64,000 nucleotides of DNA from Promethearchaeota archaeon (GTDB taxonomy: Archaea; Asgardarchaeota; Heimdallarchaeia; Hodarchaeales; Hodarchaeaceae), in NCBI GenBank assembly GCA_048938105.1, contig JBHLMN010000003.1, positions 192,001 through 256,000 on the forward strand. The letters are read 5' to 3'. Each line of letters starts with the position of its first letter. Positions within the stretch are counted from its first letter, which is position 1. Shown piece by piece: positions 1 through 64,000 of the stretch. The translations under genes were made by a program, and so were the position numbers. Under the pieces are notes generated by a model. It saw only the letters and a program-made list of their open reading frames with translations, ran no database searches and was not told where the DNA came from.

Positions 1-324
1 AAAAATGAGAGAAAAAAATATGGTAAAGTTGGGAAATATACTCAACAGACCTATAATTATTTTTATGACATGTATTTGATTATTGAAAAACTAAGCAGCT
101 ATATTAAGCAAAATGGAACATTTGGTTTGTTTATTGGAAATCCAACTATCTTAGGATACCAAGTTCCTTGCCATAGAATTTTCTACGAAATATTCTCAGA
201 TCTGGGATTAAACATTATTGAATTTGGATATGACGAAATTGTCTCCCCTCGGCTGCTAAAAGGGCGACAAAATTTATCACCAGAGGGTATGAAAGCAGAG
301 TGGTTGATTGTCGCTCAGAAATAA
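1..324 (+). CDS. C-terminal part of a site-specific DNA methyltransferase (5'-truncated by window edge)
   Basis: Frame is open from base 1 (KNERKKYGK...YNYFYDMYLII). 'YF.DM...LS..IKQNGTFGLFIGN...VPCHRIF.EI...GL' and terminal 'EWLIVAQK' resemble C-termini of N4C/N6A DNA methylases. The catalytic motif lies outside the window. Confidence 0.6.
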   Translation, partial: KNERKKYGKVGKYTQQTYNYFYDMYLIIEKLSSYIKQNGTFGLFIGNPTILGYQVPCHRIFYEIFSDLGLNIIEFGYDEIVSPRLLKGRQNLSPEGMKAEWLIVAQK

Positions 325-344
325 TTGGTTCCCCTAATACGTTT

Positions 345-1616
345 TTAGGGGGAAATTAAATCATTGTCTACTGCAAAAGGCAACCGTTTATGAAATAGAA
401 TAGTCACAAAAAAGGATAATAATATTAATAGGAACATGAATGCGAAACCTGCGATTGGTGATTGAAACAGATCCAATAACGCACCAAAAATTGTGGGTGA
501 AGTTGAACTAACCACTAATCCTAACGAAAATACAATTGAATAAAAAAAAGTCCTACTTTCTTGGGGTACAAGATCACTCATTAGGGCTTGGAGAGTTCCC
601 CCAGCAAGGTAGAAACAAATAGCACATAATGAAAAGCCAAAAAGGATTGCCCATATCACAGAGAAGTTTTCAGTAAGAAAAATGAGAATTAAGATCGCAA
701 GACTAGTTCCTACAGCAGACAATAAAATGATTTTCACCCGTCCATAAGAACCAGATTTATCACTGATATAAGCTCCGTAGATATCGCTCCCAGAACCCAA
801 TATTAGAATGAAACTGGTCATAACCCCAGCTTCAAAGGATTGGACACCATAGAAATCTCGTAGCAATGTAACAGTAAAAAAACTAATCAATCTATATACT
901 CCTCCCCTTAGTGCGCTCATAATGATAACTAAACCTAATGTTACTAAAATCCAATTTTTAAATTCAATTCTTGAGGTATTGTTTGTCAGATTCTCCCGAA
1001 CCTCATTATCATTATTATTTTGAATTAATGATGAATACTGGGGTATTAATTTTCGAATAATAAGCCAGATAGTCATAAAAATCAAGAGTGTAAAGCAACT
1101 AAAACCAAGTAAGGAGAATGTTTGCCTCCAGTCACCCAGTACAAAAATAGTGAGTCCAAGTGTTCCTAAGGGGGCGAGAGCAGTTCCAATTACACCAGCT
1201 GCATGATTCACTGCCATAGCTTTGCCTCTATTCTCCCCTCTAAAAGAATTTGCTGCCACTCCTAATCCTATAGGGTGAAAAGTAGTACATCCAAGTCCTA
1301 AGATAATATTTCCAATGAAAAGATAAAAGAAATCCAAAGAGATAGATATTATGAAACTAGAAAGACCAAATAGGAAGATACCGAGTAAAATAATATAAAA
1401 TCCCAATCCAGCATTTCTTCCTAAATAACCAATCAATGGTGATGTAATTGCCATGATTAAAATGGGCAGAGATCCAAGTATCCCCATTTCTAAATAACTC
1501 ATTGATATTTCCTGGGAAATAAGTATAAGCATTGCTGGAAATGCGTAAAGTTCAACGTGATGGATAAAATGAGCAAATGACATAAATGAGAGTAACTGTA
1601 ATCGCACTGATGACAT
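345..1616 (-). CDS. MFS transporter (Fsr-like)
   Basis: About 12 hydrophobic segments; 'HFIHH..LYAFPAML', 'GLGCTTFHP', 'ENRGKAMAV', 'GAYISDKSG' MFS motifs. Confidence 0.9.
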   Translation of the reverse strand: MSSVRLQLLSFMSFAHFIHHVELYAFPAMLILISQEISMSYLEMGILGSLPILIMAITSPLIGYLGRNAGLGFYIILLGIFLFGLSSFIISISLDFFYLFIGNIILGLGCTTFHPIGLGVAANSFRGENRGKAMAVNHAAGVIGTALAPLGTLGLTIFVLGDWRQTFSLLGFSCFTLLIFMTIWLIIRKLIPQYSSLIQNNNDNEVRENLTNNTSRIEFKNWILVTLGLVIIMSALRGGVYRLISFFTVTLLRDFYGVQSFEAGVMTSFILILGSGSDIYGAYISDKSGSYGRVKIILLSAVGTSLAILILIFLTENFSVIWAILFGFSLCAICFYLAGGTLQALMSDLVPQESRTFFYSIVFSLGLVVSSTSPTIFGALLDLFQSPIAGFAFMFLLILLSFFVTILFHKRLPFAVDNDLISP

Positions 1617-1652
1617 GAATAAAACTAGATGAAATCTTTCTATAAGTTTTAC

Positions 1653-3038
1653 TCAATCATTATATTTTAAAGGACAAATCAAAGAAAACTGAAGCCCTTC
1701 TTTTGGTAAGATGTCGTTTATAGTTAATTTCCCATGAATTTCTCTAAGCAATACATCCGCAAGGTAAATTTCCATTAAAAATTCCGATTTTTTGGGTGAT
1801 TTTGTTTTTTTTAGAAAAGTTCTCCCATCATCTGTGATAGTTAATTGTAGGCTCTTTTCGGAGGCTAATTCAATATCAATTGTAATTTCATTAGATGATC
1901 TCTCAAGAGAATTTTGTATTATCTGTTCAATGGCTATTATTAAGATTCTAGGACAACTGTAGAAGTTTGGATTTTTCACCTGCAAGTTAAAGTTGATTGT
2001 GCTACCTTTCGATTCAGCAAGAGGATTTATCAGTTCGTTCAATTCATTAATTAATTCTTCAATCGACACAAGTAAAAGAGGGTATTCAAAAATTGGCTTC
2101 AAGCTTTCAAAATCACTAATTTGGCGATTAAGCCGAATAACTTTTTCAATAATTCCGATTAACTTGTCCACTCGTTCGTTTTGCTCGGGTAATGAAGCTT
2201 GAAGTATATCTAACCAACCTCGTGTGAGAAGTAATTGTTCTGAAATCTCAGACATTATCATCTTGAGTAAAAATCCACGAGTATCAGCTAATCTATCACT
2301 TTCAAGATATCGATCAGTGATGTCAACACAAACAACGATTATTCCATTATAATTCGATTGAGAATCATAAAGTGGAGCAGTTGAAATTAAAAATGTTTTG
2401 TCACGGCCAAACTTTGCTTTTAATTTTATTTCATGATGTCTAAGCGGGATCTTCTCTCTGCCTATGATCTTAGCTTCAATTGATTTGAATTCTTCAGGAT
2501 GAGTAACCTCAAAGAAATCTTTGTTTATAAGCTCTGTTTTGTGATACTTCAATATTCCGCATAGAACTGGATTTACAAATACAATTTTCCCATGTTTATC
2601 TAAGATCATAAGACCTTCGTGAATGTTTTCAATAAAAGCTCGATAGGTCGCTTCTGATTCTTTCAATTGTTTCATACTTAATTGCTCTTTAGTGATATCT
2701 TTGACGAGTCCAAGGATAATATTGAAGCGTCGAATGTCGAGAATTGTAAGATCAAGTGAGATAATATCCCTCCCGCGAGTGAAGGCTCGAACTTCACCTT
2801 GAAAATATCCTTTTTGTTCTAATGTGTTTAGAGGTAACTGAATATCCTGAGGAAGTAGGAAGTCCCAAAGAACTAAACCATTAACGTCTGTACTAGAATT
2901 GTAACCATGAATTTGGGCAAAAGCATTGTTAGAAGTAATGATTTTTGTTGTTTTACGGTCTAGTACGAATACTCCAGATGAAGAAATATTTTCGATAATT
3001 TCCTCTATAAAATTAATTACTTGCTCTTGAGGGTACAA
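1653..3038 (-). CDS. PAS-PAS sensor with degenerate histidine-kinase (HisKA/HATPase-like) module
   Basis: Two PAS/PAC domains ending 'VKDITKE' and 'CVDITDR'; N-box-like 'EQIIQNSLE' and G1-like 'ITDDG'. No His in the H-box-like helix and no G2 GLGL. Confidence 0.8.
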   Translation of the reverse strand: MYPQEQVINFIEEIIENISSSGVFVLDRKTTKIITSNNAFAQIHGYNSSTDVNGLVLWDFLLPQDIQLPLNTLEQKGYFQGEVRAFTRGRDIISLDLTILDIRRFNIILGLVKDITKEQLSMKQLKESEATYRAFIENIHEGLMILDKHGKIVFVNPVLCGILKYHKTELINKDFFEVTHPEEFKSIEAKIIGREKIPLRHHEIKLKAKFGRDKTFLISTAPLYDSQSNYNGIIVVCVDITDRYLESDRLADTRGFLLKMIMSEISEQLLLTRGWLDILQASLPEQNERVDKLIGIIEKVIRLNRQISDFESLKPIFEYPLLLVSIEELINELNELINPLAESKGSTINFNLQVKNPNFYSCPRILIIAIEQIIQNSLERSSNEITIDIELASEKSLQLTITDDGRTFLKKTKSPKKSEFLMEIYLADVLLREIHGKLTINDILPKEGLQFSLICPLKYND

Positions 3039-3177
3039 TTCATTGCGACCTAAAGTTTTTCCCCTCGCTGAAACACTTTTTTACTTGAATATTTTGTCTA
3101 TCCATCTCTTTGGAGATTATTATGGAATAAGTTATTCAATATGGTGAAATATTAGTATTTTGAAGCTAAAAAGGTTA

Positions 3178-3235
3178 TCTAGAGAATATTTCCGCAAATA
3201 ACAAATGAAGACATATTCTAGAGAATTTCTCCGCA
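3178..3235. repeat. 19-bp imperfect direct repeat (2 copies, 39-bp period) upstream of the PAS sensor gene
   Basis: TCTAGAGAATATTTCCGCA (3178-3196) and TCTAGAGAATTTCTCCGCA (3217-3235), 17/19 identical. Confidence 0.6.
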
Positions 3236-3266
3236 CATTAAAAAATATATTTTCATTAAGAAGAGG

Positions 3267-3803
3267 TTATAATCGTCCCAAATCTTTTTCTAGTTCGATA
3301 TAATAAACAGGAAGCTCGTTTTCTTGAATAATCCTTGCGCGGACACGAATAGGGGGGCCTTTTACTGATACCTGTTTATCAATAATCCCAGTTTGAGATA
3401 ATCCATCGTAAATCTGCTTTAAGGTGTTTGCATCTACCACAATTCTGAATAAGGAGGTTAATACTATCCCTAAAAACGGTTTAAAGCGAAAAGGATTAAT
3501 TGTTTGCTCAGTAACAAAGGATAGACTGGCTATTGAAGCTCCACTTAAGGTACGGACGCCACCTCGGAGGAATTTATAGAAACTATATACGATTCGCTGT
3601 TCTGAAACCTGAAAAACGGTAAATCCAGCTCCATCTACATCAAAGAATTCATCCTGCTGCCCTATCCCTGGCATACTCATCGCAGCTATCCGTTTAATCT
3701 CTTCTGGATACAAATTGTTAGGATAAATTGCTCGAATTACCGGCCCAGCTTTTTCATCGAATTCAGAGTACACTAAAGTGCCTTCGAATTCATTATTACT
3801 CAT
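3267..3803 (-). CDS. uDENN/longin-like domain protein (eukaryotic-signature-like)
   Basis: 'LVYSEFDEKAGPVIRAIYP...IAAMSMP...ASLSFVT...PFRFKPFL' resembles the N-terminal uDENN of DENN/AVL9/NPRL2-type proteins. Start moved to ATG 3803 (track start 3836). Confidence 0.6.
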   Translation of the reverse strand: MSNNEFEGTLVYSEFDEKAGPVIRAIYPNNLYPEEIKRIAAMSMPGIGQQDEFFDVDGAGFTVFQVSEQRIVYSFYKFLRGGVRTLSGASIASLSFVTEQTINPFRFKPFLGIVLTSLFRIVVDANTLKQIYDGLSQTGIIDKQVSVKGPPIRVRARIIQENELPVYYIELEKDLGRL

Positions 3804-3937
3804 AAAAATTACTCCAAGTTTCTTTACGTATAGCAAAACTAATCTATCGGTTATTGTCTTCTTTTTTTCTGAATATTAATATCAATTTCAATTGACTTGA
3901 TATGATTAACAATTCTATCTAATCTTTTTATCCTTTA

Positions 3938-5158
3938 TTAAAATCCCATTGGGATTGAAGTTATTTTCTCAAGTTCAGCCTTAATTTCTGGCCTTAATCC
4001 CTCAATGTCGATACTTAAGAATCCTCTAACAATCATGTCTGTTGCTTCTTCCTCAGTCATACCCCGAGCCATTAAATAGTTAAGCTGTTCCTCACCAATT
4101 CGCCCAATGGATGCCTCATGTGACATCTCAAGATCGGGGCGATCGGCAACAAGTTCAGGAATGGCGTGAATTATCCCTTTGGCAAGTAGAAGCCCGTCAC
4201 ATTGCAAATGGGCTTTTATATTTGATGCTCGACCGTCAAGAATCCCCCGAGCAATAATTTTCCCTCCAATGGTAACAGATCGTGAAATAACTTCTGCTCG
4301 GGAACGATCGCCTTGAAGAACAACATGTCCGCCAATATCCATTGTTGAACCTGGATGACCGTACAAGATACTATTGTACCGCGCAGTAGCATCAGCCTCA
4401 ATGTACGTAGTTGGAAAAAGTTGTACAGATTTTACTGGATCCATCACAATGTAATTGTTTGTAAAATTCCCTCCTTCTTTAACTGTGGTTACCGAACGTG
4501 GTCTTACCACAAAATCGTCTTCCCAATTATGGATCATAGTGAAAGTAAGTGAAGCTTTCTCTTCGACATAAAACTCAGATACCCCTACGTGGAGGCCAGC
4601 TTTAGCTGATGTTGCACAACCAGTAATAACGTGGATATCACTCTTTTCTTCTGCTATCACGATATTATGAACGTTCTGAGCACCAAAGTTTTGTGATATA
4701 AAAAGACATGACTGTAAGGGATATGTGATTTTAGCTCCGGCCTTTGCACGAATGAAGTATCCACGAGTCATGTGCAACTCGGTTTGAGACGTAAATTTAT
4801 CAGTATCAATTGGAACATTTTTCCACCAGTAGTCTTTCAAACAATCACTATATTCCTCCCAAGCCTCATCAATAGGCAAAACTTCAACACCAGGATCATT
4901 ACTTTTATGACAAATTGTATCAAAATCGTATTGTAAATAACTTCCAGATGTCCTATTATCATTATCTGAGAATCCTGCTTTTCGTAATAGTGTGATTTCG
5001 TCACGTGAGCTAAGTTCTGATGGATTGACAACAGGTTCGTGGACATTAATTTCTGGAAGTTTATAAGTACTTAAGTCAACATCAACTCCATATTTTGCTT
5101 TTTTTGAGATGGCACGACGTGCTCGTTGTTTAAGCTGGTCATTTGATATTTTTACCAT
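3938..5158 (-). CDS. sufB: Fe-S cluster scaffold SufB/SmsB
   Basis: SufBD beta-helix; 'PLQSCLFI', 'ITGCAT', 'CDGLLL', 'SHEASIGRI.EEQL.YLMARG'; directly downstream of sufC. Confidence 0.92.
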   Translation of the reverse strand: MVKISNDQLKQRARRAISKKAKYGVDVDLSTYKLPEINVHEPVVNPSELSSRDEITLLRKAGFSDNDNRTSGSYLQYDFDTICHKSNDPGVEVLPIDEAWEEYSDCLKDYWWKNVPIDTDKFTSQTELHMTRGYFIRAKAGAKITYPLQSCLFISQNFGAQNVHNIVIAEEKSDIHVITGCATSAKAGLHVGVSEFYVEEKASLTFTMIHNWEDDFVVRPRSVTTVKEGGNFTNNYIVMDPVKSVQLFPTTYIEADATARYNSILYGHPGSTMDIGGHVVLQGDRSRAEVISRSVTIGGKIIARGILDGRASNIKAHLQCDGLLLAKGIIHAIPELVADRPDLEMSHEASIGRIGEEQLNYLMARGMTEEEATDMIVRGFLSIDIEGLRPEIKAELEKITSIPMGF

Positions 5159-5162
5159 TTAC

Positions 5163-5960
5163 TCATCCCCCCACGAGTTTGAATTGCAGTTGATCTTCTA
5201 AGCGTTCATGACATCGGACACACTCAGGATATCCTAAATTCCTGATGTCCTCTAGTAATCGTGATGGGGTTCCAGTGCAACCTATATGACCATGACACAT
5301 AACGTGAGCTCTATCAGTATGAATATAATCCAAAATGTGACCTGTGTGCGTAATAACAAGACCTGCTTTTTTCTTTGACCAAGGTTGTGATGGTGTACGG
5401 GGAGTGGTGCCTAACAACACATTAGTCATCCGACCAATCAGTTTCATGGCTTGAATATCAACCCCTGATTCAGGTTCATCTAAGAGGATGAAATCGGGAT
5501 CTTGAAGAAGTAGTTGTAATAATTCAGATCTTTTTATTTCACCACCAGAAAAGTGTACATTAAGATCTCGATTAAGGAAATCTCTCATTTCGAGTTCTTT
5601 TGCTTTTTTACCAATCTCAGCTGTCGTTTCAATTCTTTGATGCACTAAAAATTCTGTTAGTTTACGTAATTTCAACCCAGGGATATTTGGTGGTCTTTGA
5701 AAGGAGATTCCTATCCCCATCTTGGCCCGGTCTGTGATAGACTTACCTATAATATCACTTCCTTTGAATAAAATCGAGCCATGGACAACACGGTATTGGG
5801 GGAAACCCATAATGGTCTGTATAAGTGTGGATTTTCCAGAACCATTTGGACCAAACAGTACATGGATTTCTCCTTCTGGTATATGTAGATTCAGATTCCT
5901 TAATATGATATTACCTGGTTCTTCTGTTATTTCAACTGTTAAGTTCTTTATTTTCAACAT
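5163..5960 (-). CDS. sufC: Fe-S assembly ATPase SufC/SmsC
   Basis: Walker A GPNGSGKS, 'FSGGEIKRSE', 'LLDEPESG', 'ITHTG'; C-terminal Cys cluster (GCTG...ECVRC) typical of SmsC. Confidence 0.92.
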   Translation of the reverse strand: MLKIKNLTVEITEEPGNIILRNLNLHIPEGEIHVLFGPNGSGKSTLIQTIMGFPQYRVVHGSILFKGSDIIGKSITDRAKMGIGISFQRPPNIPGLKLRKLTEFLVHQRIETTAEIGKKAKELEMRDFLNRDLNVHFSGGEIKRSELLQLLLQDPDFILLDEPESGVDIQAMKLIGRMTNVLLGTTPRTPSQPWSKKKAGLVITHTGHILDYIHTDRAHVMCHGHIGCTGTPSRLLEDIRNLGYPECVRCHERLEDQLQFKLVGG

Positions 5961-6228
5961 AATATTGTCCCTTCTTAGAAAGAGTGATCAAAACTCATTA
6001 TAATAATGTTTTACTACTTTAATATGTTAAAAAACGTAGACTTAAGGTGATTATTTAGGTTATAATCCATATATTTCTTGAAGAAACAAATACTGTTCAC
6101 ATATCTATAGCTATTTTTCTGAATTAAGAACAGAAAAGTCCATGATAAAGTGTTTAACAGTCTCAAGATAAGATTAATAAGATAGTCGTAATAATTCTCG
6201 AGGTAAGTTCTTATAGCTCTTTTTTGTT

Positions 6229-7293
6229 ATGGACAATCAAATCCACCTTTTATTGGAGGATTTTAAAATTTCCCTATTGAAGAGACTCTTCCGACGTTAT
6301 TCGAAAAAGGAGGAAGAACCCTCTACTCCACTTAAAGAAGAATTGATAACATTTATTGGAGAAGCATATGCAGGAAAAACCACTATTTTACATCGTTTGA
6401 GAACAGGGGAATTCTATAGTAGTTTAGTAAGAACTATGGGATTAAATGTTGACTCTTTTGAGTATCGTAATGTCAAGTTCCAAGCATTTGACTTGGGTGG
6501 CCAAGAATCATTCCACATGATTTGGGGAGATTACTTACGTCTTTCTAATGCTGTAGTTTTTGTCGTAGATTGCTCCAATCCAAACAGTTTTAGGTCAAGT
6601 AAAGCAGCTCTTTATAATGCAATGCCTAGCATTCCCTCAAATGCTGTCCTTCTTATTGTAGCAAATAAAGCTGATATATCAGGTGTTGATCCCTATGTTA
6701 CGCTTCTCAAACACTTTGACCTTTATGATATTCAACAAAAAGGCGAATTTCGTGCCATTAATATATTCCACATGTCAGCAAAGACGGGAATGAACTTTTA
6801 TCAGGCCTTCGATTGGTTGATTGAAACATTAACAGGAGAAATTATTCTTCCTAATATTAATATTCACAACATTTGTATTTATAAAACAGATTCTGGTTTG
6901 CTAGTTGGAAGCAGTATAACTAATCAAGGTCTAACGCAATATGATCCTGCATTATTAACAAGTATGTTCTCAGCAGTAAATACTTTTGCCGAAGCATCCA
7001 TGGGAGCTGGAGTAAGAGAAATACTCATGAAGCGAAGTAAGTCAGCAGGAGCAGATGAGATCTCAGATAATTATAAACTAGTTCGGGTTGAGGAAACAGA
7101 CTTTTCTGTGATCCTCATTGTTAACGAGTCGGACTCCATGAGGAAAAGTATAAAGATAGGTAAAGATCTATTAGTGTGGACGAGATTAAAGATCCCAGAA
7201 CCAGAGAACCTCATTGAGATGATCGAGGGGGAAGAAATTAAAACCTATTTAACTATGAAATTCCCAGAAGACATTGCAATGGTTAGTGCTTAA
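6229..7293 (+). CDS. Arf-like small GTPase fused to C-terminal longin/roadblock-like domain
   Basis: G1 GEAYAGKT, switch I RTMGLNV, G3 FDLGGQ, G4 NKAD, G5 SAK. C-terminal 'IYKTDSGLLV...DPALLTSMFSAVNTFAE...YKLVRVE..FSVILIV'. True start may be about 13 codons downstream. Confidence 0.88.
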   Translation: MDNQIHLLLEDFKISLLKRLFRRYSKKEEEPSTPLKEELITFIGEAYAGKTTILHRLRTGEFYSSLVRTMGLNVDSFEYRNVKFQAFDLGGQESFHMIWGDYLRLSNAVVFVVDCSNPNSFRSSKAALYNAMPSIPSNAVLLIVANKADISGVDPYVTLLKHFDLYDIQQKGEFRAINIFHMSAKTGMNFYQAFDWLIETLTGEIILPNINIHNICIYKTDSGLLVGSSITNQGLTQYDPALLTSMFSAVNTFAEASMGAGVREILMKRSKSAGADEISDNYKLVRVEETDFSVILIVNESDSMRKSIKIGKDLLVWTRLKIPEPENLIEMIEGEEIKTYLTMKFPEDIAMVSA

Positions 7294-7330
7294 ATTCACT
7301 CTCATTTCTCGTTAGAAGAGTCACACGTAA

Positions 7331-8935
7331 TTAACGAGTATTCATTCTCTTGAACCACTTTTTATTCTGTTTATAGAGGTTCTTAAATTCTTTAAACAAA
7401 CGATCATATAATAATCGATATTCTGGGTTTGGATAAAACTCTTTGTCAAAATAAATGAAATCCTTAATTTCTGCAGGATCATTTAATTCTTCCAGTGCCA
7501 TTTTAGCTACTATGGCTGCCCCAATAGCTCCAGCAACTTGTGGCCACTTAACTCGCAAAATTCTTCTATTCATGATGTCTGCATAGATTTGACACCAAAC
7601 ATCCGATTTTGCTCCTCCACCTATAATATGTAGTGACTCCACAGGCGAATACATTTTTTCTACAATTTCTAAAGCCCATTTAGCATTAAACGCCACTCCC
7701 TCAAAAATAGATCGAAGTAAATGTCGGCGATTATGATCTAATGATACATTAATCAAGCCAGCTCGTACATGGTCATCATCCAACGGACATCGTTCCCCAA
7801 ATAGCCACGGCATAAATAGCAAATGGGTTCCTCCTTTCCCTTTCGCTCCGGGTTCACATTGTGCAACTAATTCATCGAAGATCTCGTAAACTTGTTTCTT
7901 CTCTTTCTCTTGAAGCTCTTCTTTGAAGTAAAGAATGCTGTTTTTGACCCACTCTAAAGCAGCTCCCGCAATTTCTTGATGAGCGGTGATTAAATAAAAT
8001 TGATCTGGAAAAGCACTGCCTGTACATCCTGTATAATGACTGATATCAACTTTCCTTTCGGAAACATGTCCTAAAACCCATCCACTGGTTCCAATTTGAC
8101 AATGAAGCTCTCCTTCTAAGACTGCTCCCGATCCAATAGCTGCTGCTGGCATATCACCTATACCACAAACAATTTGTGTTTCTTTTGAGAGACCAAGAAC
8201 ATTAGCTGCTTCATCTGTCAAGTTACCAATAATATCCGTAGGTTTTCGAATTTCGGGGAGTCTATTCATGTCAATTTTGTAAGTTTTACAGAGAGATTTT
8301 GACCATTCATTAAGAGGTTTCCCGTCTTTTTTCCGAGTATCAACCAACCAATACAAATAAGCTAAATCTGTGCTGGTAACCATCTCCCCTGTTAAGCGAA
8401 AAATAATATAATCTTTAACATCCAAATATTTGTAACATTTTTCATATATTTCAGGATGTTTATCTCTTAACCATAAGATTTTAGGGATTTGATCTTTCCC
8501 AGTCAGACCTGGGGCGCCTCCTGTTATACGGAGAAACTTCAAAATCCGAAGGGGACTGTATCCAAGTACTCGTGGCCAGGGGTAGACTTTGTGTAAATAT
8601 TCAGCTCCACGAGCATCTAACCAGATCATACAGTTCATTAAAGGAGAACCACGTTCATCTACAGGTAATAATCCTTGTGTTTGAGAACAGAAGGTCAATG
8701 CAGTAATTTCATCTTTTTGTGTTTGGGTTTTTTCGAGAACTGCTTTTGTTGTTGAAACTAGTATTCTCCACCAATCCTTTGGATCATGCTCAGCGTAACC
8801 TTGTTGCGGGTAAAGCGTGTTAAATTCTTCTACTGCAGAGTCAATTAATTTCATTTCGTTAGATACAAGAACAGCTTTAGTTGCTGTCGTTCCCAAATCA
8901 TAAGCTAAGAATTTTTCAGCACTCAAACCTATCAA
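7331..8935 (-). CDS. FGGY-family carbohydrate/polyol kinase (xylulokinase-like)
   Basis: 'AYDLGTTATKA', 'IWLDARG', 'GIGDMPAAAIGSG', 'IGTSGW', 'GERCP', 'GGGAKS..WCQIYAD'. Confidence 0.92.
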   Translation of the reverse strand: MIGLSAEKFLAYDLGTTATKAVLVSNEMKLIDSAVEEFNTLYPQQGYAEHDPKDWWRILVSTTKAVLEKTQTQKDEITALTFCSQTQGLLPVDERGSPLMNCMIWLDARGAEYLHKVYPWPRVLGYSPLRILKFLRITGGAPGLTGKDQIPKILWLRDKHPEIYEKCYKYLDVKDYIIFRLTGEMVTSTDLAYLYWLVDTRKKDGKPLNEWSKSLCKTYKIDMNRLPEIRKPTDIIGNLTDEAANVLGLSKETQIVCGIGDMPAAAIGSGAVLEGELHCQIGTSGWVLGHVSERKVDISHYTGCTGSAFPDQFYLITAHQEIAGAALEWVKNSILYFKEELQEKEKKQVYEIFDELVAQCEPGAKGKGGTHLLFMPWLFGERCPLDDDHVRAGLINVSLDHNRRHLLRSIFEGVAFNAKWALEIVEKMYSPVESLHIIGGGAKSDVWCQIYADIMNRRILRVKWPQVAGAIGAAIVAKMALEELNDPAEIKDFIYFDKEFYPNPEYRLLYDRLFKEFKNLYKQNKKWFKRMNTR

Positions 8936-8957
8936 TCCACTTTCAAGACGATTTTTG

Positions 8958-10337
8958 TTACATGTAATCTATAGCTTCAATGAGACTATTCTCAAATACT
9001 TCTAAAATATGATCAGAGTCCTCACGAGTGATAATTAATGGGGGTTTTATTTTTAGGATATTCCTAAAGAGTTTTCCACTATCTGAGGATATGGGGGCAG
9101 AATGACCAAAGATGACTCCCTGACTCATAGCCTCCTCAATGAGATCGGAGCATAAAGCATTAGCAGGTTCTTTAGTTTCAGGATCTTTGATGAGCTCAAT
9201 TCCAATAAAAAGCCCTGGACACCTAATATCTCCAATAACATCATATTTTTTTTGCAATTGCTTTAATTTGGATGTTAGGTAATCACCCTGTTCACGAGTG
9301 TTTTTTAAAAGATCAGCTTTTTCAATATAGTTGAGAAACACCAAACCCGAGGCAAACATGAGCGGATTAGCACCGAAAGTCGTGTGTTCCTCTGCAGCAT
9401 TGAATCCAATCAAATTATCTCTAGCAATTGTTACTCCCATTGGTAAACCACCACCAATTGCCTTTGTAAGACAAGTAATGTCAGGAATAACTCCATTATA
9501 GTAATCTGATGCAAACCAATAACCAATACGAGTAAAAACTTGTGATTCATCAAAAATTAAGAAGATATCATTCTTTTGAGTGAATTGTTGAAGTCCTTGA
9601 AGATATCTTTCAGGAGCAGGGATGTGACCACCTGGTGCTTGTAATGGCTCCATCAATATTCCACATACTTTGTCAACTGATCCATACTCAATCATATATT
9701 TTGCAAGTTCTAAACACTCTAAATGACAGGTTTTCTCACTCTCTTGGCCCATAGGACAACGATAACAATAAGGAAAAGGTATTTTAGAGACTTTATCAAA
9801 ACCCCAAGGCCGAAAGCGCGTCACGCCAGCAAATCGAGTAGAAAGGGTCATAGTAGCTAGGGAACTACCATGATAACTTCGAGTAAAGGTATAGAAATGT
9901 TCTGCATCTGGTTTATTAATCATAGCTAAACGTAAAGCAGCTTCAACAGCTGCTCCGCCCCCCATTGCATTAACCGCGATCTTTTTTAGGTTTCCAGGGG
10001 TAATACTAGCCAATTTGTGAATGAATTTAATACGAGGAACAGTTGGAAAACCATAACGAACATGGGTCAACCGTTTTAATTGTTCCCCTACAGCAAACGC
10101 AACATCAGGATTGGCAAAGCCAATATTACATGTCCATGCTTGAGCCGTACAATCCAAAAATTCTTTCCCAGTATAATCTTTTAAGTAAGCTCCATGACCT
10201 TCAAGAAATAATTGATCATAGAAAGGTACTAAGCTTTTTTTATGAACCTCATCTATTTCATTATCAGTTATGTCTGTGATCCAAGATAATATTTCATCAT
10301 CTTTGAAAAGTCGTTTTTGATGCTCCATTTTCATCAT
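8958..10337 (-). CDS. Class-III PLP enzyme, probable amino-alcohol-phosphate phospho-lyase (ETNPPL/PHYKPL-like) rather than a transaminase
   Basis: Class-III motifs 'SYHG', 'FDESQ', 'TKAIGGG', 'HTTFGANP'. Carries 'NILKIKPPL' and 'THVRY' as in phospho-lyases. The fold call is firm; the lyase call is inference. Confidence 0.8.
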   Translation of the reverse strand: MMKMEHQKRLFKDDEILSWITDITDNEIDEVHKKSLVPFYDQLFLEGHGAYLKDYTGKEFLDCTAQAWTCNIGFANPDVAFAVGEQLKRLTHVRYGFPTVPRIKFIHKLASITPGNLKKIAVNAMGGGAAVEAALRLAMINKPDAEHFYTFTRSYHGSSLATMTLSTRFAGVTRFRPWGFDKVSKIPFPYCYRCPMGQESEKTCHLECLELAKYMIEYGSVDKVCGILMEPLQAPGGHIPAPERYLQGLQQFTQKNDIFLIFDESQVFTRIGYWFASDYYNGVIPDITCLTKAIGGGLPMGVTIARDNLIGFNAAEEHTTFGANPLMFASGLVFLNYIEKADLLKNTREQGDYLTSKLKQLQKKYDVIGDIRCPGLFIGIELIKDPETKEPANALCSDLIEEAMSQGVIFGHSAPISSDSGKLFRNILKIKPPLIITREDSDHILEVFENSLIEAIDYM

Positions 10338-10521
10338 TCAGCCTTTAGGTTAGTTTATACTATAAAGAACTGTGATGGTTAAGAATTTTTCTAGATGCTC
10401 CTAGTTTCCCCTTACAAATGACATCTATGACTATATATCATGAAAAATACAATATAGAGATGATAATAATTCTTGATTCAAATCAAGAAAATTAATCAAT
10501 AACTAGAAGAGAATAAAACAA

Positions 10522-10899
10522 TCATTCACGGATTCGTTCTTTCATACTAAATGGAAGATCCCCATATTCTTCAGTTAATAGCTTCGTGAATCTAATTTTA
10601 TATTTCTCTTTAGGTAATGGGTTAACTCGTTCAAAATACAATGTAGCTAGAGTTTTAACAGAGAATTTAACTGGATTCTGCTCTGTTATTTCCTTATTAT
10701 TCACTTTCTCTCCATCGAGATCAATTGTAAAATCTTTAAACTTCTCTTTTTCTATTGATTCGCTTTTAATCTCCAGTTTTATTGGAGCGATAATAGTTGC
10801 ATCACTTATAGTATTTTTCATTTGGAGTTGGAATCCACTCTCATTATTCTTGAACGATTTTTTTACAAATAACTGACGTAGTAAATCCTCGTTTACCAT
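10522..10899 (-). CDS. Small beta-rich conserved hypothetical protein (DUF6379-like / resembles the N-terminal accessory domain of some HMG-CoA reductases)
   Basis: 'LLRQLFVKKSFKNNESGFQLQMKNTISDATI' pattern; SD-like AGGAG before ATG. Confidence 0.5.
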   Translation of the reverse strand: MVNEDLLRQLFVKKSFKNNESGFQLQMKNTISDATIIAPIKLEIKSESIEKEKFKDFTIDLDGEKVNNKEITEQNPVKFSVKTLATLYFERVNPLPKEKYKIRFTKLLTEEYGDLPFSMKERIRE

Positions 10900-11115
10900 A
10901 ATTTAATACTCCTTTGTGAAATATAAAGCATAGGAGGGTATTTCATACCTCCAATCATGAAATAGAAAATTATACTTTAAATTTATTGATAATATATTTT
11001 TTGAGAGCTATTATATCATGAAGATAATAGCCAGATATTTGGGAACATTTATGAGATTAATAATTAAAAATAAGACTCAAGATAATAATTCTGATTTATG
11101 GATAGATGAAAAGAG

Positions 11116-14064
11116 ATGAAGAAGCATAACTGGGGAATTACTTTTATTTTGATATTTTGTTTGATTTCTGTTTTTTCGGCCACAAAGACCACAGAATCTT
11201 CAAATAGTAAATTATCTAGACCTCTAGAAACACCCCAAGCGACCTTTTCTATCGCTGATAGTGAGGGCCCCATTATTGGATTACCATCTTTAAATAACAC
11301 GAATCCTAATAGTGATGAAGGTGTTGAGGTAACGTTTCCTATTGATGATATTGACGGTGTGCAAAATGCGACATTATTCTGGGAATATACTTTCAATAAC
11401 AGTCAATATAATCACACGGTTTACAATACAATTAGCGATCGTGAAATTCGTTTAAGAAATACTGACTTTCCTAATCCTGTCTATATTTATCAGACTGGTG
11501 TAGAAAGCCCATCTATAACAAATTGGGTATATGGTGAATACATCTTTAATGAATCATGTGTTTCAGTGATAGATATAACAATCGAAGGAGATTTTCGTTC
11601 CAATTTAGTTTATGTCCTTATCCAAGCAAAGAATATTTCTACAGGCTTATGGCAAACTGTCCATGAGAATGGTGCTGATGGATATACGCAAACTCTACCA
11701 GGAAATGATGAAGATTATTATAGTAACGACCTTACACTTGGTTATAAAATCAGTGCGGTAACATATAATAGTGGTGGGGATCCTAATCCTCCTGAATTTG
11801 ATACTCTTGACATTTGGCGAGAGGAAGTTGTGTGGGATATTCCTGCGGCAAACAAAGCTACTTTTGTAGACTATTATGTTAGAGCATTTGATGACCTTAA
11901 CCAAAGTATTTTGTCGCCCACATACACCTTCCTCATGGATTATACCCCTTCTGTATCAATTATGGCGGTACCACCTGTTCTTAGTGCAAACGACGACTAT
12001 ATTCTTAATGTTTCAGTAATAGACCGAGATGGAACAGTAAACAAAAGCAGTGGTGTTGCTTATTATCAATTTGTTGGTGATACCAATTGGACTGCAATTA
12101 GTTTGAATCATCAATATAAAATACCAACTGTACCATATCCAACTCACTTTTTTAATGGTACAATTCCAGCTAGTAACCTTGGAAATGTTGAGACTTATTT
12201 GATTGTTAGGGTTAATGTTTCTGACATGGTAGAAGACAAAAAAGGACGCGAAGGGACTTCTGGAGATCGTTGGATTCGTATCGATAGCCTAGCCCCGAGA
12301 GTTAGCGATATATCGATCGATGGTGGGACTATTATTGAGAATGTTACGTTACCCACTTCACCAGTGTATATCGAAGCAGAATTCGTGGATGCAAGGGGAA
12401 TTAAGTCAGTATTCATCTATTATTCCCTACCAAATGGAACAATACCAATCAAAAAGGAAATGACAAATTTATCATTCACGAGTCCCTATGATTCTCCTGT
12501 ATGGTTTAATGTCACCTTACCTAAGTCAAACATAACTGCTTTTGTAGAGTACTTTTTCGAAACAGAAGACTTTTTTGGAAATAAAGGAAATACTTCGGTA
12601 AATTTCTATTATTCAGACGGATCAGGACCAGTATTAGATACTCTTTCCCTATATCCATCTGTTATTAGTAACTATACTAAAGTACTTGTCCTTTTCAATT
12701 CATCTGATTATTCTGGAACAATGCAATCAGTAGTTTGGTATAGTTTTGACAATCAAATATCTTGGATACCTATTGGGGCTAATCAAATTAATTATCAAGC
12801 CAATATGGACTCAGAAACTTTCACAGCAACTGATCTTCATTATATAAAAGATAACGCAATGAGTTATTTCCCTCTTGAAGTAATTCGAAGCATACCTGTA
12901 GATGAAGCAATATTAACGTTTGAAATAACTCATGAAATGCCCACTGATTTACGAATTTGGCTCAAATTAGACGATGGCAGACGATTCTTACTCTATGATC
13001 GTGAACCTGGTCCAAATACTTTTACCAGAAATATTGATCTTACAAATTTAGGCATTAACGAAAATGATTTCACTAAGGGGAATTTTACTCTGGAAATTCA
13101 AGATTTTTCAGATATCTATTCTGGGTCAATCTTAAATTTCGAAATTGAAATTAGGGATTATAAGTATCCACTTGGCTACCAATATTACGTAGAGATTCCA
13201 GCTTCAGTAAATGATACAATAGTGTTTTTCTATATCAATATGACGGATAATCTGTGGAATTCAGAAAACACCTCCCTCTATCAATACTATGCAGATGGTA
13301 CCGCTCCAAATATAAATATGATACAACTTTCATCACCCATGAATCTTGCTGGAAAACATTATATTCGAGTATCTGCAAATATTATAGATCAAGGAGGTGT
13401 TTTTGGAGCAGATGCTTACTACAAATTTTCTGAGGACGATTATTGGGTTATAGGTACAATGTCTCTAAACAGTACATCAGGAAATTACTTCTTTGATGTT
13501 CCCATTTCCAGTGAAAATGGAACATTGTTTTATAAAGTCCGTGCTTTTGATCTTGCAGGACTTTCATCGGAAACAGCAGTATATTCAGTAAGTTACTCTC
13601 ATGGTCTAGCTCCATTTATCGAAATTCAAGGAATTCCTTACCCATCCCCACTTGATATGGAAGGTAAAAATACAATCAGGATTTGGGCTAATGTTACAGA
13701 TTTTGATGGACAAGTTGTCAACTGCACTATTGGTTACCGATTTACTGATGCTGATGAATGGAAATTTGAGGACATGGTTTATGATGAGGAGACAGGTTAC
13801 TATTACTTCGATGTCAAAGTCAATACAAAGAGTGGTAATTTGACTTTCATCATCGTGGCTTCTGATAATCTGGACTTAACATCGGAAAGTGACCCCTATA
13901 CAATTGAATTCGTTAATGCTGGTACCACTCCTGGACTTCCAACTGATCTTCTCCTCTTTGGAACTGTTTTAGCTGTTGGCGGAGGTGGATCAATAGCAGC
14001 AATTGTTTATTTATCTAAAAAGGGAAAACTCAAACTTCCTGAGAGATTTAGTAGAGGAGACTGA
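11116..14064 (+). CDS. Secreted, C-terminally anchored surface glycoprotein with tandem Ig-like repeats and a proprotein-convertase P-domain
   Basis: Signal peptide; repeats ending 'YYVRAFD/YFFETED/FYINMTD/YKVRAFD/FIIVASD'; P-domain 'ITHEMPTDLRIWL...GNFTLEIQD...GSILNFEIEI'; many N-x-S/T sequons; C-terminal TM plus basic tail. Confidence 0.8.
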   Translation: MKKHNWGITFILIFCLISVFSATKTTESSNSKLSRPLETPQATFSIADSEGPIIGLPSLNNTNPNSDEGVEVTFPIDDIDGVQNATLFWEYTFNNSQYNHTVYNTISDREIRLRNTDFPNPVYIYQTGVESPSITNWVYGEYIFNESCVSVIDITIEGDFRSNLVYVLIQAKNISTGLWQTVHENGADGYTQTLPGNDEDYYSNDLTLGYKISAVTYNSGGDPNPPEFDTLDIWREEVVWDIPAANKATFVDYYVRAFDDLNQSILSPTYTFLMDYTPSVSIMAVPPVLSANDDYILNVSVIDRDGTVNKSSGVAYYQFVGDTNWTAISLNHQYKIPTVPYPTHFFNGTIPASNLGNVETYLIVRVNVSDMVEDKKGREGTSGDRWIRIDSLAPRVSDISIDGGTIIENVTLPTSPVYIEAEFVDARGIKSVFIYYSLPNGTIPIKKEMTNLSFTSPYDSPVWFNVTLPKSNITAFVEYFFETEDFFGNKGNTSVNFYYSDGSGPVLDTLSLYPSVISNYTKVLVLFNSSDYSGTMQSVVWYSFDNQISWIPIGANQINYQANMDSETFTATDLHYIKDNAMSYFPLEVIRSIPVDEAILTFEITHEMPTDLRIWLKLDDGRRFLLYDREPGPNTFTRNIDLTNLGINENDFTKGNFTLEIQDFSDIYSGSILNFEIEIRDYKYPLGYQYYVEIPASVNDTIVFFYINMTDNLWNSENTSLYQYYADGTAPNINMIQLSSPMNLAGKHYIRVSANIIDQGGVFGADAYYKFSEDDYWVIGTMSLNSTSGNYFFDVPISSENGTLFYKVRAFDLAGLSSETAVYSVSYSHGLAPFIEIQGIPYPSPLDMEGKNTIRIWANVTDFDGQVVNCTIGYRFTDADEWKFEDMVYDEETGYYYFDVKVNTKSGNLTFIIVASDNLDLTSESDPYTIEFVNAGTTPGLPTDLLLFGTVLAVGGGGSIAAIVYLSKKGKLKLPERFSRGD

Positions 14065-14111
14065 ATGAGAAATTAAGAATTTTCTTAGTTTCCTCTTATT
14101 TTCTTTTTATG

Positions 14112-15308
14112 TTAAAAATCGATCTCTTTACCTGTAAAAACACACTCAACGATTTTCTCGAAATCCTCATAATCTAATGGTCGTGGATTTGAGAGAGATC
14201 CTGAATCATTCAACGCATATTCAATCAAGCTCTCACGATTTGTTTCATATTGTTCCTTAGTGACTTTCATATCTTGTAACGAAAGAGGTAGTTCGAATTT
14301 GATCAGTAGGTCTTTAAACGCGTTAATTAGCTTGGATGTTAATTCCTCATCAGAAGCTCCATTCATATCAACTAAACGAGCTAAATCAGCAATTCGTTGT
14401 GGCTCAGTATTCTTATTATACATTAAAGAATACCAACACATTGTCCCAATGCAAACTGAATGAGGAATTTTAAACACAGCTCCTATACTGTGGGCTAAGG
14501 AATGAGATAAGATAATTTGAGAATTACCAAAACCCCAGCCTGCCATGGTGGCGGCATTATGAAGTTTCTCAAGCGTTTCTGTATCTATTTCACCATTTCG
14601 GCCCTGTTTGATTGCAATTGGAAGGTTTTCCCACACGAGCTTAAAGGAATGTCTTAATAAAGCGTCTGAGAAGTCGTTCCGCCAATCAGAAAGGTAACCA
14701 TCGATTGAATGACACAAAGCATCCATCCCAGTGCCTGCACGAAGAAGAAGAGGCATTGTTTTTGTAAAAATAGGATCGAGAATAATCACATCCCCAACGA
14801 GTTCACGATTAGCAAATGAAGCTTTACGATCAACTTTATCAGATTCATCAGTGAGAACCGCGGCCCAGGTAGCATCACTCCCTGTCCCACTCGTTGTAGG
14901 GATGTTAATTAATTTACATTTTGTTTTTTCTCTGAGATTTATAGCTCCAACTGGATCGAGCCCCTCGATTGCATCAAGGCCCTTATCGAAATCAGCCCAG
15001 ATTGGCCACATCCCTTTAGCTGAATCAAGGACACTACCCCCACCCAACGCAATAATGACATCTGGCTGACTTTTAGCTAATATTTTGGCTCCTTTTTGGA
15101 CAATCTGTAAAGTTGGTTCACCAAGGATTTCATCAAATACCGTTATCTTAGTATTATTCTTTTTCAGCTTTTCTTCGACTTTCTTGAGATGTAATTTCTT
15201 CATTGTAGGATCAGTTACAATGAAGACATGCTTAAAAGTCTGTTCAGTAAGATAATCTAAAGCATCTTCACCAAATATTACTTTACGCGGATTAGTAAAA
15301 TCCCACAT
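14112..15308 (-). CDS. Iron-containing alcohol dehydrogenase
   Basis: 'GGGSVLDSAK', 'PTTSGTGSD', 'GMDALCHSID', 'HSLAHSIG...IPHS'. Confidence 0.95.
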   Translation of the reverse strand: MWDFTNPRKVIFGEDALDYLTEQTFKHVFIVTDPTMKKLHLKKVEEKLKKNNTKITVFDEILGEPTLQIVQKGAKILAKSQPDVIIALGGGSVLDSAKGMWPIWADFDKGLDAIEGLDPVGAINLREKTKCKLINIPTTSGTGSDATWAAVLTDESDKVDRKASFANRELVGDVIILDPIFTKTMPLLLRAGTGMDALCHSIDGYLSDWRNDFSDALLRHSFKLVWENLPIAIKQGRNGEIDTETLEKLHNAATMAGWGFGNSQIILSHSLAHSIGAVFKIPHSVCIGTMCWYSLMYNKNTEPQRIADLARLVDMNGASDEELTSKLINAFKDLLIKFELPLSLQDMKVTKEQYETNRESLIEYALNDSGSLSNPRPLDYEDFEKIVECVFTGKEIDF

Positions 15309-15339
15309 CTTTTAAGGCTCCCTTACGAGTGAAAAATGA

Positions 15340-15777
15340 TCACGGATACTCTACATCTTCGATCTGTGTGCATTTGACAAGTTCCTGTGTGGCTTTCACA
15401 GCACGTAACATTTTAGCCATATTTTTGGGACTACATTGGACTTTGAATTTACGTTGAAGAACCCCCTTTAATGGATCCAGTGTCGTATCGAAAACCTTTA
15501 ACCAATGGCCATATTTGCCGCCAAAAATATATGCTACGTTTTCTGGGGCAGGTTTTTCAGGAGTTACGTAATAAGCTCCTCGACATTTGCCATGCCACAG
15601 ATCCACGTATACCCTTCGTTCCTCAGTAAAGGTACCTGTACCATCAGGAGTAAATATGAATACAAAATCTCCTTCCCAAGTAGCAGCTGCTTTTGCGTAC
15701 GCTTCACTTCCGTTAAGTTTCTTCACAACAGCATCTAGCCACTCCTGTTCGCCGAATATGATTTTATCATTACCCAT
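15340..15777 (-). CDS. SCP2 sterol/lipid-binding domain protein
   Basis: 'FG..EWLD...KLN....YAKAAATWEGDF...DLWHGKCR...LDPLKGVLQRKFKV'. ATG at 15777 is preceded by SD AGGAGG; track start 15936 is over-extended. Confidence 0.85.
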   Translation of the reverse strand: MGNDKIIFGEQEWLDAVVKKLNGSEAYAKAAATWEGDFVFIFTPDGTGTFTEERRVYVDLWHGKCRGAYYVTPEKPAPENVAYIFGGKYGHWLKVFDTTLDPLKGVLQRKFKVQCSPKNMAKMLRAVKATQELVKCTQIEDVEYP

Positions 15778-15961
15778 TTTATCATTCCTCCTAAATTGAC
15801 CAATTAATTGTATTAGTTTGAGAATATTAGGACACGATTTAAGAGTTACTGTGAGTGCCTCACCCATTCTAAACTTTACAATAGCTAAATAAATTGAAGA
15901 TAGAGAAAAAACTAAAAACCTAAATAATGAAACCAATTCAGTATTTTGGGGTATTTATAAA

Positions 15962-17836
15962 ATGTATGGTTATATAGGTAAGATATTACGAGTGAACCTG
16001 TCAAATGGAACAATAACGGAAGAATTTCCTGATAATGATACTTTGAAAATGTTTCTAGGGGGAGCGGGACTAGCAACTAAATATCTCTTCGATGAAGTCA
16101 AAGCAGGAATCGATCCTCTGGGTCCTGAAAATAAACTTATTTTCATGACTGGCCCGATGACTGGTACTTCATCTCCTAGCACAGGACGATATTCAGTAGT
16201 TGCTAAATCTCCTCTTACAGGATTCTGGGGTCATGCGAACTCAGGAGGGTTTTGGGGGCGAGATCTCAAGAGATCAGGCTTTGATGGGGTTATTTTCGAG
16301 GGAGTCTCTGAAAAACCCGTCTATCTTGTAACTGATGAAGGAAAATTCGAACTAAAAGATGCTACGCATCTTTGGGGTAAAAACACCTCAGAAACAACAA
16401 GACTAATCAAAGAAGAGCTTGGAGAGAAGTTCAATGTCGCTTGTATAGGAATTGGAGGAGAAAATTTAGTCAAGTTCGCGGCAATAATGAATGATGCTAA
16501 TGAAGCAAATTGGGGTCGGGCTGCTGGAAGATGTGGTTTAGGAGCAGTTATGGGATCTAAAAAGTTGAAAGCTGTCGCCTCACGGGGCACAGCAAAAATC
16601 AATGTTTCAGATCCAGCTAAATATAAAGAGGAGGCGAAGAAGCGGTTCGATTGGGTAAATCAGAGCTTGTTAAAAATATCCCTCGAAGTATTCGGAACAG
16701 CTGTAATGCTTGATCTTGTTAATGAAAAAGGTGGATTTCCTACCAGAAATTTTCAACTTGGGATGTTTAAGGAATCAGCGAAAATTAATGGTGAGGCGAT
16801 TAATGATAACATACTCGTTGAAAGAAAACCATGTTTTGCATGTCCCATCCATTGTGGAAGGATCTCGGAAATTAAAACAGGACCATACTCTAGCAAGGGA
16901 GAAGGGCCAGAATATGAGTCACTATGCTCTCTTGGTAGTATGTGTGACATCGATAACCTAGAGGCAATCACATATGCTCACTTTCTATGCAATGAGTATG
17001 GTTTAGATTCGATATCTACAGGAGCAACAATTGCCTTTGCAATGGAGTGTGTTGAAAAGGGAATTCTATCTGATACTGATGGATTAGAGATTAGCTTTGG
17101 TGATGCAAATGTCATGCTTGAACTTGTTCATCGAATTGCTAAAAGAGAAGGAAAACTTGGAAATTTGTTAGCTGAAGGGACAAAGGTTATTTCTGAAAAA
17201 TTGGGCCACGGATCCGAAAAATTTGCCATGCATGTTAAAGGTCTCGAATTACCAGCATATGATAGTAGATCAGCAAAGATAACAGGTGTAGGATTCGCTA
17301 CTGCTAATCGTGGAGGAGACCATATGACTTCTTTCATTGAGGGACCTACCTTTTTGGCTCTACCATTCACTCTTGTTGATGGTGAACTAAGTGATGACCT
17401 AGAAGCAACTCCAGAGGATACTAGAATTCTCAAAGATTATGAGGATGCTTTTGGTGTATTTGACTCCATTGGTGGTTGTAAGTTCATGGGAATGGTACTT
17501 ACAGGAGAGGACTGGGCAACATTAATTGCCACACTCTTCGGTTGGGAAGACTTCACTGAAAAGGATTTTCGAAAAACAGGTGAAAGAATTTTTAATCTTC
17601 AAAGAGCCTATAATATCAGAGAAGGGTTAACCAGAGCTGATGATACACTTCCAAAACGGTTATTAGAAGAACCAATGCCTGAGGGGCCCGCGAAAGGACA
17701 TACGGTGGATCTGGAACCTCTTTTGGACGCTTATTACGCAAATCGAGGATGGAATAAAGATGGAATCCCAACTTCTGATAAACTTCAAGAATTAGGATTA
17801 GATTGGTTATCGAAAGAGATAAGCAAAGATTATTAA
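15962..17836 (+). CDS. aor: Tungsten-containing aldehyde:ferredoxin oxidoreductase
   Basis: 'GYIGKILRVNLS', 'KSPLTG', 'RAAGRCGLGAVMGSKKLKA', 'CFACPIHC', 'EGPEYE', 'DTLPKRLLEEP', 'YY..RGW..DGIP'. Confidence 0.96.
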   Translation: MYGYIGKILRVNLSNGTITEEFPDNDTLKMFLGGAGLATKYLFDEVKAGIDPLGPENKLIFMTGPMTGTSSPSTGRYSVVAKSPLTGFWGHANSGGFWGRDLKRSGFDGVIFEGVSEKPVYLVTDEGKFELKDATHLWGKNTSETTRLIKEELGEKFNVACIGIGGENLVKFAAIMNDANEANWGRAAGRCGLGAVMGSKKLKAVASRGTAKINVSDPAKYKEEAKKRFDWVNQSLLKISLEVFGTAVMLDLVNEKGGFPTRNFQLGMFKESAKINGEAINDNILVERKPCFACPIHCGRISEIKTGPYSSKGEGPEYESLCSLGSMCDIDNLEAITYAHFLCNEYGLDSISTGATIAFAMECVEKGILSDTDGLEISFGDANVMLELVHRIAKREGKLGNLLAEGTKVISEKLGHGSEKFAMHVKGLELPAYDSRSAKITGVGFATANRGGDHMTSFIEGPTFLALPFTLVDGELSDDLEATPEDTRILKDYEDAFGVFDSIGGCKFMGMVLTGEDWATLIATLFGWEDFTEKDFRKTGERIFNLQRAYNIREGLTRADDTLPKRLLEEPMPEGPAKGHTVDLEPLLDAYYANRGWNKDGIPTSDKLQELGLDWLSKEISKDY

Positions 17837-17843
17837 TGGTAAC

Positions 17844-18725
17844 CTAAGTTTTTAACATCTTTCGCAGCTGTTCACGTTGAAGTAAGGTAGTTTTTCTTAA
17901 AAACCGATAGTGTTTCGATTTACGGGAGGGGATAGGAATCCTCTCTAGAGGAGCAGCAAACGCTCGTTCTACTACATTAAAATAATACTTCTCTTCAATT
18001 AACATCAAAAAACGAATAGACCACATAATTTTGTCAACGATTTCTCTTGCCGTGGGAAAGAAGTCAGGATCAGATTCTTTCCACCCTTTAGAACGAGTAT
18101 ATTCTTTAAATATCAAGGGTTCCCCGATTCGAATGGATATATTAGCCTTAAATCTTGGTATGAATTGTCCAGATCTCAACGCCTCATACGCACCATGAAG
18201 ATAGAACGGAATGATTGGGATTTTTCCATTGGTTTTCAAAATTATTCTTCCAACACCAGTACGACCTTCTTGCGCTAAATTATGAAAATCATGAAAAGGT
18301 GTACGCCCAATTCGCTTTCCTTGAGGAGAAATATATACCGCATAACCATGTTTCAAGAGTTTAATTGCGGTAGTTAGGGCAGGTTTTGGATTTTCTTTAA
18401 AAACGGGAAATGCACCAAGATAGCGAGTCAACCCAAAGAACTTATTTTCCATCATTGCTTTTCCAGATGCCATAAATGCTAAAAAGTCTCTTGAACCCTG
18501 GGGTTTTACGATTGCAGACCCAAATAAAACAGAATCAAGATGAGACTGATGATTTCCACAAAATATAACAGGTGTTCCCTCTGGGAGTTTGTTACTATGC
18601 TCTATACCATAAACATTAAACTTGAAGAAAAATCGGCTCCATAGGGGCACAAATGCTCTTATAAAACAATAAAAAGCTCTTTGAAGAAATGACCAATCCC
18701 TGAAAGAGGCTACATTGTACTTCAT
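17844..18725 (-). CDS. Lysophospholipid/1-acyl-sn-glycerol-3-phosphate acyltransferase (PlsC family)
   Basis: Motif I NHQSHLD, 'LGAFPV', motif III variant 'ISPQGKR', 'IPIIP'. Confidence 0.88.
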   Translation of the reverse strand: MKYNVASFRDWSFLQRAFYCFIRAFVPLWSRFFFKFNVYGIEHSNKLPEGTPVIFCGNHQSHLDSVLFGSAIVKPQGSRDFLAFMASGKAMMENKFFGLTRYLGAFPVFKENPKPALTTAIKLLKHGYAVYISPQGKRIGRTPFHDFHNLAQEGRTGVGRIILKTNGKIPIIPFYLHGAYEALRSGQFIPRFKANISIRIGEPLIFKEYTRSKGWKESDPDFFPTAREIVDKIMWSIRFLMLIEEKYYFNVVERAFAAPLERIPIPSRKSKHYRFLRKTTLLQREQLRKMLKT

Positions 18726-18824
18726 TTTACTCTTAAAGTATTATAGGAGTTAATTATAAATGTTTAGGGATTATTAATATTATAACCTCTATTAAGTTTT
18801 TGACGGTTTTTCCTCTGTATAGAA

Positions 18825-20543
18825 TTGGTGAGAGTCTTGACTGAAAAAATGACATATGCTGATAAACCTTGGATAAAATCTTACAAGGTTGGACCGTATA
18901 AACTCCCAAAAACTATGAAACCCTATCCTAAAATTCCTGTAACTAAATTTCTTGATGATGCTGCAACAGATTATCCAGATAACATTGCATGTACATTCAT
19001 TGCAGGAGAGTACAAAACAGATTTAACATACTCTGAGTTGAAGCTACAAGTAGATAAACTCGCAACAGCTCTTGATGGTTTAGGAGTGAAAAAAGGGGAT
19101 AGAGTTGCGACCATTCTACCTTCTTGTCCTCAATTCATTATGGCTGATTATGCAATCATGAAACTTGGAGCGGTGCATGTTCCACTCAGTATCTTACATA
19201 AAGCTCCCGAAGTGCTATATGAATTAAAAGAATCTGGCACTGAAACCGTTATATGTTCCTTTAGACGTCTTGAAAGAATTGATGCAATTAAAGATGAGAT
19301 TAAGTTAAAAAATGTGATCTATACACCAATCCCTTTATTTCCTGATTATTCAATCCCTGAAATGATAAAATTACCTGAAATTGTTAATCTACACCGATTT
19401 GAAGATTTAATCAAAAAAAGTGACAGTAATCCTCCAACAGTCGAAATCAATCCAATGGAGGATCTTGCATTACTCCCATTCACAGGGGGAACGACAGGGG
19501 TTCCAAAAGCAACTATGTTAACTCATTATAACATCACGACTAACGTGATTCAGTCAGTCCAGTGGATGATGCATCCTTTACGTGCAGGTATCAAAGGGAA
19601 AGCTGCTGCATTAATCTGTCTCCCCATCTTTCATCAGGCAGGGCATTTTTTGATGCATGCTGGAATTTCATGGGGATTGCGTGGCTTCTTAATTGATGGA
19701 CGGGATCTATTATTAATAATGGATATAATCAATGAGCATCGTCCGTTCATTGTAGGCGGTGTACCAACACATTACATGTTACTACTTGACAATCCAAACC
19801 TAAAAAGGATACCCATTTTCTTCTTCTCTGGTGCAGCTGCTTTACCACATGATGTTGCAGAAAGGTGGGAAAAAAAAGTTGGGACTCCATTGAGCGAGGG
19901 ATATGGTATGACAGAAGCATGCGCTGTTACTCATATGAATCCATCGGGCCTTTCTAAAGTCACTGGTTTTATGTCAAAAGCAAAGAGATCAGTGGGAGTC
20001 CCTGTTGCTGATACAGAGGTGAAAATTATCAATCTAGAGACAGGTGAAGAAGTCCCCTTTGGTGAACCAGGTGAACTGTGGATTCGTGGACCTCAAACTA
20101 TGAGAGGCTACTGGCCAACAGTAGGTAAGGGGTTACAAGAAGGGGGCTGGTTAGCTACTGGTGATGTTGCGAAAATGGATGAGGATGGCTACTTTTACAT
20201 TGTCGACCGCATAAAAGATATGATTAATGTCAGTGGAATGAAGGTCTACTCTCAAACTGTCGATGATGTATTGCATGGCCATCCTGCAGTTAGTGTTGCA
20301 GGTGTGATTGGAGTTCAGGATCCAGAACGTCCAGGTAGTGAGAGAGTTAAAGCATTCGTGGCTCTAAGAGATGATTATAGAGAGAAGATTACTTCTGATG
20401 ACATACTTCAGTATTGCAAGGACAATCTCCCCTCATACGCTGTCCCAAAATATATTGAAGTTAGAGAATTGTTACCACTGACCCCAGTTATGAAACTTGA
20501 TAAGAAAAGATTAAGAGAAGAAGAGAAGTCACAAAAACTATGA
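18825..20543 (+). CDS. Long-chain fatty-acid--CoA ligase (FadD-like)
   Basis: 'FTGGTTGVPK', 'EGYGMTE', 'TGDVAKMDEDGYFYIVDRIKDMI', terminal Lys in 'PVMKLDK'. Confidence 0.93.
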   Translation: MVRVLTEKMTYADKPWIKSYKVGPYKLPKTMKPYPKIPVTKFLDDAATDYPDNIACTFIAGEYKTDLTYSELKLQVDKLATALDGLGVKKGDRVATILPSCPQFIMADYAIMKLGAVHVPLSILHKAPEVLYELKESGTETVICSFRRLERIDAIKDEIKLKNVIYTPIPLFPDYSIPEMIKLPEIVNLHRFEDLIKKSDSNPPTVEINPMEDLALLPFTGGTTGVPKATMLTHYNITTNVIQSVQWMMHPLRAGIKGKAAALICLPIFHQAGHFLMHAGISWGLRGFLIDGRDLLLIMDIINEHRPFIVGGVPTHYMLLLDNPNLKRIPIFFFSGAAALPHDVAERWEKKVGTPLSEGYGMTEACAVTHMNPSGLSKVTGFMSKAKRSVGVPVADTEVKIINLETGEEVPFGEPGELWIRGPQTMRGYWPTVGKGLQEGGWLATGDVAKMDEDGYFYIVDRIKDMINVSGMKVYSQTVDDVLHGHPAVSVAGVIGVQDPERPGSERVKAFVALRDDYREKITSDDILQYCKDNLPSYAVPKYIEVRELLPLTPVMKLDKKRLREEEKSQKL

Positions 20544-20544
20544 G

Positions 20545-20868
20545 ATGCCTCATTTGACTGATATAACAGACCATCGTAGATTTATTCTGATAACAGTAAG
20601 ATTCTTTGCATCTTTCAAACAAATTACAAACAAGCGTGAAAGAGAAATTAATATAGAGGAAGGAACAACCATCCAACAACTCTTAGAGATTTTATTTGAT
20701 CAATATAGCGCATTAAAAGACAAAATTTTCGATGATAATAATGAGATTAGACAGTGGATACAAATTTTAAAAAATGGACGAAATATTAAATTCCTAAATG
20801 GTGTTGAAACTATATTAACAAATGGGGATATAATAGCTCTGTTTCCACCTGTAGCTGGGGGCGTTTAG
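20545..20868 (+). CDS. MoaD/SAMP1-type ubiquitin-like sulfur carrier
   Basis: 'ITVRFFASF...ILKNGRNI...L.NGDIIALFPPVAGGV'; near aor. True start is probably around 20587. Confidence 0.9.
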   Translation: MPHLTDITDHRRFILITVRFFASFKQITNKREREINIEEGTTIQQLLEILFDQYSALKDKIFDDNNEIRQWIQILKNGRNIKFLNGVETILTNGDIIALFPPVAGGV

Positions 20869-21324
20869 ATATCTATAGCGATAATTTGAGGAGAACAGGT
20901 CTTTTAATTTTCATACCGACAATTTCTTGGTTATGATATGTGTTTAGCAAGATGTTCAAAATCGAATCGGCCTTTATCTATCTCATAAAATCATAGAGGA
21001 ACATGGTGGAAATTTATTCGTTAAGAGTGAAGGAACAGATAGTAGAATAGGGAGGGATGATAGAATTATCCTAAAAACAACTCTAATAAATCATTCTTGT
21101 TCTAGATAACATCCAATAAGGGAAATTAGAATTAATTTGACTATCTTTTTATAGTCAGCACGCCTTTTATCTCTAAATGCACATTTTTCAATTATGATAT
21201 CTAAAAATAATTTGGTACGGATGTGTAATGGAAGATCATTGGAAAAAAACCGTATTAAAACACAATACTCTTTGAATTCATTACTAATTACCCAATAATA
21301 AACCAAACTAAGGTAAAAATATAA

Positions 21325-22899
21325 ATGACTCTCAAGCATGCAATTACATTGGAATCCGAGGAAGGCCTTAAAGAACTCCTAGACTTTCTTCGTCAAACAG
21401 GTATTCATTTTTCCTCTGAATACGAAGAGAGAGTAAGTAAGAGGTTAAGAATCGTAGCAGAGATAAACGGTTTCAAGAATTACTTTGAATTACTAAATTT
21501 GTTAAATGTTGACTCACAAACTCGTATAAATCTATTTAATTGGTTAGAAAACGGGAAGGCTTACAATGAAACAGAAAATTCTTTCATTCCTTTAGTTAAG
21601 CGTTATAAAAATCAAGAAAAATACATAGATGCCTCAAAGAAGAAGAGAAAGAAGATAGTAAGTAAAATTAAAATTAATAAATGGGAGAAATCACAAACAG
21701 CTATTGAAAAAGAAGAAATTTGGTCTGAATCAGAAAAAGACTTGAAAAAACTACTAAACTTTTTTAGACGTAAGAAAGTAAATTTCGCATCTAAAGATGA
21801 AGTAAGAATAATTAAACGGTTAAGGCTAATAACAAAGAGACTTGGCCTCAAGAGTTTCTTAGAGTTGTTGAATTTGTTAAGTATTGATCCACAAACTCTT
21901 GAGGGTGTATTGAGCTGGTTGGAAAAAGGAAAAGTCTACAATGAAGAGGTAAATTCGTTCACCCCTCTCATAAGACGAGAGAATATTTTGAAAGACTCTT
22001 TTCCACAAAAAGAAACAAGAACTAAGAGGAAAAAAAAGAAACAAAGAGGGGGTTTTTTGAATTTTTTACCCTCAATTCCTGACCCACCTGATACAAGAAA
22101 CCTTTCGTCAATCTATGACTTTTTGTCCAAAAATGATATTAATTTTGGGGCTTACAAAGAGAAGTACTTCCTAAGGCGCCTACATAGCCGAATGTTGAAA
22201 GTTGATGCGACTACTTATCAAGAGTACCAAGAAATTTTAGAAACTGATCCATCAGAAATTAGTTTGCTTATTGATAATCTATCTATAAATGTAACCCGGT
22301 TTTTTAGAGATAAGGATCTGTGGACTAAACTAAACACAGAAATCCTGCCAATAATTAGTTCAGATATATCTAAATCGATTCGTGTTTGGAGTGCTGGTTG
22401 TGCAATTGGTCCAGAACCCTACAGTATTGCTATACTCATGTTTGACAGATTCAAAAATTCTATTCTAGATAACCTTCAAATTTTAGCAACAGATATCCGT
22501 CAGGAATTTTTGGAACAGGCAAAAGCCGGAATATATTCGAAAGATCTATTAGAAGAAATGAATCCAGTAAAAATCCAAAAATATTTCAAGCCTCTGGGTA
22601 GTGAATTATTCCAACTATCTGTAAACATTCGAAATAAAGTTACGTTCAAATTTCATGATCTTAGAAAATCCCCTCCTTTCCGCAATTTAGATCTAATAAT
22701 ATGTCGCAATGTATTAATCTATTTTTCAAGAACCCAAAGTGAAAAACTTTTTCAGCGCTTTCATTCAGCACTAAATTCGAAAGGGTATCTTGTGCTGGGT
22801 AAATGCGAACTCGTTCCTATACCTGTAAGACATCTATTCACGGTTATTGACGCAAAAACTCGGATTTATCAGCGAAAGAAACTTGAAGATGTCATATAA
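21325..22899 (+). CDS. CheR-family protein-glutamate methyltransferase with duplicated N-terminal extension
   Basis: 'INVTRFFRD', 'RVWSAGCAIGPEPYSIA', 'ATDI', 'DLIICRNVLIYF', 'GYLVLG'; two about 85-aa repeats precede the core. Confidence 0.88.
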   Translation: MTLKHAITLESEEGLKELLDFLRQTGIHFSSEYEERVSKRLRIVAEINGFKNYFELLNLLNVDSQTRINLFNWLENGKAYNETENSFIPLVKRYKNQEKYIDASKKKRKKIVSKIKINKWEKSQTAIEKEEIWSESEKDLKKLLNFFRRKKVNFASKDEVRIIKRLRLITKRLGLKSFLELLNLLSIDPQTLEGVLSWLEKGKVYNEEVNSFTPLIRRENILKDSFPQKETRTKRKKKKQRGGFLNFLPSIPDPPDTRNLSSIYDFLSKNDINFGAYKEKYFLRRLHSRMLKVDATTYQEYQEILETDPSEISLLIDNLSINVTRFFRDKDLWTKLNTEILPIISSDISKSIRVWSAGCAIGPEPYSIAILMFDRFKNSILDNLQILATDIRQEFLEQAKAGIYSKDLLEEMNPVKIQKYFKPLGSELFQLSVNIRNKVTFKFHDLRKSPPFRNLDLIICRNVLIYFSRTQSEKLFQRFHSALNSKGYLVLGKCELVPIPVRHLFTVIDAKTRIYQRKKLEDVI

Positions 22900-22984
22900 T
22901 TTTTCTCCTCAAAAGTCCATGAAAAAAAAGGTTTTTGTCACTATACAATGATTGGGAGTAAAAGAAAAAGAAGGGAAGGATAAA

Positions 22985-24322
22985 TTAAAATCTTGTATCA
23001 GAAACTCCCCACGCCTCCATCGCTCGTACAAGCTCTGGGTATTCTTCTTCATGTTCTTCAACGTAATCTTCGAAGTCCTCACTTGCAGCAGCTAAATCCT
23101 TCATCCCAATATCGATAGCTTGACGGAAAGCTTTAGCTCCAGCAACAGGACCATCAGGATGAGCATGAATCCCTCCACCTGATCCAATCATTATATCTTT
23201 TCCAAGATCCTGCATAACTCTTATAACCATCCCAGGGGTAATTCCACCCGAAGGCATGGGTAGGCTTGGTTTTAAGTGATGCATCCGATAACGGTGAGCT
23301 TTTGCAATACCAAGATATTTTTCTTTTAAATAGGGAGCTTTTCCATAAGGTGCTGGATAAACAACAATATCAGCTCCAGCTAACCTAGCAAGCTTTCCCA
23401 TTATTAGAAAAGATGAAACTCCTGAATATGGCGACTCATAAAAAGCTCCAGCGAAGTCCATATGAGCGAGAATTGGCAATTTGACTTCTTTATCTTCTGC
23501 TAACATCCTCAATGCAGGAAGCCCAACGACTAAATAATTCAGCATTAATGCGTTTCCTCCAACATCTTGGACAGCTAACGCGTTTTCCTTTAATTTTGTG
23601 ATTTTATCGGTAATATTCACAGTATAAAGAGTTTCCTCTCCCGTTTCTTCCCGCACTTTGTCTACTGCTTCCATCATGATAGGAACTCTATCACTTATCT
23701 TATTATAATCCATATCAGCGATAAGTTCATCATCTTTGACAACATCACACCCACCTAAAGCAGCGGAATAAAATAACTGTGCTCCTACCTCTGGAGTCCA
23801 ACCACTACATGGCTTGATCATATTATTTAATAGAGGACGATCTGGAACTTTAAGCAACTTTCGAATTCCTGTGATACCAAATTTCGGTCCTTTAAAATTC
23901 TTGATCCACTTTTTAGGAAATCGAAGATCCAATAATTTTAACTTCCCACCCATTGAAATGTTCCCAATGGTAGCTGTTAGCATGAGGCCAATCTGATCTG
24001 TTTGATTAATAGCAGGAAAAGCGATTTGGTAGATGTAATTACGTTCCTCAACGTTTTTAGGAACTTCAAACTCGTATGAGGGAACCTCATAAAGACCAAT
24101 TACTTTAGCACCAAATTTTGATCGCAATTCAGGAGTGTTAGCAGGGACAGGTACCCAGGTACCAGTTGACTGCTCACAGGCAGCAGCTCTCCCTATAAAC
24201 CAAGGATCCATCCTAGGTCCAAGTTGAACCATATAAGTACCAATAATGTATTCTTCAGGATTGATACCCTCTTGAAGAGCTTCTTCAATATGATCATACT
24301 GAGTAAAAATATCCTTAGACAT
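22985..24322 (-). CDS. RuBisCO-like protein (form IV)
   Basis: 'ACEQSTGTW', 'GPKFGI.GIR', 'MIKPC', 'DVVKDDE', 'LAHMD', 'PSGG', 'GGGIHAHPDG'. Substitutions at K177, R295 and H327 equivalents. ATG start at 24322. Confidence 0.9.
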   Translation of the reverse strand: MSKDIFTQYDHIEEALQEGINPEEYIIGTYMVQLGPRMDPWFIGRAAACEQSTGTWVPVPANTPELRSKFGAKVIGLYEVPSYEFEVPKNVEERNYIYQIAFPAINQTDQIGLMLTATIGNISMGGKLKLLDLRFPKKWIKNFKGPKFGITGIRKLLKVPDRPLLNNMIKPCSGWTPEVGAQLFYSAALGGCDVVKDDELIADMDYNKISDRVPIMMEAVDKVREETGEETLYTVNITDKITKLKENALAVQDVGGNALMLNYLVVGLPALRMLAEDKEVKLPILAHMDFAGAFYESPYSGVSSFLIMGKLARLAGADIVVYPAPYGKAPYLKEKYLGIAKAHRYRMHHLKPSLPMPSGGITPGMVIRVMQDLGKDIMIGSGGGIHAHPDGPVAGAKAFRQAIDIGMKDLAAASEDFEDYVEEHEEEYPELVRAMEAWGVSDTRF

Positions 24323-24471
24323 GTTTTCAACACCAAGATAATAAGAGTTGGATAGGAAATTAAGGTTTTTCATTTGAGATGAATACTAGTGGAAAGTTTT
24401 ATCAAATATTAAGTTCGTATCTACTGGTTATTAAACCTCATTTTGAATAAATCCTCTGCAGGTGTAAAAAA

Positions 24472-27400
24472 GTGTTCCGAAAGATCATAGGAGGAGTAGG
24501 GTTCTTAATCATTGTGTTCTTACTGTTAGGCTCAATTGAAGGCTTAATTTTTTATCAAACTCATCCGAATAATCTATCTCAGTTATCAGATCCAAGTATT
24601 GAATGTAATTCCGAAAAATACACTGAAAAAGAATCCCCAACAGAAGATTCTGTTAGTAATAACTTCAGATACACCCCCTTTGAGTACATGTATCCAGTAA
24701 ATCCCAAAATTCGGCCGCCTCTCGCAAGTATTAAGTCAAGTGCTCCTACTAGCAAGAAAAGCGATGTTACGACTGGAACTGTCAAAATTGCGGTTTTACT
24801 GGTTGGTTTTAGTAATGTGAGCTTTGATAGCGCTCATAATTCAAATTATTACGCAAATCTCATTTTCAATCATAGTAATCCAAAGAGCGTTGCTAGCTAT
24901 TATTGGGAGAATTCGTATGGACAATTGAATATAACGGGAGAAATAATTGGAGGAATCTACCTCTCCTCGCATACTAGTCGCTATTGGGGGGAAGATTCAG
25001 CATCAGGAAACGTTTTTCCACAGGTTGATGACAAGAATGACTACATCTATAATTTAGTCGTTGAAGGAGTTCAACTCGCTGATCCAAATGTTAATTTTAC
25101 GAGGTTTGACGTAAACAGAGACAGTATCGTCGATTATCTACTAGTTGTTCATGCTGGAGACGCTCAGGAAAGCACTGGAGTTTCCAATCACATTTGGTCT
25201 CATCGTTGGAGTGTTCAAACAAAATGTGTTGTTGATAGAGTTGTAGTGAAAGATTATACAATGTGTGCTGAAACTTCTCCAATGGGAACTTTTGCCCATG
25301 AATTAGGGCACGCAATCGGGAATCTACCTGATTTATATGACACTGATTATTCTTCTGATGGAATTGGACGTTGGGGACTTATGGGAGCAGGAGCATGGAA
25401 TTACAATGATACATTAGGCTCAGGAGAAAAACCTGGAGACACACCAGCCCATTTTTGTGCATGGTCGAAGATAAAAATGGGATGGCTTATACCTACTATT
25501 GTTACAACTAACCTATTTGGAAAAACTCTTCCAGCTATTGAGACATCAAATCATGATAGTGTAATGAAGATATTTTTATCAAATGATACAAATAGTGTGT
25601 CTCTGCGTGAGTATTTTTTAGTCTGTTTTCGCAATCAAACTGGCTTTGATAGTGCACTCCCAGGTTCAGGTATCCTTATTTGGCATATTGATGAATGTAA
25701 CATTTATGAAGGGAATGATGGAGAAAAACGAAAACTTGTTGATTTGGAAGAGGCAGATGCTATCGACCCGATGGGCATTATATGGGAACAGCTTGACTAT
25801 TATCATAGCCAGCCAGGAGGAGTTCAAAATCCTGATGATGAAGGGAATATTACTGACCCTTGGTCACCTGGAACGGTTTTCTCTTGGGGATCTGCTCCAA
25901 ATAGTGATAGTAATGATGGTATAAAGACTTATATCAATATAAGTGTCAATACATTGAATGAAATCGATATTTCCGTTGCCTATGATCCATTTCCTTGGGA
26001 TTATACATTATTTTTGATGGATCAAACAGCTATTAATATTAACGATGATGAACCTTCTATTATAGAACATAGCTCAGGCAGCTTCTCTGTAGTTTGGCAA
26101 ACTAATAGAACGGGTGATTGGGACATCTATGGCTCCCAAACTGGGGATGCAGGCCAGACATGGAGTTCTGCAATTCCAATTACATCAAATTCGTCAGATG
26201 ATTATAGTCCCTCACTAATTTATTGGTATCCTCCTGCATATTGGGCTCGCACATTTGTCCCAGACATAGTAAGTAGACCTATTCCTGCAGGAGATATAAG
26301 TTTAAATACTCAACCACCATTACACTACATTGTAGCATTTGTATCTGACCGAACTGGTAATCCTGAGATATTTATCACAATAAGTCCAGATTTTAAAAAC
26401 AACTCATGGAGTCAACCAGTTCAAATAACAAATGATTCGGCTTATGATTTAGATCCGTGTTTAATTCAAACACCTAGTGGAGATTTGGGCTTATTCTGGG
26501 CTTCTAATCGGACTGGTAATTATGAAATCTACTTCATTGAAGAACCATGGAATACCTCAAATATTGTACAAGTCACTAATAATCTCGATTTAGATCGTGG
26601 TCCTTCTTATTGTCTTTCACAGAATAATACTCACCTGGTGGCATTTGAACGAAAAGTGGGGGGTACCTCTAACATTCACCTTCTTAGTTCAACAGATTTA
26701 ACTTCGTGGATTTCCTCTTCGATTACATGTACAAATCCCTTGGTTGATTCAACTGAACCTTCACTTGTTGAACGTGAGGATGGATCATTATTAATCGCCT
26801 TCACTCAAACTTCTGGATCAAACGAGAAAATTTGTCAAGTTATTTCTTCTAATTGGATCAACTGGTCTCCTCATTTGGTTATGGGCATCCCCAAAAATGC
26901 TAGTAGTCCATCATTAATAGAAGCGAAGTGTGGGGCTTTATTCATGGCATATACAACGTATGATGTTAACCTTATCCCACATGTGTACTTAATTCATACT
27001 ACTTTATGCTACCGTTTTGGTGTAGGGATAGATTATCCTCGTGATACTGGTACCTCATTTTTTAATCCATCTCATGTTGAACAAGGCTCAAACTGGGTCT
27101 TTACAGGAGAAATGCGATTAAATCTATCGGATGCAGCTATACCTGCTAATAATGCTTCAATAGTCGTCACGGATACTAGAAACACTTGGGACGAGAGTGA
27201 TGATGAGATTATCTTTAATATCCAGTTAAAACAGGAAGACTATCCACAGTTTCTACCAATACTTGATCCAGTGATTGGTGTAGGAGCTTTCACTATTCCT
27301 TTAGATGAATTTCAAGTACATTTTGGAAAATTACCAACAGGAACCATTCTTCATTTTCGGATAGGTTGGTTTTATAAAGATTTTAATGAACAATCAAAAA

Positions 27401-28452
27401 ACATAACAGGATCTATCTATATCGAATTATTAATTCCTCAGGATCATATCCAATTTGAAGGAAATATTCCAACTCCAACGACGGTTGATTATCCTTTATC
27501 AATTCAAGCACCAATTATCCAAGGATATGTTAATTATGGTGTTGAATCTGTAACTCTTGCATTATATGATACTGCAGATGAACCCCCACCCCTCCCTGAA
27601 AATGGTTTGCATTCTCAACCTCCATTTGGGAGTACTTCTAAAAGAAATATTGTGTCTTGTTCTCAAAAAGCTATCTCAAACGCCATTGTTACTCTGTATT
27701 CTCAACAAACCATTGTTTTTACTGAATTAACAAAAGTCAAAGGTGTTTGGACAACATATCTTCCGAATCTAAGAGACGATACAATTACCAGAGTTGTGGC
27801 TACCTCAAATGGAATATATCCCCGGAAAACTGCAGAACTCTTTGTCCAAAAATCTCCATGGGATACTAATCCTCCTCAATTAATTCATATTAAGCCAATT
27901 ACGACTCAAACTGAAGAAATGCCAATTGTATTTTCAGAACAGATAACCGATGATCAAGGAGTCTATAATTACGGTATTGATAATACCTCTGTTACATTTT
28001 CTTATAATGTATTGAATAACCAAGAATCATGGATTGAGGTTTCATACTCCGCTAGTGATCCAAATTGGTCCAAAATCGGTAATATATACAATTACACCCT
28101 CAGTTTGAGCGAATCAGATGATCCGATATATATTACATACTACTGGTCAGCTAGTGACTTAGCATACCCAAGTAATCATGCCACTGATGGAAATCAAGAA
28201 ACACCATATTATATAGGAATATATCAAAGGGAAACTGAAATTTATACGACTACAATCACTGATATTACTACAAAAACACTTCAAAATACAACGACTATTA
28301 CAGTCCCCACTACTGTCTCTTTAAATGCTACTTCTGTTACTTCTACTACTAGTGCCACCACAAAACCAGGCCCAGCAATTGGATTCGAATTCTTGGTGAT
28401 TATTGGGACACTTGGAACAACCATAGTTGTCTGTAGAAAGAAACGTCATTAA
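24472..28452 (+). CDS. Secreted M6-family (immune inhibitor A-like) metalloprotease with PD40-like propeller repeats and C-terminal anchor
   Basis: 'YYWENSYG', 'HAG', 'IWSHRW', 'FAHELGHAIGNLPDLYD', 'WGLMG.G', 'GILIWHID'; repeats 'TNRTGDWDIY/SDRTGNPEIF/SNRTGNYEIY'; Thr-rich linker plus 'GFEF'-TM-RKKRH. Confidence 0.9.
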   Translation: MFRKIIGGVGFLIIVFLLLGSIEGLIFYQTHPNNLSQLSDPSIECNSEKYTEKESPTEDSVSNNFRYTPFEYMYPVNPKIRPPLASIKSSAPTSKKSDVTTGTVKIAVLLVGFSNVSFDSAHNSNYYANLIFNHSNPKSVASYYWENSYGQLNITGEIIGGIYLSSHTSRYWGEDSASGNVFPQVDDKNDYIYNLVVEGVQLADPNVNFTRFDVNRDSIVDYLLVVHAGDAQESTGVSNHIWSHRWSVQTKCVVDRVVVKDYTMCAETSPMGTFAHELGHAIGNLPDLYDTDYSSDGIGRWGLMGAGAWNYNDTLGSGEKPGDTPAHFCAWSKIKMGWLIPTIVTTNLFGKTLPAIETSNHDSVMKIFLSNDTNSVSLREYFLVCFRNQTGFDSALPGSGILIWHIDECNIYEGNDGEKRKLVDLEEADAIDPMGIIWEQLDYYHSQPGGVQNPDDEGNITDPWSPGTVFSWGSAPNSDSNDGIKTYINISVNTLNEIDISVAYDPFPWDYTLFLMDQTAININDDEPSIIEHSSGSFSVVWQTNRTGDWDIYGSQTGDAGQTWSSAIPITSNSSDDYSPSLIYWYPPAYWARTFVPDIVSRPIPAGDISLNTQPPLHYIVAFVSDRTGNPEIFITISPDFKNNSWSQPVQITNDSAYDLDPCLIQTPSGDLGLFWASNRTGNYEIYFIEEPWNTSNIVQVTNNLDLDRGPSYCLSQNNTHLVAFERKVGGTSNIHLLSSTDLTSWISSSITCTNPLVDSTEPSLVEREDGSLLIAFTQTSGSNEKICQVISSNWINWSPHLVMGIPKNASSPSLIEAKCGALFMAYTTYDVNLIPHVYLIHTTLCYRFGVGIDYPRDTGTSFFNPSHVEQGSNWVFTGEMRLNLSDAAIPANNASIVVTDTRNTWDESDDEIIFNIQLKQEDYPQFLPILDPVIGVGAFTIPLDEFQVHFGKLPTGTILHFRIGWFYKDFNEQSKNITGSIYIELLIPQDHIQFEGNIPTPTTVDYPLSIQAPIIQGYVNYGVESVTLALYDTADEPPPLPENGLHSQPPFGSTSKRNIVSCSQKAISNAIVTLYSQQTIVFTELTKVKGVWTTYLPNLRDDTITRVVATSNGIYPRKTAELFVQKSPWDTNPPQLIHIKPITTQTEEMPIVFSEQITDDQGVYNYGIDNTSVTFSYNVLNNQESWIEVSYSASDPNWSKIGNIYNYTLSLSESDDPIYITYYWSASDLAYPSNHATDGNQETPYYIGIYQRETEIYTTTITDITTKTLQNTTTITVPTTVSLNATSVTSTTSATTKPGPAIGFEFLVIIGTLGTTIVVCRKKRH

Positions 28453-28497
28453 TTTCAAGTCCCTCCTTTTTCTTTTAAAAAAGAAAGACCTATTTGG

Positions 28498-28650
28498 TTA
28501 CTGTTGATATTTTAGAGGGTCAGGTATATCAGGAATGTCTGGAGTTGCTCTTGGTGAAAGCTTTCTTCGACATTCAACGCATATCCCACTAGGATGGGGA
28601 CGCATCATCATTTTACCACATCTCTTACAAGGCCCAAGGACTTCTCCCAA
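28498..28650 (-). CDS. 50-aa C4 zinc-finger microprotein (not in ORF track)
   Basis: TTG start with GGAGATG SD-like sequence upstream; MGEVLGPCKRCGKMMMRPHPSGICVECRRKLSPRATPDIPDIPDPLKYQQ*. Confidence 0.7.
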   Translation of the reverse strand: MGEVLGPCKRCGKMMMRPHPSGICVECRRKLSPRATPDIPDIPDPLKYQQ

Positions 28651-28787
28651 ATAATTTCATCTCCATCATGATTTCATGTTAACTCTGACAATCGATACTA
28701 TAAATTTTCTCATTATTTATAGAAATCCGATTAAAATTATTTAGAGAATTGAAAATAACCTTTGTCAAAACGATTAATCTAACGGAT

Positions 28788-29477
28788 CTATTTTGAAGTT
28801 TTTGTACTGGAAAATGATTTATCTGGTTTTTTGGTTTCCTTCCGCCAGCTTAAAAGTCTTGATTGTTCAAATAATTGGAATAGGAATAAACCAAGATAGC
28901 CCCCAAACACGACTCCACTAATAAAACATACCCCAAGTATTAATATAAAGATTTCAAGTGGAAGGGCGAAACCTAAGAAAGTGTTAAGTCGAATTACTAT
29001 ATTTGATACCGCTGCTAAACCAGCAGCTGATATTAATATGAGACTTTCTATTTTTAATGCTTTTGGGAGGATAGACAAACTGAAGTACACGATTTCAAAC
29101 ACCAATGCCTCCCCTATAGAAACATAAAGCACAATGATGCCAAGATGACTAGCTGAAAAAAGTTCAATAAACCCTTTGATTATCCCACACAGAATAACAG
29201 TTCCTACTTTTCGATCAGTTTGTAAAAAGACCAATACAAACCATAAGATATGCAATCCTGCAAATATCTGCCCCCCACCTTGAGGAAAACCGATTGCTAA
29301 TCCAAATAATTTACCAAGATAGCCAATAAAAGAACTAAATACTCCTCCTAACGATGCAAACAGAGCTATAATAACTAGATCACTTGTTTCATAATAATAC
29401 GTTGGTTTCTTCAATTTATTTTGGGGAGGGGGCTCCATATATGAACTCTCATCATACAGTTCAGTTAAAACTCTCAA
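28788..29477 (-). CDS. ECF transporter S component (YkoE/MptD-like)
   Basis: Six TM segments; 'TSDLVIIALFASLGG', 'RKVGTVILCGIIKGFIE', 'GEALVFE', 'ISGVVFGG'. Confidence 0.75.
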   Translation of the reverse strand: MRVLTELYDESSYMEPPPQNKLKKPTYYYETSDLVIIALFASLGGVFSSFIGYLGKLFGLAIGFPQGGGQIFAGLHILWFVLVFLQTDRKVGTVILCGIIKGFIELFSASHLGIIVLYVSIGEALVFEIVYFSLSILPKALKIESLILISAAGLAAVSNIVIRLNTFLGFALPLEIFILILGVCFISGVVFGGYLGLFLFQLFEQSRLLSWRKETKKPDKSFSSTKTSK

Positions 29478-29536
29478 TCCTCGGGAATATCATATATTTT
29501 TAACTGTATGTTTCAGAGTTTTGTTTCATCATTTTT

Positions 29537-31513
29537 TCAGGTAGAAAACTCATAAAAAACTTCTCGATTTAGCTTAGGAGTAATTTCATATAGTTCAAAA
29601 ACTATATCATCAATCTCTTTTTCGAGTAGTTCGATTTTTTGATTTAACCTTTCTAAATTCAAATTATTTTCTTGAAATCGTTGTTGTAAAGAATATTTCT
29701 TTTGATATTGAGATTGAAGGACTTTAGCTTTTTTAGCAAGCTGATTTGCTAAGATTACCTCTTTCTCAGTTAACGGTACTTTAATTGGAAGACGTAAAAA
29801 CTTTTTCTGGGTGAAATGAGGAAAATCTTGACGATGAGGATCTGCAAATTCGATGAAAAAATATTTGGTAATTAATCGAGAATTCAACACTCCCATAATG
29901 TATTCTAAGCTGATAGAGATATTTTTCTTTAATTTAAAGAGATAAACAACTTGATTAACCCATCTGTTATCGTAATCTATTACAGTCCGAATTCCCTTTC
30001 CAGTTTTTCTAAGTAAAAGCTTAGAACCTTGATACAGAGTAGGATCTTTATAATTTATTCCAGTACGTGTAGGATCAATATATTTTTGATTCTGAATATA
30101 ATATCTCTGAATGTGATGCCCTACGAGAAAAGGATAATCCCTCTCAGGGTGTTTAGGGTTATTAAACACTATAAAATCTGTTTTATCATATTCTGTTATT
30201 TCTTGTTGGCACTCTGGATTTGCACACTGCTTAGTTTTTATTCCATTTTTCACGAGACCAGGTGGGGAAGACCACCAACCACAGGATGAGCACTGGATGA
30301 TTCTACCATTTTTATTAAGTTCTACTCCCCTAGCGTTCACAACAAAATCTCTTAAAGGTTTGACTTGGATTTTTTCATGACGAAAATCTTTCTCTATAGC
30401 CTCTCTAAATTCTTCATAGCCAATTGAAAAAATATTGAATTGATAATCAATATTCGAAAGGAAACGATTTTGGTGGCAAGAAACAGTAGGTAGAGAAGAT
30501 AACGATTGGTGTCCTTCCTTAAGAAGCCTTTTTATTGGTGGAGGAATATACTGAACAATATCAAGATGATGATTAGGAGCCATTGATCCTTTTTCAGCAA
30601 TAATAATCATACAAGGCTGAGTTATGCCAGGAAAAACATTTTCTCCGAGATTGATTATATTGTTTATTCTGCAGGAATTTAGTATTAATTTTCGTATATC
30701 ACTATAATTCTCATTTAAAAGCAAAGTGTTTGGAATGACAAATCCCAAACGTCCCCCATCTCTTAAAGCGATCATGCTTCTTTCAATAAAAAGACTCCAA
30801 GAGTCTACCTGCTGGGTTCCCACGCTATAAAAACTTAGTAGTTTGGAAGAAAATAGAGTTGCTCCCCAAGGAGGATTCCCTAGTATTACGTCAAATCTTC
30901 CGTCTGTCTCTGGAAAAACAGTTTCCCAAGGCATTGGATTAATACGTGTAGAAATTTGGAAATCATCAGTTAATTTGATTCTTAAATTCTGCTTAATTCG
31001 TTTTTCAAGATCAGAGATTTCTCTTTTCTCTTTTTCGCTGGAAAATATCTCACTTCCGTTTATGAAGTGCTCTTTATACCGAAAGCGTAATTCTTCTAGT
31101 GAATAAACCTCACATTGATGCTCATAAGTTGCTGGAGGAATCAATGCGTTAAAAATCTTAAAATTTAAGTTGAAGTCTTGACAATTAAGGTTTTTTTGAG
31201 TCTCTGCAATCTGAGTTCTGTCAATGTCGATCCCATATAATTGGTTTGCAATAATAGACTTTCTAACTTGCGTTAAAGTTAATTCATTTGTCCTTTCAAT
31301 CGATTCAAAATAGGATAACAAAGACTCTAAGGATCGTACAAGAAATATTCCTAATCCACATGCAGGATCAAGGATTTTTAATGAACAAATCCTATTATAA
31401 CTGGAGCTTTTAAGGAAGCGACCAATCGTCTGATCAACAATGTAATTTACAATGTAATCTGGTGTATAATATTGGCCTAAAGTTTTGTTTTTTCCCCCAA
31501 TTTGGTTTATCAT
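29537..31513 (-). CDS. N6-adenine DNA methyltransferase, gamma class (Eco57I/TaqI-like, with TaqI_C-like TRD)
   Basis: 'GQYYTP', 'LDPACGLGIFL', 'YGIDID', 'ILGNPPW', 'YIMGVLNS', 'IDDIVFELYEIT'. No N-terminal nuclease domain. Confidence 0.92.
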   Translation of the reverse strand: MINQIGGKNKTLGQYYTPDYIVNYIVDQTIGRFLKSSSYNRICSLKILDPACGLGIFLVRSLESLLSYFESIERTNELTLTQVRKSIIANQLYGIDIDRTQIAETQKNLNCQDFNLNFKIFNALIPPATYEHQCEVYSLEELRFRYKEHFINGSEIFSSEKEKREISDLEKRIKQNLRIKLTDDFQISTRINPMPWETVFPETDGRFDVILGNPPWGATLFSSKLLSFYSVGTQQVDSWSLFIERSMIALRDGGRLGFVIPNTLLLNENYSDIRKLILNSCRINNIINLGENVFPGITQPCMIIIAEKGSMAPNHHLDIVQYIPPPIKRLLKEGHQSLSSLPTVSCHQNRFLSNIDYQFNIFSIGYEEFREAIEKDFRHEKIQVKPLRDFVVNARGVELNKNGRIIQCSSCGWWSSPPGLVKNGIKTKQCANPECQQEITEYDKTDFIVFNNPKHPERDYPFLVGHHIQRYYIQNQKYIDPTRTGINYKDPTLYQGSKLLLRKTGKGIRTVIDYDNRWVNQVVYLFKLKKNISISLEYIMGVLNSRLITKYFFIEFADPHRQDFPHFTQKKFLRLPIKVPLTEKEVILANQLAKKAKVLQSQYQKKYSLQQRFQENNLNLERLNQKIELLEKEIDDIVFELYEITPKLNREVFYEFST

Positions 31514-31598
31514 TTTAGAAATTACACATCTATTCCCTATAATTAGATTGCGGAAAAAAAATAGAAGATATAGATTATGGGAGGGAAAACCACATGAA

Positions 31599-31626
31599 AT
31601 AAAAAAAAGAGGGATAGGAGGGGGGT
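31599..31626 (-). terminator. Pyrimidine/oligo-T terminator after the histone gene
   Basis: Minus strand reads CCCCCCTCCTATCCCTCTTTTTTTTATT just after the histone stop codon. Confidence 0.5.
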
Positions 31627-31639
31627 TTCAATCAAGCCT

Positions 31640-32068
31640 TCATGGCATGATATCTGTGTCTTTCAAAGTCTTTCTCTTCGCATGTCGTGCTATGTCTATA
31701 GCTCCCTTAGCTAGTGTGTAGCAATATGCTTCTAATTGCTTGTTTAAGTAGTCTACAGCGTCAGCTGATACTCGTGACGCGCCAGATTCTCGAATCACTC
31801 TTTCTACACGTGCTTTAGCAAACGCTCGAGATTTTGGGCCAGTGGGACTCATCTTAGGAGCACCAATCTTTGAAACAGCTAACTTGATATCATCAGATTG
31901 TACTGTCTTACGACCGGCAGTATTTGCCAGATTAATTGCTGTTTTTGATGCCTTCCCGCCAAATTCAGCACAAAGCTCGTCCATTCGCGCAATAGCCTTT
32001 GCAGATATTCTTTCCGCACCAGCGGACTTCATAATTGCTTCAATTCGTGCTTTTGCAAATGTTGCCAT
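31640..32068 (-). CDS. Archaeal histone doublet (two tandem histone folds)
   Basis: Fold 1 'FAKARIEAIMKSAGAERIS...AGRKTVQSDDI'; fold 2 'FAKARVERVIRESGASRVS...HAKRKTLKDTDI'; strong SD GGTGA. Confidence 0.95.
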   Translation of the reverse strand: MATFAKARIEAIMKSAGAERISAKAIARMDELCAEFGGKASKTAINLANTAGRKTVQSDDIKLAVSKIGAPKMSPTGPKSRAFAKARVERVIRESGASRVSADAVDYLNKQLEAYCYTLAKGAIDIARHAKRKTLKDTDIMP

Positions 32069-32126
32069 TTTCCTTTCACCTTTTCTACAGTTTTAACAAT
32101 TTTTCGAATATATTTACATTTGGGCA

Positions 32127-32190
32127 TTTCTACAGAATGAGTTTTGTAGAAAGTCTAGATCATTCAATCTTTCATCAGTTTAAAAGGTTT
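32127..32190 (-). promoter_or_regulatory. Putative histone promoter (TTTTAAA box) and inverted repeat near the predicted transcription start
   Basis: TATA-like TTTTAAA at about 32179-32185 (minus strand); inverted repeat TTTCTACAGAA-tgag-TTTTGTAGAAA at 32127-32152. Confidence 0.45.
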
Positions 32191-32706
32191 TACTTTCTAA
32201 ATTGAAAATATGACTGTTGACGTGTTACTAGACAATTCATTCGCAACGGTAAAAATGCTATTGAAGTAGTACTTCCGATAACATGAAGTAAATTGACTTT
32301 ATCTTTGATGGGTCTCTCTTCTAAAAAACATGGTTATCCCATGCTTTTATATCTCATCCTTTCTACGGTTTTACTTGAAATCTAAGGGAGAGGAAAGGAT
32401 TTAATTCAAAAATCTCTAGTTTTTATATGAATCGGCCAGGAATATGCGTTACAAAAATGTTTATATACGCATTAACTCAAAGATTAATATTTTACTCATG
32501 TTGAACACAAATAGAGCTGCAACTAAGTAAGGTCAGTTCCTTTATAATTTTTCACAAACATTAAATACTCGTAATCAGAAAGTTCTGCTTTCATTCAGTG
32601 AATATATTCTAGGATGATATCAAAATTAATTTATTTTGATGTTAATCGTGTTTGGACACTCGATTTAGTATTTGACTATGGAATGATTTACTAGATAGGT
32701 GAACAA

Positions 32707-33921
32707 ATGAAATTCTCGAATATTGATAAAGTGCTTTTCAGCGTTTTTGCAATCCTGATTGTAGGTTATGGATTTTTTAAAGAATCTCTTGATCCATTTC
32801 TATTAATAGTATTCATGCTTATCGGATTAGGGATTGCAATTCTAGCTTCTGAAAAAGCAGTTGGAGGAATGGAGATTCTGGGCAAAAAACTTGGCCTCAC
32901 ACCCTATGTGTCTGGTGTATTATCTAGTTTAGCCAGTAATACCCCAGAGTTAGCGATTGGTGCCTTCGCAATTTTAAGTGGGAAAGTTGAGTTCGCCATT
33001 GCGTTTATTATTATCGCCACTGGATTTAATATTCTCATGTTAGGAGTATTAATAATAATTGGCAATGTTAAGAGGAAAGCAGCAATTATAATCCCTGAGG
33101 AGGTTGTTGAAATTGAAGTACCAATTGTAAGAGTAGCAATTGTAATTGTCGGAGCCATTTTTGTATATGGAATTGTATTATTCGCTCTCGAAGTTTTTGA
33201 AATAGCGACCACCCCTCAGGGTGTTCATACTGTACCTTTCTTACCCTATGAAGCAAATGTCATCATGGTTGTTGTCTACCTATTTTATTTATTCTTCATT
33301 TTGAGACATAATCTTCAGAAAAAGGTACAAACAATTACTGAGCAACAAAAAGGAGAATCTCATATCACTGAACCCTCAATCAGTCGAAATTTTTTAATTA
33401 GTGTGTTAATTTTAGCTTTCGTTATGATCTTTTTTGCTGGTGAAATGATTTCTTCTTCTGTTGAACTCTTTCTTGAGCAATCTCACATGGTTGGGCTTGA
33501 GCTAAATGAATTCCAGCTTGCATTTTTCATTGGTGCTGCTGCCTCAATTCCAGAACATGCCATTGCCCTTCTTGCAGTAAAGCATGAAGGAGGGATTGAG
33601 CTAGGATTAGGAAATCTAATTGCAGGGAGTATGCAGAATCTTTTATTGATGACTGGATTAATATCTCTTTTCTCATTCATTGCATCGTTAATTGGAATAA
33701 GTGGTAATGACCCAAGGGGTATTCCACTTGTTCATGAAATTGCGGGAGAAGTTCCCATACCATTCCTTTTAGTTCAATTTGGTTTCGCTTGGTTACTATT
33801 ATTTTTAATAAAGTCATCTATGACTGATGATAGACGCTTAGACATATATGAGGGGTTTACTATCACAGTTGCTCAATTATTTGTCTTTATTATTTTCCTA
33901 CGTGGAATTCTAGCTTTTTGA
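32707..33921 (+). CDS. Ca2+/cation antiporter (CaCA superfamily)
   Basis: Alpha-repeats 'LASNTPEL' and 'AASIPEH...GNLIAGSMQN'; about 11 TM segments. Confidence 0.88.
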   Translation: MKFSNIDKVLFSVFAILIVGYGFFKESLDPFLLIVFMLIGLGIAILASEKAVGGMEILGKKLGLTPYVSGVLSSLASNTPELAIGAFAILSGKVEFAIAFIIIATGFNILMLGVLIIIGNVKRKAAIIIPEEVVEIEVPIVRVAIVIVGAIFVYGIVLFALEVFEIATTPQGVHTVPFLPYEANVIMVVVYLFYLFFILRHNLQKKVQTITEQQKGESHITEPSISRNFLISVLILAFVMIFFAGEMISSSVELFLEQSHMVGLELNEFQLAFFIGAAASIPEHAIALLAVKHEGGIELGLGNLIAGSMQNLLLMTGLISLFSFIASLIGISGNDPRGIPLVHEIAGEVPIPFLLVQFGFAWLLLFLIKSSMTDDRRLDIYEGFTITVAQLFVFIIFLRGILAF

Positions 33922-33948
33922 CATTTAGAATAGCAGAGAATATATTCT

Positions 33949-36720
33949 TCATTTAACTATAATTGGTTGAGAACGATCAGCAACTTTAGATTGAGCTAAT
34001 TTTATAAGATCTAGAATAACAATCCCAATTATAACTACAATGAAGATTGTCACCCAATGTCCTAATGACAACGCTACAAAACCAAATATCTGTGCCAATG
34101 GTCTAACATACAAGATAAACAGATGAAGTATAAACGCACTAGAAACAGCTGCTAACAGGTATAAGTTATTAAAGGCGTTAGTGAGGAATATACTCTTTCC
34201 TTCAGGAGTCCTTGAGACAAAAACTTGGAATAATTCAAATACAACAGAGACAGTCAAAGCCAAAGTTCTAGCGAGTGCAAGTGTTTCAGGATTTTCTAGA
34301 GCAGCTGGATCGAATTGTAAGAAAAACAACATAGTTGCCAGAAAAGAAATAATCCCTGCAGCTAAAGAAAAGATTAGGATTTCCCCAAACATGTTACTTT
34401 TGCGTCCCCTAGGCTTTTGATTCATAACATCAGGATCTCCTGGATCAATTGAAAGAGCAAGGGCTGGAAGACCATCAGTGAGTAAATTGATCCATAAAAT
34501 ACCTAAAGCTAAATAAGGAGAGGGAAGGCCTAGTAAAACCGTTGCTGTGAAGACAACAAGTATCTCGTCAAAGTTAGAGCTTAGTAAATACCTAATAAAC
34601 TTCTTCATATTATCATAGATGGTACGGCCTTCTTCTACAGCTGATACAATCGTAGCAAAATTATCGTCCATAAGTACCATGTCACTTGCTTCACGTGCCA
34701 CGTCTGTACCAGTTATTCCCATTGCTACACCAATATCAGCCTTTTTTAAAGCTGGAGCATCGTTTACGCCATCACCTGTCATTGCAACAACTAAACCAAA
34801 CTCATCTTGGAGTGTTTCTACGATTCTTCGCTTAATACTAGGAGAAGCACGTGCACACACGTCTAGATCTTTTAAAACTTCAATAAACTCTTCATCACTC
34901 ATTGCTTCAAGTTCTGACGAAGTATGAGCCAAATAAAAAGCATCTTCATATGGTTTCAAATCCAAAGATTTAGCTATGGCTAAAGCGGTATCTAACTGGT
35001 CTCCAGTAATCATAATTATTCTAATTCCTGCATTTTTACACTTCATAATTGCTTCCTCCACTTCTAACCTTGGTGGATCTACCTGCCCTACTAATCCAAT
35101 AAAGGTCATGTTTGTTTCAACAATATCTTCAGTAAAATCCGTTAAATCATTCGAAAGGTTTCTTTGAGCCAATCCTAATACACGAAAAGCGCGGCCTCCT
35201 AATTCTTTATTAGCTTCAGAAATTTCTTCACGTAGTTTATCATCGAGGGGCACCACAGAATCTCCTATGAGAATATGGGAACAATGATTCAAGACTATGA
35301 GAGGAGATCCTTTCATGAATGCCCAAGTTTCTTCCAAATTTGGTCTCTTTCTACTATAGACCATTGTCATACGTTTGCGATCACTATCAAAGAAAATTTC
35401 ACCATCTTTTTTTAATTCGTACCCAGCTTCCCAGCGGTCCATGAATGCAGCTTTCATGGCTGCTACCACGAGAGCTCCTTCCGTTGGGTCTCCTTCACAT
35501 GACCATTCATTTGTCTTTGATGAATAATTGATCGATGAGGTATTACATAATGCACCAGCTTTTAGAGATTGATATAGATCTGTATGTTCTTGTACATTCA
35601 ATTTAACTTCCTTTTCCATGTGAATGAAATTTCCTCGTGGAAGATAACCAGTTCCAGTCACCTCGACAAACCCTAACGCTGGTGTCCAAATACGCTGAAC
35701 AGTCATTTTATTCTGAGTAAGAGTTCCCGTTTTGTCTGTGCATATTACCTCGACTGAACCTAACGTTTCTACTGCAGGTAATTTTCTGATTACAGCTTTT
35801 TTTCGAGCCATTCGCTGTACCCCAATAGCTAATGTTAGTGTAATAGCGGCAGCTAATCCTTCAGGAACCGCCGAAACTGCAAGAGCAATCGCTGTTTCCA
35901 CTACTTCAATCATATTTTCTTCAATTCTATCTAATTGAGCTAGTAGTACAATACAAACAACTACTAATACAATAATACCTAGAATCTTTCCTAATTTAGA
36001 TAATTGAATTTGTAAAGGTGTTTCTTGTTCTTCAGTTTCGATTGTAGATTGTGCAATCTTCCCCATCTCAGTTTTCATACCGGTATTTACAACAATCGCT
36101 TTTCCTCTACCCTTAACAGTAGTAGTACCCATGAAAGCAGTATTGGTTCGATCTGCAATAGGAATCCTTTCATCACTGATAGGAGCTGTTGTCTTATTTA
36201 CTGGTACTGACTCCCCAGTAAGAAGACCCTCCTCTACTCTGAGACGACTAGCTTCAATAATTCGTCCATCAGCAGCAATAGTCTCTCCCTCATACATCAT
36301 TAAAATATCTCCAGGAACGAGATTTTGAACAACAATCCGATTTTCCTTACCATCCCGAATTACTAAGGTATCATCCCCAGTGAGCTCCTTCAGCTTTTCA
36401 AGAGCGGCTTCTGCACGATATTCCTGTATAAAACCCAAGACTCCATTTAATAATACTATAATTACAATAATCAATGCTTCAATGAATTCACCAAAAAGAA
36501 TCGAAACCAAAGTTGCTCCCAGAAGTAATAAAACAATAAAATCCTTGAATTGGAGAAGAAACATTTTGAGAGGAGATACTTTTTCCCCGGATACTAATTC
36601 GTTTGGCCCATATTCTGTTAACCGTCTTTGAGCTTCTTCTGTAGATAACCCATTTTCAAGGTTTGTATTCAAATCTTTAGCAATAGTTTCAATACTTAAT
36701 GAGTGAAATGAGCTCACCAT
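33949..36720 (-). CDS. P2A-type Ca2+-transporting ATPase (SERCA-like)
   Basis: TGES, VPEGL, DKTGT, KGSP, DPPR, TGD, GDGVND, SSNFDE, WINLLTDG. Confidence 0.95.
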   Translation of the reverse strand: MVSSFHSLSIETIAKDLNTNLENGLSTEEAQRRLTEYGPNELVSGEKVSPLKMFLLQFKDFIVLLLLGATLVSILFGEFIEALIIVIIVLLNGVLGFIQEYRAEAALEKLKELTGDDTLVIRDGKENRIVVQNLVPGDILMMYEGETIAADGRIIEASRLRVEEGLLTGESVPVNKTTAPISDERIPIADRTNTAFMGTTTVKGRGKAIVVNTGMKTEMGKIAQSTIETEEQETPLQIQLSKLGKILGIIVLVVVCIVLLAQLDRIEENMIEVVETAIALAVSAVPEGLAAAITLTLAIGVQRMARKKAVIRKLPAVETLGSVEVICTDKTGTLTQNKMTVQRIWTPALGFVEVTGTGYLPRGNFIHMEKEVKLNVQEHTDLYQSLKAGALCNTSSINYSSKTNEWSCEGDPTEGALVVAAMKAAFMDRWEAGYELKKDGEIFFDSDRKRMTMVYSRKRPNLEETWAFMKGSPLIVLNHCSHILIGDSVVPLDDKLREEISEANKELGGRAFRVLGLAQRNLSNDLTDFTEDIVETNMTFIGLVGQVDPPRLEVEEAIMKCKNAGIRIIMITGDQLDTALAIAKSLDLKPYEDAFYLAHTSSELEAMSDEEFIEVLKDLDVCARASPSIKRRIVETLQDEFGLVVAMTGDGVNDAPALKKADIGVAMGITGTDVAREASDMVLMDDNFATIVSAVEEGRTIYDNMKKFIRYLLSSNFDEILVVFTATVLLGLPSPYLALGILWINLLTDGLPALALSIDPGDPDVMNQKPRGRKSNMFGEILIFSLAAGIISFLATMLFFLQFDPAALENPETLALARTLALTVSVVFELFQVFVSRTPEGKSIFLTNAFNNLYLLAAVSSAFILHLFILYVRPLAQIFGFVALSLGHWVTIFIVVIIGIVILDLIKLAQSKVADRSQPIIVK

Positions 36721-36824
36721 AACCAATACCAACTGTAATTAATCATGATATCTCATAGATTTATATTAGTTGATTTTCAAGAATACTAAAGATACAAAAT
36801 TCAAAGAATAAGTAAAATATCAAG

Positions 36825-37229
36825 GTGTTAGATATGGAAGAAGCTCGTATTAATACAGAAAAACGATCAGAACTCCTAGATATTACTCAGAATATTAATA
36901 ACTTAATTCCTAAGGATATGAATTCAGGTATTTGTGTTATTTATGTCCCGCATACTACTGCAGGAATTATGATCAATGAGGGTGCCGACCCAAGTGTTCA
37001 AAAAGATATTCTCAATCAATTGGATCAGCTGATTCCTTGGGATCAACCTTTCTTTCGTCATTTAGAAGGTAATTCTGCTGCTCACATTAAAGCCTCATTA
37101 GTTGGAAATTCTGTCACTATTTTGGTGGAAAATAGTCATTTACAGTTAGGAACTTGGCAAAAAATCTTTTTTGCAGAATTTGATGGCCCACGTCGTAGGA
37201 GGGTATATATCACTTTTATCCACCAATGA
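36825..37229 (+). CDS. yjbQ: YjbQ/UPF0047 family protein
   Basis: 'VPHTTAGIMINEGADPSV', 'HLEGNSAAHIKASL', 'LGTWQKIFFAEFDGPR'. Confidence 0.93.
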   Translation: MLDMEEARINTEKRSELLDITQNINNLIPKDMNSGICVIYVPHTTAGIMINEGADPSVQKDILNQLDQLIPWDQPFFRHLEGNSAAHIKASLVGNSVTILVENSHLQLGTWQKIFFAEFDGPRRRRVYITFIHQ

Positions 37230-37264
37230 AAAACAAGCTTCTGGAAATATTGGTTGAAATAATT

Positions 37265-37450
37265 AATTAGATATTGATTACTTTGTCAATGACCACTGAA
37301 TGAGTTTAGTGGCTTGTAGCTAGCACTTCCCTCTGACTCAATAAGGCAATTGTTTCAGTTAGGGGGAGTACCGCTACATTAGGACTATTGACGGAAGCCC
37401 TCCCGATCAAGGCTTTACCAAAATCGGATAGGTTGCGAGCAGCATTAAGA
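37265..37450 (-). ncRNA. Predicted TnpB omega/reRNA overlapping the tnpB 3' end, with guide from the flank
   Basis: By analogy with characterised TnpB loci. The scaffold ends at the right-end TGAC and the flank gives guide AAAGUAAUCAAUAUCUAAUU. The 5' boundary is a guess. Confidence 0.5.
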
Positions 37451-38676
37451 TCAGCATGGAGTGGGAAGTAGCATTCACGACAGCAAAAGTGGGATGAGGA
37501 AGGGCGATTAGTTTTCGAAATATAGCCACATCGTGAACATCTTTGAGAAGTGTGCCGTGGATTGACAAACATAATGGTCTTCCCAACTTTTTCGACTCGT
37601 TCAATAAGAAATTGCTCGAGTTGATAATAAGCCCAGTTGCCAAACTGACGACGAAGCTTTTTTGGTACATTTTTCTTCTTCTTACTGTGCTGCTTAAGAC
37701 CATGAAGATTTTCTAATACAATACAAGAATATGGCATGTTACAAATCCATTTTGCTATCTTACGGTTCTCATCAGTCATAAACCGTCTTTCTCTGCCGCA
37801 AACTCGCTTTAATTTGCGTTTAGCGGATCGAGTGCCTTTTGACTGCAGCTTCTTTCGGAATAGTTGATATTTCCATTTGACCGCAAGGATGTGGTTGGTG
37901 GGATAAAAACTGTTATTCGAACAGACGGCAACTCGTTTGATACCTCGGTCAACTCCCAGGAAGGAGGATTGATTTTCCACAGGAACATCAGGCAACTTTA
38001 TCGTAAAATACGCGATGATTTTTTTCCTTCTCTTGTTGTAATACAACGTCAAAGAGGTGATCCTCCCCTTAAGATACTGTTGAAAATATTTAGGAATGAA
38101 TAATTGCAGCTTCTTCCGACCCACAAGAGTACTGATAGAAATTGTCCCACTTGCTAAAAATGGAGTGAATGTCCGTTGATTATATCGAACACCGCTGAAA
38201 GGTCTTTTAAGAGGTTTTTTATGCATGAATTTCTCCCTTTTGAGCATGTCCGAAGCCATGTCTCTAGCACATTGGATTAACGAAGATTGTAACTTGGGAT
38301 ACGTTGCACGCAAGTCATGATAAGAAATTTCATGGAGTCTGTTCTTATGATAGGTTTTTGTTGCCCACCCAATGTCGATTACTCGCTGGACAGCCTTATT
38401 ATAAACCCTGATGGTTTCTAATAAGTCAGAGTCAGCTGGTAATGGACATTGAATAGTACGTTGCATTGCTGATTACTGACCTGTCATTGCAGTATTTAAC
38501 TTTTGATTAAACCTTCTTCCAAGTATTTGTCTTTTCTTTTCTGATCATCTTGTTCCCTGTTTCACCTCTTCACTCTATTCCCCTTTATTCCCTAAGAGGG
38601 CTTGCTTCTATTATTGTAAAAGTTTTCTATCATAATTCCTCCTCCGTATGAATTCGGGATTTTCCTTGTAACTTTC
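37285..38676 (-). mobile_element. tnpB-only IS200/IS605-family element (IS1341-like, non-autonomous)
   Basis: Right end on minus strand: CAAG-CCACT(loop)AGTGG-TCATTGAC ending at 37285. Left-end-like imperfect hairpin CAAGGAAAATCCCGAATTCATACGGAGGAG at about 38639-38668. No room for tnpA. Left boundary uncertain. Confidence 0.7.
37306..38466 (-). CDS. tnpB: RNA-guided endonuclease TnpB
   Basis: RuvC I GVDRG, RuvC II LENL, Zn ribbon TSQRCSRC...CREC, RuvC III HADLNAARN. Confidence 0.95.
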   Translation of the reverse strand: MQRTIQCPLPADSDLLETIRVYNKAVQRVIDIGWATKTYHKNRLHEISYHDLRATYPKLQSSLIQCARDMASDMLKREKFMHKKPLKRPFSGVRYNQRTFTPFLASGTISISTLVGRKKLQLFIPKYFQQYLKGRITSLTLYYNKRRKKIIAYFTIKLPDVPVENQSSFLGVDRGIKRVAVCSNNSFYPTNHILAVKWKYQLFRKKLQSKGTRSAKRKLKRVCGRERRFMTDENRKIAKWICNMPYSCIVLENLHGLKQHSKKKKNVPKKLRRQFGNWAYYQLEQFLIERVEKVGKTIMFVNPRHTSQRCSRCGYISKTNRPSSSHFCCRECYFPLHADLNAARNLSDFGKALIGRASVNSPNVAVLPLTETIALLSQREVLATSH

Positions 38677-38777
38677 TTATGAAAAGAAGCGAAACATTTT
38701 TTTGTCAAAGAACGATGAGAATTAAATCAGTATTACAAATTCTATAGATTTAAAAACGTTTTAGGATTGGAATTAAT

Positions 38778-39065
38778 ATGTCACTCCGCGAATTACTAAC
38801 TGATGATACAGAAGAATTCCCAGTCAGTAAAACAATAAAGGTAGTTGCTGCTAAACGTCTAGCGAAAACCGCATCTTGGCTTAAAGCTGTTGTATTAGTA
38901 GAAACAGGTGGAGGAAAACACCAGATTCGACTATACGGTTGGCAAAAGAATAAAGCTGGTGAGTGGAAAGTTAGACAGAAGTTCAATATATCAAAAGGTT
39001 ATTCAGATAAGCTTGCGCAAATATTCCAGGCGTTCAGCGAATTCAAAGAATCTTCATCTGAATGA
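38778..39065 (+). CDS. Small hypothetical protein, possibly PC4-like ssDNA/RNA-binding fold
   Basis: 'VVLVE....HQIRLYGWQKNKAGEWKVRQKFNIS...DKLAQIF': beta-meander plus C-terminal helix. Confidence 0.55.
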   Translation: MSLRELLTDDTEEFPVSKTIKVVAAKRLAKTASWLKAVVLVETGGGKHQIRLYGWQKNKAGEWKVRQKFNISKGYSDKLAQIFQAFSEFKESSSE

Positions 39066-39114
39066 TTAACGAAAAGATAGTATTGCTACAACAAAATAAG
39101 GATGGTTTCTTTTT

Positions 39115-40347
39115 ATGAAAGATTTAGTACAAATTCTGGCCACATTCGGTTATAATGAAGAAGAGACTGAACAAAACGAGATGGTACTTGATCTCATGGA
39201 TGAATTGTGTAAAAAAGAGATTGAACCATATGCTCAAGAGATGAATGAAACAGGGTGCAGGTTTGACGTTGAAACAGGAAAAGTAACCTACCCAGAACAG
39301 TCGTATAAAATTCTACAAAAACTCAGGGAAAATGATTTACTGGGACTAGCAATTCCAGAAGAGTTCGAAGGAGTGGGATTATCTTTCACGTTGACCAACG
39401 CATGTTATGAGCGGATTTCACGTGCAGATGCAGGAACCTCGTTGCTCTTTGGCCTACAAAACTCGTCGTATGATGTCATTGAGACATTTGGTACAGATGA
39501 AGCTAAAGAATATTATCTACCTAAATTAGCAAGTGGTGAACTAATTGGTGGTCTTCTTTTCACAGAACCTGGTGCAGGTTCTGATTTAGGATCATTAAAA
39601 ACAAAAGTTGTTGATGAAGGAGACCATTATGTCGTCAATGGAACGAAGAATTTCATATCAAATGCAGGTATTGCCAATACGTATCTCTTTCTAGGTTCTA
39701 CCTCTCCAGAAAAAGCTTCCAGAGGACTAACTGCATTTATCATTGAGACTGAAAACAATCCAGGATTCAAGATAACACGAATAGAAGAGAAATTAGGCCT
39801 TCACAGCAATGCTACAGCCGAAGTTTTACTTGATGGGGCTGTTATTCCTAAAAGAAATGTTTTAGGGAAAATCGATCGTGGTTTTAGTGTCGTTTTATAT
39901 GAATTATCAGCAGCAAGAATTGGGATTGGAGCTCAAGCAGTAGGTATTGCTGATGCAGCTTATCGAAAAGCAGCAACATATGTTAAGACCAGAAAGCAAT
40001 TTGGAAAAACAATCGAAAGTTTTCAGGCCACCCAATGGAAAGTTGCAGATCTTTACACGAAAATCCACACCGCACGACTGGCCTACCTTTCAGCAGCTCG
40101 AATGAAAGATTTGAAACAAGACTTTTCTGAGTATGCATGCATTGCCAAGCTTTACGGATCAGAAATGGCTCAAGAAGTAACAAGTGAAGCACTCCAAATG
40201 CATGGTGGATATGGATATATCAAAGAATATGATGTCGAGCGTTATTATCGAGATGTTAGAATTACGCCCATCTATGAGGGTACGAATGAGGTACAGCGAA
40301 TTGTGATTTCTCGTGCAGAAATGGGAAAAGATTATGCTCCAGAATAG
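39115..40347 (+). CDS. Acyl-CoA dehydrogenase
   Basis: 'TEPGAGSD', 'NGTKNFISNA', 'EEKLGLH', 'RKQFGK.I..FQ', 'QMHGGYGY', 'IYEGTNEVQR'. Confidence 0.95.
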   Translation: MKDLVQILATFGYNEEETEQNEMVLDLMDELCKKEIEPYAQEMNETGCRFDVETGKVTYPEQSYKILQKLRENDLLGLAIPEEFEGVGLSFTLTNACYERISRADAGTSLLFGLQNSSYDVIETFGTDEAKEYYLPKLASGELIGGLLFTEPGAGSDLGSLKTKVVDEGDHYVVNGTKNFISNAGIANTYLFLGSTSPEKASRGLTAFIIETENNPGFKITRIEEKLGLHSNATAEVLLDGAVIPKRNVLGKIDRGFSVVLYELSAARIGIGAQAVGIADAAYRKAATYVKTRKQFGKTIESFQATQWKVADLYTKIHTARLAYLSAARMKDLKQDFSEYACIAKLYGSEMAQEVTSEALQMHGGYGYIKEYDVERYYRDVRITPIYEGTNEVQRIVISRAEMGKDYAPE

Positions 40348-40424
40348 GAAAAAACTTTCCAATTTTTCTTTTTTTCTTCTACTTTAGAATTAAAAAAGAA
40401 ATCGTTAGATTTGATGTTTTAATA

Positions 40425-41180
40425 ATGTTATCTGCAGCTATAGAAAGCGGAACTACTTGTAAATGGTACGGTAGAATAATTAAATTTCCTGGTACAATTG
40501 CAAAAGGTAACTCTAAGAGAGAATTGATACAGAATCTCGACTCGGAAGTTAATGAGTATATCTTATGGTTAAAACACTATAACGAAGAGATTTCAATATC
40601 TATTGATGAAAAAATTGTTATTAAAGAAGAAGTTTTTAATGTCGCAGACCTTGGGGAATCTGGAGGAACTGTAGCTCTTTTTGAATTCGATAAACTACCT
40701 GTTACATCAAAAAAATTAAACTATTACTTCAGATTAATGGATTTTTCTCGTCAGTCCTTATTAGAACTCATTAATAAAATACCTGTAGATAGACTATCGG
40801 AGCAGTTACCCCATGGTAAACGAACTACTACTCAAATACTGACGCATATTGCTAATGCTGAAGAGTGGTATAAATCTAGATTAGGAAAAGAAGCAGATAT
40901 TTTATATGAAGAGTATGTTGGAATGCCTATTGATCGTCTAGACAAGAAACCTATTCTTGACCGACTTAAACATGTAAGAAAAGGTTGTATTTATGTACTG
41001 AAGAATCTGGGTATTCAAAAAGGAGCTAAAATCTTCACACGAGAATCTTATACAAACTACCCGAAAGAACAATGGTCCTTCAACAAAGTTTTACGACGTT
41101 TCATTGAACACGAACGAGAACATTTCTATTCGATTAGAAATTGGGTGAAAGAGAGTAAAAATAGTTTTTCAAACCCCTAG
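40425..41180 (+). CDS. HicB-like N-domain fused to DinB-like domain
   Basis: 'FPGTIAKG.S..E...NL' followed by DinB His motifs 'ILTHIANAEEWY' and 'WS..KVLRRFIEHEREH'. Confidence 0.75.
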   Translation: MLSAAIESGTTCKWYGRIIKFPGTIAKGNSKRELIQNLDSEVNEYILWLKHYNEEISISIDEKIVIKEEVFNVADLGESGGTVALFEFDKLPVTSKKLNYYFRLMDFSRQSLLELINKIPVDRLSEQLPHGKRTTTQILTHIANAEEWYKSRLGKEADILYEEYVGMPIDRLDKKPILDRLKHVRKGCIYVLKNLGIQKGAKIFTRESYTNYPKEQWSFNKVLRRFIEHEREHFYSIRNWVKESKNSFSNP

Positions 41181-41182
41181 AC

Positions 41183-41749
41183 TTAACAGCTTTTCAATCT
41201 ACTTTTTTCTTCTTCAATTATAAACTGAAGATTTTTCTCATATATCTTGTAATCTGAAGAACTGAATAAAACAAAATGAACTTCTATAATAGAAGTTAAT
41301 GGTAGATTCTCAATTACTGTTGAAAGAGCTATTTTTGAGGCTTGTTCAATCGGAAACCTATATACCCCTGTTGAAATAGACGGGAAAGCTATGGATTTAA
41401 CTTCATATTCAGCTGCAAGAAGGAGAGAATTTCGATAACAATGTTTTAAAAGACTCTCCTCATTTTGATAACCTCCTCGCCAAATGGGCCCTGGTGTATG
41501 AATAACATACGTGGCCTTCATAAATCCCGCAGTTGTAATTCGAGCCTCTCCTGTTTTACACCCCTCAGGATATTTCTGGATACATTCCTGTAAGATTTCA
41601 GGCCCTCCTGCATTATGAATAGCCCCATCCACACCACCACCACCACGGAGGGATGTATTGGCTGCATTAACAATTACATCTGTTTCTTCTTTAGTAATAT
41701 CCCCTTGAATCAAACGAATAACCGTTGATCCGATCTTTGTTTCCAGCAC
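41183..41749 (-). CDS. Macrodomain O-acetyl-ADP-ribose deacetylase / ADP-ribosylhydrolase (YmdB-like)
   Basis: 'GDIT', 'IVNAAN..LRGGGGVDGAIH.AGG', 'VIHTPGP', 'AFPSISTGVYRFP'. Confidence 0.95.
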   Translation of the reverse strand: MLETKIGSTVIRLIQGDITKEETDVIVNAANTSLRGGGGVDGAIHNAGGPEILQECIQKYPEGCKTGEARITTAGFMKATYVIHTPGPIWRGGYQNEESLLKHCYRNSLLLAAEYEVKSIAFPSISTGVYRFPIEQASKIALSTVIENLPLTSIIEVHFVLFSSSDYKIYEKNLQFIIEEEKSRLKSC

Positions 41750-41786
41750 AATCTCCTCAAAGGTTGATATTAACAGCTTGATTTGA

Positions 41787-42797
41787 TCAATCTGCTAATC
41801 TTGCTCGTCGTGATCCTTCATCGAACGAAATAATACCCATATCTCGGAAGTGGTGAATTATTTGCTGGACTGTATATGTTGCAATCCCAGTCATTGTTGC
41901 AAGATCATCAACAGTGACCTGTTCTAGACTCATTAAATGACTTAAAATTCTCCCAGACTCGCTTTCACTCAAAAATGTCTTTATGGCCTTTGCTGTTCCT
42001 AAGGATTGCTTTGAATCTTCCGCCATTGTTTGAATTTGAGTCTTTGCTCTATCAAGTTCGTAAGTTTTCATTTCATTTTCTTCTTTCAGACGTTTGAGTT
42101 CGAATTTTAGCTCTTCAGCTTCAATTTTCCTTTCTTGCAATTCCTCAATCAGATTATTCTTTTCTTTTAATTCTGATTCCAGTTGCTCAAGTTGAGATGT
42201 AGTTTTTTCTACTTCTTTACCTTTCTTCTCTATTTCTTCCTGCAGGGTGCCGATACGCTGTTGAGCTAAATTATCCCTTTCAAGAGCTAATTTTTCTTTT
42301 TCTTTTAATTGATTTACCAATTCTTCATATTTTTGGGTCATAATCTGTTCTTTTTCAACAGCAATATTTCTTCCTTGACGAAGCTCCTCTAATACAGTGA
42401 CATATTTTTCTCGGAACTCCTCTATCTGTTCATTGACAGCAAAAGACCAATTACTTGAATTTTGATCAAGGTTTTCAAGTCGTGTACTGAGATCTAATAT
42501 TTGATTATTTAGTTCTAACCCTAAAGTCTCCAGGGAACCCCGAACCTCATCAAGTGTCGTTTTAAACTCTTTAGAAGCCTGAGTTCGGATCTCTACGCTT
42601 CTGTTTTCTAATGTTTGAGATAGCTCGCTTTGACGGAGCGCGGATCCCTCCAGGTGTTTTTCAATCGCTGCAATCCTTGACGCCAACTCTTGAGAAACTT
42701 CATTTATTCGGGTTTCAGTATTGTTTAGCTTTTTGGTTAACTCTTCTTGTAATAATTCTAGCTCCGAAGGTTTTTTCTTTCTAAACATGTAAAACAC
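41787..42797 (-). CDS. Long coiled-coil protein with C-terminal winged-helix domain
   Basis: About 260 aa of E/K/L/Q heptad-rich helix, then 'RILSHL...VTVDDLATMTGIATYTVQQIIHHFRDMGIISFD'. Confidence 0.75.
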   Translation of the reverse strand: MFYMFRKKKPSELELLQEELTKKLNNTETRINEVSQELASRIAAIEKHLEGSALRQSELSQTLENRSVEIRTQASKEFKTTLDEVRGSLETLGLELNNQILDLSTRLENLDQNSSNWSFAVNEQIEEFREKYVTVLEELRQGRNIAVEKEQIMTQKYEELVNQLKEKEKLALERDNLAQQRIGTLQEEIEKKGKEVEKTTSQLEQLESELKEKNNLIEELQERKIEAEELKFELKRLKEENEMKTYELDRAKTQIQTMAEDSKQSLGTAKAIKTFLSESESGRILSHLMSLEQVTVDDLATMTGIATYTVQQIIHHFRDMGIISFDEGSRRARLAD

Positions 42798-43210
42798 TCC
42801 TTTTGGGAATAGATGTTATACTAGTTAAAAGGTTTCATATGATTTTTCCAGAATTCAATTATCACATGTACGATTTTTGTGATTCATACTAACCATGAGT
42901 ACTCAAGATAAAATTCTTTCTATTTATGTGTCCAAAAAAAAACTAAGACACGCTTTTAAAATGCTTAATGAAAACCAAGAAATATTTGTAATTAGTTTTT
43001 TATTTATTGGCAACCTTTATGTTATCAATCAAGGAGTGAATGATTTAATTATTAGCTTTGAATATGAAATAGTAAGGATTAATGGTTATTTGAGAGTAGG
43101 AAAAGATAATTATTTAGTTGGATCTATCATCTTCGCATTTATAGTAAAAAATATATGAATTTTCAACACAAATGTGATCTAGCTGCTATGTGGCGTTATA
43201 AGAGTTGTTT

Positions 43211-43639
43211 TTATGCTCTAGAAACCACTTTGAAAGAAATATATTTCATACCTTCAATTGTACGAAGTTTCTTCATCAATATACGAATATTATTAACAGA
43301 ATCACTAATGATCAAATTCTCTAAACATTCTCCTTTTTTTAAATGATAATGTGTTGAAAAGACTACATTCGAATGATGTTGTACTTCTAAGAACTTTTGA
43401 ATTGTTTTTTGGTCATAATGGTCATAAACAACTGAAATTGTAACTGTAATGTCAGTATCACTCGCAGTAATGTTATTAAGAACCTCCTCTGATTCAAAAA
43501 AGCTTTGAAGTGCATCTCTTATCATTTGCGAGGTATTTTGATACCCAAATTCTTTTACTTTAGTGTTAATAAGATTTTTAAAACCCTGCTCACAAGAAAA
43601 AGTAATAGTCTCACGATTACCCTTCTGGTTCATCTTCAA
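43211..43639 (-). CDS. nikR: Nickel-responsive regulator NikR
   Basis: RHH 'ITFS...GYQNTSQMIRDAL', 'VVYDH', 'VQH', 'STHYHL...CLE'; last gene of the ECF metal operon. Confidence 0.88.
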   Translation of the reverse strand: MKMNQKGNRETITFSCEQGFKNLINTKVKEFGYQNTSQMIRDALQSFFESEEVLNNITASDTDITVTISVVYDHYDQKTIQKFLEVQHHSNVVFSTHYHLKKGECLENLIISDSVNNIRILMKKLRTIEGMKYISFKVVSRA

Positions 43640-43677
43640 TCCTACCTATTATTACTTCTTTTTTGTTTTGATTCTTA

Positions 43678-44433
43678 TTACGAGAGATTATCAGTTTTTA
43701 TAAACTCTTGCTCCAGAAAATCATTAAAAGATGAAAAATCTCCTTTGATTTCCCCTTGTTTCATTAATATAATTCTATCAGCAATTCTCATAATATCAAA
43801 ATCATGGGAAACTACAATAATTGTCTTATTCTTAGATATTGAGTGAATAATATCAAGCATACGAGGTTTGGTCCAGGGATCGATACCTGCGGTAGGTTCA
43901 TCTAGCACAATGACATTGGGTTGCATTGCTAAGATACCAGCAAAAGCAACCTTCTTCTTTTCACCAAAGGAAAGATTAAATGTAATTCTCTCTCTCAAAT
44001 GAGTAATTTGAACTTCTTCTAAAGCAGAATTGACTCGTTTCTCAATTTCTTCTTGGCTTAGTTGCATGTTTCTTGGCCCAAATGAAATATCATCACTTAC
44101 TTTAGGAAAGAATATCTGTTCGTCAGGATTTTCAAAAACTAATCCAATAAGTTTTTGAATATCTCTTTTGTTCTTCTTTGTCACAAGTTTGCCAAAAACC
44201 CGTACTTGCCCATGTTTAGGAACAATTAATCCATTAAAGTGTTTCATAAGAGTCGTTTTACCAGATCCATTCGGGCCAGCAATGACTGTAAGATTATTTC
44301 TTTGGAAATTAACGGAAATATTCTTTAATACCAGCTTCTGTTTCTGTAAATATTTAAATGATAGATCTTTTACCTCAAGTATGGTTTCATCAGATTTACT
44401 AGAATTATTCTGGTCAGTAGCTAATGTACTCAT
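43678..44433 (-). CDS. cbiO: ECF Co/Ni transporter ATPase CbiO/NikO
   Basis: GPNGSGKT, 'LVFENPDEQIF', 'LSFGEKKK', 'LDEPTAG', 'SHD'. ATG at 44433 overlaps the cbiQ stop. Confidence 0.9.
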   Translation of the reverse strand: MSTLATDQNNSSKSDETILEVKDLSFKYLQKQKLVLKNISVNFQRNNLTVIAGPNGSGKTTLMKHFNGLIVPKHGQVRVFGKLVTKKNKRDIQKLIGLVFENPDEQIFFPKVSDDISFGPRNMQLSQEEIEKRVNSALEEVQITHLRERITFNLSFGEKKKVAFAGILAMQPNVIVLDEPTAGIDPWTKPRMLDIIHSISKNKTIIVVSHDFDIMRIADRIILMKQGEIKGDFSSFNDFLEQEFIKTDNLS

Positions 44434-45245
44434 ATGAATTCCCTCAAAAAAGTAAATGGTGACATTTGTCCTATACTCATTGCTATAATTACTAGAATTA
44501 ATATTATAATCAAAAAAATAACTCCACCTAAACTCCATGGTTGATGGGGATGTATTAATCTGCCAGAAAATCCTCGGGCTGAGAGAGTGGCAGACACATA
44601 TTCTGCCCGTTTAAAGGATCGTGCTAATAAACCTGCAATAATATTACTGATAATCTTCATTGAGCTAAAATTCATTCGAAGCCTTTCTCCGTAGAGACGA
44701 TTCGACCGAGCCTCAAGAATTCTTTCTAATTCTTCCTGCATAAGGGAAAAAAAACGATAGGTAAAGAAAGTTAAGCTTGTTAATAAATGGGGCATTTGTA
44801 GATCATTTAATCCATAAATAATTTCAAAAAAAGACTCTTCTGAATTAATGAGCATCAAAACAAATAGAACGATTAAGAGACTACGTAATCCAGAAAATAT
44901 CATGAAAGAAAAATTATCATGAATTGTAGAATAGAATAAGCTTCTATAGATAATTGGCGAACGACTAAATGATAGAAACGAAATTAACGCTAATGAAACA
45001 ATAATCGGGAGTGTTGCTAGACTTTGTTTGAAAAATAATAAACGAGGACGAAGAAGAATGAAAGAAAGAATGAAAATCAGTATAAACCATGATAGTTGAT
45101 TCAGATCTACTATTAATGAACATGCAATAATGATAAAAAAAGTTGCGATGATTTTGCACCGTACATCAATTGGATATGCCAATTGATGGGTAGAGTGTTG
45201 TTCGTTTGTATAGGATTCTCTCAAATTCAATCCTTCAATACACAA
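44430..45245 (-). CDS. cbiQ: ECF transmembrane T component CbiQ/NikQ
   Basis: 'IDVRCKII', 'FTYRF...EELERI.EARSNR', 'RSFKRAE.V...LSARGF'. Confidence 0.88.
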   Translation of the reverse strand: MCIEGLNLRESYTNEQHSTHQLAYPIDVRCKIIATFFIIIACSLIVDLNQLSWFILIFILSFILLRPRLLFFKQSLATLPIIVSLALISFLSFSRSPIIYRSLFYSTIHDNFSFMIFSGLRSLLIVLFVLMLINSEESFFEIIYGLNDLQMPHLLTSLTFFTYRFFSLMQEELERILEARSNRLYGERLRMNFSSMKIISNIIAGLLARSFKRAEYVSATLSARGFSGRLIHPHQPWSLGGVIFLIIILILVIIAMSIGQMSPFTFLREFI

Positions 45246-45266
45246 AAAGAAGTAAAAAAACTAATA

Positions 45267-45590
45267 TTAATATTCAGAGCTGATTTCTTTTGAATGACGT
45301 TGTTTAAGGATATAGTATGGAATGATAAAAATACAAAAGACAATAATAACTCCGATTAAACCAGAAACTATTGTAGAAAGAAATTCATTTCCAATAATTT
45401 GTTGAAGCACAGAACCATAAGCCCCATAATCAGTTAGAATCCCAAGATCAAATGAATTACCATCAGGGGCATTGTTCTGTTCTGCAGCACTTTCGAGACC
45501 ATCTGGATTAGGATCCGCAAAAGGGGCTAAGAGTAAAAGTAATACAAGAATAGCAATAACACCAATGATATATTTCTGCTTGACATCCAT
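45267..45590 (-). CDS. PDGLE-domain accessory component (NikN/CbiN-like)
   Basis: 'FADPNPDGLE' between two TM helices. Confidence 0.88.
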   Translation of the reverse strand: MDVKQKYIIGVIAILVLLLLLAPFADPNPDGLESAAEQNNAPDGNSFDLGILTDYGAYGSVLQQIIGNEFLSTIVSGLIGVIIVFCIFIIPYYILKQRHSKEISSEY

Positions 45591-45595
45591 TTTTA

Positions 45596-46282
45596 TTACC
45601 TCTGAACTTCTACTAGCTGAGAAGGTTGTCTTTGTATACCAAGGAAAATATCCATTTCAATGGAATGGAAGTACAAAACAATCATACTAGTGATCAAACC
45701 TTCACCTATGCCTATTAACACATGATAGAAAACGATTGTTGGCAATGCCACAGATATGGGAATGGCTGCGGGGTAATTTATTAGAGGAATACCAAGTTCT
45801 AGAGCTGCGAAAAAAGAAGCAACAACAACAGAGAGAAAAGCTCCACAGAATATACCACCATAATAACGAAATTTGGCATCCTCAGGATTTTCCTTATCCA
45901 TGAAAATACGAAGAACTGAATATCCTGTAAAAACTCCAACAATCCCCATGTTAAAGATATTGGGGCCTAAAGCAATGATTCCACCATCAGCAAAAAGTAA
46001 TGCCTGAATCATGAGAACAACAGTAATTACTAAAACAGCAGCCCAAGGTCCTACAATAGCTGCAGCTAGAGTGCCACCTAGTAGATGGCCAGAAGTACCT
46101 CCCAAAATCGGAAAGTTTAACATTTGAGCTGCAAAAATCGTTCCCCCTATTACAGACATGTAAGCGATTCTCGTTTCATCAATATCACGTAGTTTACGTG
46201 AGGAGACAATTATAACAGCAATTGTTATAAGCCAAGTAACTATTATGAATGCAGGATCAACCCAACCATCTGGAATATGCAT
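45596..46282 (-). CDS. cbiM: ECF Co/Ni S component CbiM/NikM
   Basis: Metal-binding N-terminus MHIPDG (so start at 46282), 'FAAQMLNFP..GGTSGHLLG', 'QALLFADGG', 'IGIGEG'. Confidence 0.93.
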   Translation of the reverse strand: MHIPDGWVDPAFIIVTWLITIAVIIVSSRKLRDIDETRIAYMSVIGGTIFAAQMLNFPILGGTSGHLLGGTLAAAIVGPWAAVLVITVVLMIQALLFADGGIIALGPNIFNMGIVGVFTGYSVLRIFMDKENPEDAKFRYYGGIFCGAFLSVVVASFFAALELGIPLINYPAAIPISVALPTIVFYHVLIGIGEGLITSMIVLYFHSIEMDIFLGIQRQPSQLVEVQR

Positions 46283-46385
46283 TGTCATTACACCTGAAGA
46301 ATTTGTAATCCATATTAGTTAATTTGAGATATAAAGTGAAGAGATTTTACTCAACTCAAGAAAAAAGATTACCTATATATATGTC

Positions 46386-46408
46386 TTACAGATAATACTA
46401 TTCTGTAA
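46386..46408. promoter_or_regulatory. Inverted repeat, candidate regulator (NikR?) site upstream of cbiM
   Basis: TTACAGA-N9-TCTGTAA beside a TATATATA tract. Confidence 0.3.
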
Positions 46409-46735
46409 CAATTATCATAGAACTGATTAAACAAGAAATAACAAAAGGAGGTGAAATAAACTTATGATCAATTTAAAGAAATTACAGTACTTTAGTAGAA
46501 ATGATCTTTGTGTCTAATAATTTTAAGAGAAGGATCGAATAACAATTAATATTCCTTTTTTGTTGATATCTAACTCCAATATTTTCTTATAACAAATTAT
46601 TAGAATCATTTAAACTGCTAATCATGAAATTTTAAAATTATCACTTCCACCTAGAAAGAGAGAAGCACTTAATTATTGTTGTTGAACTCTTGAAAAACTT
46701 GGAAATACATTAAAATTAAGAAAAATGTGATTTAA

Positions 46736-48211
46736 ATGACATTATCAGATATCATTTCTCGGATTGAGGATAATTTTAACAAGAATCATCTTCCTGAAAT
46801 ACAAAAATTCCTTCAACAACCTTCTATCTCTGCTACAGGTGAAGGAGTAAAAGCAACATCAGAGATTTTATTAAGAAAGATTAAAGCACTTGGTGGTGAA
46901 GATGTTCATCTAGCGTACACAATGGGAGAAGAGTTTGGACACCCACAAGTTTATGGTGAAGTTTGGGCTGATAAAAAAAAGCCCACAGTCTTATTCTACA
47001 GTATGTATGATGTACAACCTGTGTATCCAGATAAATGGATTCTCAATGATAAGAAAATTGACCCATTTGGAGCAGAAATCCACGAATTTGAATGGTTTCC
47101 AGGTTTTTCTGGTAAGTGCTTATTAAATCGTGGAGTCACAAATCAAAAAGGACCTACAATGGCTGCTTTTAATGTTTTTGAGGAATTACTGAAAGAAGAG
47201 GGGGAATTACCAGTTAATATCATTTTCGCAATTGAAGGGGAAGAGGAGCTAGGCTCACCTCATATGAATCCTTTTATTAATGAATATGCTAAAAAACTTA
47301 AACAGAGTACTGCTGTTTATTTCCCAATGTTCTTTGAAATGTTTGATGGCTCCATTAAATTCTATCTTGGTGTCAGAGGATGTATCGAGGCCAAGATATG
47401 GTGTCGAGGAGGAGATTGGGGTGGGCCTGTTGGTCGGAACTTACATTCATCCAATTCGGGATTAGTGAAAAATCCAGTATTCAAATTAATGCAAGTCTTA
47501 TTATCGATGAAAAATGATGATACCAATGAAATTCTAGTTCCAGGAATAATAGATGATCCCAATATCGTTGGCCCATCCGAGGAGGATGAGGAGATAATCA
47601 AGGAACTTTTAAAGAACTTAGATTTTAATAATTTAAAAAAGAATATGAGCGTAACTAGTTTTAGAGGAATAAATGGTGTAGAACTGACTGGTAAGCAAGC
47701 AATTGTTGAACAATTATTCAAACCAGGATTATCTGTCAATGGAATTGAAGGAGGGTATTATGGAGAAGGGGGGATGACTATCATTCCTCATGAGGCCCAT
47801 GCAAACCTAGATATTCGTTTACCACCATTTCAGGAGATTGAATATGTGAAACAATGCTATCAAGCTTATATCAAAGAGCAATTTCCGATGGTCGAACTAG
47901 ATCTTGGAGCTGGGTATGGCCCTGCAAAAATGTCACCGTCTCATCCTCTTATTCAAACTACAAAGTTAGTATATGAAGATTATGGAAAGAACCCTGTCTT
48001 TTATCCTCTTCTCGCAGGTTCGGCACCATTCTCAATGTTTCAATCTATTCTCAAACTTCCGTTCGTTTTTGGGGGATTATGTCATGGTGGTAGAGCTCAT
48101 TCACCACTTGAATACGCGGTTGTCAAATCCAATGATCCCCATGTAGGAGGCATCCTTGAATTCGAAAAATTTGTCGCTAATCTATTTTTAGAATTTGCCC
48201 AGAAATTATGA
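46736..48211 (+). CDS. M20-family metallopeptidase/dipeptidase
   Basis: 'YSMYDVQP', 'RGVTNQKG', 'EGEEELGS', 'NLHS', 'RAHSPLEY'. Confidence 0.9.
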   Translation: MTLSDIISRIEDNFNKNHLPEIQKFLQQPSISATGEGVKATSEILLRKIKALGGEDVHLAYTMGEEFGHPQVYGEVWADKKKPTVLFYSMYDVQPVYPDKWILNDKKIDPFGAEIHEFEWFPGFSGKCLLNRGVTNQKGPTMAAFNVFEELLKEEGELPVNIIFAIEGEEELGSPHMNPFINEYAKKLKQSTAVYFPMFFEMFDGSIKFYLGVRGCIEAKIWCRGGDWGGPVGRNLHSSNSGLVKNPVFKLMQVLLSMKNDDTNEILVPGIIDDPNIVGPSEEDEEIIKELLKNLDFNNLKKNMSVTSFRGINGVELTGKQAIVEQLFKPGLSVNGIEGGYYGEGGMTIIPHEAHANLDIRLPPFQEIEYVKQCYQAYIKEQFPMVELDLGAGYGPAKMSPSHPLIQTTKLVYEDYGKNPVFYPLLAGSAPFSMFQSILKLPFVFGGLCHGGRAHSPLEYAVVKSNDPHVGGILEFEKFVANLFLEFAQKL

Positions 48212-48257
48212 ATACTCCCTTCCATCAACTTTACTCAATTTGACCTATCGTTCTCTG

Positions 48258-49208
48258 CTAATTCTTCCGTTTGCGAGTGGTTGTCTTTTTATATAATTCT
48301 GCTAACTCATCTAATTCAAAATCATCTAGTAAATCTTTTTCACTTTTATCAAGACCAGGTTTTGTTTTTTCTTTATCTAACAGTGCATGTAATTCTTCCT
48401 GAAGATTACCTTTAACGAGTTCGGAACTTTGCAGTTTTTCACGCCCTTTTTGAGTAATCTGCCACACTTGTAAGTTTTGTACGTACTCAATCTCACCAAC
48501 AGACACTAATTTGCGGAGGATTGCCATAATTTTATCTCTATCATACTCGACTTGCCCTGTACGGGAGATGATTTCTAGTTGGCCAAGTATCGATAAAAGT
48601 GGAAGGCCGTTTTCATGATCATCTAGCATATCAAGAATGTAAATGGTGAGAAACCTTGAAAACCGGTCTGGTAATGGATGTTCATCTTCTGTTAAGCGTT
48701 TATGTATCCAGATAAGGACTTGTGCAAAATACTGTGGCTCCTTCGCGGTTGTGGAGAAAATCCGATGTGGTCGATCAAGTCTATTAAGGATGTCTAACTT
48801 TTCGATAATGGTCGAAGGATGCACTCGAGCAATATCTTTTTTGTGAAAAAGAACAGCCAAAGGTTTACCCAATGATTGAGGATGATTTAGGATTTTCATG
48901 AATTCTGTTTCTGCATCCATAAAGCTACTCTCATCACTTCCATCAATGACAAATATGATAGCTTCCACATGATCAATATAATTCGAAACAAACCTTCTTA
49001 CCTCCTTTCTCCCCCCAACTTCAGTTATATTAAATGTAATGTTCTTATCAATTGTGATTTCAGAAATGGTCTGGGCTGTAGAAGGTGCTCCTGCTATAAA
49101 AAGGCCTTTTTGAAAAGAATTAATGAGAGTAGACTTACCACTTTTTTCTAAACCATAAAGGAGGACTCGAATAACTGTTGTCAGTTTTTTTCCCCTTTTT
49201 CCAGGCAA
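48258..49208 (-). CDS. Divergent Arf-like GTPase fused to C-terminal winged-helix domain
   Basis: G1 GLEKSGKS, 'PSTA', G3 variant EVGGR, 'IIFVIDGSD', G4 variant HKKD, G5 TTAK; wHTH 'YILDML...ILRKLVSVGEIE...WQITQKGREKL'. Confidence 0.82.
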   Translation of the reverse strand: MPGKRGKKLTTVIRVLLYGLEKSGKSTLINSFQKGLFIAGAPSTAQTISEITIDKNITFNITEVGGRKEVRRFVSNYIDHVEAIIFVIDGSDESSFMDAETEFMKILNHPQSLGKPLAVLFHKKDIARVHPSTIIEKLDILNRLDRPHRIFSTTAKEPQYFAQVLIWIHKRLTEDEHPLPDRFSRFLTIYILDMLDDHENGLPLLSILGQLEIISRTGQVEYDRDKIMAILRKLVSVGEIEYVQNLQVWQITQKGREKLQSSELVKGNLQEELHALLDKEKTKPGLDKSEKDLLDDFELDELAELYKKTTTRKRKN

Positions 49209-49570
49209 TTATCTAGACAACTCAATGTTGATTTTTCCTTTTTTTAGTTTTTCATCTACTTATGATGATTGCTAATCGTTTGAAATTCAGAAAGTTCATT
49301 TGTATTGAGGTTATTTTCTTACCTAATGGGCATGTTATATCCATAGTTCACTTTATCCCCTTTCAATTTTTACACCTTCAGAATAGATTTATGTTTAGAA
49401 AAAATTACCTGGTTTCTATTTTTATCAAGAATTTAGTAATTATGTGAGTTTCAAAAACAATTTAAAGAAAAAAACAATAGTAACTAACCAATCTTGATAA
49501 AATTTTAATTAAGAATTATTAAAAAAATAATGCATATGAAAAATGATTTGTTTTTCTGGATGAGGAGCTA

Positions 49571-52500
49571 ATGAAATTCAATAAACATAAGATATCCAAA
49601 TATTCACTCTGGATAATATTAATTCTAACAATTGCTCACTACAAATCTACTGGTAGTTTTGAATTATCAGACAGAATAATCGAAAAATATGGAATTACAT
49701 CTCATTCATATGATGTGATCTCATCAACTCCATATAATAGAGAGAAAGAATCCTTAAGTGCTGTAAAAACAAATACTATAGAAATATCTAATCCAATAAC
49801 CTACTCAGATACTATAAATTTAGATCAATTAGCAGATTGTCTTGCCATTGACCCAAAAACTGGTGATTATTACCTTTATTATCCTAGATCATATTGTGTA
49901 AAAACTTATGATAAGGATTTCAATTTCATTGGAACAATAGGAACTGAAGGAGAAGAGGGAACAGATAACGATCACTTTGGTAATTACGTGACAAATACTC
50001 CATTTGGAGGCCTTAAAGTAAGTAATGATGGCCGTTTATTCGTGAGTGATCCTCAGAATCAACGAGTTCAAGTATTCAATACAACTGACCGGTCTTATCT
50101 GACAACTATTAACTGCTCAACTTATATGCCTTATGGGGAATGCCCATTTGGACTCGATATTGGGATTGATGGTTCACTTTATGTAGCTATTTACAACGGA
50201 CCAGTGCTGATTTTTGACAAGAACTTAACCTTCATTGATTCTATCTTCACGGCAAATAATATGCATACCACAGCTATTGATACTAAAGGCCGAATCTACT
50301 CTGGTCACGGTGATACATCTTATCATGAGATCCCTGTTTACAACATAACGACAAAAGCAATGCTGTATGGAATAACTTCCGTTGACGGAACAGATTTTTA
50401 TAGACCAGTGATTGTACGAACTGATTACCGTGATAATCTCTATGTTGTTTGTGATTTTGAACACAGAGTTCAGATATTAAACAAAACTCATGGCCTTATT
50501 GGAACTATAGGCATACCAAACGAAAGCGGGAATGATAACGATCATCTTAATTGTCCGTTGGATGTGGCTTTCTACAAAGGACAAGTATACGTTCTCGATC
50601 ATAATAATTATCGTATTCAAATATTCGCTATTTTCCAGACTCAAAAATCAATTAATATCAATAGTAACACCGATTTTAGGCAGCAGGCGGCAGGGAAAGC
50701 GTGGTTTGGCAATGGTACAGTTTCCAATCCATATTTAATTGAAGGATACATTATAACAGCAATAAATTCCAAACACTTGGTTTCTATCAGCAATACAGAC
50801 GTCTATTTTCAAATTCGTGAATGCTTTTTCAATAATAAATATATATACGATAGTAGAGGTATTTCATTTGCTAATGTGACAAATTCTCTAATTACTGACA
50901 ATACAATTTACAATGCTGCATCGGACGCTATATGGCTGGAGCAAGGATCTACTCATAATAATATTACCAATAATGTGATAACATATGTTGGATCTTATAG
51001 ATCTGGAGGAGATGCAATTGGCATCTTACAATCCTCCAATAATAATATCTTTAACAATACAATTAACAAATACTCTGATGGAATCTATTTAGGCTATACC
51101 TCACTTAATCATATTTACAAGAATAAAATCGATGATTGCGATAGAGGTATAAGGGTTCATGCTGGAACTAATAATAATTCAATTTTGTATAATCAGGTGA
51201 GTCATTGTGAACAATGGGCAGTAGAGATGAATCCTTCTGCTTATGGAAATATTGTGATGTACAATAATTTCATTGATAACTTATTCATAGAATCTCAAGC
51301 TAGTGATTATAATGGAGATAATATCTTTAATTATAACTATTGGGATGATTGGACCAATCCTGACGAGAATTTTAACTATATCGTTGATCTCCCTTATCAC
51401 ATTTATGGCCCTGGAAATAACTCAGACCTCCACCCTCGAACCACTCCTGATTTCTTTTCTTTTATTGATCATGATCCTATTTACATTGATGATAATGAAG
51501 ATTTTGTTACATTAGGTTTTGAAGGTAAAGGGACTAAGGATAATCCCTACATCATTGAAGGATGTTCCATTAATAGTTCAGAAACTTTAATAGAAATTTG
51601 GCACACTAATGTTCATTTTAAAATTCAAAAAAACTGGCTAAATGGAATAACCAAATTCTTTAATGGAATATATCTTTATAATGTTACCCATGGAACCATT
51701 GTCAATAATATCATACTCAATTGTAGTGCAGGTATTTATCAGGAATATTCCAAGGAAAATAATTTAATAAACAATCACATCATCAATTCTAATACTGGAA
51801 TGGTACATACTTCAACTTCAGCTAATCTAATTGAAGGTAATAGAGTTCATGATTGCACTCAAACTGGAATTTATTTATTCAACACAAATTATACTATTAT
51901 TTCGTATAATGCTATATTCAATAATAGTAATGCAGGGATTCATCTAGCCTCATGTAATAACAATACTATGTTTAATAATACCTTTAATGACAACGATGAC
52001 TCTGGAGTTGAACTTGATTCAGCCAATAGCAATAATATTTTTAGCAATATTATTCAAAATGACGGTATTGGCATGATTCTACGATCTAGCAATAAAAATT
52101 ACTTTTCCAAAAATATTATCTCCAGGAGTCTTTATTCTGGCATTGATGTGGGAACCTGTGCCAGTAATACGTTTTTAAATAATACACTCTTTGATAACAA
52201 TGATAATGGGATTTTATTAGTAAATTCCATAAATAACAACTTAATTAACAATTCGATATTTCAAAATGATCGAGGAATACATCTCCATAACATTAACAAT
52301 CAAGGAAATATCATTTCAGGTAATATTATCAAATATCACAATAGCTCTGGGATCATATTGGATTACCAAGCTGAAAATAATCAAATAACAGGGAACTATT
52401 TTATTGGAAATAATCAAGGTGGAAGACAAGCAGAAGACAATGGTGTTAATAATATCTTTTCATACAATTTCTGGGATGATTGGATTACTCCCGATGAAAA

Positions 52501-53044
52501 TGCTGATAGGATAGTCGATAATCCATATCCAATCTCTGGTAATGCGGGAAATTTCGATAATTTTCCACTTGTTTTTGGTTTAGGTCACTACATCTCGCAA
52601 CTTAATATAATCTCTCCCAAAGGAGGTGAAAAATTCCTACAAGGAGATATAATTTCGATTCAATGGTCCACCGCACTCTGTTCACATGGCCATTCAATTA
52701 CTTACTCTATATACTATTCGCGTAATTCTGGTGAAACTTGGATTATACTAGCCTCAGAAGTGGTTGGAACTGAATTTTCATGGGATACGTATAATGTTGA
52801 CCCAGGGACTCAGTTTCTTATCATGGTGGTCGCAGAATGCTCTGAAGGAAAAACAATAACAGAAGCTATTGGTCAAACCTTTGAAATTTATAGTGACACT
52901 GGAATAACCACTACTACTAGTACCAGTCAAAGAGAAACTGATATTCCTTCAATCCCAGTTCCAGTTAATGTCCCAGCAATCATCATGGGATTAAGTCTAT
53001 TAGCTATCTTCAGAATCATTTTTCACAGCAAAAGTAAGGAATAA
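49571..53044 (+). CDS. Secreted surface protein: NHL beta-propeller, two right-handed beta-helix (NosD/CASH) modules, Ig-like domain, TM anchor
   Basis: NHL 'LFVSDPQNQRVQVF', 'VYVLDHNNYRIQIF'; duplicated 'G.GT..NPY.IEG ... N.WDDW..PDEN...IVD.PY'; Asn-rich coils; Thr linker plus TM. Confidence 0.88.
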   Translation: MKFNKHKISKYSLWIILILTIAHYKSTGSFELSDRIIEKYGITSHSYDVISSTPYNREKESLSAVKTNTIEISNPITYSDTINLDQLADCLAIDPKTGDYYLYYPRSYCVKTYDKDFNFIGTIGTEGEEGTDNDHFGNYVTNTPFGGLKVSNDGRLFVSDPQNQRVQVFNTTDRSYLTTINCSTYMPYGECPFGLDIGIDGSLYVAIYNGPVLIFDKNLTFIDSIFTANNMHTTAIDTKGRIYSGHGDTSYHEIPVYNITTKAMLYGITSVDGTDFYRPVIVRTDYRDNLYVVCDFEHRVQILNKTHGLIGTIGIPNESGNDNDHLNCPLDVAFYKGQVYVLDHNNYRIQIFAIFQTQKSININSNTDFRQQAAGKAWFGNGTVSNPYLIEGYIITAINSKHLVSISNTDVYFQIRECFFNNKYIYDSRGISFANVTNSLITDNTIYNAASDAIWLEQGSTHNNITNNVITYVGSYRSGGDAIGILQSSNNNIFNNTINKYSDGIYLGYTSLNHIYKNKIDDCDRGIRVHAGTNNNSILYNQVSHCEQWAVEMNPSAYGNIVMYNNFIDNLFIESQASDYNGDNIFNYNYWDDWTNPDENFNYIVDLPYHIYGPGNNSDLHPRTTPDFFSFIDHDPIYIDDNEDFVTLGFEGKGTKDNPYIIEGCSINSSETLIEIWHTNVHFKIQKNWLNGITKFFNGIYLYNVTHGTIVNNIILNCSAGIYQEYSKENNLINNHIINSNTGMVHTSTSANLIEGNRVHDCTQTGIYLFNTNYTIISYNAIFNNSNAGIHLASCNNNTMFNNTFNDNDDSGVELDSANSNNIFSNIIQNDGIGMILRSSNKNYFSKNIISRSLYSGIDVGTCASNTFLNNTLFDNNDNGILLVNSINNNLINNSIFQNDRGIHLHNINNQGNIISGNIIKYHNSSGIILDYQAENNQITGNYFIGNNQGGRQAEDNGVNNIFSYNFWDDWITPDENADRIVDNPYPISGNAGNFDNFPLVFGLGHYISQLNIISPKGGEKFLQGDIISIQWSTALCSHGHSITYSIYYSRNSGETWIILASEVVGTEFSWDTYNVDPGTQFLIMVVAECSEGKTITEAIGQTFEIYSDTGITTTTSTSQRETDIPSIPVPVNVPAIIMGLSLLAIFRIIFHSKSKE

Positions 53045-53134
53045 TAACCATCAAATAACCAGAGAACATAATAATCTTAGGTTATTATATTTAGTTCAAC
53101 ACGATCTCTCTCCCTACAGACAATCTCATTTTTT

Positions 53135-54418
53135 TTGAAGGTATTAATTGTGAAATTTAGATTTTCGACAGCTGAAGAACAAGCTAAACAATTAGACTTA
53201 CAAGATCCCTTAGCTGAGTTCCGTTCACGATTCTTTATCCCTGTAAATACAATCTATCTTGATGGAAATTCATTAGGCTTATTACCAAAAGATGCTGAAA
53301 AATGTCTTCTCAGGGTAATGAAGGAATGGAAAACATTAGGAATTCAAGGATGGTTTGAGGGGGAAAGACCATGGTGGCATTTTGGTGAAGACCTGGGGGC
53401 AATGGCCGCCCCTTTGGTTGGAGCTGAACCAATTGAAGTTGCTGCTACTGGCACAACAACTGTTAATCTTCATTCACTTGTGAGTACTTTTTATCATCCA
53501 AATGGAAAGAGAACTAAAATTCTGGCAGATGAACTTGATTTTCCTACTGACATTTATACTCTGAAAAGCCAGATAAAACTCAAGGGATTAGATCCTAATC
53601 AACATTTGGTTCTTGTACCTCCGAACGACCGTTTTTTCGATGAAGATACAATTGTTAAACACATGACTGATGATATTGCCCTAATCATGCTTCCATCAGC
53701 TCTTTATCGTAGTGGTCAATTACTCAATATGGCCTATTTAACAGAGGAAGCACATGAACGAGGAATCCCTATTGGTTTCGATTGTTGTCACTCCGTTGGA
53801 GCTGTACCTCACTACTTTGATGATTGGGGAGTAGACTTTGCTGTTTGGTGCAGTTATAAATATTTGAATTCAGGTCCAGGTGGTACAGCATTTCTATACA
53901 TTAATAAGAAGCATTTTTATAAGGAACCAGGTCTTACAGGCTGGTTTGGATATGTGAAAGAAAAGCAATTCGATATGCTACTAGATTTCGAACATGCCAA
54001 ATCAGCTGGAGGATGGCAGATGTCCAGCTCTAATATACTATGTTCTGCACCCATTGAAGGAGCATTAATGGTAACCTTAGAAGCAGGTATCCATAGAATT
54101 CGTGAGAAATCAATTAAAATGACCTCGTATTTGATTTATCTGATTGACAAACTTCTTACTGAAGATCCTTACAATTTTGAGGTAGGTACACCGCGTAATC
54201 CTGATCGTAGAACAGGTCATGTAGCAATCGAACATGATGAAGCATTTCGAATTTCTGAAGCTCTGAAAGCCCGTGGTGTTATCACTGATTTTCGTCCTCC
54301 TAATATTATCAGAGTTGCTCCTGTGGCTCTCTATAATACCTATCATGAAGTTTGGCGAATCGTGCAGTTTTTACAGGAAATTATCAATAAGCAGGAGTAC
54401 CTTGAATATTCTAAATGA
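53135..54418 (+). CDS. kynU: Kynureninase
   Basis: 'IYLDGNSLGL', 'TTVNLH', 'FPTDIY', 'DCCHSVG', 'WCSYKYLNSGPG', 'GWFG', 'DFRPP..IRVAP'. Start may be GTG 53150. Confidence 0.95.
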   Translation: MKVLIVKFRFSTAEEQAKQLDLQDPLAEFRSRFFIPVNTIYLDGNSLGLLPKDAEKCLLRVMKEWKTLGIQGWFEGERPWWHFGEDLGAMAAPLVGAEPIEVAATGTTTVNLHSLVSTFYHPNGKRTKILADELDFPTDIYTLKSQIKLKGLDPNQHLVLVPPNDRFFDEDTIVKHMTDDIALIMLPSALYRSGQLLNMAYLTEEAHERGIPIGFDCCHSVGAVPHYFDDWGVDFAVWCSYKYLNSGPGGTAFLYINKKHFYKEPGLTGWFGYVKEKQFDMLLDFEHAKSAGGWQMSSSNILCSAPIEGALMVTLEAGIHRIREKSIKMTSYLIYLIDKLLTEDPYNFEVGTPRNPDRRTGHVAIEHDEAFRISEALKARGVITDFRPPNIIRVAPVALYNTYHEVWRIVQFLQEIINKQEYLEYSK

Positions 54419-54442
54419 CCAAAAAACGCTGGTTAAAGCTGA

Positions 54443-55054
54443 ATGAGAAATCCACTTTCTCGAAAATTATCTTTCAAACTAATTTGGGAAAGTTACAAGT
54501 CAAAAGAAGTGGAATCTCGGCGATTAATCCTGCAAAAAGGTCGAATGGAATCTAGACTCCATATCATTCTCAAAGTACTTGCATTTTGTTATTTTTGGGA
54601 TAGAAATCTGATTATAGAACCACGTTTTCCGTTTAATCGTTATAAACCTGATTTAATTTCTTGGCAGAAGTCTGAAATCCCCACAAAAGAGGAACTGATT
54701 CCAGATCTATGGATTGAGTGTAAAGCAGTCAACCTCAAGAAATTGATAAGGTTGAGTCATGCTTTTCCTCAAAGTTCTATTGTCTGGATGCACTCATTGC
54801 AGCCATTATCCAGAACGGTTAGAAATATTGAGTCTAAGAACGCAAAATATCGATTAGCTTTAAATCTTCACTTCATCGGCATTGAAACTGCACATAAAAA
54901 TTGGATTCTTCTTGAAGAAAGCATGGAAAATAGACACATTCAATGGGTGGCGACTCAACCTATCAGAAATTCTATAATGATTGAAATTAAAAACATGAAT
55001 GGATATCCAATTCCTTTTCAATTTCATGATCTTCTTACCACTATCAAAAAATAA
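54443..55054 (+). CDS. YaeQ-like PD-(D/E)xK-fold protein
   Basis: 'ES..HIILKVLAF', 'YKPDL', 'LWIECK'. Confidence 0.6.
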   Translation: MRNPLSRKLSFKLIWESYKSKEVESRRLILQKGRMESRLHIILKVLAFCYFWDRNLIIEPRFPFNRYKPDLISWQKSEIPTKEELIPDLWIECKAVNLKKLIRLSHAFPQSSIVWMHSLQPLSRTVRNIESKNAKYRLALNLHFIGIETAHKNWILLEESMENRHIQWVATQPIRNSIMIEIKNMNGYPIPFQFHDLLTTIKK

Positions 55055-55086
55055 ATTTAGTAGAAACACATTGCTAAAGCGATTTT

Positions 55087-55971
55087 ATGTCACAAATCCA
55101 TATTCGGGCGTTGAAGGAAACAGATGCAAATTTTCTAAATCACCTTGATTCGCAGGTTAAATGGGGATTTAGCCAAAAACCACCAGATATATTTCTAGAA
55201 TTTAGTAACTCTGCATATCTTGCAGAAGATTCTGTCCTTAAAGTTCCTTATGGAATAGTAGTAACCTATCATTATCCTCCTTCTACAGGATGGATTGGAT
55301 TTCTAATCGTAGATGAAAAATATAGGGAAAAGGGAATTGGACGAACACTATTCTCAAAAGCTGTTGATCATTTACTAGAGATTGGATGTAAAGAAATCCT
55401 CTTAGATGCTGTTCCTGATGCTGTAAGTCTTTATGAAAGTTTTCGCTTTTCTAGGATTGAAAGGTCTTTACGATTAAAAATCTCGTTAAGCAATCTTTTA
55501 GAATCTACAATTTCCTCTCCACAAAGCTTTCATATGCGAAAAAAGCACATTAAAGACATAGGAAAATACGATCTGTCAATCTTTGGAGCAGAAAGGAAGA
55601 AAATCTTTGTAACCATGCTAAAAAACCCTAAAAGTGAAGGAGTAATATTCTTTCAGGATAAGATAGTGAAAGGATATGGATTCATCCGTTTTTCTAAAAG
55701 TTCATTTTCAATTGGTCCATTGTTGGCAAATAGCTCTGATGTTGCTTTTGATATAATAAGTAAATTAATTCAGATAGGTATTCTTCATTGTAAGAAATGT
55801 GAATGGATTCTCATTGGAATCACAGAGACTTCTAGTATTCCATTACAATTCTTTTATCATTTAGGCTTTAAAGAATATAATTACTCTATACGCATGCGAT
55901 ATGGTACTAATCAAAGGAAAAAACGAAAAACAAACCTCATTTATAGCATTGCTGCTCCTGCAATGGGTTGA
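55087..55971 (+). CDS. Tandem GNAT acetyltransferase (YitH-like)
   Basis: 'GWIGFLIV...YREKGIGRTLF', 'LLDA....SLYESFRF', 'SIGPLLA'. Confidence 0.88.
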   Translation: MSQIHIRALKETDANFLNHLDSQVKWGFSQKPPDIFLEFSNSAYLAEDSVLKVPYGIVVTYHYPPSTGWIGFLIVDEKYREKGIGRTLFSKAVDHLLEIGCKEILLDAVPDAVSLYESFRFSRIERSLRLKISLSNLLESTISSPQSFHMRKKHIKDIGKYDLSIFGAERKKIFVTMLKNPKSEGVIFFQDKIVKGYGFIRFSKSSFSIGPLLANSSDVAFDIISKLIQIGILHCKKCEWILIGITETSSIPLQFFYHLGFKEYNYSIRMRYGTNQRKKRKTNLIYSIAAPAMG

Positions 55972-56018
55972 TTGGATTAGAATGTAATCTGTTTTACTAA
56001 AAATCATGGTGAAGGAAA

Positions 56019-56510
56019 ATGAATAAACTACAAACCATTCAATTTTTAAAAAATAATCATCAAAAATTGGAGAAAGTTATTAACAGGTTAGAAGAGAACC
56101 AAATGGTTGAAGATATTATTTCAATAAAGTGGACAGTAAAAGATATTTTAGCTCATATCTCTGCTTGGAATTTAGAACTTATCAAAGCCATTGATGACCT
56201 TTTAAACAATCAAGAACCTTGGTTTACTAATGAGGAAGAATTAACAGAGGCAGAATTCAATGAACTTGAGACTGAAAAACGCAAAGCTTGGTCTTTAAAT
56301 CAAGTATTAGAAGAATGGCAGAGTTCATTTGACGAATTAATCAGCAAGATTGAAAGTTTATCAAGTACTGAATGGGACTATCAAACAGCTTTTAAATGGG
56401 GGGGTGAAATGCCAGTTTCCGTTAATTCCTTGTTTGAGTACACATATAAAGGTGAAGGACATGAAGGTGGTCACGCAAAACAAATTAAAGACCATTATAG
56501 AAAGAAATGA
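56019..56510 (+). CDS. DinB/ClbS-DfsB-like four-helix-bundle protein
   Basis: 'WTVKDILAHISAW', 'HEGGHAKQI'. Confidence 0.82.
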   Translation: MNKLQTIQFLKNNHQKLEKVINRLEENQMVEDIISIKWTVKDILAHISAWNLELIKAIDDLLNNQEPWFTNEEELTEAEFNELETEKRKAWSLNQVLEEWQSSFDELISKIESLSSTEWDYQTAFKWGGEMPVSVNSLFEYTYKGEGHEGGHAKQIKDHYRKK

Positions 56511-56533
56511 TCTCTCGAGGATTTACCAATTGA

Positions 56534-57364
56534 TTATCCTTTACCAGTAATAAAATTGGTCTTTTTAATGAATAAGGAAGTACCTACAATACTTATTGCG
56601 TATAAGGAATAAATGATTGGTGATATCATAGAATAAGCTTCTAGCGTTATTAATCCTAAATCAATTGATAATATAGAAACATTAATGAAATAATGAAACA
56701 TACTCGCTAAGAACAAACTTTGATTTGTATTGTTGAATGCCCATCCAATAACTATTGAATAGGCTATTATCTTTATTAAATACAAAACGAGGTTTGTATC
56801 AGTCCAAATTCCTGTTAACCACAACGGGAGATGCCACAATCCCCAAGCAAGGCCTACAATAATACTAGAAACCAATGGGGAATACTTTTGCTGTAGATGA
56901 GGTTGTAAGAATCCTCGCCAACCCAATTCTTCTCCTGTAGCTCCAGTAATAAGGGCAATAAGTATCATGAAAATGATGTAAAACCAGTTGATTTCAACTT
57001 GAGACGGAGCCCCACCAAAGAAATAATAAACTAAAATGATTAACACTGAGATAATAGCAGGTGAAAAACCAATTAAAAGCCAAATTGGACTTAATTGGTA
57101 CTTTTTCCATCCTAGAAAAAGATTTTTTAGTCCTTCCTTATCTCTGAGAATGAAATACACCACTAAAAGAACTGCGATATTTGGAGTCCATGCACTAAGG
57201 ATTTGTAATGGCTCAAATGGAATCCAGAAGTAAAGTAAGATAATGAACCAATGTGCAAAAAAACTTAGAGAGTAAAAAGCAATTATAGCTAATAAGATTG
57301 GTTTAGAATCTCCTAATGACTTTTGTGTTATCAAATTGCTGTCACTTGACATAAACAGACCCAC
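56534..57364 (-). CDS. CPBP (CAAX/Abi) intramembrane glutamic protease
   Basis: 'GEELGWRGFL', 'WGLWHLP', 'SMFH..IN'. Start may be ATG 57352. Confidence 0.92.
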   Translation of the reverse strand: MGLFMSSDSNLITQKSLGDSKPILLAIIAFYSLSFFAHWFIILLYFWIPFEPLQILSAWTPNIAVLLVVYFILRDKEGLKNLFLGWKKYQLSPIWLLIGFSPAIISVLIILVYYFFGGAPSQVEINWFYIIFMILIALITGATGEELGWRGFLQPHLQQKYSPLVSSIIVGLAWGLWHLPLWLTGIWTDTNLVLYLIKIIAYSIVIGWAFNNTNQSLFLASMFHYFINVSILSIDLGLITLEAYSMISPIIYSLYAISIVGTSLFIKKTNFITGKG

Positions 57365-57549
57365 TTAGTAATTGATTTCCAAAAAATCCTAAGTCATGTT
57401 TTACGAATTCATTTTTAAGATTAAATCTTCTGGCATAAAAACGGACAAAATCACTTTTTTTTTCTTGGCTATGAGGGTTAATAGATAGAATTTACTAATG
57501 AAAAGTTTGAAGAGGTTCAATCTTCGATGATATTAAGAGATGCATTATA

Positions 57550-58047
57550 ATGGTATTTGAGATTATTGTGTTTAATGGCCTATTTTATACAACTAGTTGT
57601 ACTATATATCTGTTGATTTTCATGATTACTTTCAATCCTCGAATATGGGGTTATCAGGATTATCCAGAGAAAATCAAGGAAAAAGTACCACCACAAACTC
57701 GAAGAGAAAGAATTATCGCGGGTTTGGTGGGCATACCCTGGTTATTGTTCCTTCTAGGTTATCCTTTGATTTCTACAATTTCCTTAAAAACTGAGTTTAA
57801 TGGTGAAATTCCATACGAAATAGCATTTTTGAACATATTTTTCATGGTTTTTTCGTTTTTTCTAATTGATTTAGTAGTTCTAGATTGGTTAATTATAAGC
57901 AAAATTACCCCAAAGTTTGTAATCATTGAGGGTACCACTCCTGAAGATTATAAAGATTTTTCTCATCATTATAAAGGTCATCTTATTGCAGTTATTCCTC
58001 TAATTTTGATTTGTGTTGTATTTTCCGCAATTATTATATTTTTTTAG
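57550..58047 (+). CDS. Conserved 4-TM membrane protein of unknown function
   Basis: 'DYPEKIK', 'DLVVLDWL....TPKFVII.GT....YKD..HH'; hydrophobic segments. Confidence 0.7.
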   Translation: MVFEIIVFNGLFYTTSCTIYLLIFMITFNPRIWGYQDYPEKIKEKVPPQTRRERIIAGLVGIPWLLFLLGYPLISTISLKTEFNGEIPYEIAFLNIFFMVFSFFLIDLVVLDWLIISKITPKFVIIEGTTPEDYKDFSHHYKGHLIAVIPLILICVVFSAIIIFF

Positions 58048-58184
58048 TACCTCTAATCACTTTCCTTATCAAAAGGGAGGATATTTATTCACATCTTTGA
58101 TAGAGTATGTGTATAGTTCAACTTATCCTCGTTAATTGTAGTCGAATTATGGTTACTGACACATTTACCACAGGAGATAGTTAT

Positions 58185-58292
58185 ATGACAGATATGAATA
58201 ACCTAATCTTTTTAATGTATATAATTTTCGGCATAGGCGTTTTTATTTTTGAATCATATAAGATCTGGAAGATGAATCCCGAGCAAATATAG
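58185..58292 (+). CDS. Possible single-TM microprotein (35 aa) or gene remnant
   Basis: AGGAGA SD then MTDMNNLIFLMYIIFGIGVFIFESYKIWKMNPEQI*. Confidence 0.3.
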   Translation: MTDMNNLIFLMYIIFGIGVFIFESYKIWKMNPEQI

Positions 58293-58444
58293 TAATTGAA
58301 GCCTTCTGAAAAACCCTCAGACAAGAATTACTCCACGCTATCAACAATCAATGTACACATTATCCTTGAAAGAAGTCTTCTCTATGTCGTAAAATCATCA
58401 TTTTGCGACATTAGATTAAAAAACTCTGAAATCTAGATTCTACT

Positions 58445-59146
58445 TTACTTGCTATATTCACCTTGAAGGGGAACATACAAGACTTTCTCGATTGATTTTT
58501 TTGTAATTTTTCCACCAACTCCTTTTTCAAGTAAAATGAGATCTTGGCCTCTTCCAGGTACCTCACAAGGTGTAATTAACTTCCCTCCTTCTTTAAGCTG
58601 ATAAATAAGAGGAGGTGGAATCTGGATACAGGCTGCAGTTAAACATATTTTATCATATGGAGCATTCTGTAGATACCCTTTTCCTCCATCTCCCTCAATT
58701 AAAAATAAATTCAAGTATTTAAATTGAGAGACCCTTTTTTTGGCATATAGATATGTTTCATGATCTATTTCGATTGAGGTAACCAATCCATTTGGCCTAA
58801 CTATTTCTGCAGCTAAAACTGCTCCATAGCCAGAACCCGTCCCCACTTCGAGAAATCTGTCACCAGGAGATAATCCAATTGCCTCATAAAACATTGGATA
58901 CGAATGTGGACAGGATATCGTTGCTTTTCTTCCAGGAAGAGGAAACGGAAGTTCTTCGTAAGTATGATCTCGATATTGAAATGGAACAAATAATTCACGA
59001 GGGATTTTAAGTATTGCTTCCTCAATAACTTTTGATTTAAGAAAACCCCTTCTTTTCAAAGAAGCTATTTTTTTTCGTCTTTCGTGATTAAAATTCTCCT
59101 TAGTTTTTACTGATGGCTTGGGAGGAGGAATGATCCATCCGAACAT
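58445..59146 (-). CDS. pcm: Protein-L-isoaspartate O-methyltransferase
   Basis: 'IPRELFVP', 'TISCPH', 'LEVGTGSGY', 'GDG..GY...APYDKI', 'QLKEGG', 'YVPL'. Confidence 0.93.
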   Translation of the reverse strand: MFGWIIPPPKPSVKTKENFNHERRKKIASLKRRGFLKSKVIEEAILKIPRELFVPFQYRDHTYEELPFPLPGRKATISCPHSYPMFYEAIGLSPGDRFLEVGTGSGYGAVLAAEIVRPNGLVTSIEIDHETYLYAKKRVSQFKYLNLFLIEGDGGKGYLQNAPYDKICLTAACIQIPPPLIYQLKEGGKLITPCEVPGRGQDLILLEKGVGGKITKKSIEKVLYVPLQGEYSK

Positions 59147-59295
59147 TCGGCTTCAACCTTGTACATGAATAATAAAACTAAATTGAATAGTTAAATTATA
59201 CAGGAATTACTCTCAAAATAAGCTTTTAACCTCTTTACCTGGTTCAAACCAATTAAAGATCATTCTTTCTTATTTTATTCTAGGAGAATTTACAA

Positions 59296-60168
59296 ATGGG
59301 TTTATGCTTTGGTGTCAGACCCTTTGAGTTTCAAGACTTTATTGGGATGATACAAAAAGGACAAATAGATATAACCAGTGTAAACTATACTGATGTAGTA
59401 AAAAACAGCTTACAAGGCAATTTTCACCATTTTGAGATTACTGGTGATTTAGCATATGTTTTACCAGGACTTCTTCATAAGAATATAATAGATCAAATAA
59501 ATGAGTTCAGATTAAGCAATAATTACACTTGTTCAGTCCACTTACCTCTTTGGTCAATCGAATTAGCATCACCCAATGTTCACATAAGAAAAGCCTCAAT
59601 TGAATGCATTATTGAAACAATAGAATTGACTAGGCAATTAAATCCTATTTGTTGGATAATACACGCAACTGGAGCATTGATTTCAGAATTTTCACGAATC
59701 AATTTACCAAATTTTGTGAAATCATATTTATACAAACAATTTGCTTCAACTGCGCAAGAAAGTATAGAACAAATTCTTAGTCAGACAAATATTTCTTCAC
59801 GGAAAATAGCTGTTGAGAATGTTGAATTTCCTTTCAGAGAAATGGAGGAATGTTTAGAAAATCTAGATTTAAGCGTGTGTTTTGATACTGGACATCTTCT
59901 AGCTGGTTATTCTGGAGAATGGGAGGGAGGAGTTGTAGAGTTTTTCGAATCATACAAAGATCGTATCATCGAATTACATCTTCACGATGGGAAGAAACCA
60001 CGAATAGACCATAAACCTCTCGGTCAGTATGATCTTCCTGTCAAAGAGTTATTAACCAGTTTACTGGAGAATAGTTTTTCAGGTCCAATTGTTTTCGAAA
60101 TAGACCTTGAGGATGTAAAAGAAGCGATAATTTATATACAGGAGAAAGTACCTGAAGCTATACTTTGA
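59296..60168 (+). CDS. Xylose-isomerase-like/AP-endonuclease-2 TIM barrel, CbiR (cobamide-remodelling phosphodiesterase)-like
   Basis: 'SVHLPL', 'IIHAT', 'AVENV', 'FDTGHL', 'LHLHDG', 'DH..LG', 'VFEI'. Confidence 0.7.
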   Translation: MGLCFGVRPFEFQDFIGMIQKGQIDITSVNYTDVVKNSLQGNFHHFEITGDLAYVLPGLLHKNIIDQINEFRLSNNYTCSVHLPLWSIELASPNVHIRKASIECIIETIELTRQLNPICWIIHATGALISEFSRINLPNFVKSYLYKQFASTAQESIEQILSQTNISSRKIAVENVEFPFREMEECLENLDLSVCFDTGHLLAGYSGEWEGGVVEFFESYKDRIIELHLHDGKKPRIDHKPLGQYDLPVKELLTSLLENSFSGPIVFEIDLEDVKEAIIYIQEKVPEAIL

Positions 60169-61028
60169 TGAAAAAGGCAACTAATGGGATAAAAATAGAG
60201 GAAAAACCAATGGAACAGATTTCTGATCTTCTAAAAAGACACACTAGTTTTATAGTACTGATAACGATCATCTATTTTTTTTCAGCTATCACTGTTCTTA
60301 TTATGCCAAAGGGGTTTGAGATTTCTCAACTGACTGATAGTTACATTCTCTTTGGTCCTTCTCTTTCAGCTATTATCTTATTATTAACCATTGGAGGATA
60401 CCTTGTCTATCGCTATCTGATAAAACCGTCTCCTCGAAAGGAAAGTATGTATCAACTCATTTGGGGAGTGTCTTTCTTACTTTACAGTATTACTTTTATT
60501 GGTATGTGTATACAATCCCTTGGGTTCCAATTTGCTGATATGGATGATCCATTTATTTTTCTTCTTTGGCGAAATCCAATGATCTTGTGGGCCACTGGTA
60601 TGTTCATTGGTACAATGATGTTGTTTACAGAAGATAAAAAGGTAATTTATATCCCAGCATTAATAATCCTCCTCGCTGGTGAATTTTGGTTCTCTTTTCG
60701 TCTTGTACTCTTTGTAGATGCAAATTCTATTGAACAAACCATGTATGGATTCCTATTTGGCGAATTTATTCCAGTATCAGTATTGATTGCTTATCTTTTC
60801 TATTCTTACGGGAAAAATTCTAAATTATCTTCCGCATGGATGCTGACAATTGGCTTTTCTCTATTATCCTTAACCTATGCAGCTTGGGCGCCATGGCATT
60901 TTTCAGATCTTCGATACATCTACTTTATTTGGTTTGACCTATTTCTTGTTTCATTAGCGTTTATATTGACTGGTTTTTTTGCATTACCAAAGGAGATAAT
61001 GAGTAAATTAGAAACTGAAGAATATTAG
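60165..61028 (+). CDS. Polytopic membrane protein of unknown function (about 8 TM)
   Basis: Hydrophobic segments throughout; overlaps the upstream stop (translational coupling). Confidence 0.75.
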   Translation: MMKKATNGIKIEEKPMEQISDLLKRHTSFIVLITIIYFFSAITVLIMPKGFEISQLTDSYILFGPSLSAIILLLTIGGYLVYRYLIKPSPRKESMYQLIWGVSFLLYSITFIGMCIQSLGFQFADMDDPFIFLLWRNPMILWATGMFIGTMMLFTEDKKVIYIPALIILLAGEFWFSFRLVLFVDANSIEQTMYGFLFGEFIPVSVLIAYLFYSYGKNSKLSSAWMLTIGFSLLSLTYAAWAPWHFSDLRYIYFIWFDLFLVSLAFILTGFFALPKEIMSKLETEEY

Positions 61029-61036
61029 CCTTGATT

Positions 61037-61552
61037 TTAGTTGTTTACTGCTCTAAAGATATCTCTTAATTGAATTAAAGCATTTTTAATTAATTGAAAG
61101 GGTCGTTCAAATGGAGGATTAAAATAGGGGTCTGGAACATTATCACTGATTCCTAAAGTAAATTCTAGTAATAGAAAGGTCTGTCCCCTAAATTTTTTGG
61201 GTATTCTTCGAATATGGTTTCTCTCCATAACTAATACAAGATCCGTATCATGAAACATGTTGGGATAATCAAGAAAATATCTTGGTGTGAATTCAGCAAT
61301 TCTTTCAGCTGAAACACCTTCCCTTAACAGCATATCACGAGCTTCCATTGAGATAGAATAGTTGCGATATGTAACCCCACCTGATTTTATGCGTATTTTC
61401 TTCTTTAGCTTCAAGTCTTCTTCAATGAGGTGTTCAAAAAGCAGATGGGCATAGGGGCTTCGAATAATATTCCCTGAACAAATAAAAATAATATTGAAGC
61501 TATTTGCTTCTCTGAATTTCTGTAAAATAATTTTTTTTTGGTTTTCATACAA
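61037..61552 (-). CDS. Low-molecular-weight protein phosphatase (LMW-PTP family)
   Basis: P-loop 'ICSGNIIRSP', 'DLVLVME..H', 'VPDPY'. Confidence 0.9.
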   Translation of the reverse strand: MYENQKKIILQKFREANSFNIIFICSGNIIRSPYAHLLFEHLIEEDLKLKKKIRIKSGGVTYRNYSISMEARDMLLREGVSAERIAEFTPRYFLDYPNMFHDTDLVLVMERNHIRRIPKKFRGQTFLLLEFTLGISDNVPDPYFNPPFERPFQLIKNALIQLRDIFRAVNN

Positions 61553-61605
61553 GGATTCAATTTTCCTATCAATTTCTTCTGACTCTCATGTGAATAGTAA
61601 TCCTA

Positions 61606-62955
61606 TCAGCTGAGTGAGCTGGGGATTAAGGGTTGGATGTATTTTGCTAAAGCTCTTAAGGAAAATTTCTCCAATCCGACCTGAAAATTCTGTTCAACCA
61701 TTTTTTCCCTAAAGATTGGTTCTGTCAAGACTCTAATGGTTTCTTCTGCAGCTCTTTCCATTATTTCTGATGATACGCTTACTAAACCATCTTTGTCTTT
61801 ATCAACTATATTAGAACCAAAGGAAATCGTTTTGAATCCTTCACACCCTATATCTGATTTATAAACATCATATTCATAAAGGATAATAGGTAATTTGGCT
61901 TTCACTGCTTCTAGGAATTGATTTCCCCAACCCTCGTGTAAGCTAGGATATGTAACTAGATCAGCATGGACATAACTATCCCAGAGCGAATATCTTTTTC
62001 TAGGAGTAGAGGTTCTTTCACTAGCAAAATACTCGTTACAAAAACTATATTTTATCTTAAATTTCCTCAACTTAGTTTCAAGTTTTTCTGCGTAATCAGT
62101 ATCCTCAATAAGATTAGGGAGAATAAATATAATTTTGTTATTGAATTGTCTACCATTGTATAATGGTTTTTCTCGCAATTTACTGAGATTTTTTGGTTTA
62201 TTTAGTTCATGTATCAGATCAATGGCCAATTCAATCCCTTTTCTTTTAACGACCCTCGTTGCTTGGAGTACAAGAATATCATTTTCCCCAACACCTATTT
62301 TTTCACGTAGATCTCTATTAAAGTTATCAATTTTCCAGGGGGGTTCAGAGAAATAAAAAACATTTGGTACAACTGTTGATTCTATGTTTTTTCTTTCTTT
62401 CAGTTGCTTTTGGGCTAAACGATTAATCACGACATGTTTTAAAAGAGGAAGATCTACTGGGGGAAAGAGATGATCTAAATACTGTTGTATTAATGGAATT
62501 GTTGGATTATATTTTCTACTTTCCCAATAAAAGTCGTGATTATGGCTCACACCATGCAATCTGTTACTATCAATTACTTGGTAGAGGGCGATTGTTGCAG
62601 AAATGTTTAGTGGTAAGCTGAATATATTATTAGGAATGATAAACTCAATTTTATGACGATCAATGAATTTTTGAAGCTTTAGTTTTGTTTTCTCAACTAT
62701 TAATTGGATTTCCTTTTTAAAATCGTATGCGGTTTCATAATCAGATAATTCAATGAAAGCATTCTTAAATATCTTCAAGCTTGGTTCATAATCAAGCCCC
62801 AATTCTGGAATTTTGTAACCATCACTGGAACCTAAGGTTCCTGCAACGTAATAAACGTCATGGCCAGCATTTTCTAATATTATCTTCCATTTATCCATCT
62901 CTAGAGATACTCCGTCAAGCTCACCTACCCTAAAGTGTGCCATTCCAATCTGCAT
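61606..62955 (-). CDS. GT4 glycosyltransferase (mannosylglucosylglycerate synthase-like)
   Basis: 'DGVSLEMDKW', 'HNHDFYWE', 'QATRVVKRKGIE', 'TYPSLHEGWGNQFLEA'. Confidence 0.85.
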   Translation of the reverse strand: MQIGMAHFRVGELDGVSLEMDKWKIILENAGHDVYYVAGTLGSSDGYKIPELGLDYEPSLKIFKNAFIELSDYETAYDFKKEIQLIVEKTKLKLQKFIDRHKIEFIIPNNIFSLPLNISATIALYQVIDSNRLHGVSHNHDFYWESRKYNPTIPLIQQYLDHLFPPVDLPLLKHVVINRLAQKQLKERKNIESTVVPNVFYFSEPPWKIDNFNRDLREKIGVGENDILVLQATRVVKRKGIELAIDLIHELNKPKNLSKLREKPLYNGRQFNNKIIFILPNLIEDTDYAEKLETKLRKFKIKYSFCNEYFASERTSTPRKRYSLWDSYVHADLVTYPSLHEGWGNQFLEAVKAKLPIILYEYDVYKSDIGCEGFKTISFGSNIVDKDKDGLVSVSSEIMERAAEETIRVLTEPIFREKMVEQNFQVGLEKFSLRALAKYIQPLIPSSLS

Positions 62956-63266
62956 TTAGATCAACAAGCTCATTAGAGGATTTAATGGAGAATTAATTTA
63001 TTTGTATATTAATAGTATGGTTGAATCTTTTTCACACAAAATAAGTTGCTTTTCATTCGTATTACTCCCAATCCACCAAATTAATACCCTTCTGGTAGAT
63101 TCGTTAATTTTTACATAATCTTTTTAAAATCTTGAAAGGAAGTTTAGTACTACTCTTAAAGTTACTAAAAAGAAAAAGTTGTTAGCAACACTTCTCTATT
63201 TTTAAAGTAAATCTTTTTTAGTATCTAAAGAGAAGGTAAAAAAGAAATATTAGTAGGTAATTATGT

Positions 63267-64000
63267 ATGAAAAAAAGAAAAACACTTCTAAGCCTAATAG
63301 TGGCCACAATGATGTTGGTATCATTGCTTTCTATGGTACCACAGACAAATGCAGCACCTACCAAAGATGAATTCGAAATTGTTGTACCATGGGGTTTGGA
63401 TCATCCCCGAGGCAAGATCATCAAATCCATGATCACAAACCATTCTACGCTTGGAGACAAATACGATTATGTCTTTACTGCAGTAGGAGGTAGCCCCTCA
63501 GATCGGGATGCTTTAACAGCACGTTTCTTAGCAGCTGACTATCCTGAGCTTATCATAACAACACAAGATTGGTATACCGAATTTTCCTTGATGCCCATCT
63601 GGCATAATTTTGCTCCTATGATTGCAGGATGGACGGCAGCAGAAAGAACAGATATTCCTGCTGGTTGGTGGAGTATTTTAGACTTCAACAATGGTGACGG
63701 TACAGGTGATTATATCTTTGCCCTTCCTTTCTTTGGTCAATCCATTCTCCCTTATGTCAATACGGATATCTTTAAAGATGCAGGTCTAAATTACACTCAT
63801 CCAGAAGAGGATCTCGAGGATGTCGACGAATTTCTAGCTGCTTGTGAGGCAATTGATACTGATGGTAATATCGCCTTTGCTATGGTTGGTGATGGTAGCT
63901 CGGATACCACTTACATGAACTATATGCTCGGTTCAACAGATAATTACATATCTGATCGTTTTGGAACAGCAACAGGTGTCCCAACAGTTATGGCATGGGG
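63267..64000 (+). CDS. Extracellular solute-binding protein of a sugar-type ABC transporter (3'-truncated by window edge; not in ORF track)
   Basis: MKKRKTLLSLIVATMMLVSLLSMVPQTNA signal peptide; '...ADYPELII...IFALPF...YVNTDIFKDAGL'; frame runs toward the window end. Confidence 0.8.
   Translation, partial: MKKRKTLLSLIVATMMLVSLLSMVPQTNAAPTKDEFEIVVPWGLDHPRGKIIKSMITNHSTLGDKYDYVFTAVGGSPSDRDALTARFLAADYPELIITTQDWYTEFSLMPIWHNFAPMIAGWTAAERTDIPAGWWSILDFNNGDGTGDYIFALPFFGQSILPYVNTDIFKDAGLNYTHPEEDLEDVDEFLAACEAIDTDGNIAFAMVGDGSSDTTYMNYMLGSTDNYISDRFGTATGVPTVMAW

What the first reader, a model, noticed from the sequence alone, without database searches (positions are those of the whole stretch)
7331..10337. 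FGGY kinase paired with a phospho-lyase-type class-III PLP enzyme: candidate new amino-alcohol/amino-polyol deamination module
Seen: the two genes are co-oriented and 22 bp apart. The PLP enzyme has 'RNILKIKPPL' (about 9040-9065) where GABA/ornithine transaminases have 'NVIRxxPPL'. It also has 'THVRY' (about 10051-10067), and 'EPLQAPGG' lacks the Glu of the transaminase 'QGEGG' motif. Known: ETNPPL/PHYKPL phospho-lyases show the K-x-K-PP and T/S-R-Y/F features and eliminate phosphate and ammonia to give an aldehyde. Their usual partner kinase is APH/choline-kinase-like (HYKK), not FGGY. Inference: an FGGY kinase has been recruited to phosphorylate a vicinal amino-alcohol (aminopropanediol/serinol, amino-polyol or lipid base), which the lyase then converts to a carbonyl. 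Automated annotation would call this xylulokinase plus 4-aminobutyrate aminotransferase.
Basis: partly seen in the sequence, partly recalled or inferred. Interest (0 to 1): 0.85.

Follow-up and report, generated by a model that had tools for sequence, protein, structure and literature searches.

The report
Kinase-aminotransferase pair feeding RuBisCO-like enzyme
An Asgard archaeon carries a kinase and a vitamin-B6 enzyme that, with a RuBisCO-like protein nearby, probably form an undescribed oxygen-free route for breaking down sphingosine-type lipid backbones; the B6 enzyme more likely swaps the amine for a ketone than strips off the phosphate.

Summary
Observation confirmed: a class-III PLP enzyme (8958-10337, minus) lies 22 bp before an FGGY kinase (7331-8935) in a Hodarchaeales genome. 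K-x-K-PP, H-x-R-Y and the Glu-less motif are present and near-invariant in 119 homologs. The phospho-lyase label is only partly supported. The K-x-K site matches ETNPPL, but the NN-V-x-H motif is missing and a tree rejects one clade with the phospho-lyase family (p-AU 0.011). At RLP-kinase loci this PLP enzyme alternates with a saccharopine-dehydrogenase-like oxidoreductase or a GSA-aminomutase-like aminotransferase. The same kinase clade also sits beside sphingosine-1-phosphate lyase, class II aldolase and ceramidase genes. Best reading, inferred and untested: the kinase makes a sphingoid-base 1-phosphate, the PLP enzyme transaminates it to a 2-keto-3-hydroxy 1-phosphate, and the RLP cleaves that. 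No describing paper was found in the held library. This scan has noted the same module before on other genomes (e1-5454591, e1-1511636, e1-2207259).

The parts
8958..10337 (-). Class-III PLP enzyme (P0001, 459 aa) of an uncharacterised K-x-K subfamily; proposed 2-amino-alcohol-1-phosphate aminotransferase
9036..9065 (-). RNILKIKPPL; K429 and K431, probable phosphate-binding pair (aligns with ETNPPL KIKPP, A1RDF1 K412/R414)
10053..10067 (-). THVRY; invariant R94 with H92, near A1RDF1 R90 but one residue out of register
10134..10154 (-). DCTAQAW; invariant T64 and Q66 where phospho-lyases have D-x-x-N-N-V-x-H
9447..9473 (-). CLTKAIGGG with Schiff-base Lys292
7331..8935 (-). FGGY kinase (P0002, 534 aa), below xylulokinase cut-off; member of a clade linked to S1P lyase, RLP, class II aldolase, ceramidase; basic amphipathic insert after WxDxR; proposed long-chain-base kinase
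10522..10899 (-). 125-aa HMG-CoA_red_N/CGDB beta-sandwich protein directly upstream; recurs near the module in L103, L112, L137, L166, L202; role unknown
22985..24373 (-). Form IV RuBisCO-like protein, 52-58% identical to RLPs co-operonic with the pair elsewhere; keeps E60, N123, K175, K201, D203, E204, H294, K334 equivalents; K177C, R295M, H327V
14112..15308 (-). Iron-containing alcohol dehydrogenase (accessory, near the pair in this genus only)
15340..15780 (-). SCP2-like lipid carrier, 146 aa (accessory, this genus)
   Evidence: feature score 0.95; no Pfam hit
15962..17836 (+). Aldehyde:ferredoxin oxidoreductase (accessory, this genus)
18825..20543 (+). AMP-binding acyl-CoA ligase (accessory; could activate a released fatty acid)

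Best explanation
The two genes are steps 1 and 2 of a three-step anaerobic catabolic route whose step 3 is the RLP at 22985-24373. (1) The FGGY kinase phosphorylates C1 of a 2-amino-1,3-diol, most likely a sphingoid long-chain base such as sphinganine. (2) The PLP enzyme holds that phosphate with K429/K431 (and probably R94/H92) and transaminates C2, giving a 1-phospho-2-keto-3-hydroxy chain, the same C1-C3 skeleton as RuBP. (3) The RLP enolises this at its Mg/P1 site, with the alkyl tail in the apolar former P2 pocket, and cleaves C2-C3; if by RuBisCO-type carboxylation the products are 3-phosphoglycerate and a fatty acid. Shown: genes, motifs, clades, neighbourhoods. Inferred: every reaction. 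Rough odds: substrate is kinase-made amino-alcohol phosphate 0.85; step 2 keeps the phosphate by transamination 0.65; base is long-chain 0.7; RLP carboxylates 0.3.
For: PLP>FGGY>RLP operons in Anaerolineae and Asgard f11, RLP adjacent in f14; RLP within 8.5-15 kb in 7 same-genus genomes; 119 of 141 Asgard genomes with the PLP subfamily also have the RLP. Of RLP loci with the kinase, 24 have this PLP enzyme, 18 a saccharopine-dehydrogenase-like enzyme, none both (loci include kin and repeats); others have a GSA-aminomutase-like enzyme. Families f11, f14, f20 have the PLP enzyme and almost never the dehydrogenase (0/4, 0/6, 6/135); f31-33 the reverse (59/89). In f11 a gene passing the HisC cut-off, whose textbook reaction is amino-alcohol phosphate to keto phosphate, sits inside the operon. 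The kinase clade (99% FastTree) has members directly before a true S1P lyase (7 loci; E 2.8e-196 to 3MAD), and members with a GSA-like aminotransferase plus class II aldolase, which needs a ketose-1-phosphate-type substrate, three beside ceramidases. L279/L280 hold kinase>lyase and kinase>aminotransferase>RLP in tandem. SCP2, AOR and acyl-CoA ligase lie between the genes here.
Against: No activity is measured. K-x-K at the ETNPPL position is what a phospho-lyase would show, and beta-phosphates eliminate easily from PLP adducts (own knowledge). This genome and most of its genus carry both the PLP enzyme and the dehydrogenase-kinase pair, so the two are not strictly redundant. 40 of 60 Asgard PLP loci lack the linked kinase. 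No ceramidase was found in this genome with PF04734 (controls silent). The S1P-lyase-linked kinases are only about 38-42% identical to P0002. Sister PLP clades sit in plain sugar operons. The RLP lacks K177.
Confidence: 0.45

Rival explanations
1. One reading: a convergently evolved ammonia phospho-lyase. The kinase product is split into Pi, ammonia and a carbonyl (acyloin or aldehyde) that Fe-ADH or AOR handle; the RLP does something else.
For: K429/K431 align with 6TOR KIKPP and 5G4I K412/R414; R94-Y95 resembles R90-Y91; no Glu switch; 6TOR ties at Z 48 in the fold comparison; Fe-ADH and AOR are close by in this genus.
Against: NN-V-x-H motif absent; not one clade with six phospho-lyase-family sequences (p-AU 0.011); R94 out of register; a phosphate-free product leaves the RLP without substrate; replacements are redox enzymes; no S1P lyase in this genome to supply phosphoethanolamine (best 24-28%).
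Confidence: 0.2
2. Same kinase-transaminase-RLP chemistry, but on a short hydrophilic substrate (amino-polyol, amino-sugar alcohol, threoninol/serinol type or a SAM-derived compound), not a lipid.
For: Sister PLP clades with the same T-x-Q, H-x-R and K-x-K residues lie with sugar ABC transporters, SIS isomerase, DeoC-type aldolase and distant FGGY kinases; the RLP is closest to MtnW enolase; lipid genes here are genus-specific.
Against: Those sugar-operon kinases mostly fall outside the 75-member clade that holds P0002; that clade is tied to S1P lyase and ceramidase; RLP P2 site is apolar.
Confidence: 0.17
3. A PbfA-like ammonia-lyase that keeps the phosphate and eliminates the C3 hydroxyl, giving a 2-keto 1-phosphate without a 2-oxo acid acceptor.
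For: PbfA shows class-III enzymes can eliminate water next to a bound phosphonate (PMC8154272); product would still carry P1 for the RLP.
Against: Far below the PbfA cut-off (220 vs 525 bits); PbfA has no K-x-K and branches apart; product differs from what a dehydrogenase replacement would make.
Confidence: 0.08
4. A racemase/epimerase that inverts C2 of the amino-alcohol phosphate so that the dehydrogenase-linked route can use it.
For: Best sequence hits in the PDB are isoleucine 2-epimerase and archaeal racemases; both enzymes coexist in f1, f12, f19.
Against: Only about 30% identity; f11, f14 and most f20 genomes have no such dehydrogenase.
Confidence: 0.05

Closest known systems
ETNPPL / PHYKPL / A1RDF1 ammonia phospho-lyases with HYKK/APH kinase (PDB 6TOR, 5G4I; NCBIfam PRK06148)
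   Same: Class-III fold; two basic residues before PP; Arg-Tyr near the N-terminal loop; no Glu switch; partnered with a kinase.
   Different: T-x-Q-A-W instead of N-N-V-x-H; separate clade (AU p 0.011); about 27-32% identity; FGGY instead of APH kinase; RLP partner.
Sphingosine kinase + sphingosine-1-phosphate lyase (SGPL1, StSPL 3MAD)
   Same: Likely first step and substrate; kinases of this clade sit directly before real S1P lyases in other genomes.
   Different: Kinase fold is FGGY, not DAGK-like; here no S1P lyase, the proposed route deaminates and cleaves through an RLP.
MtnW/YkrW DK-MTP-1-P enolase (2OEK, 2ZVI) and the apiose-pathway RLPs (decarboxylase, transcarboxylase/hydrolase; PMC6302742)
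   Same: Form IV RLP acting on a 1-phospho-2-keto substrate; apolar P2 pocket as in MtnW; closest PDB match E 1e-79.
   Different: Asn, not Lys98; retains E60 and K334 equivalents; below MtnW and OiaX cut-offs; neighbours are kinase and aminotransferase, not mtn genes.
Histidinol-phosphate aminotransferase HisC
   Same: Chemistry proposed: 2-amino-alcohol 1-phosphate to 2-keto 1-phosphate.
   Different: Class I/II, biosynthetic; unrelated subfamily.
PbfA (R)-1-hydroxy-2-aminoethylphosphonate ammonia-lyase
   Same: Class-III enzyme mis-annotated as GABA aminotransferase, found by gene neighbourhood.
   Different: No K-x-K, different clade, phosphonate operons.

Membership tests
ETNPPL/PHYKPL phospho-lyases | K-x-[KR]-PP phosphate site | tested here: met
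   K429-I-K431-PP aligns with 6TOR and 5G4I
ETNPPL/PHYKPL phospho-lyases | D-x-x-N-N-V-x-H/x-[VI]-G-H motif | tested here: not met
   DCTAQAW, T64 and Q66 invariant; NNV present in all five plasmid references, 6TOR, 5G4I
ETNPPL/PHYKPL phospho-lyases | [TS]-R-[YF] arginine (A1RDF1 R90) | tested here: inconclusive
   R94 invariant but aligns one residue off; no superposition with coordinates could be run
ETNPPL/PHYKPL phospho-lyases | One clade with known members | tested here: not met
   AU test p 0.0108 using six bacterial family proxies, one over the PRK06148 cut-off and E 5e-139 to 6TOR
ETNPPL/PHYKPL phospho-lyases | APH/choline-kinase-like partner | tested here: not met
   Partner is FGGY; references have fused or adjacent phosphotransferase
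ETNPPL/PHYKPL phospho-lyases | Pi and ammonia release | not testable with these tools
   needs enzyme assay
GabT/ArgD 2-oxoglutarate transaminases | QGEGG Glu with R398-type Arg; NCBIfam cut-off | tested here: not met
   QAPGG and Lys; TIGR00700 206 vs 507, TIGR00707 196 vs 410 bits
Class-III PLP fold (PF00202) | Schiff-base Lys, Asp, aromatic stack, phosphate cup, fold | tested here: met
   K292, D263, Y155, T320, G126-G127; pLDDT 90 model, Z 48-50
PbfA | NF049939 cut-off | tested here: not met
   220.5 vs 525 bits
Xylulokinase XylB | TIGR01312 cut-off and clade | tested here: not met
   308 vs 380 bits; outside XylB group
MtnW DK-MTP-1-P enolase (for the RLP) | Lys98 base, cut-off, mtn neighbours | tested here: not met
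   Asn at that position; 347 vs 409 and 300 vs 514 bits; none seen beside it
Carboxylating RuBisCO (for the RLP) | Full catalytic set incl. K177, R295, H327 | tested here: not met
   Cys, Met, Val at those positions (spinach numbering from own knowledge)
Sphingoid-base kinase (function) | Phosphorylates long-chain bases | not testable with these tools
   context only

The most novel reading that the evidence does not exclude
Asgard archaea and anaerobic bacteria degrade sphingoid bases through an FGGY long-chain-base kinase, a new phosphate-binding class-III aminotransferase, and a Form IV RuBisCO-like protein that truly carboxylates, splitting the lipid-derived 2-keto-3-hydroxy 1-phosphate into 3-phosphoglycerate and a fatty acid; the RLP subfamily is in 241 of 399 Asgard genomes.
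Probability: 0.15. Interest if true: 0.92.

Novelty: new variant of a known kind. Interest (0 to 1): 0.72.

Why it matters
It gives a concrete, testable substrate and reaction order for three uncharacterised subfamilies at once: a class-III PLP subfamily in about 141 of 399 Asgard genomes, an FGGY kinase clade now annotated as xylulokinase, and a very common Form IV RLP that is routinely read as methionine-salvage enolase or as a sign of carbon fixation. How anaerobes break down sphingolipid backbones without S1P lyase is not described in the papers I could search. If true it also shows that a K-x-K phosphate site arose twice in class-III enzymes with different reaction outcomes, and that Hodarchaeales, close relatives of eukaryotes, handle sphingoid-type molecules.

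Tried and rejected
NCBIfam: no family cut-off met by either protein. Fold comparison cannot separate DGD, GabT, racemases and ETNPPL (ties within Z 2). Direct PDB alignment of the N-terminal loop to 6TOR/5G4I was not displayed; mapped through a proxy instead. The Cuetos 2016, Vettraino 2020 and Veiga-da-Cunha 2012 papers are not held, so the roles of phospho-lyase residues rest on my own knowledge. Paper searches for RLP+FGGY+aminotransferase, FGGY+sphingo, Asgard RLP found nothing describing the module; the library lacks most subscription papers. No RNA holder listed. Promoter/terminator scan at chance level and not suited to archaea. PF04734 search of this genome: nothing, controls silent. 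Two actinobacterial S1P-lyase loci had no FGGY within 6 kb. Strict genome-level exclusion between PLP enzyme and dehydrogenase was tested and fails in f1, f9, f12, f19. Methionine salvage and AI-2 (LsrK) readings rejected: no matching neighbours, cut-offs not met. The first tree finished only as a quick search; the kinase tree is FastTree with long-branch warnings. One search was my input error. No complex prediction was run.
Full report
Observation. Both genes are real and intact: a 459-aa class-III PLP enzyme (8958-10337, minus) and, 22 bp downstream, a 534-aa FGGY kinase (7331-8935). The motifs quoted are at 9036-9065, 10053-10067 and 9627-9650. The closest homologs are named Hodarchaeales/Heimdallarchaeota, so the window is from an Asgard archaeon. 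Neither protein reaches an NCBIfam cut-off.

The PLP enzyme. It belongs to a tight subfamily of Asgard archaea and Anaerolineae, present in about 141 of 399 Asgard genomes. T64, Q66, R94, T99, R102, Q266, K292, E316, H318 and K431 are invariant in 119 homologs. K429-I-K431-PP aligns with human ETNPPL KIKPP and A1RDF1 K412-M-R414, so a dianion site at the ETNPPL phosphate position is likely. The other family marks fail: N-N-V-x-H is replaced by T-x-Q-A-W, R94 is one residue out of register, and the Glu-less motif also occurs in transaminases Tpa and BioA. With six bacterial phospho-lyase-family proxies (one passes PRK06148 and hits 6TOR at 5e-139) an AU test rejects a joint clade, p 0.011. The predicted fold (pLDDT 90) ties between DGD, racemases, GabT and 6TOR. 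It may work like a phospho-lyase, but it is not a member of that family.

The missing partner. Neighbourhoods show a third gene, a Form IV RuBisCO-like protein. PLP>FGGY>RLP operons occur in Anaerolineae/Chloroflexota, metagenome contigs and Asgard f11; f14 has the RLP next door; f31 genus g76 has RLP and PLP without the kinase. In the window the orthologous RLP is at 22985-24373, 52-58% identical to the operonic ones, and 8.5-15 kb away in seven genomes of the genus. It is closest to MtnW but has Asn for Lys98 and keeps the E60, K175, K201/D203/E204, H294 and K334 equivalents, with K177C, R295M and H327V, so the P1/Mg site is intact and the P2 site apolar (spinach numbering from my own knowledge). 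It is in 241 of 399 Asgard genomes; 119 of 141 PLP holders have it (kin are not independent). A 125-aa HMG-CoA_red_N protein (10522-10899) also recurs. The direct PLP-kinase link holds in 20 of 60 Asgard loci.

What replaces the PLP enzyme. At RLP loci with the kinase, 24 carry this PLP enzyme, 18 a saccharopine-dehydrogenase-family oxidoreductase, none both (counts include repeats and kin). Others carry a GSA-aminomutase-like class-III enzyme, and f11 operons contain a HisC-type aminotransferase. Across genomes the PLP enzyme and the dehydrogenase are complementary in f11, f14, f20 and f31-33 but coexist in f1, f9, f12, f19, including this genome. All the replacements interconvert an amine and a carbonyl. 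The shared product that suits an RLP is a 2-keto 1-phosphate; a phospho-lyase would destroy it. This is inference from context and is the main argument for transamination.

What the kinase acts on. P0002 falls in a 75-member FGGY clade (99% FastTree support) apart from XylB and from most kinases of the sugar-operon sister clades. In Spirochaetota seven members lie directly before a group-II PLP gene; one tested is a clear S1P lyase (E 2.8e-196 to 3MAD). Others lie with a GSA-like aminotransferase and a class II aldolase, also in cultured Burkholderia ambifaria (with SDR and aldehyde dehydrogenase) and Butyrivibrio fibrisolvens; three such loci neighbour a ceramidase. L279 and L280 carry kinase>lyase and kinase>aminotransferase>RLP in tandem. 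The logic fits: a 2-amino-1,3,4-triol (phytosphingosine) gives an aldolase substrate after transamination, whereas a 2-amino-1,3-diol (sphinganine) lacks the C4 hydroxyl and needs another cleavage, which an RLP could supply. P0002 has a basic amphipathic insert after WxDxR, 42 residues against 30-32 in XylB. SCP2, Fe-ADH, AOR and an acyl-CoA ligase lie between the genes here but only in this genus. The lead on the S1P-lyase link came from earlier scan notes; I tested it on loci fetched here.

Mechanism. Kinase: long-chain base to its 1-phosphate. PLP enzyme: transamination at C2. RLP: enolisation and C2-C3 cleavage, possibly carboxylative to 3-phosphoglycerate plus fatty acid; RLPs of apiose catabolism do decarboxylation and transcarboxylation/hydrolysis (PMC6302742). 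Confidence 0.45 for the whole; phospho-lyase 0.2; short amino-polyol 0.17; PbfA-like dehydration 0.08 (PMC8154272); epimerase 0.05. No reaction is shown.

Novelty. Searches of the held library found no description. All folds are known and kinase-PLP catabolic pairs are known, so I rate it a new variant of a known kind, interest 0.72. The scan has noted this module on other genomes and this same stretch; those notes are not counted as support.

Noticed in passing
L114:7554-8909 (G000 C53) and L117:5998-7299: This genome has a second RLP of the same subfamily (54% identity) with no pathway genes beside it, and a more distant RuBisCO-family gene (29%) that looks form III by eye.
   Followed up: partly
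L115:6355-9168 (G000 C61): Saccharopine-dehydrogenase-like gene followed by a second kinase of the clade (41% to P0002): the alternative module in the same genome.
   Followed up: yes
L279:5468-14922; L280: Spirochaetota loci with kinase>S1P-lyase-like gene and TetR>kinase>GSA-like aminotransferase>RLP in tandem.
   Followed up: partly
L267:6989-11586; L268:6971-13715: Cultured Butyrivibrio fibrisolvens and Burkholderia ambifaria plasmids carry kinase, class II aldolase and GSA-like aminotransferase; tractable models of the aldolase variant.
   Followed up: partly
L210:4640-16000: Sinorhizobium sp. BG8 plasmid has a sister-clade K-x-K PLP enzyme near an FGGY kinase, aldolase-like gene and ABC transporter; a separate uncharacterised amino-sugar-type pathway also seen in L143-L168.
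   Followed up: partly
L043-L046: HisC-type aminotransferase (over TIGR01141 cut-off) inserted between PLP and FGGY genes in Asgard family f11.
   Followed up: partly
L273:7002-8585: A Bacteroidota-phylum genome holds the closest non-Asgard relative of P0002 (53%) with no pathway genes nearby.
   Followed up: no
L103, L109, L110: GAF-PAS histidine kinase and GNAT acetyltransferase genes inside the Anaerolineae operons.
   Followed up: no
window 6229-7293 (+) and 48258-49208 (-): Small GTPases (Arf-like by eye) with C-terminal extra domains; the first converges on the kinase in most of the genus.
   Followed up: no
window 31640-32068 (-): 142-aa protein that looks like a fused tandem archaeal histone doublet.
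   Followed up: no
window 37306-38466: TnpB-like (IS605 OrfB) ORF by eye.
   Followed up: no
window 21325-22899: CheR-like methyltransferase with a duplicated N-terminal segment, by eye.
   Followed up: no
window 11116-14064, 24472-28452, 49571-53044: Three large secreted-looking proteins (no Pfam hit for the first; metalloprotease-like and repeat-rich by eye for the others).
   Followed up: no
window 3938-5960; 43211-46288: SufB/SufC-like pair; NikR-like regulator with CbiM/Q/O-like transporter genes, by eye.
   Followed up: no

Follow-up and report, generated by a model that had tools for sequence, protein, structure and literature searches.

A composite locus in a Hodarchaeales genome and its widely conserved trio of SCP2-fold protein, iron alcohol dehydrogenase and aldehyde:ferredoxin oxidoreductase

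This study was concerned with whether the genes clustered in 13.5 kb of a Hodarchaeales contig form one pathway or several that lie side by side. The window analyzed is the whole stretch of 64,000 nucleotides, and the genes in question occupy positions 7331 to 20868. An initial annotation proposed that they constitute a single lipid-aldehyde pathway. ORF calls and family profile searches found all the genes that it listed and one that it did not, ten in total, at the following coordinates.

7331-8935, minus strand: FGGY-family carbohydrate kinase, 534 aa (Pfam FGGY_N, FGGY_C)
8958-10337, minus strand: class-III PLP enzyme of the aminotransferase/racemase fold, 459 aa, initially called a lyase (Pfam Aminotran_3, E 1e-77)
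10522-10899, minus strand: beta-sandwich accessory protein, 125 aa (Pfam HMG-CoA_red_N, 9e-16; AF2 model)
11116-14064, plus strand: putative surface protein, 982 aa (weak Pfam P_proprotein match only)
14112-15308, minus strand: group III iron alcohol dehydrogenase (Fe-ADH), 398 aa (Pfam Fe-ADH, ADH_Fe_C)
15340-15777, minus strand: SCP2-fold protein of the TTHA0401 subfamily, 145 aa (AF2, Foldseek and profile)
15778-15961, no strand: divergent intergenic region between the SCP2-like and AOR genes, 184 bp (read from the sequence)
15962-17836, plus strand: aldehyde:ferredoxin oxidoreductase (AOR) of the sensu stricto type, 624 aa (Pfam AFOR_N, AFOR_C)
17844-18725, minus strand: PlsC-superfamily acyltransferase, 293 aa (Pfam Acyltransferase, 46 bits)
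18825-20543, plus strand: AMP-forming acyl-CoA ligase, 572 aa (Pfam AMP-binding, AMP-binding_C)
20545-20868, plus strand: SAMP1/MoaD-type small beta-grasp protein, 107 aa (NCBIfam SAMP1, moaD_arch)

The described layout was also found. The SCP2-like and Fe-ADH genes, 31 bp apart with the Fe-ADH gene downstream, diverge from the AOR gene across a gap of exactly 184 bp, and the PlsC-like gene diverges from the ligase and SAMP/MoaD genes across a gap of 99 bp. The SAMP/MoaD gene starts one base past the ligase stop codon. The CAATAGCTAAATAAATT stretch is the sole shared part of the 184-bp gap, and is common to the closest relatives only. The gene for the 125-aa protein was absent from the initial list; it is co-oriented with the FGGY kinase and PLP enzyme genes.

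The single-pathway reading holds that a kinase and a phospho-lyase act on an amino-alcohol or sphingoid-like lipid to free an aldehyde, that the ADH, AOR and FadD process it, and that PlsC re-acylates the product. Several observations agree with this. The genes lie close together, and the SCP2-like, ADH, 125-aa, PLP enzyme and FGGY genes are co-oriented and contiguous in most members of the genus. In addition, a second locus in this genome also joins an AOR, an SCP2, an FGGY kinase and a PlsC-like gene. Genus-level synteny alone proves nothing, because unrelated flanking genes (an Arf GTPase gene and sufCD) are conserved too. The synteny comparison suggested with the initial annotation split the locus into several independent modules. 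For example, in the close relative G009, a single contig estimated to be 96% complete, the FGGY, PLP enzyme and 125-aa genes are kept, the PlsC/ligase/SAMP block lies 2 Mb from them, and no SCP2-like homologue, ADH ortholog or AOR ortholog was found. The supposed cluster is thus scattered in this genome, an outcome that the initial annotation had itself named as refuting the cluster as a whole. G015 likewise keeps the FGGY, PLP enzyme and 125-aa genes, and the trio of SCP2-like, ADH and AOR genes was not found there. Outside the genus, trio loci were never accompanied by homologues of the FGGY kinase, PLP enzyme or 125-aa protein. The locus is made up of independent modules that are neighbours in a single Hodarchaeales genus.

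The kinase and the PLP enzyme had been read as an amino-alcohol kinase and a phospho-lyase feeding the lipid route; neither the identities nor the linkage survived. The kinase scored 308 bits against NCBIfam XylB, below the cut-off of 380, and its best PDB matches were gluconate kinase (3gbt) and xylulokinase; FGGY kinases act on sugars and polyols. The best PDB match of the PLP enzyme was Ile 2-epimerase (195 bits), with amino-acid racemases and GABA aminotransferases also among the best matches. It scored 171-179 bits against archaeal aminotransferases and racemases, compared with 143 bits (ethanolamine-phosphate phospho-lyase 6tor) and 118 bits (5g4i) against phospho-lyases. An ammonio-phospho-lyase of the ETNPPL/PHYKPL type was considered for this enzyme and rejected, given its closeness to racemases and aminotransferases and its sugar-type partner kinase; it is best described as a generic class-III PLP enzyme. 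The 125-aa protein gave a confident AF2 model (pLDDT 92) and only a weak match to Pfam CGDB. Foldseek related it to the beta subunits of C-glycoside deglycosidases (DfgB/DgpB, TM 0.62-0.66), so that it looks like one subunit of an enzyme acting on sugars. Its gene adjoins that of the PLP enzyme throughout the genus, and only there. These three genes make up a separate module, unrelated to the others, whose substrate is probably a sugar or amino-sugar.

Two further genes are recent arrivals. The PlsC-like protein has the HX4D motif (HQSHLD, residues 64-69), its motif III reads SPQGKR versus the canonical FPEGTR, and it reached 31.9 bits against the curated AGP_acyltrn model TIGR00530, whose cut-off is 102.95. 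No sequence match was found in the PDB. An assignment as 1-acylglycerol-3-phosphate O-acyltransferase was rejected on motif III and TIGR00530, leaving membership of the superfamily only. The gene is missing from the slot between AOR and ligase in most members of the genus, and in G014 the same slot holds a different PlsC-like paralog. This type of PlsC occurs in 19 of the 20 other genomes of the genus and in none of the 19 searched outside it. PlsC-like genes pair with acyl-CoA ligases. The gene entered the slot between AOR and ligase recently, as an insertion specific to the lineage. The surface-protein gene, present in only a subset of close relatives, is also a recent insertion and belongs to no module; in most members of the genus the 125-aa gene directly follows the Fe-ADH gene. 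With these insertions, the dispersal in G009 and the sugar-type relatives of the kinase, PLP enzyme and 125-aa protein, we consider a single pathway highly improbable.

The trio is the sole widely conserved unit of the locus. It recurs in Asgard archaea, Bathyarchaeia, Thermococci and Chloroflexota. When ORFs were clustered across 94 loci from outside the genus, an ADH was present next to the SCP2-like homologue in 78, an AOR was present in 63, and the next most frequent family reached only 14. Of 20 Asgard loci outside the genus, 16 had both an ADH and an AOR no more than about 6 kb from the SCP2-like gene. With 13 AOR-family genes in the 5.85 Mb of this genome, any given gene has about a 3% chance of having one within 6 kb. 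The collinear order SCP2-like, ADH, AOR was dominant in Anaerolineae, Bathyarchaeia and several Asgard lineages (80 loci retained in the contig scan).

The start codon of the SCP2-like gene was placed at the ATG at 15777, which is preceded by GGAGG. The match of the protein to Pfam SCP2 (PF02036) is below threshold (16.6 bits, cut-off 21.3), and many of its homologues carry that domain. Its AlphaFold (AF2) model (pLDDT 94) matched Thermus thermophilus SCP2 (2cx7/1wfr) in Foldseek with TM 0.73-0.84 and 32% identity, and nearly all matches at E <= 0.001 were SCP2 proteins or domains. Its family profile also matched 2cx7 (E 1e-32). The alpha/beta SCP2 fold assignment is thus confirmed at the level of model and profile matches, and the fold suggests that the protein may bind a hydrophobic ligand. 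The T. thermophilus HB8 protein TT1886/TTHA0401 (2cx7, 1wfr) belongs to the same subfamily, with TWEG and DLWHG.CR motifs in common; it is annotated as a putative SCP2. Among 23 SCP2-like homologues the WEGD and DLWHGKC motifs were invariant or almost so, and a homologue is encoded in 207 of the 300 genomes sampled from the phylum. An SCP2::AOR fusion is present in G036; a search of longer proteins, which is weak evidence, returned no fusion of the subfamily to ADH or AOR.

The Fe-ADH scored 138 and 129 bits against the N- and C-terminal Pfam domains, and carries GGGS at residue 94 and HSLAH (HxxxH) at residue 274. It reached no NCBIfam equivalog cut-off, and its best PDB match was 3zdr, the ADH domain of AdhE. 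The AOR matched AFOR_N and AFOR_C (E 1e-78 and 2e-135) and aligned end to end with Pyrococcus furiosus AOR 1aor at 552 bits. Its CxxCxxxC motif (CFACPIHC) aligned with CYACPIGC of 1aor, the fourth Cys is kept (GGCKF versus GLCLF), and EGPEYES and GGDH aligned with EGPEYES and GGCH; we take these 1aor residues to be the [4Fe-4S] Cys ligands and the catalytic Glu and His. By domain architecture and conserved residues the enzyme is an AOR sensu stricto, with a predicted tungsten-bis-pterin cofactor and predicted aldehyde oxidation. No AorA or AorC genes lie near it. In a tree that took in nine further AOR paralogs from this genome, the SCP2-linked AORs, including this one, formed a clade of 60 (support 0.95), and all nine paralogs fell outside it.

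Within the genus the AOR is joined to a ligase and a MoaD/SAMP gene, a run specific to the genus. In two sister species AOR and ligase form a single in-frame ORF (1222 aa in G018, at least 1162 aa in G020). One Bathyarchaeia genome has an AOR and a ligase, 73% and 63% identical to these, that are mutually adjacent and downstream of its own SCP2-ADH pair; we count this as a transfer of the two as a pair. The ligase contains TGGTTGVPK, GYGMTE and GGWLATGD (Pfam 280 bits). Its best NCBIfam models gave 368 and 363 bits, with cut-offs of 705 and 476, and its nearest PDB entries were feruloyl/fatty-acyl-CoA synthetase, Archaeoglobus fulgidus FadD-1 and 4-coumarate-CoA ligase, and the FadD label is used at the family level only. 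The SAMP/MoaD protein exceeded both relevant cut-offs (NF041918, SAMP1: 91.7 bits, cut-off 60; TIGR01687, moaD_arch: 86.2 bits, cut-off 49.5). Its encoded C-terminus, ...VAGGV, has no free Gly-Gly, and one residue would need removal. Each of the three MoaD-like genes detected in the genome is less than 5 kb away from a member of the AOR family. The proposed link between MoaD/SAMP and AOR holds as a recurrent pattern, and MoaD-like genes are also part of a characterised AOR operon (PMC6365974).

The explanation that we favor, with somewhat better than even confidence, is that the locus is a composite in which the trio oxidizes an alcohol to an acid, the ligase makes the acyl-CoA, and the SCP2-fold protein handles a poorly soluble substrate or intermediate. 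The ADH would convert alcohol to aldehyde with NAD(P)+, the AOR would convert aldehyde to acid with ferredoxin, and the SCP2-fold protein would hold or deliver the substrate or intermediate. Since the AOR is coupled or fused to the ligase in this genus, the acid would be activated to acyl-CoA and could enter the beta-oxidation enzymes encoded in this genome. The MoaD/SAMP protein most likely serves pterin-cofactor synthesis for the AOR, and the PlsC-like acyltransferase, a late addition travelling with acyl-CoA ligases, may use the acyl-CoA. Of the route first proposed, from alcohol through aldehyde and acid to acyl-CoA, the ADH, AOR and ligase steps are supported, being linked by trio conservation and AOR::ligase fusions, and the kinase, "lyase" and PlsC drop out. 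Most likely, some poorly soluble alcohol or aldehyde is oxidized with NAD(P) and ferredoxin to its acid, which then becomes acyl-CoA. The analysis shows what the genes are, their folds, the limits of the modules, the fusions and the distribution; the direction of flux, the SCP2 role and the class of substrate are the parts that we infer. In favor of this explanation, AORs are broad-range, with micromolar Km up to C8 and oxidation of C9-C10 aldehydes (PMC10816221). Three similarities count against it: the AOR has P. furiosus AOR as its nearest relative, the ADH has the short-chain ADH domain of AdhE, and the nearest solved relatives of the ligase include aromatic-acid ligases.

The same similarities bear on a second reading, that the trio is an aldehyde branch-point in amino-acid/2-oxoacid fermentation. 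Short, branched or aromatic aldehydes would be oxidized by AOR or reduced by ADH depending on redox state, and the SCP2-fold protein would buffer hydrophobic or toxic aldehydes, with no lipid involved. P. furiosus AOR, which the present enzyme resembles along its length, prefers amino-acid-derived aldehydes. A TPP-dependent decarboxylase-type enzyme lies between ADH and AOR in the Bathyarchaeia locus with the paired AOR and ligase, the ligase is as similar to feruloyl- and coumarate-CoA ligases as to FadD, and a complement of 13 AOR-family genes is like that of peptide fermenters. Also, the activity of AORs is highest on short and aromatic aldehydes (PMC10816221). However, a dedicated SCP2-fold partner conserved across phyla, and once fused to AOR, is hard to explain for water-soluble substrates, and the AOR::ligase fusion points to recovery of carbon as acyl-CoA, not to excretion of acid. 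We therefore regard fermentation as a serious but unlikely alternative.

A third reading reverses the flux of the favored one: reduced ferredoxin would drive AOR from acid to aldehyde and ADH would yield the alcohol, as an electron sink or as a source of fatty alcohols for ether lipids or waxes. In engineered P. furiosus, AOR with ADH reduces acids to alcohols. The Thermoanaerobacter AOR and ADH do so too, and such reductive operation of AOR-ADH pairs counts against the oxidative direction (PMC8466923, PMC10816221). Strict anaerobes that depend on ferredoxin host the trio, which suits this reading. However, an AMP-forming ligase coupled or fused to AOR would pull the acid off irreversibly as acyl-CoA, which fits oxidation, and no wax-synthesis or ether-lipid genes were linked to the trio in the 94 loci outside the genus. 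Reverse flux seems improbable to us.

An extension of the oxidative reading is that the trio and ligase perform an O2-free salvage of long-chain or isoprenoid alcohols and aldehydes, and that PlsC-type acyltransferases of the genus, which were recruited beside acyl-CoA ligases more than once, esterify the resulting acyl-CoA. We give this only a slim chance. If true, archaea closely related to eukaryotes would use scavenged lipids to make or remodel fatty-acyl ester lipids. Bolder again, the AOR::adenylating-ligase fusion could behave as a carboxylic-acid reductase does, using ATP to activate the acid so that ferredoxin can reduce it. More generally, should the trio act on a poorly soluble alcohol or aldehyde, such as a fatty, isoprenoid or lignin-derived aromatic one, it would be a widespread, overlooked anaerobic entry into acyl-CoA metabolism for sediment anaerobes, with relevance for how Hodarchaeales handle fatty acyl chains. 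The locus is also a caution that a neat gene neighbourhood seen within a single genus may be a composite.

The two-step chemistry of AOR and ADH is already known; a dedicated SCP2-fold partner from Chloroflexota to Asgard archaea is absent from the literature searched, in which we found no paper on an SCP2-ADH-AOR module, none naming SCP2 together with AOR, and no natural AOR::acyl-CoA-ligase or SCP2::AOR fusions. The aerobic Alk-type alkanol pathway (AlkJ alcohol dehydrogenase, AlkH aldehyde dehydrogenase, AlkK acyl-CoA synthetase) and the eukaryotic fatty-aldehyde route (ALDH3A2 and ACSL) offer an analogy in their logic, taking an alcohol through aldehyde, acid and acyl-CoA into beta-oxidation, but they use unrelated enzyme families. 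The aldehyde step proposed here would instead need no oxygen, be linked to ferredoxin and depend on tungsten, with a soluble SCP2 carrier taking the place of membrane association. Closer are the two-enzyme routes of anaerobes, namely P. furiosus/Thermococcus AOR and Thermoanaerobacter sp. X514 AOR with AdhE/AdhB (PMC10816221, PMC8466923). They share the homodimeric, "sensu stricto" tungsten-type AOR, the pairing with an iron ADH and, as predicted here, the interconversion of alcohol, aldehyde and acid via NAD(P) and ferredoxin. However, a conserved SCP2-fold protein heads the operon here, and the genus couples its AOR to an acyl-CoA ligase, two species by fusion. Lastly, the aorABCDE operon of Aromatoleum aromaticum also encodes MoaD-like genes with its AOR gene, which are thought to serve tungsten-cofactor maturation (PMC6365974). 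The A. aromaticum AOR has three subunits (AorABC), whereas the present AOR has a single catalytic subunit and its MoaD/SAMP gene follows the ligase.

Every gene named in the initial annotation of the locus was found in the window by an open reading frame listing and by Pfam and NCBIfam scans, and the listing added one gene of 125 aa. The features referred to by position are:

10522-10899, minus strand: the additional 125-aa gene
15777: the ATG start codon of the SCP2-like open reading frame
20845-20868: the C-terminal end of the SAMP/MoaD protein
22985-24373: the gene for a RuBisCO-like protein (RLP)

Three genes of the locus, which encode the SCP2-like protein, an iron alcohol dehydrogenase (ADH) and an aldehyde:ferredoxin oxidoreductase (AOR), are referred to here as the trio. 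The SCP2-like open reading frame encodes 145 aa, and its ATG is preceded by GGAGG; this start gives a divergent gap of 184 bp to the AOR gene, as originally described. The Pfam SCP2 score of the protein is below threshold. Its AlphaFold model (pLDDT 94) is closest to the SCP2 of Thermus thermophilus (2cx7/1wfr; TM 0.73-0.84), SCP2s from eukaryotes and archaea come next, and the profile of its family matches 2cx7 with an E value of 1e-32. The motifs W-E-G-D and D-L-W-H-G-K-C are invariant or nearly so in this family. The AOR is of the Pyrococcus furiosus AOR type (552 bits) and retains the cysteines of the cluster as well as the residues that align with the catalytic Glu and His. The ADH belongs to group III of the iron ADHs, and its closest relative is the ADH domain of AdhE. 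The SAMP passes both the SAMP1 and the MoaD models; its C-terminus reads VAGGV, so that a single valine masks the Gly-Gly.

The order of these genes was compared across 12 other genomes of the genus, over 20 kb around the AOR ortholog of each. The common order is RLP, then SAMP, ligase and AOR on one strand, divergent from SCP2, ADH, the 125-aa gene, the PLP enzyme and the FGGY kinase, followed by an Arf GTPase gene and sufCD. Clearly unrelated flanking genes are conserved to the same degree as the genes of the locus; thus, synteny within the genus tells little about function and was ruled out as functional evidence. The surface-protein gene and the PlsC gene are limited to a subset of close relatives, and the ligase-SAMP pair is missing beside the AOR gene in two genomes (G016 and G001). 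In a third genome, G018, the ends of an inversion match the limits of the ADH-to-SAMP block. No operator kept across the genus was found when the divergent intergenic regions were aligned.

One relative in the genus, G009, separates the parts of the locus. This genome consists of one 4.9-Mb contig with an estimated completeness of 96%, and its proteins share 85-89% amino-acid identity with those of the window. The FGGY kinase, PLP enzyme and 125-aa genes lie at 2.24 Mb, and the PlsC gene, divergent from ligase-SAMP-CheR-RLP, lies at 4.19 Mb. An SCP2-like homologue, an ADH ortholog and an AOR ortholog were not found in this contig. In this comparison the trio is an intact unit, present or absent together. 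The initial annotation had read the locus as one lipid-aldehyde cluster and had named scattering in related genomes as grounds for refuting it; with the genes scattered in G009, that reading is not supported for the cluster as a whole, and the locus is a composite. The RLP gene, with 84-91% identity across the genus, is more conserved than any other in the neighbourhood. It was rejected as part of the module, since G009 keeps it though the trio was not found there.

No evidence was obtained for a lipid substrate or for the entry step that had been proposed for the kinase/lyase pair. The kinase is an FGGY sugar-type kinase. The PLP enzyme, of class III, scored 195 bits against amino-acid racemases and aminotransferases versus 143 and 118 bits against phospho-lyases, and its reading as a phospho-lyase was rejected. 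These two genes and the 125-aa gene are adjacent across the whole genus and nowhere outside it. The 125-aa protein is a beta-sandwich that resembles DfgB/DgpB, the beta subunits of C-glycoside deglycosidases. In Pfam it matches the N-terminal domain of HMG-CoA reductase, and its homologues in some Asgard genomes lie inside open frames of 300-500 aa.

The association of the trio was sought outside the genus. SCP2-like homologues occur in 207 of 300 sampled genomes of the phylum. Both ADH and AOR genes were found within about 6 kb of the SCP2-like gene in 16 of 20 out-of-genus loci, from at least nine families; none of the 20 carries the kinase, PLP enzyme, 125-aa, PlsC or RLP gene. At least 573 loci with an SCP2-like gene were found when one genome of each prokaryotic species was scanned. 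The best 80 of these include loci from Anaerolineae and other Chloroflexota, Bathyarchaeia, one Thermococci MAG, and Hermod-, Thor-, Loki-, Hel- and Sigyn-archaea, and their usual order is collinear, SCP2 to ADH to AOR. When the open reading frames of 94 out-of-genus loci were clustered, ADH was present in 78 and AOR in 63, and every other family in 14 or fewer; adjacency by chance would be about 3%, given 13 AOR-family genes in the 5.85 Mb (65 contigs) of the host genome. One of the less frequent families is an NMO/FabK-like flavoenzyme (PF03060), present in 8 of the 94 loci, several of them titled Thorarchaeota, and located in L171:2679-3770 between the SCP2-like and Fe-ADH genes.

In a tree of 80 AORs, which were sampled mostly from SCP2-linked AORs, 47 SCP2-linked sequences form one clade (support 0.955). 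The AOR of the window, its genus orthologs and one Bathyarchaeia sequence form the neighbouring clade (support 1.0). Both clades and one other linked AOR make up a clade of 60 (support 0.95), and the nine other AOR paralogs of the host genome included in this mostly SCP2-linked tree all fall outside it.

Gene fusions were also found. The AOR and ligase genes are neighbours in most members of the genus and are a single open reading frame in two sister species, G018 (L034:9001-12669; 1222 aa) and G020 (L036:6107-9595; at least 1162 aa, cut off by the end of the contig). A Bathyarchaeia locus (L214, G301:C20:8000-26982) contains an AOR with 73% and a ligase with 63% identity. Both lie downstream of an SCP2-ADH pair that belongs to the same locus, with a TPP-dependent enzyme and a glyoxalase-fold protein between ADH and AOR. 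The striking similarity of the AOR-ligase pairs of Bathyarchaeia and Hodarchaeales suggests transfer between phyla. A LarA-like gene lies upstream in the Bathyarchaeia locus. The genome G036 encodes an 887-aa protein (L253:706-3369, contig G036:C75) with N-terminal SCP2 domains (PF02036 at 1e-13) and a complete AOR, and a ThiS-like gene follows it. The AORs of about 790 aa in G024, G032 and G036, encoded downstream of Fe-ADH, have 160-aa C-terminal tails with sub-threshold SCP2 signals only (Pfam E 0.005-0.05; hhalign probability 7%), and these tails are not assigned as SCP2 domains. Longer proteins containing the SCP2 subfamily of the window had occasional fusion partners (SIR2, EPSP synthase and others), none of them ADH or AOR.

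The analysis shows gene families, folds, the limits of the modules, fusions and distribution; the mechanism is inferred from established AOR/ADH biochemistry. The range of aldehydes that AORs oxidise with ferredoxin is broad, with micromolar Km up to C8 and activity on C9-C10, and these enzymes work together with ADHs in either direction (PMC10816221, PMC8466923). A module running in the reductive direction is one main rival. That AOR is coupled or fused here to an AMP-forming ligase speaks for the oxidative direction, in which an alcohol would be converted in turn to aldehyde, acid and acyl-CoA. The acyl-CoA would then be taken by the beta-oxidation-type enzymes of the host genome, in which nine acyl-CoA dehydrogenase, five 3-hydroxyacyl-CoA dehydrogenase and eight enoyl-CoA hydratase matches were found. 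The AOR-ADH route with ligase coupling is the part of the original interpretation that is retained. The conserved SCP2-fold partner, fused to AOR in G036, argues for a substrate that would be poorly soluble or reactive, and which may be a fatty, isoprenoid or aromatic compound. In the other main rival, the substrate would be a short-chain or aromatic compound derived from the fermentation of amino acids. The ligase, originally labelled FadD, has all core motifs of AMP-forming ligases and falls under every curated long-chain cut-off; its nearest solved relatives are a mix of fatty-acyl, feruloyl and coumarate ligases.

The PlsC-like protein has the HX4D motif and SPQGKR as motif III, and does not pass the LPAAT model. 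Its type was found in 19 of 20 other genomes of the genus; among 19 genomes searched outside the genus, none had a match at E <= 1e-30. In the relative G014 the gene in the PlsC slot shares 50% identity with the PlsC of the window and 60% with a different paralog on contig C9, which indicates that two different PlsC paralogs landed between AOR and ligase. Contig C6 has a third ligase-PlsC pair, which four relatives retain.

Two other AOR loci were observed in the host genome. In the first (G000:C20:117421-124804; L215:5421-12804), an AOR paralog of 647 aa is followed by a canonical SCP2 of 112 aa (PF02036 at 1e-12), a class II aldolase, an FGGY kinase and a D-2-hydroxyacid dehydrogenase. The genes for LigT and a PlsC-like protein of 360 aa are divergent from this cluster. 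The genus retains the AOR-to-kinase stretch throughout, and SCP2, 2-hydroxyacid dehydrogenase and FGGY genes are also adjacent in three genomes of a different family, f17. Thus, SCP2-fold proteins in the host may also be partners of sugar-derived aldehyde chemistry. The second (G000:C53:168880-171734; L217:5880-8734) encodes an 857-aa AOR fused to an OMP-decarboxylase/HUMPS-like domain, which may link it to the chemistry of hexulose phosphate or formaldehyde. The gene for this AOR is followed by a ThiS/MoaD-like gene of 93 aa and has a gene for a SIS-domain protein beside it. In the host genome, each of the three MoaD-like genes found is within 5 kb of a gene of the AOR family, the same pattern as in the aor operon of Aromatoleum, where MoaD-like genes accompany AOR (PMC6365974).

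Searches of the literature brought up nothing relevant on SCP2 or sterol carrier protein in combination with AOR, tungsten or ADH, and nothing on Hodarchaeales with AOR; for TT1886 they gave insect SCP2 papers only. The AOR-ADH route is a known kind of system; what is new here is its undescribed SCP2 partner and its coupling to a ligase.

Follow-up and report, generated by a model that had tools for sequence, protein, structure and literature searches.

Does an archaeal gene that joins an Arf-like GTPase to a winged helix encode a genuine protein, and if so, would the GTPase control a domain that reads nucleic acid or one that docks onto proteins? This question is raised by an open frame of 316 codons on the minus strand (48258-49208), found by reading the open reading frames of a 64,000-nucleotide stretch from a Hodarchaeales archaeon, hereafter referred to as the window. 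An initial annotation, made from the letters alone, had proposed either a nucleotide-sensing one-component DNA-binding regulator or an ESCRT-like adaptor.

Gene start, family and distribution

All residues of the fusion protein are numbered here from the TTG at 49208, although the probable start is the CTG at 49184, which defines a coding sequence of 308 aa (48258-49184, minus strand). This ninth codon is the most likely start judging from the orthologous loci, where it is CTG, TTG or ATG, where in-frame stops lie 0-3 codons ahead of it in several cases and where a purine-rich tract of the GGGGA/GAGG type stands just 5' of it. The window gene carries AGGGGA 6 nt ahead of CTG 49184, the alignment positions 1-7 are empty in 51-53 of 65 rows, and in two loci (L032 and L034) the stretch from the stop to G1 is free of any ATG, GTG or TTG. 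The 5' leader (49185-49208, minus strand) with its Shine-Dalgarno-like AGGGGA (49196-49191) is in-frame, and its translation is probably not protein. Because the orthologue stops and the Shine-Dalgarno-like tract precede codon 9, the basic N-terminus (GKRGKK) that had been part of the proposed architecture lies upstream of the probable start and is most likely a translated ribosome-binding site. In its own right it is of note that several genomes of the genus seem to use CTG as a genuine start codon for this gene (window 49182-49184; likewise L032 and L034). A scan for bacterial-type promoters and terminators gave hits at chance level only.

A homologue search returned 73 proteins, mostly full length, and the C-terminal part was found in one copy each in 18 of the 20 other genomes of the window's Hodarchaeales-type genus. 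Strong matches were limited to that one genus in a set of 399 genomes of the phylum, and none of the few weak matches inspected outside it was a GTPase fusion. The search across Asgard archaea that had been suggested as a check of the architecture yielded a fusion kept in this genus and not found in the other families of this set. The fusion gene is intact, conserved and under purifying selection: in four pairs, dN/dS was 0.08-0.15 across the G domain and 0.08-0.20 across the winged helix. HMMER with the C-terminal profile against 1.84 billion representatives recovered the family, a 251-aa short form and one weak repeat-like match only. ESM Atlas features corresponded to generic Arf clusters for the whole protein and to none for the C-terminal part; a 337-aa Heimdall Arf-like cluster (TM 0.62, residues 9-274) may be the family's own, as far as the structural match goes.

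Named homologue records are mostly Hodarchaeota or Heimdallarchaeota MAGs, B3_Heim (PWI47075.1) among them. Since B3_Heim belongs to the set of 62 genomes used by Vargova et al. (bioRxiv 10.1101/2024.02.28.582541), who place it under Hodarchaeales, the G domain of its orthologue is probably already catalogued in their Table S3; the available part of that table holds no match to it. ArfR GTPases and multi-domain Asgard Arfs with extra domains (longin etc.) are already published (PMC11914678). In the literature, a description of an Arf-winged helix fusion was not found, and the related hits concern ESCRT and other systems. Taken together, the Arf-winged helix fusion is real, conserved, undescribed and restricted to one lineage. 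Its significance is limited by this confinement, by the general precedent of multi-domain Asgard Arfs and by the lack of a known eukaryotic descendant.

The Arf-type G domain

Pfam Arf matched residues 11-171 with an E value of 2.4e-26 and 92.7 bits, compared with only 30.2 bits for Gtr1_RagA, and among natural PDB sequences, Arl3 and Arf proteins match best. A full-length AlphaFold2 model (pLDDT 81, pTM 0.76) was used as Foldseek query and the best 50 matches were all Arf, Arl or ArfR proteins, including Arl8, Arl3, Arf1 and HodArfR1/GerdArfR1, in agreement with the Arf-like identity assigned at the outset. The pTM value suggests that the two domains of the model are packed in a defined way. 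In a maximum-likelihood tree of 55 rows, from which ArfL/MglA-like and long-branch rows were excluded and in whose set ArfL and MglA references were not identified, the fusion family forms a clade (100/100) on a long stem inside the group of ArfR and eukaryotic Arf (94/88). An ArfR origin of the G domain is favoured by similarity and predicted fold; it is not proven by the tree, because an AU test did not reject a grouping with Rag GTPases (p 0.27).

Compared with the Asgard ArfR proteins HodArfR1 (8OUK) and GerdArfR1 (8OUM), the family shares the Arf fold (TM by target 0.85 to 8OUK), the GL[DE] P-loop, the xxGG of G3 and an interswitch of Arf length. It differs in lacking the amphipathic helix, in the G3 replacements of Asp by Glu and Gln by Arg, in the loss of Gly50, Phe/Met51, Trp66 and Trp78, and in the additional C-terminal winged helix and charged tail. 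The family has a median of 10 residues ahead of the P-loop, compared with 23 in ArfR and eukaryotic Arf, and beta1 starts at once; with about 10 residues there is therefore no N-terminal amphipathic helix. HodArfR1 deprived of its helix is cytosolic (bioRxiv 2024.02.28.582541). What makes the family of interest is an Arf switch that seems to be redeployed off the membrane and joined to a winged helix.

The G domain (residues 11-175; 48684-49178, minus strand, as are all features of this gene) carries the marks of the Ras superfamily in G1 (GxxxxGK[ST]), the G2 threonine, the G4 Lys and Asp, G5 and the overall fold. Its P-loop GLEKSGKS (49131-49154) is the intact G1 that had been reported, with an invariant Glu21 in place of the Asp of Arf and ArfR. 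Thr44 (49077-49079), likely the G2 threonine, is invariant and lies 19 residues ahead of the G3 acid, as in Arf, and alignment places a G5 of the SAK type at TTAK (48741-48752). A DxxG with catalytic Gln is missing. Instead, G3 reads EVGGR (49008-49022), confirming the replacement of the catalytic Gln by Arg, and takes the form ExGGR in long members and ExGG[SD] in the short form. With Glu63 invariant (65/65), Arg67 present in 61 of 65 orthologues and dN/dS values of 0.08-0.20 across both domains, these substitutions are conserved features and not the unconserved decay considered beforehand. A natural Glu at the Ras-12 position together with Arg at the Ras-61 position resembles activating mutations. 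For G4, the reading HKKD (48834-48845) held, with Lys invariant and Asp in 63/65; the notion of a rewired motif did not, because a third of the orthologues keep Asn at the first position (His 42, Asn 21, Ser 2 of 65). HKxD is also found in Rag-type GTPases of the same genome and in a Gln-containing ArfR of another family.

The Arf-type signature, defined as Leu at G1 position 2, an acid at position 3 and Gly at G3 position 3 (PMC11914678), is represented by Leu20, Glu21 (Asp in Arf) and Gly65. Arf Gly50, Phe51, Trp66 and Trp78, invariant in 67 eukaryotic Arfs, are replaced in every family member, so that of the aromatic effector triad (Phe51, Trp66, Tyr81) only the Tyr81 position remains mostly aromatic. 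Near-invariant are the P-loop Lys and Ser/Thr, Thr44, the G3 glycines, the G4 Lys and Asp and the G5 Ala, and conservation is also unusually high on the alpha4-beta6 surface (0.80; residues 129-152). Because of the set of kept and changed residues, the protein has probably kept nucleotide binding, given up the recruitment of Arf-type effectors and become slow in GTP hydrolysis, which makes the impaired hydrolysis proposed from the Gln loss a fair inference. Several atypical eukaryotic Arf-likes, namely ARL15, ARL13B, ARL16 and ARL9/10, are likewise without the catalytic Gln and show an altered aromatic effector patch. ARL15, which carries Ala at the Gln position, binds GTP weakly (Kd 20 uM) and hydrolyses it slowly, with a turnover about 10-fold below that of hRAS (PMC10348743). 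By analogy, the fusion probably works biochemically like such Gln-less Arf-likes. All of these eukaryotic proteins differ from it in being lipid-anchored or devoid of a winged helix, and orthology is unsupported, as they are absent from the 55-row tree.

Further Arf-like proteins with C-terminal extensions were encountered during this survey. In one family of the class (f7; L100-L112), all 12 of 12 genomes encode two ArfR-like proteins of ~330-350 aa that have the canonical DxGGQ and end in a fused Cys-rich domain without Pfam match and with possible zinc binding. In the tree they branch closest to the Arf-winged helix clade (80/93); one of them has a G4 of HKSD and adjoins a polB-like gene. 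In addition, four Arf-like GTPases of the window's genome (window 6217-7290, plus strand; G000 C27:267309-268310, C39:3788-4735 and C52:289687-290631) bear C-terminal tails of ~140 aa that read as longin-like; all keep DxxG[QH], two of them with His at the Gln position, like Sar1.

The winged helix and a stand-alone relative

Residues 182-261 (48426-48665) folded confidently on their own (pLDDT about 90), and structural matches to PadR and to the cullin WHB domain bear out the winged helix that had been recognized at the C-terminus; the tail was not modelled confidently. A C-terminal roadblock/longin domain of the RagGtr type is thus not what follows the G domain. With the winged helix as query, Foldseek listed PadR/MarR proteins at E values above 0.001. 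VIA-align gave Z scores of 12.0 for PadR TA0346, 11.7 for AphA, 10.9-11.0 for cullin WHB and 10.2 for APC2 WHB, and since these scores nearly tie, DNA binders and protein dockers cannot be told apart by the fold.

The description as PadR/MarR-like stands for the fold and falls for the sequence. Comparison with PadR/AphA proteins (TA0346 3ELK, AphA 1YG2, B. subtilis PadR) gave a best Z of 12.0, to 3ELK, at an rmsd of 3.1 A over 95 residues, and an xTxxG turn after the wing is followed by the C-terminal helix. In contrast, none of 63 members matched Pfam PadR (PF03551) or MarR, a genome scan with PF03551 returned 12 other loci without the fusion gene, and the PadR recognition-helix motif ([ST]xG[TS]xYP-like) is absent. 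The wing is shorter and only weakly basic: the window protein has no K/R there (family median 1), against 2-6 in the 12 PadR matches of the same genome. The sequence relative is another family. The cullin/APC2 WHB domain, an example of a protein-docking winged helix, superimposes with Z scores of 10.2-11.0 and an rmsd of 1.7-2.0 A over 70-73 residues, so that the WHB fold is present. It differs in sequence (8-23% identity), and the family shows neither cullin repeats nor a cullin body nor the conserved Nedd8 acceptor Lys in helix 1; ANAPC2 Pfam matched weakly in 5 of 63 members. The proposed ESCRT-like adaptor received no specific support: Vps22/25/36 (ESCRT-II) are not among the best 50 structural matches, an absence from a list that is not an exclusion, the ESCRT-II winged-helix Pfam had no match in 63 members, each with a single winged helix, and no ESCRT genes were found near the fusion gene.

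Within the domain, helix 3 is basic (median net +3, with R224, K226, R232 and K233 conserved), while the net charge as a whole is about neutral. Helix 2 and the following turn, which include the invariant Gln210, form the most conserved segment of the entire protein (0.81) and are mostly hydrophobic.

When the winged-helix profile of the family was run against the same genome, the only notable other match was a stand-alone gene of 81-85 aa (E 2e-4; G000 C56:74287-74541, corresponding to L006:3288-3542, minus strand; orthologues in L159-L200). Across the 399 genomes, the fused-domain profile detected similar genes in two other families, and a widened profile picked up a single such gene in the majority of Heimdallarchaeia genomes (a match in 59 of 82, the fusion counted). 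Matches were obtained in 163/399 genomes, nearly always one per genome; outside Heimdallarchaeia they were weaker (E 1e-5 to 1e-9), and those of the weaker-match proteins that were read have 105-160 aa with an N-terminal extension. This stand-alone family was absent from the HMMER result over 1.84 billion representatives and surfaced only in the per-genome searches. Conversely, a profile of stand-alone proteins only returned the fusion as second match in the window's genome (E 4.5e-9), well ahead of every PadR, and hhalign of the fused versus the stand-alone family gave 97.3%, E 2.8e-11, over 79 columns. By these profile comparisons, the stand-alone protein, and not a PadR regulator, is the reciprocal closest relative of the fused winged helix, which appears to be derived from it and is its probable paralogue. 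The simplest history would be that the stand-alone gene was duplicated and the copy then joined to an ArfR G domain in a single lineage.

The two share the long helix 2, the conserved Gln and the short wing. They differ in that the stand-alone protein has no GTPase and is mostly acidic (80-160 aa; 17 of 22 net negative), including its helix 3, which is basic in the fusion. Family searches brought no known family above the cut-off; matches to the chromatin proteins Sso10a/HTH_45 are weak, and ribosomal protein eS10, considered as a relative, was rejected, its match of only 37 residues from helix 3 to the wing (E 4e-4) being treated as generic. The stand-alone genes sit in lineage-specific housekeeping contexts. 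In several Loki-type loci, such a gene stands beside a Hef/FANCM-like helicase, with a Ras-like GTPase or an actin gene within a few kb (names read from sequence). The fusion thereby points to an overlooked single-copy winged-helix protein across Asgard archaea.

The charged tail and the possible mechanism

The winged helix is followed by an acidic helix (48288-48338; consensus EFDLDELAELY) and a basic C-terminal end (48261-48290; net about +5 across the family), as had been noted for the ending TTRKRKN. The acidic helix is conserved, and at least four K/R occur among the last 10 residues in 52 of 63 long forms; the tail has low confidence (pLDDT 50-60) in both models. A short form of 251 aa (P0073-P0075, P0078; L046:4833-5588 and L079:1494-2249, near thermosome, Rpb6 and S17e genes) stops directly behind the wing and is without the tail, the basic end and the dimer helix. 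It carries Ser or Asp for Arg67 and is also missing Arg71. As the acidic tail and both arginines of the basic switch II are present together in the long form and absent together in the short form, this single evolutionary contrast, with the tail unplaced in the model, hints that the role of Arg67 may lie in docking the tail and not in acting on GTP.

We tentatively favour, at a little less than an even chance, a soluble, slowly hydrolysing, GTP-sensing switch derived from ArfR that gates a protein-docking winged helix. The switch would bind GTP and hydrolyse it slowly, like ARL15 or the Ras Q61R mutant, and because of this slow hydrolysis it would track nucleotide occupancy instead of cycling on membranes. 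The conserved, largely hydrophobic helix 2-turn surface with its shared Gln would dock the same partner as the stand-alone protein. More speculatively, the acidic tail helix could latch onto the basic switch II, helix 3 or both, and the nucleotide bound would decide whether this latch is free or engaged. The low K/R content of the wing, the missing PadR motif, the acidic stand-alone relative, the conserved helix 2-turn, a WHB score within about 1 Z of PadR and the lack of a conserved target operon all argue for protein docking. Against it count the PadR regulators as best predicted fold matches as well as the basic helix 3 and basic C-terminal end, which also fit nucleic-acid binding, and the latch is without model support given the low confidence of the tail in both models. 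These same features feed the main competitor, a GTP-gated DNA (or RNA) regulator in which nucleic acid is bound through helix 3 and the basic end, the G domain turns this binding on or off and the acidic helix mimics DNA to autoinhibit the protein. Its best fold matches are PadR/AphA (Z 11.4-12.0), its helix 3 is conserved and basic, unlike that of the stand-alone family, the basic end is found in 52/63, and the stand-alone family has its weak Sso10a/HTH_45 matches. We nevertheless consider it doubtful, though still a serious contender: the PadR recognition motif is absent, the wing short and K/R-poor, the net charge about neutral, 63 members lack a PadR/MarR Pfam match, the stand-alone family is acidic, an adjacent conserved regulon was not found, and the short form dispenses with the basic end and the dimer helix. 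Equally doubtful is its more specific version, a one-component GTP-gated transcription or chromatin factor made of an ArfR and a winged-helix duplicate given a basic recognition helix and an autoinhibitory tail. If true, GTP-gated DNA or RNA binding would mean that Hodarchaeales couple a eukaryote-type Arf switch directly to the binding of nucleic acid.

The remaining explanations concern the G domain itself. Arg67 might be used as in the DTAGR motif, which takes part in SRP GTPase activation, with a composite site formed by two copies held together through the winged helix or the tail. Such a dimerisation-activated GTPase would account for the strong constraint on Arg67 (61/65) and the conservation of the alpha4-beta6 surface (129-152; 0.80), and DTAGR is the conserved motif III of FtsY (PMC2572998). 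The short form, however, keeps the fold without the Arg, and SRP GTPases belong to a different class. As an Arg at the catalytic Gln position moreover blocks hydrolysis in Ras, we regard this arrangement as unlikely. A nucleotide-free pseudo-GTPase, whose G domain would serve as nothing but a folded platform, would fit the changed G1 and G3 acids, the lost Gln, the diverged switch I and interswitch and the long stem branch; it is very improbable, because a protein that binds no nucleotide would hardly be expected to keep P-loop Lys/Ser, Thr44, G3 Gly, G4 Lys/Asp and G5 Ala near-invariant. A decayed or chance fusion without function, for which the unusual motifs only could be cited, has practically no probability left, being refuted by the single copy in 18 of 20 related genomes, the intact frames and dN/dS of 0.08-0.20. 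Since the favoured switch is a small soluble protein that can be produced in E. coli, both its hydrolysis and the choice between DNA and protein as target are directly testable.

No operon or neighbour is conserved across the loci; an M20 peptidase gene lies convergent to the fusion gene in only 6 of 19. The 1157-aa product of the divergent gene (window 49571-53044, plus strand) is a secreted or surface protein with NHL and beta-helix (NosD-like) repeats and is not kept as a neighbour. The region 43211-46288 (minus strand) holds a NikR-like regulator with the operon of an ECF-type Ni/Co transporter, whose ATPase, T component and CbiN/CbiM-like parts are named from sequence. Farther along, a gene at 41787-42797 (minus strand) encodes a long coiled coil of 336 aa with a C-terminal MarR/TrmB-like winged helix, and a homologue of it occurs near the Arf-winged helix gene in 4 of 19 loci.
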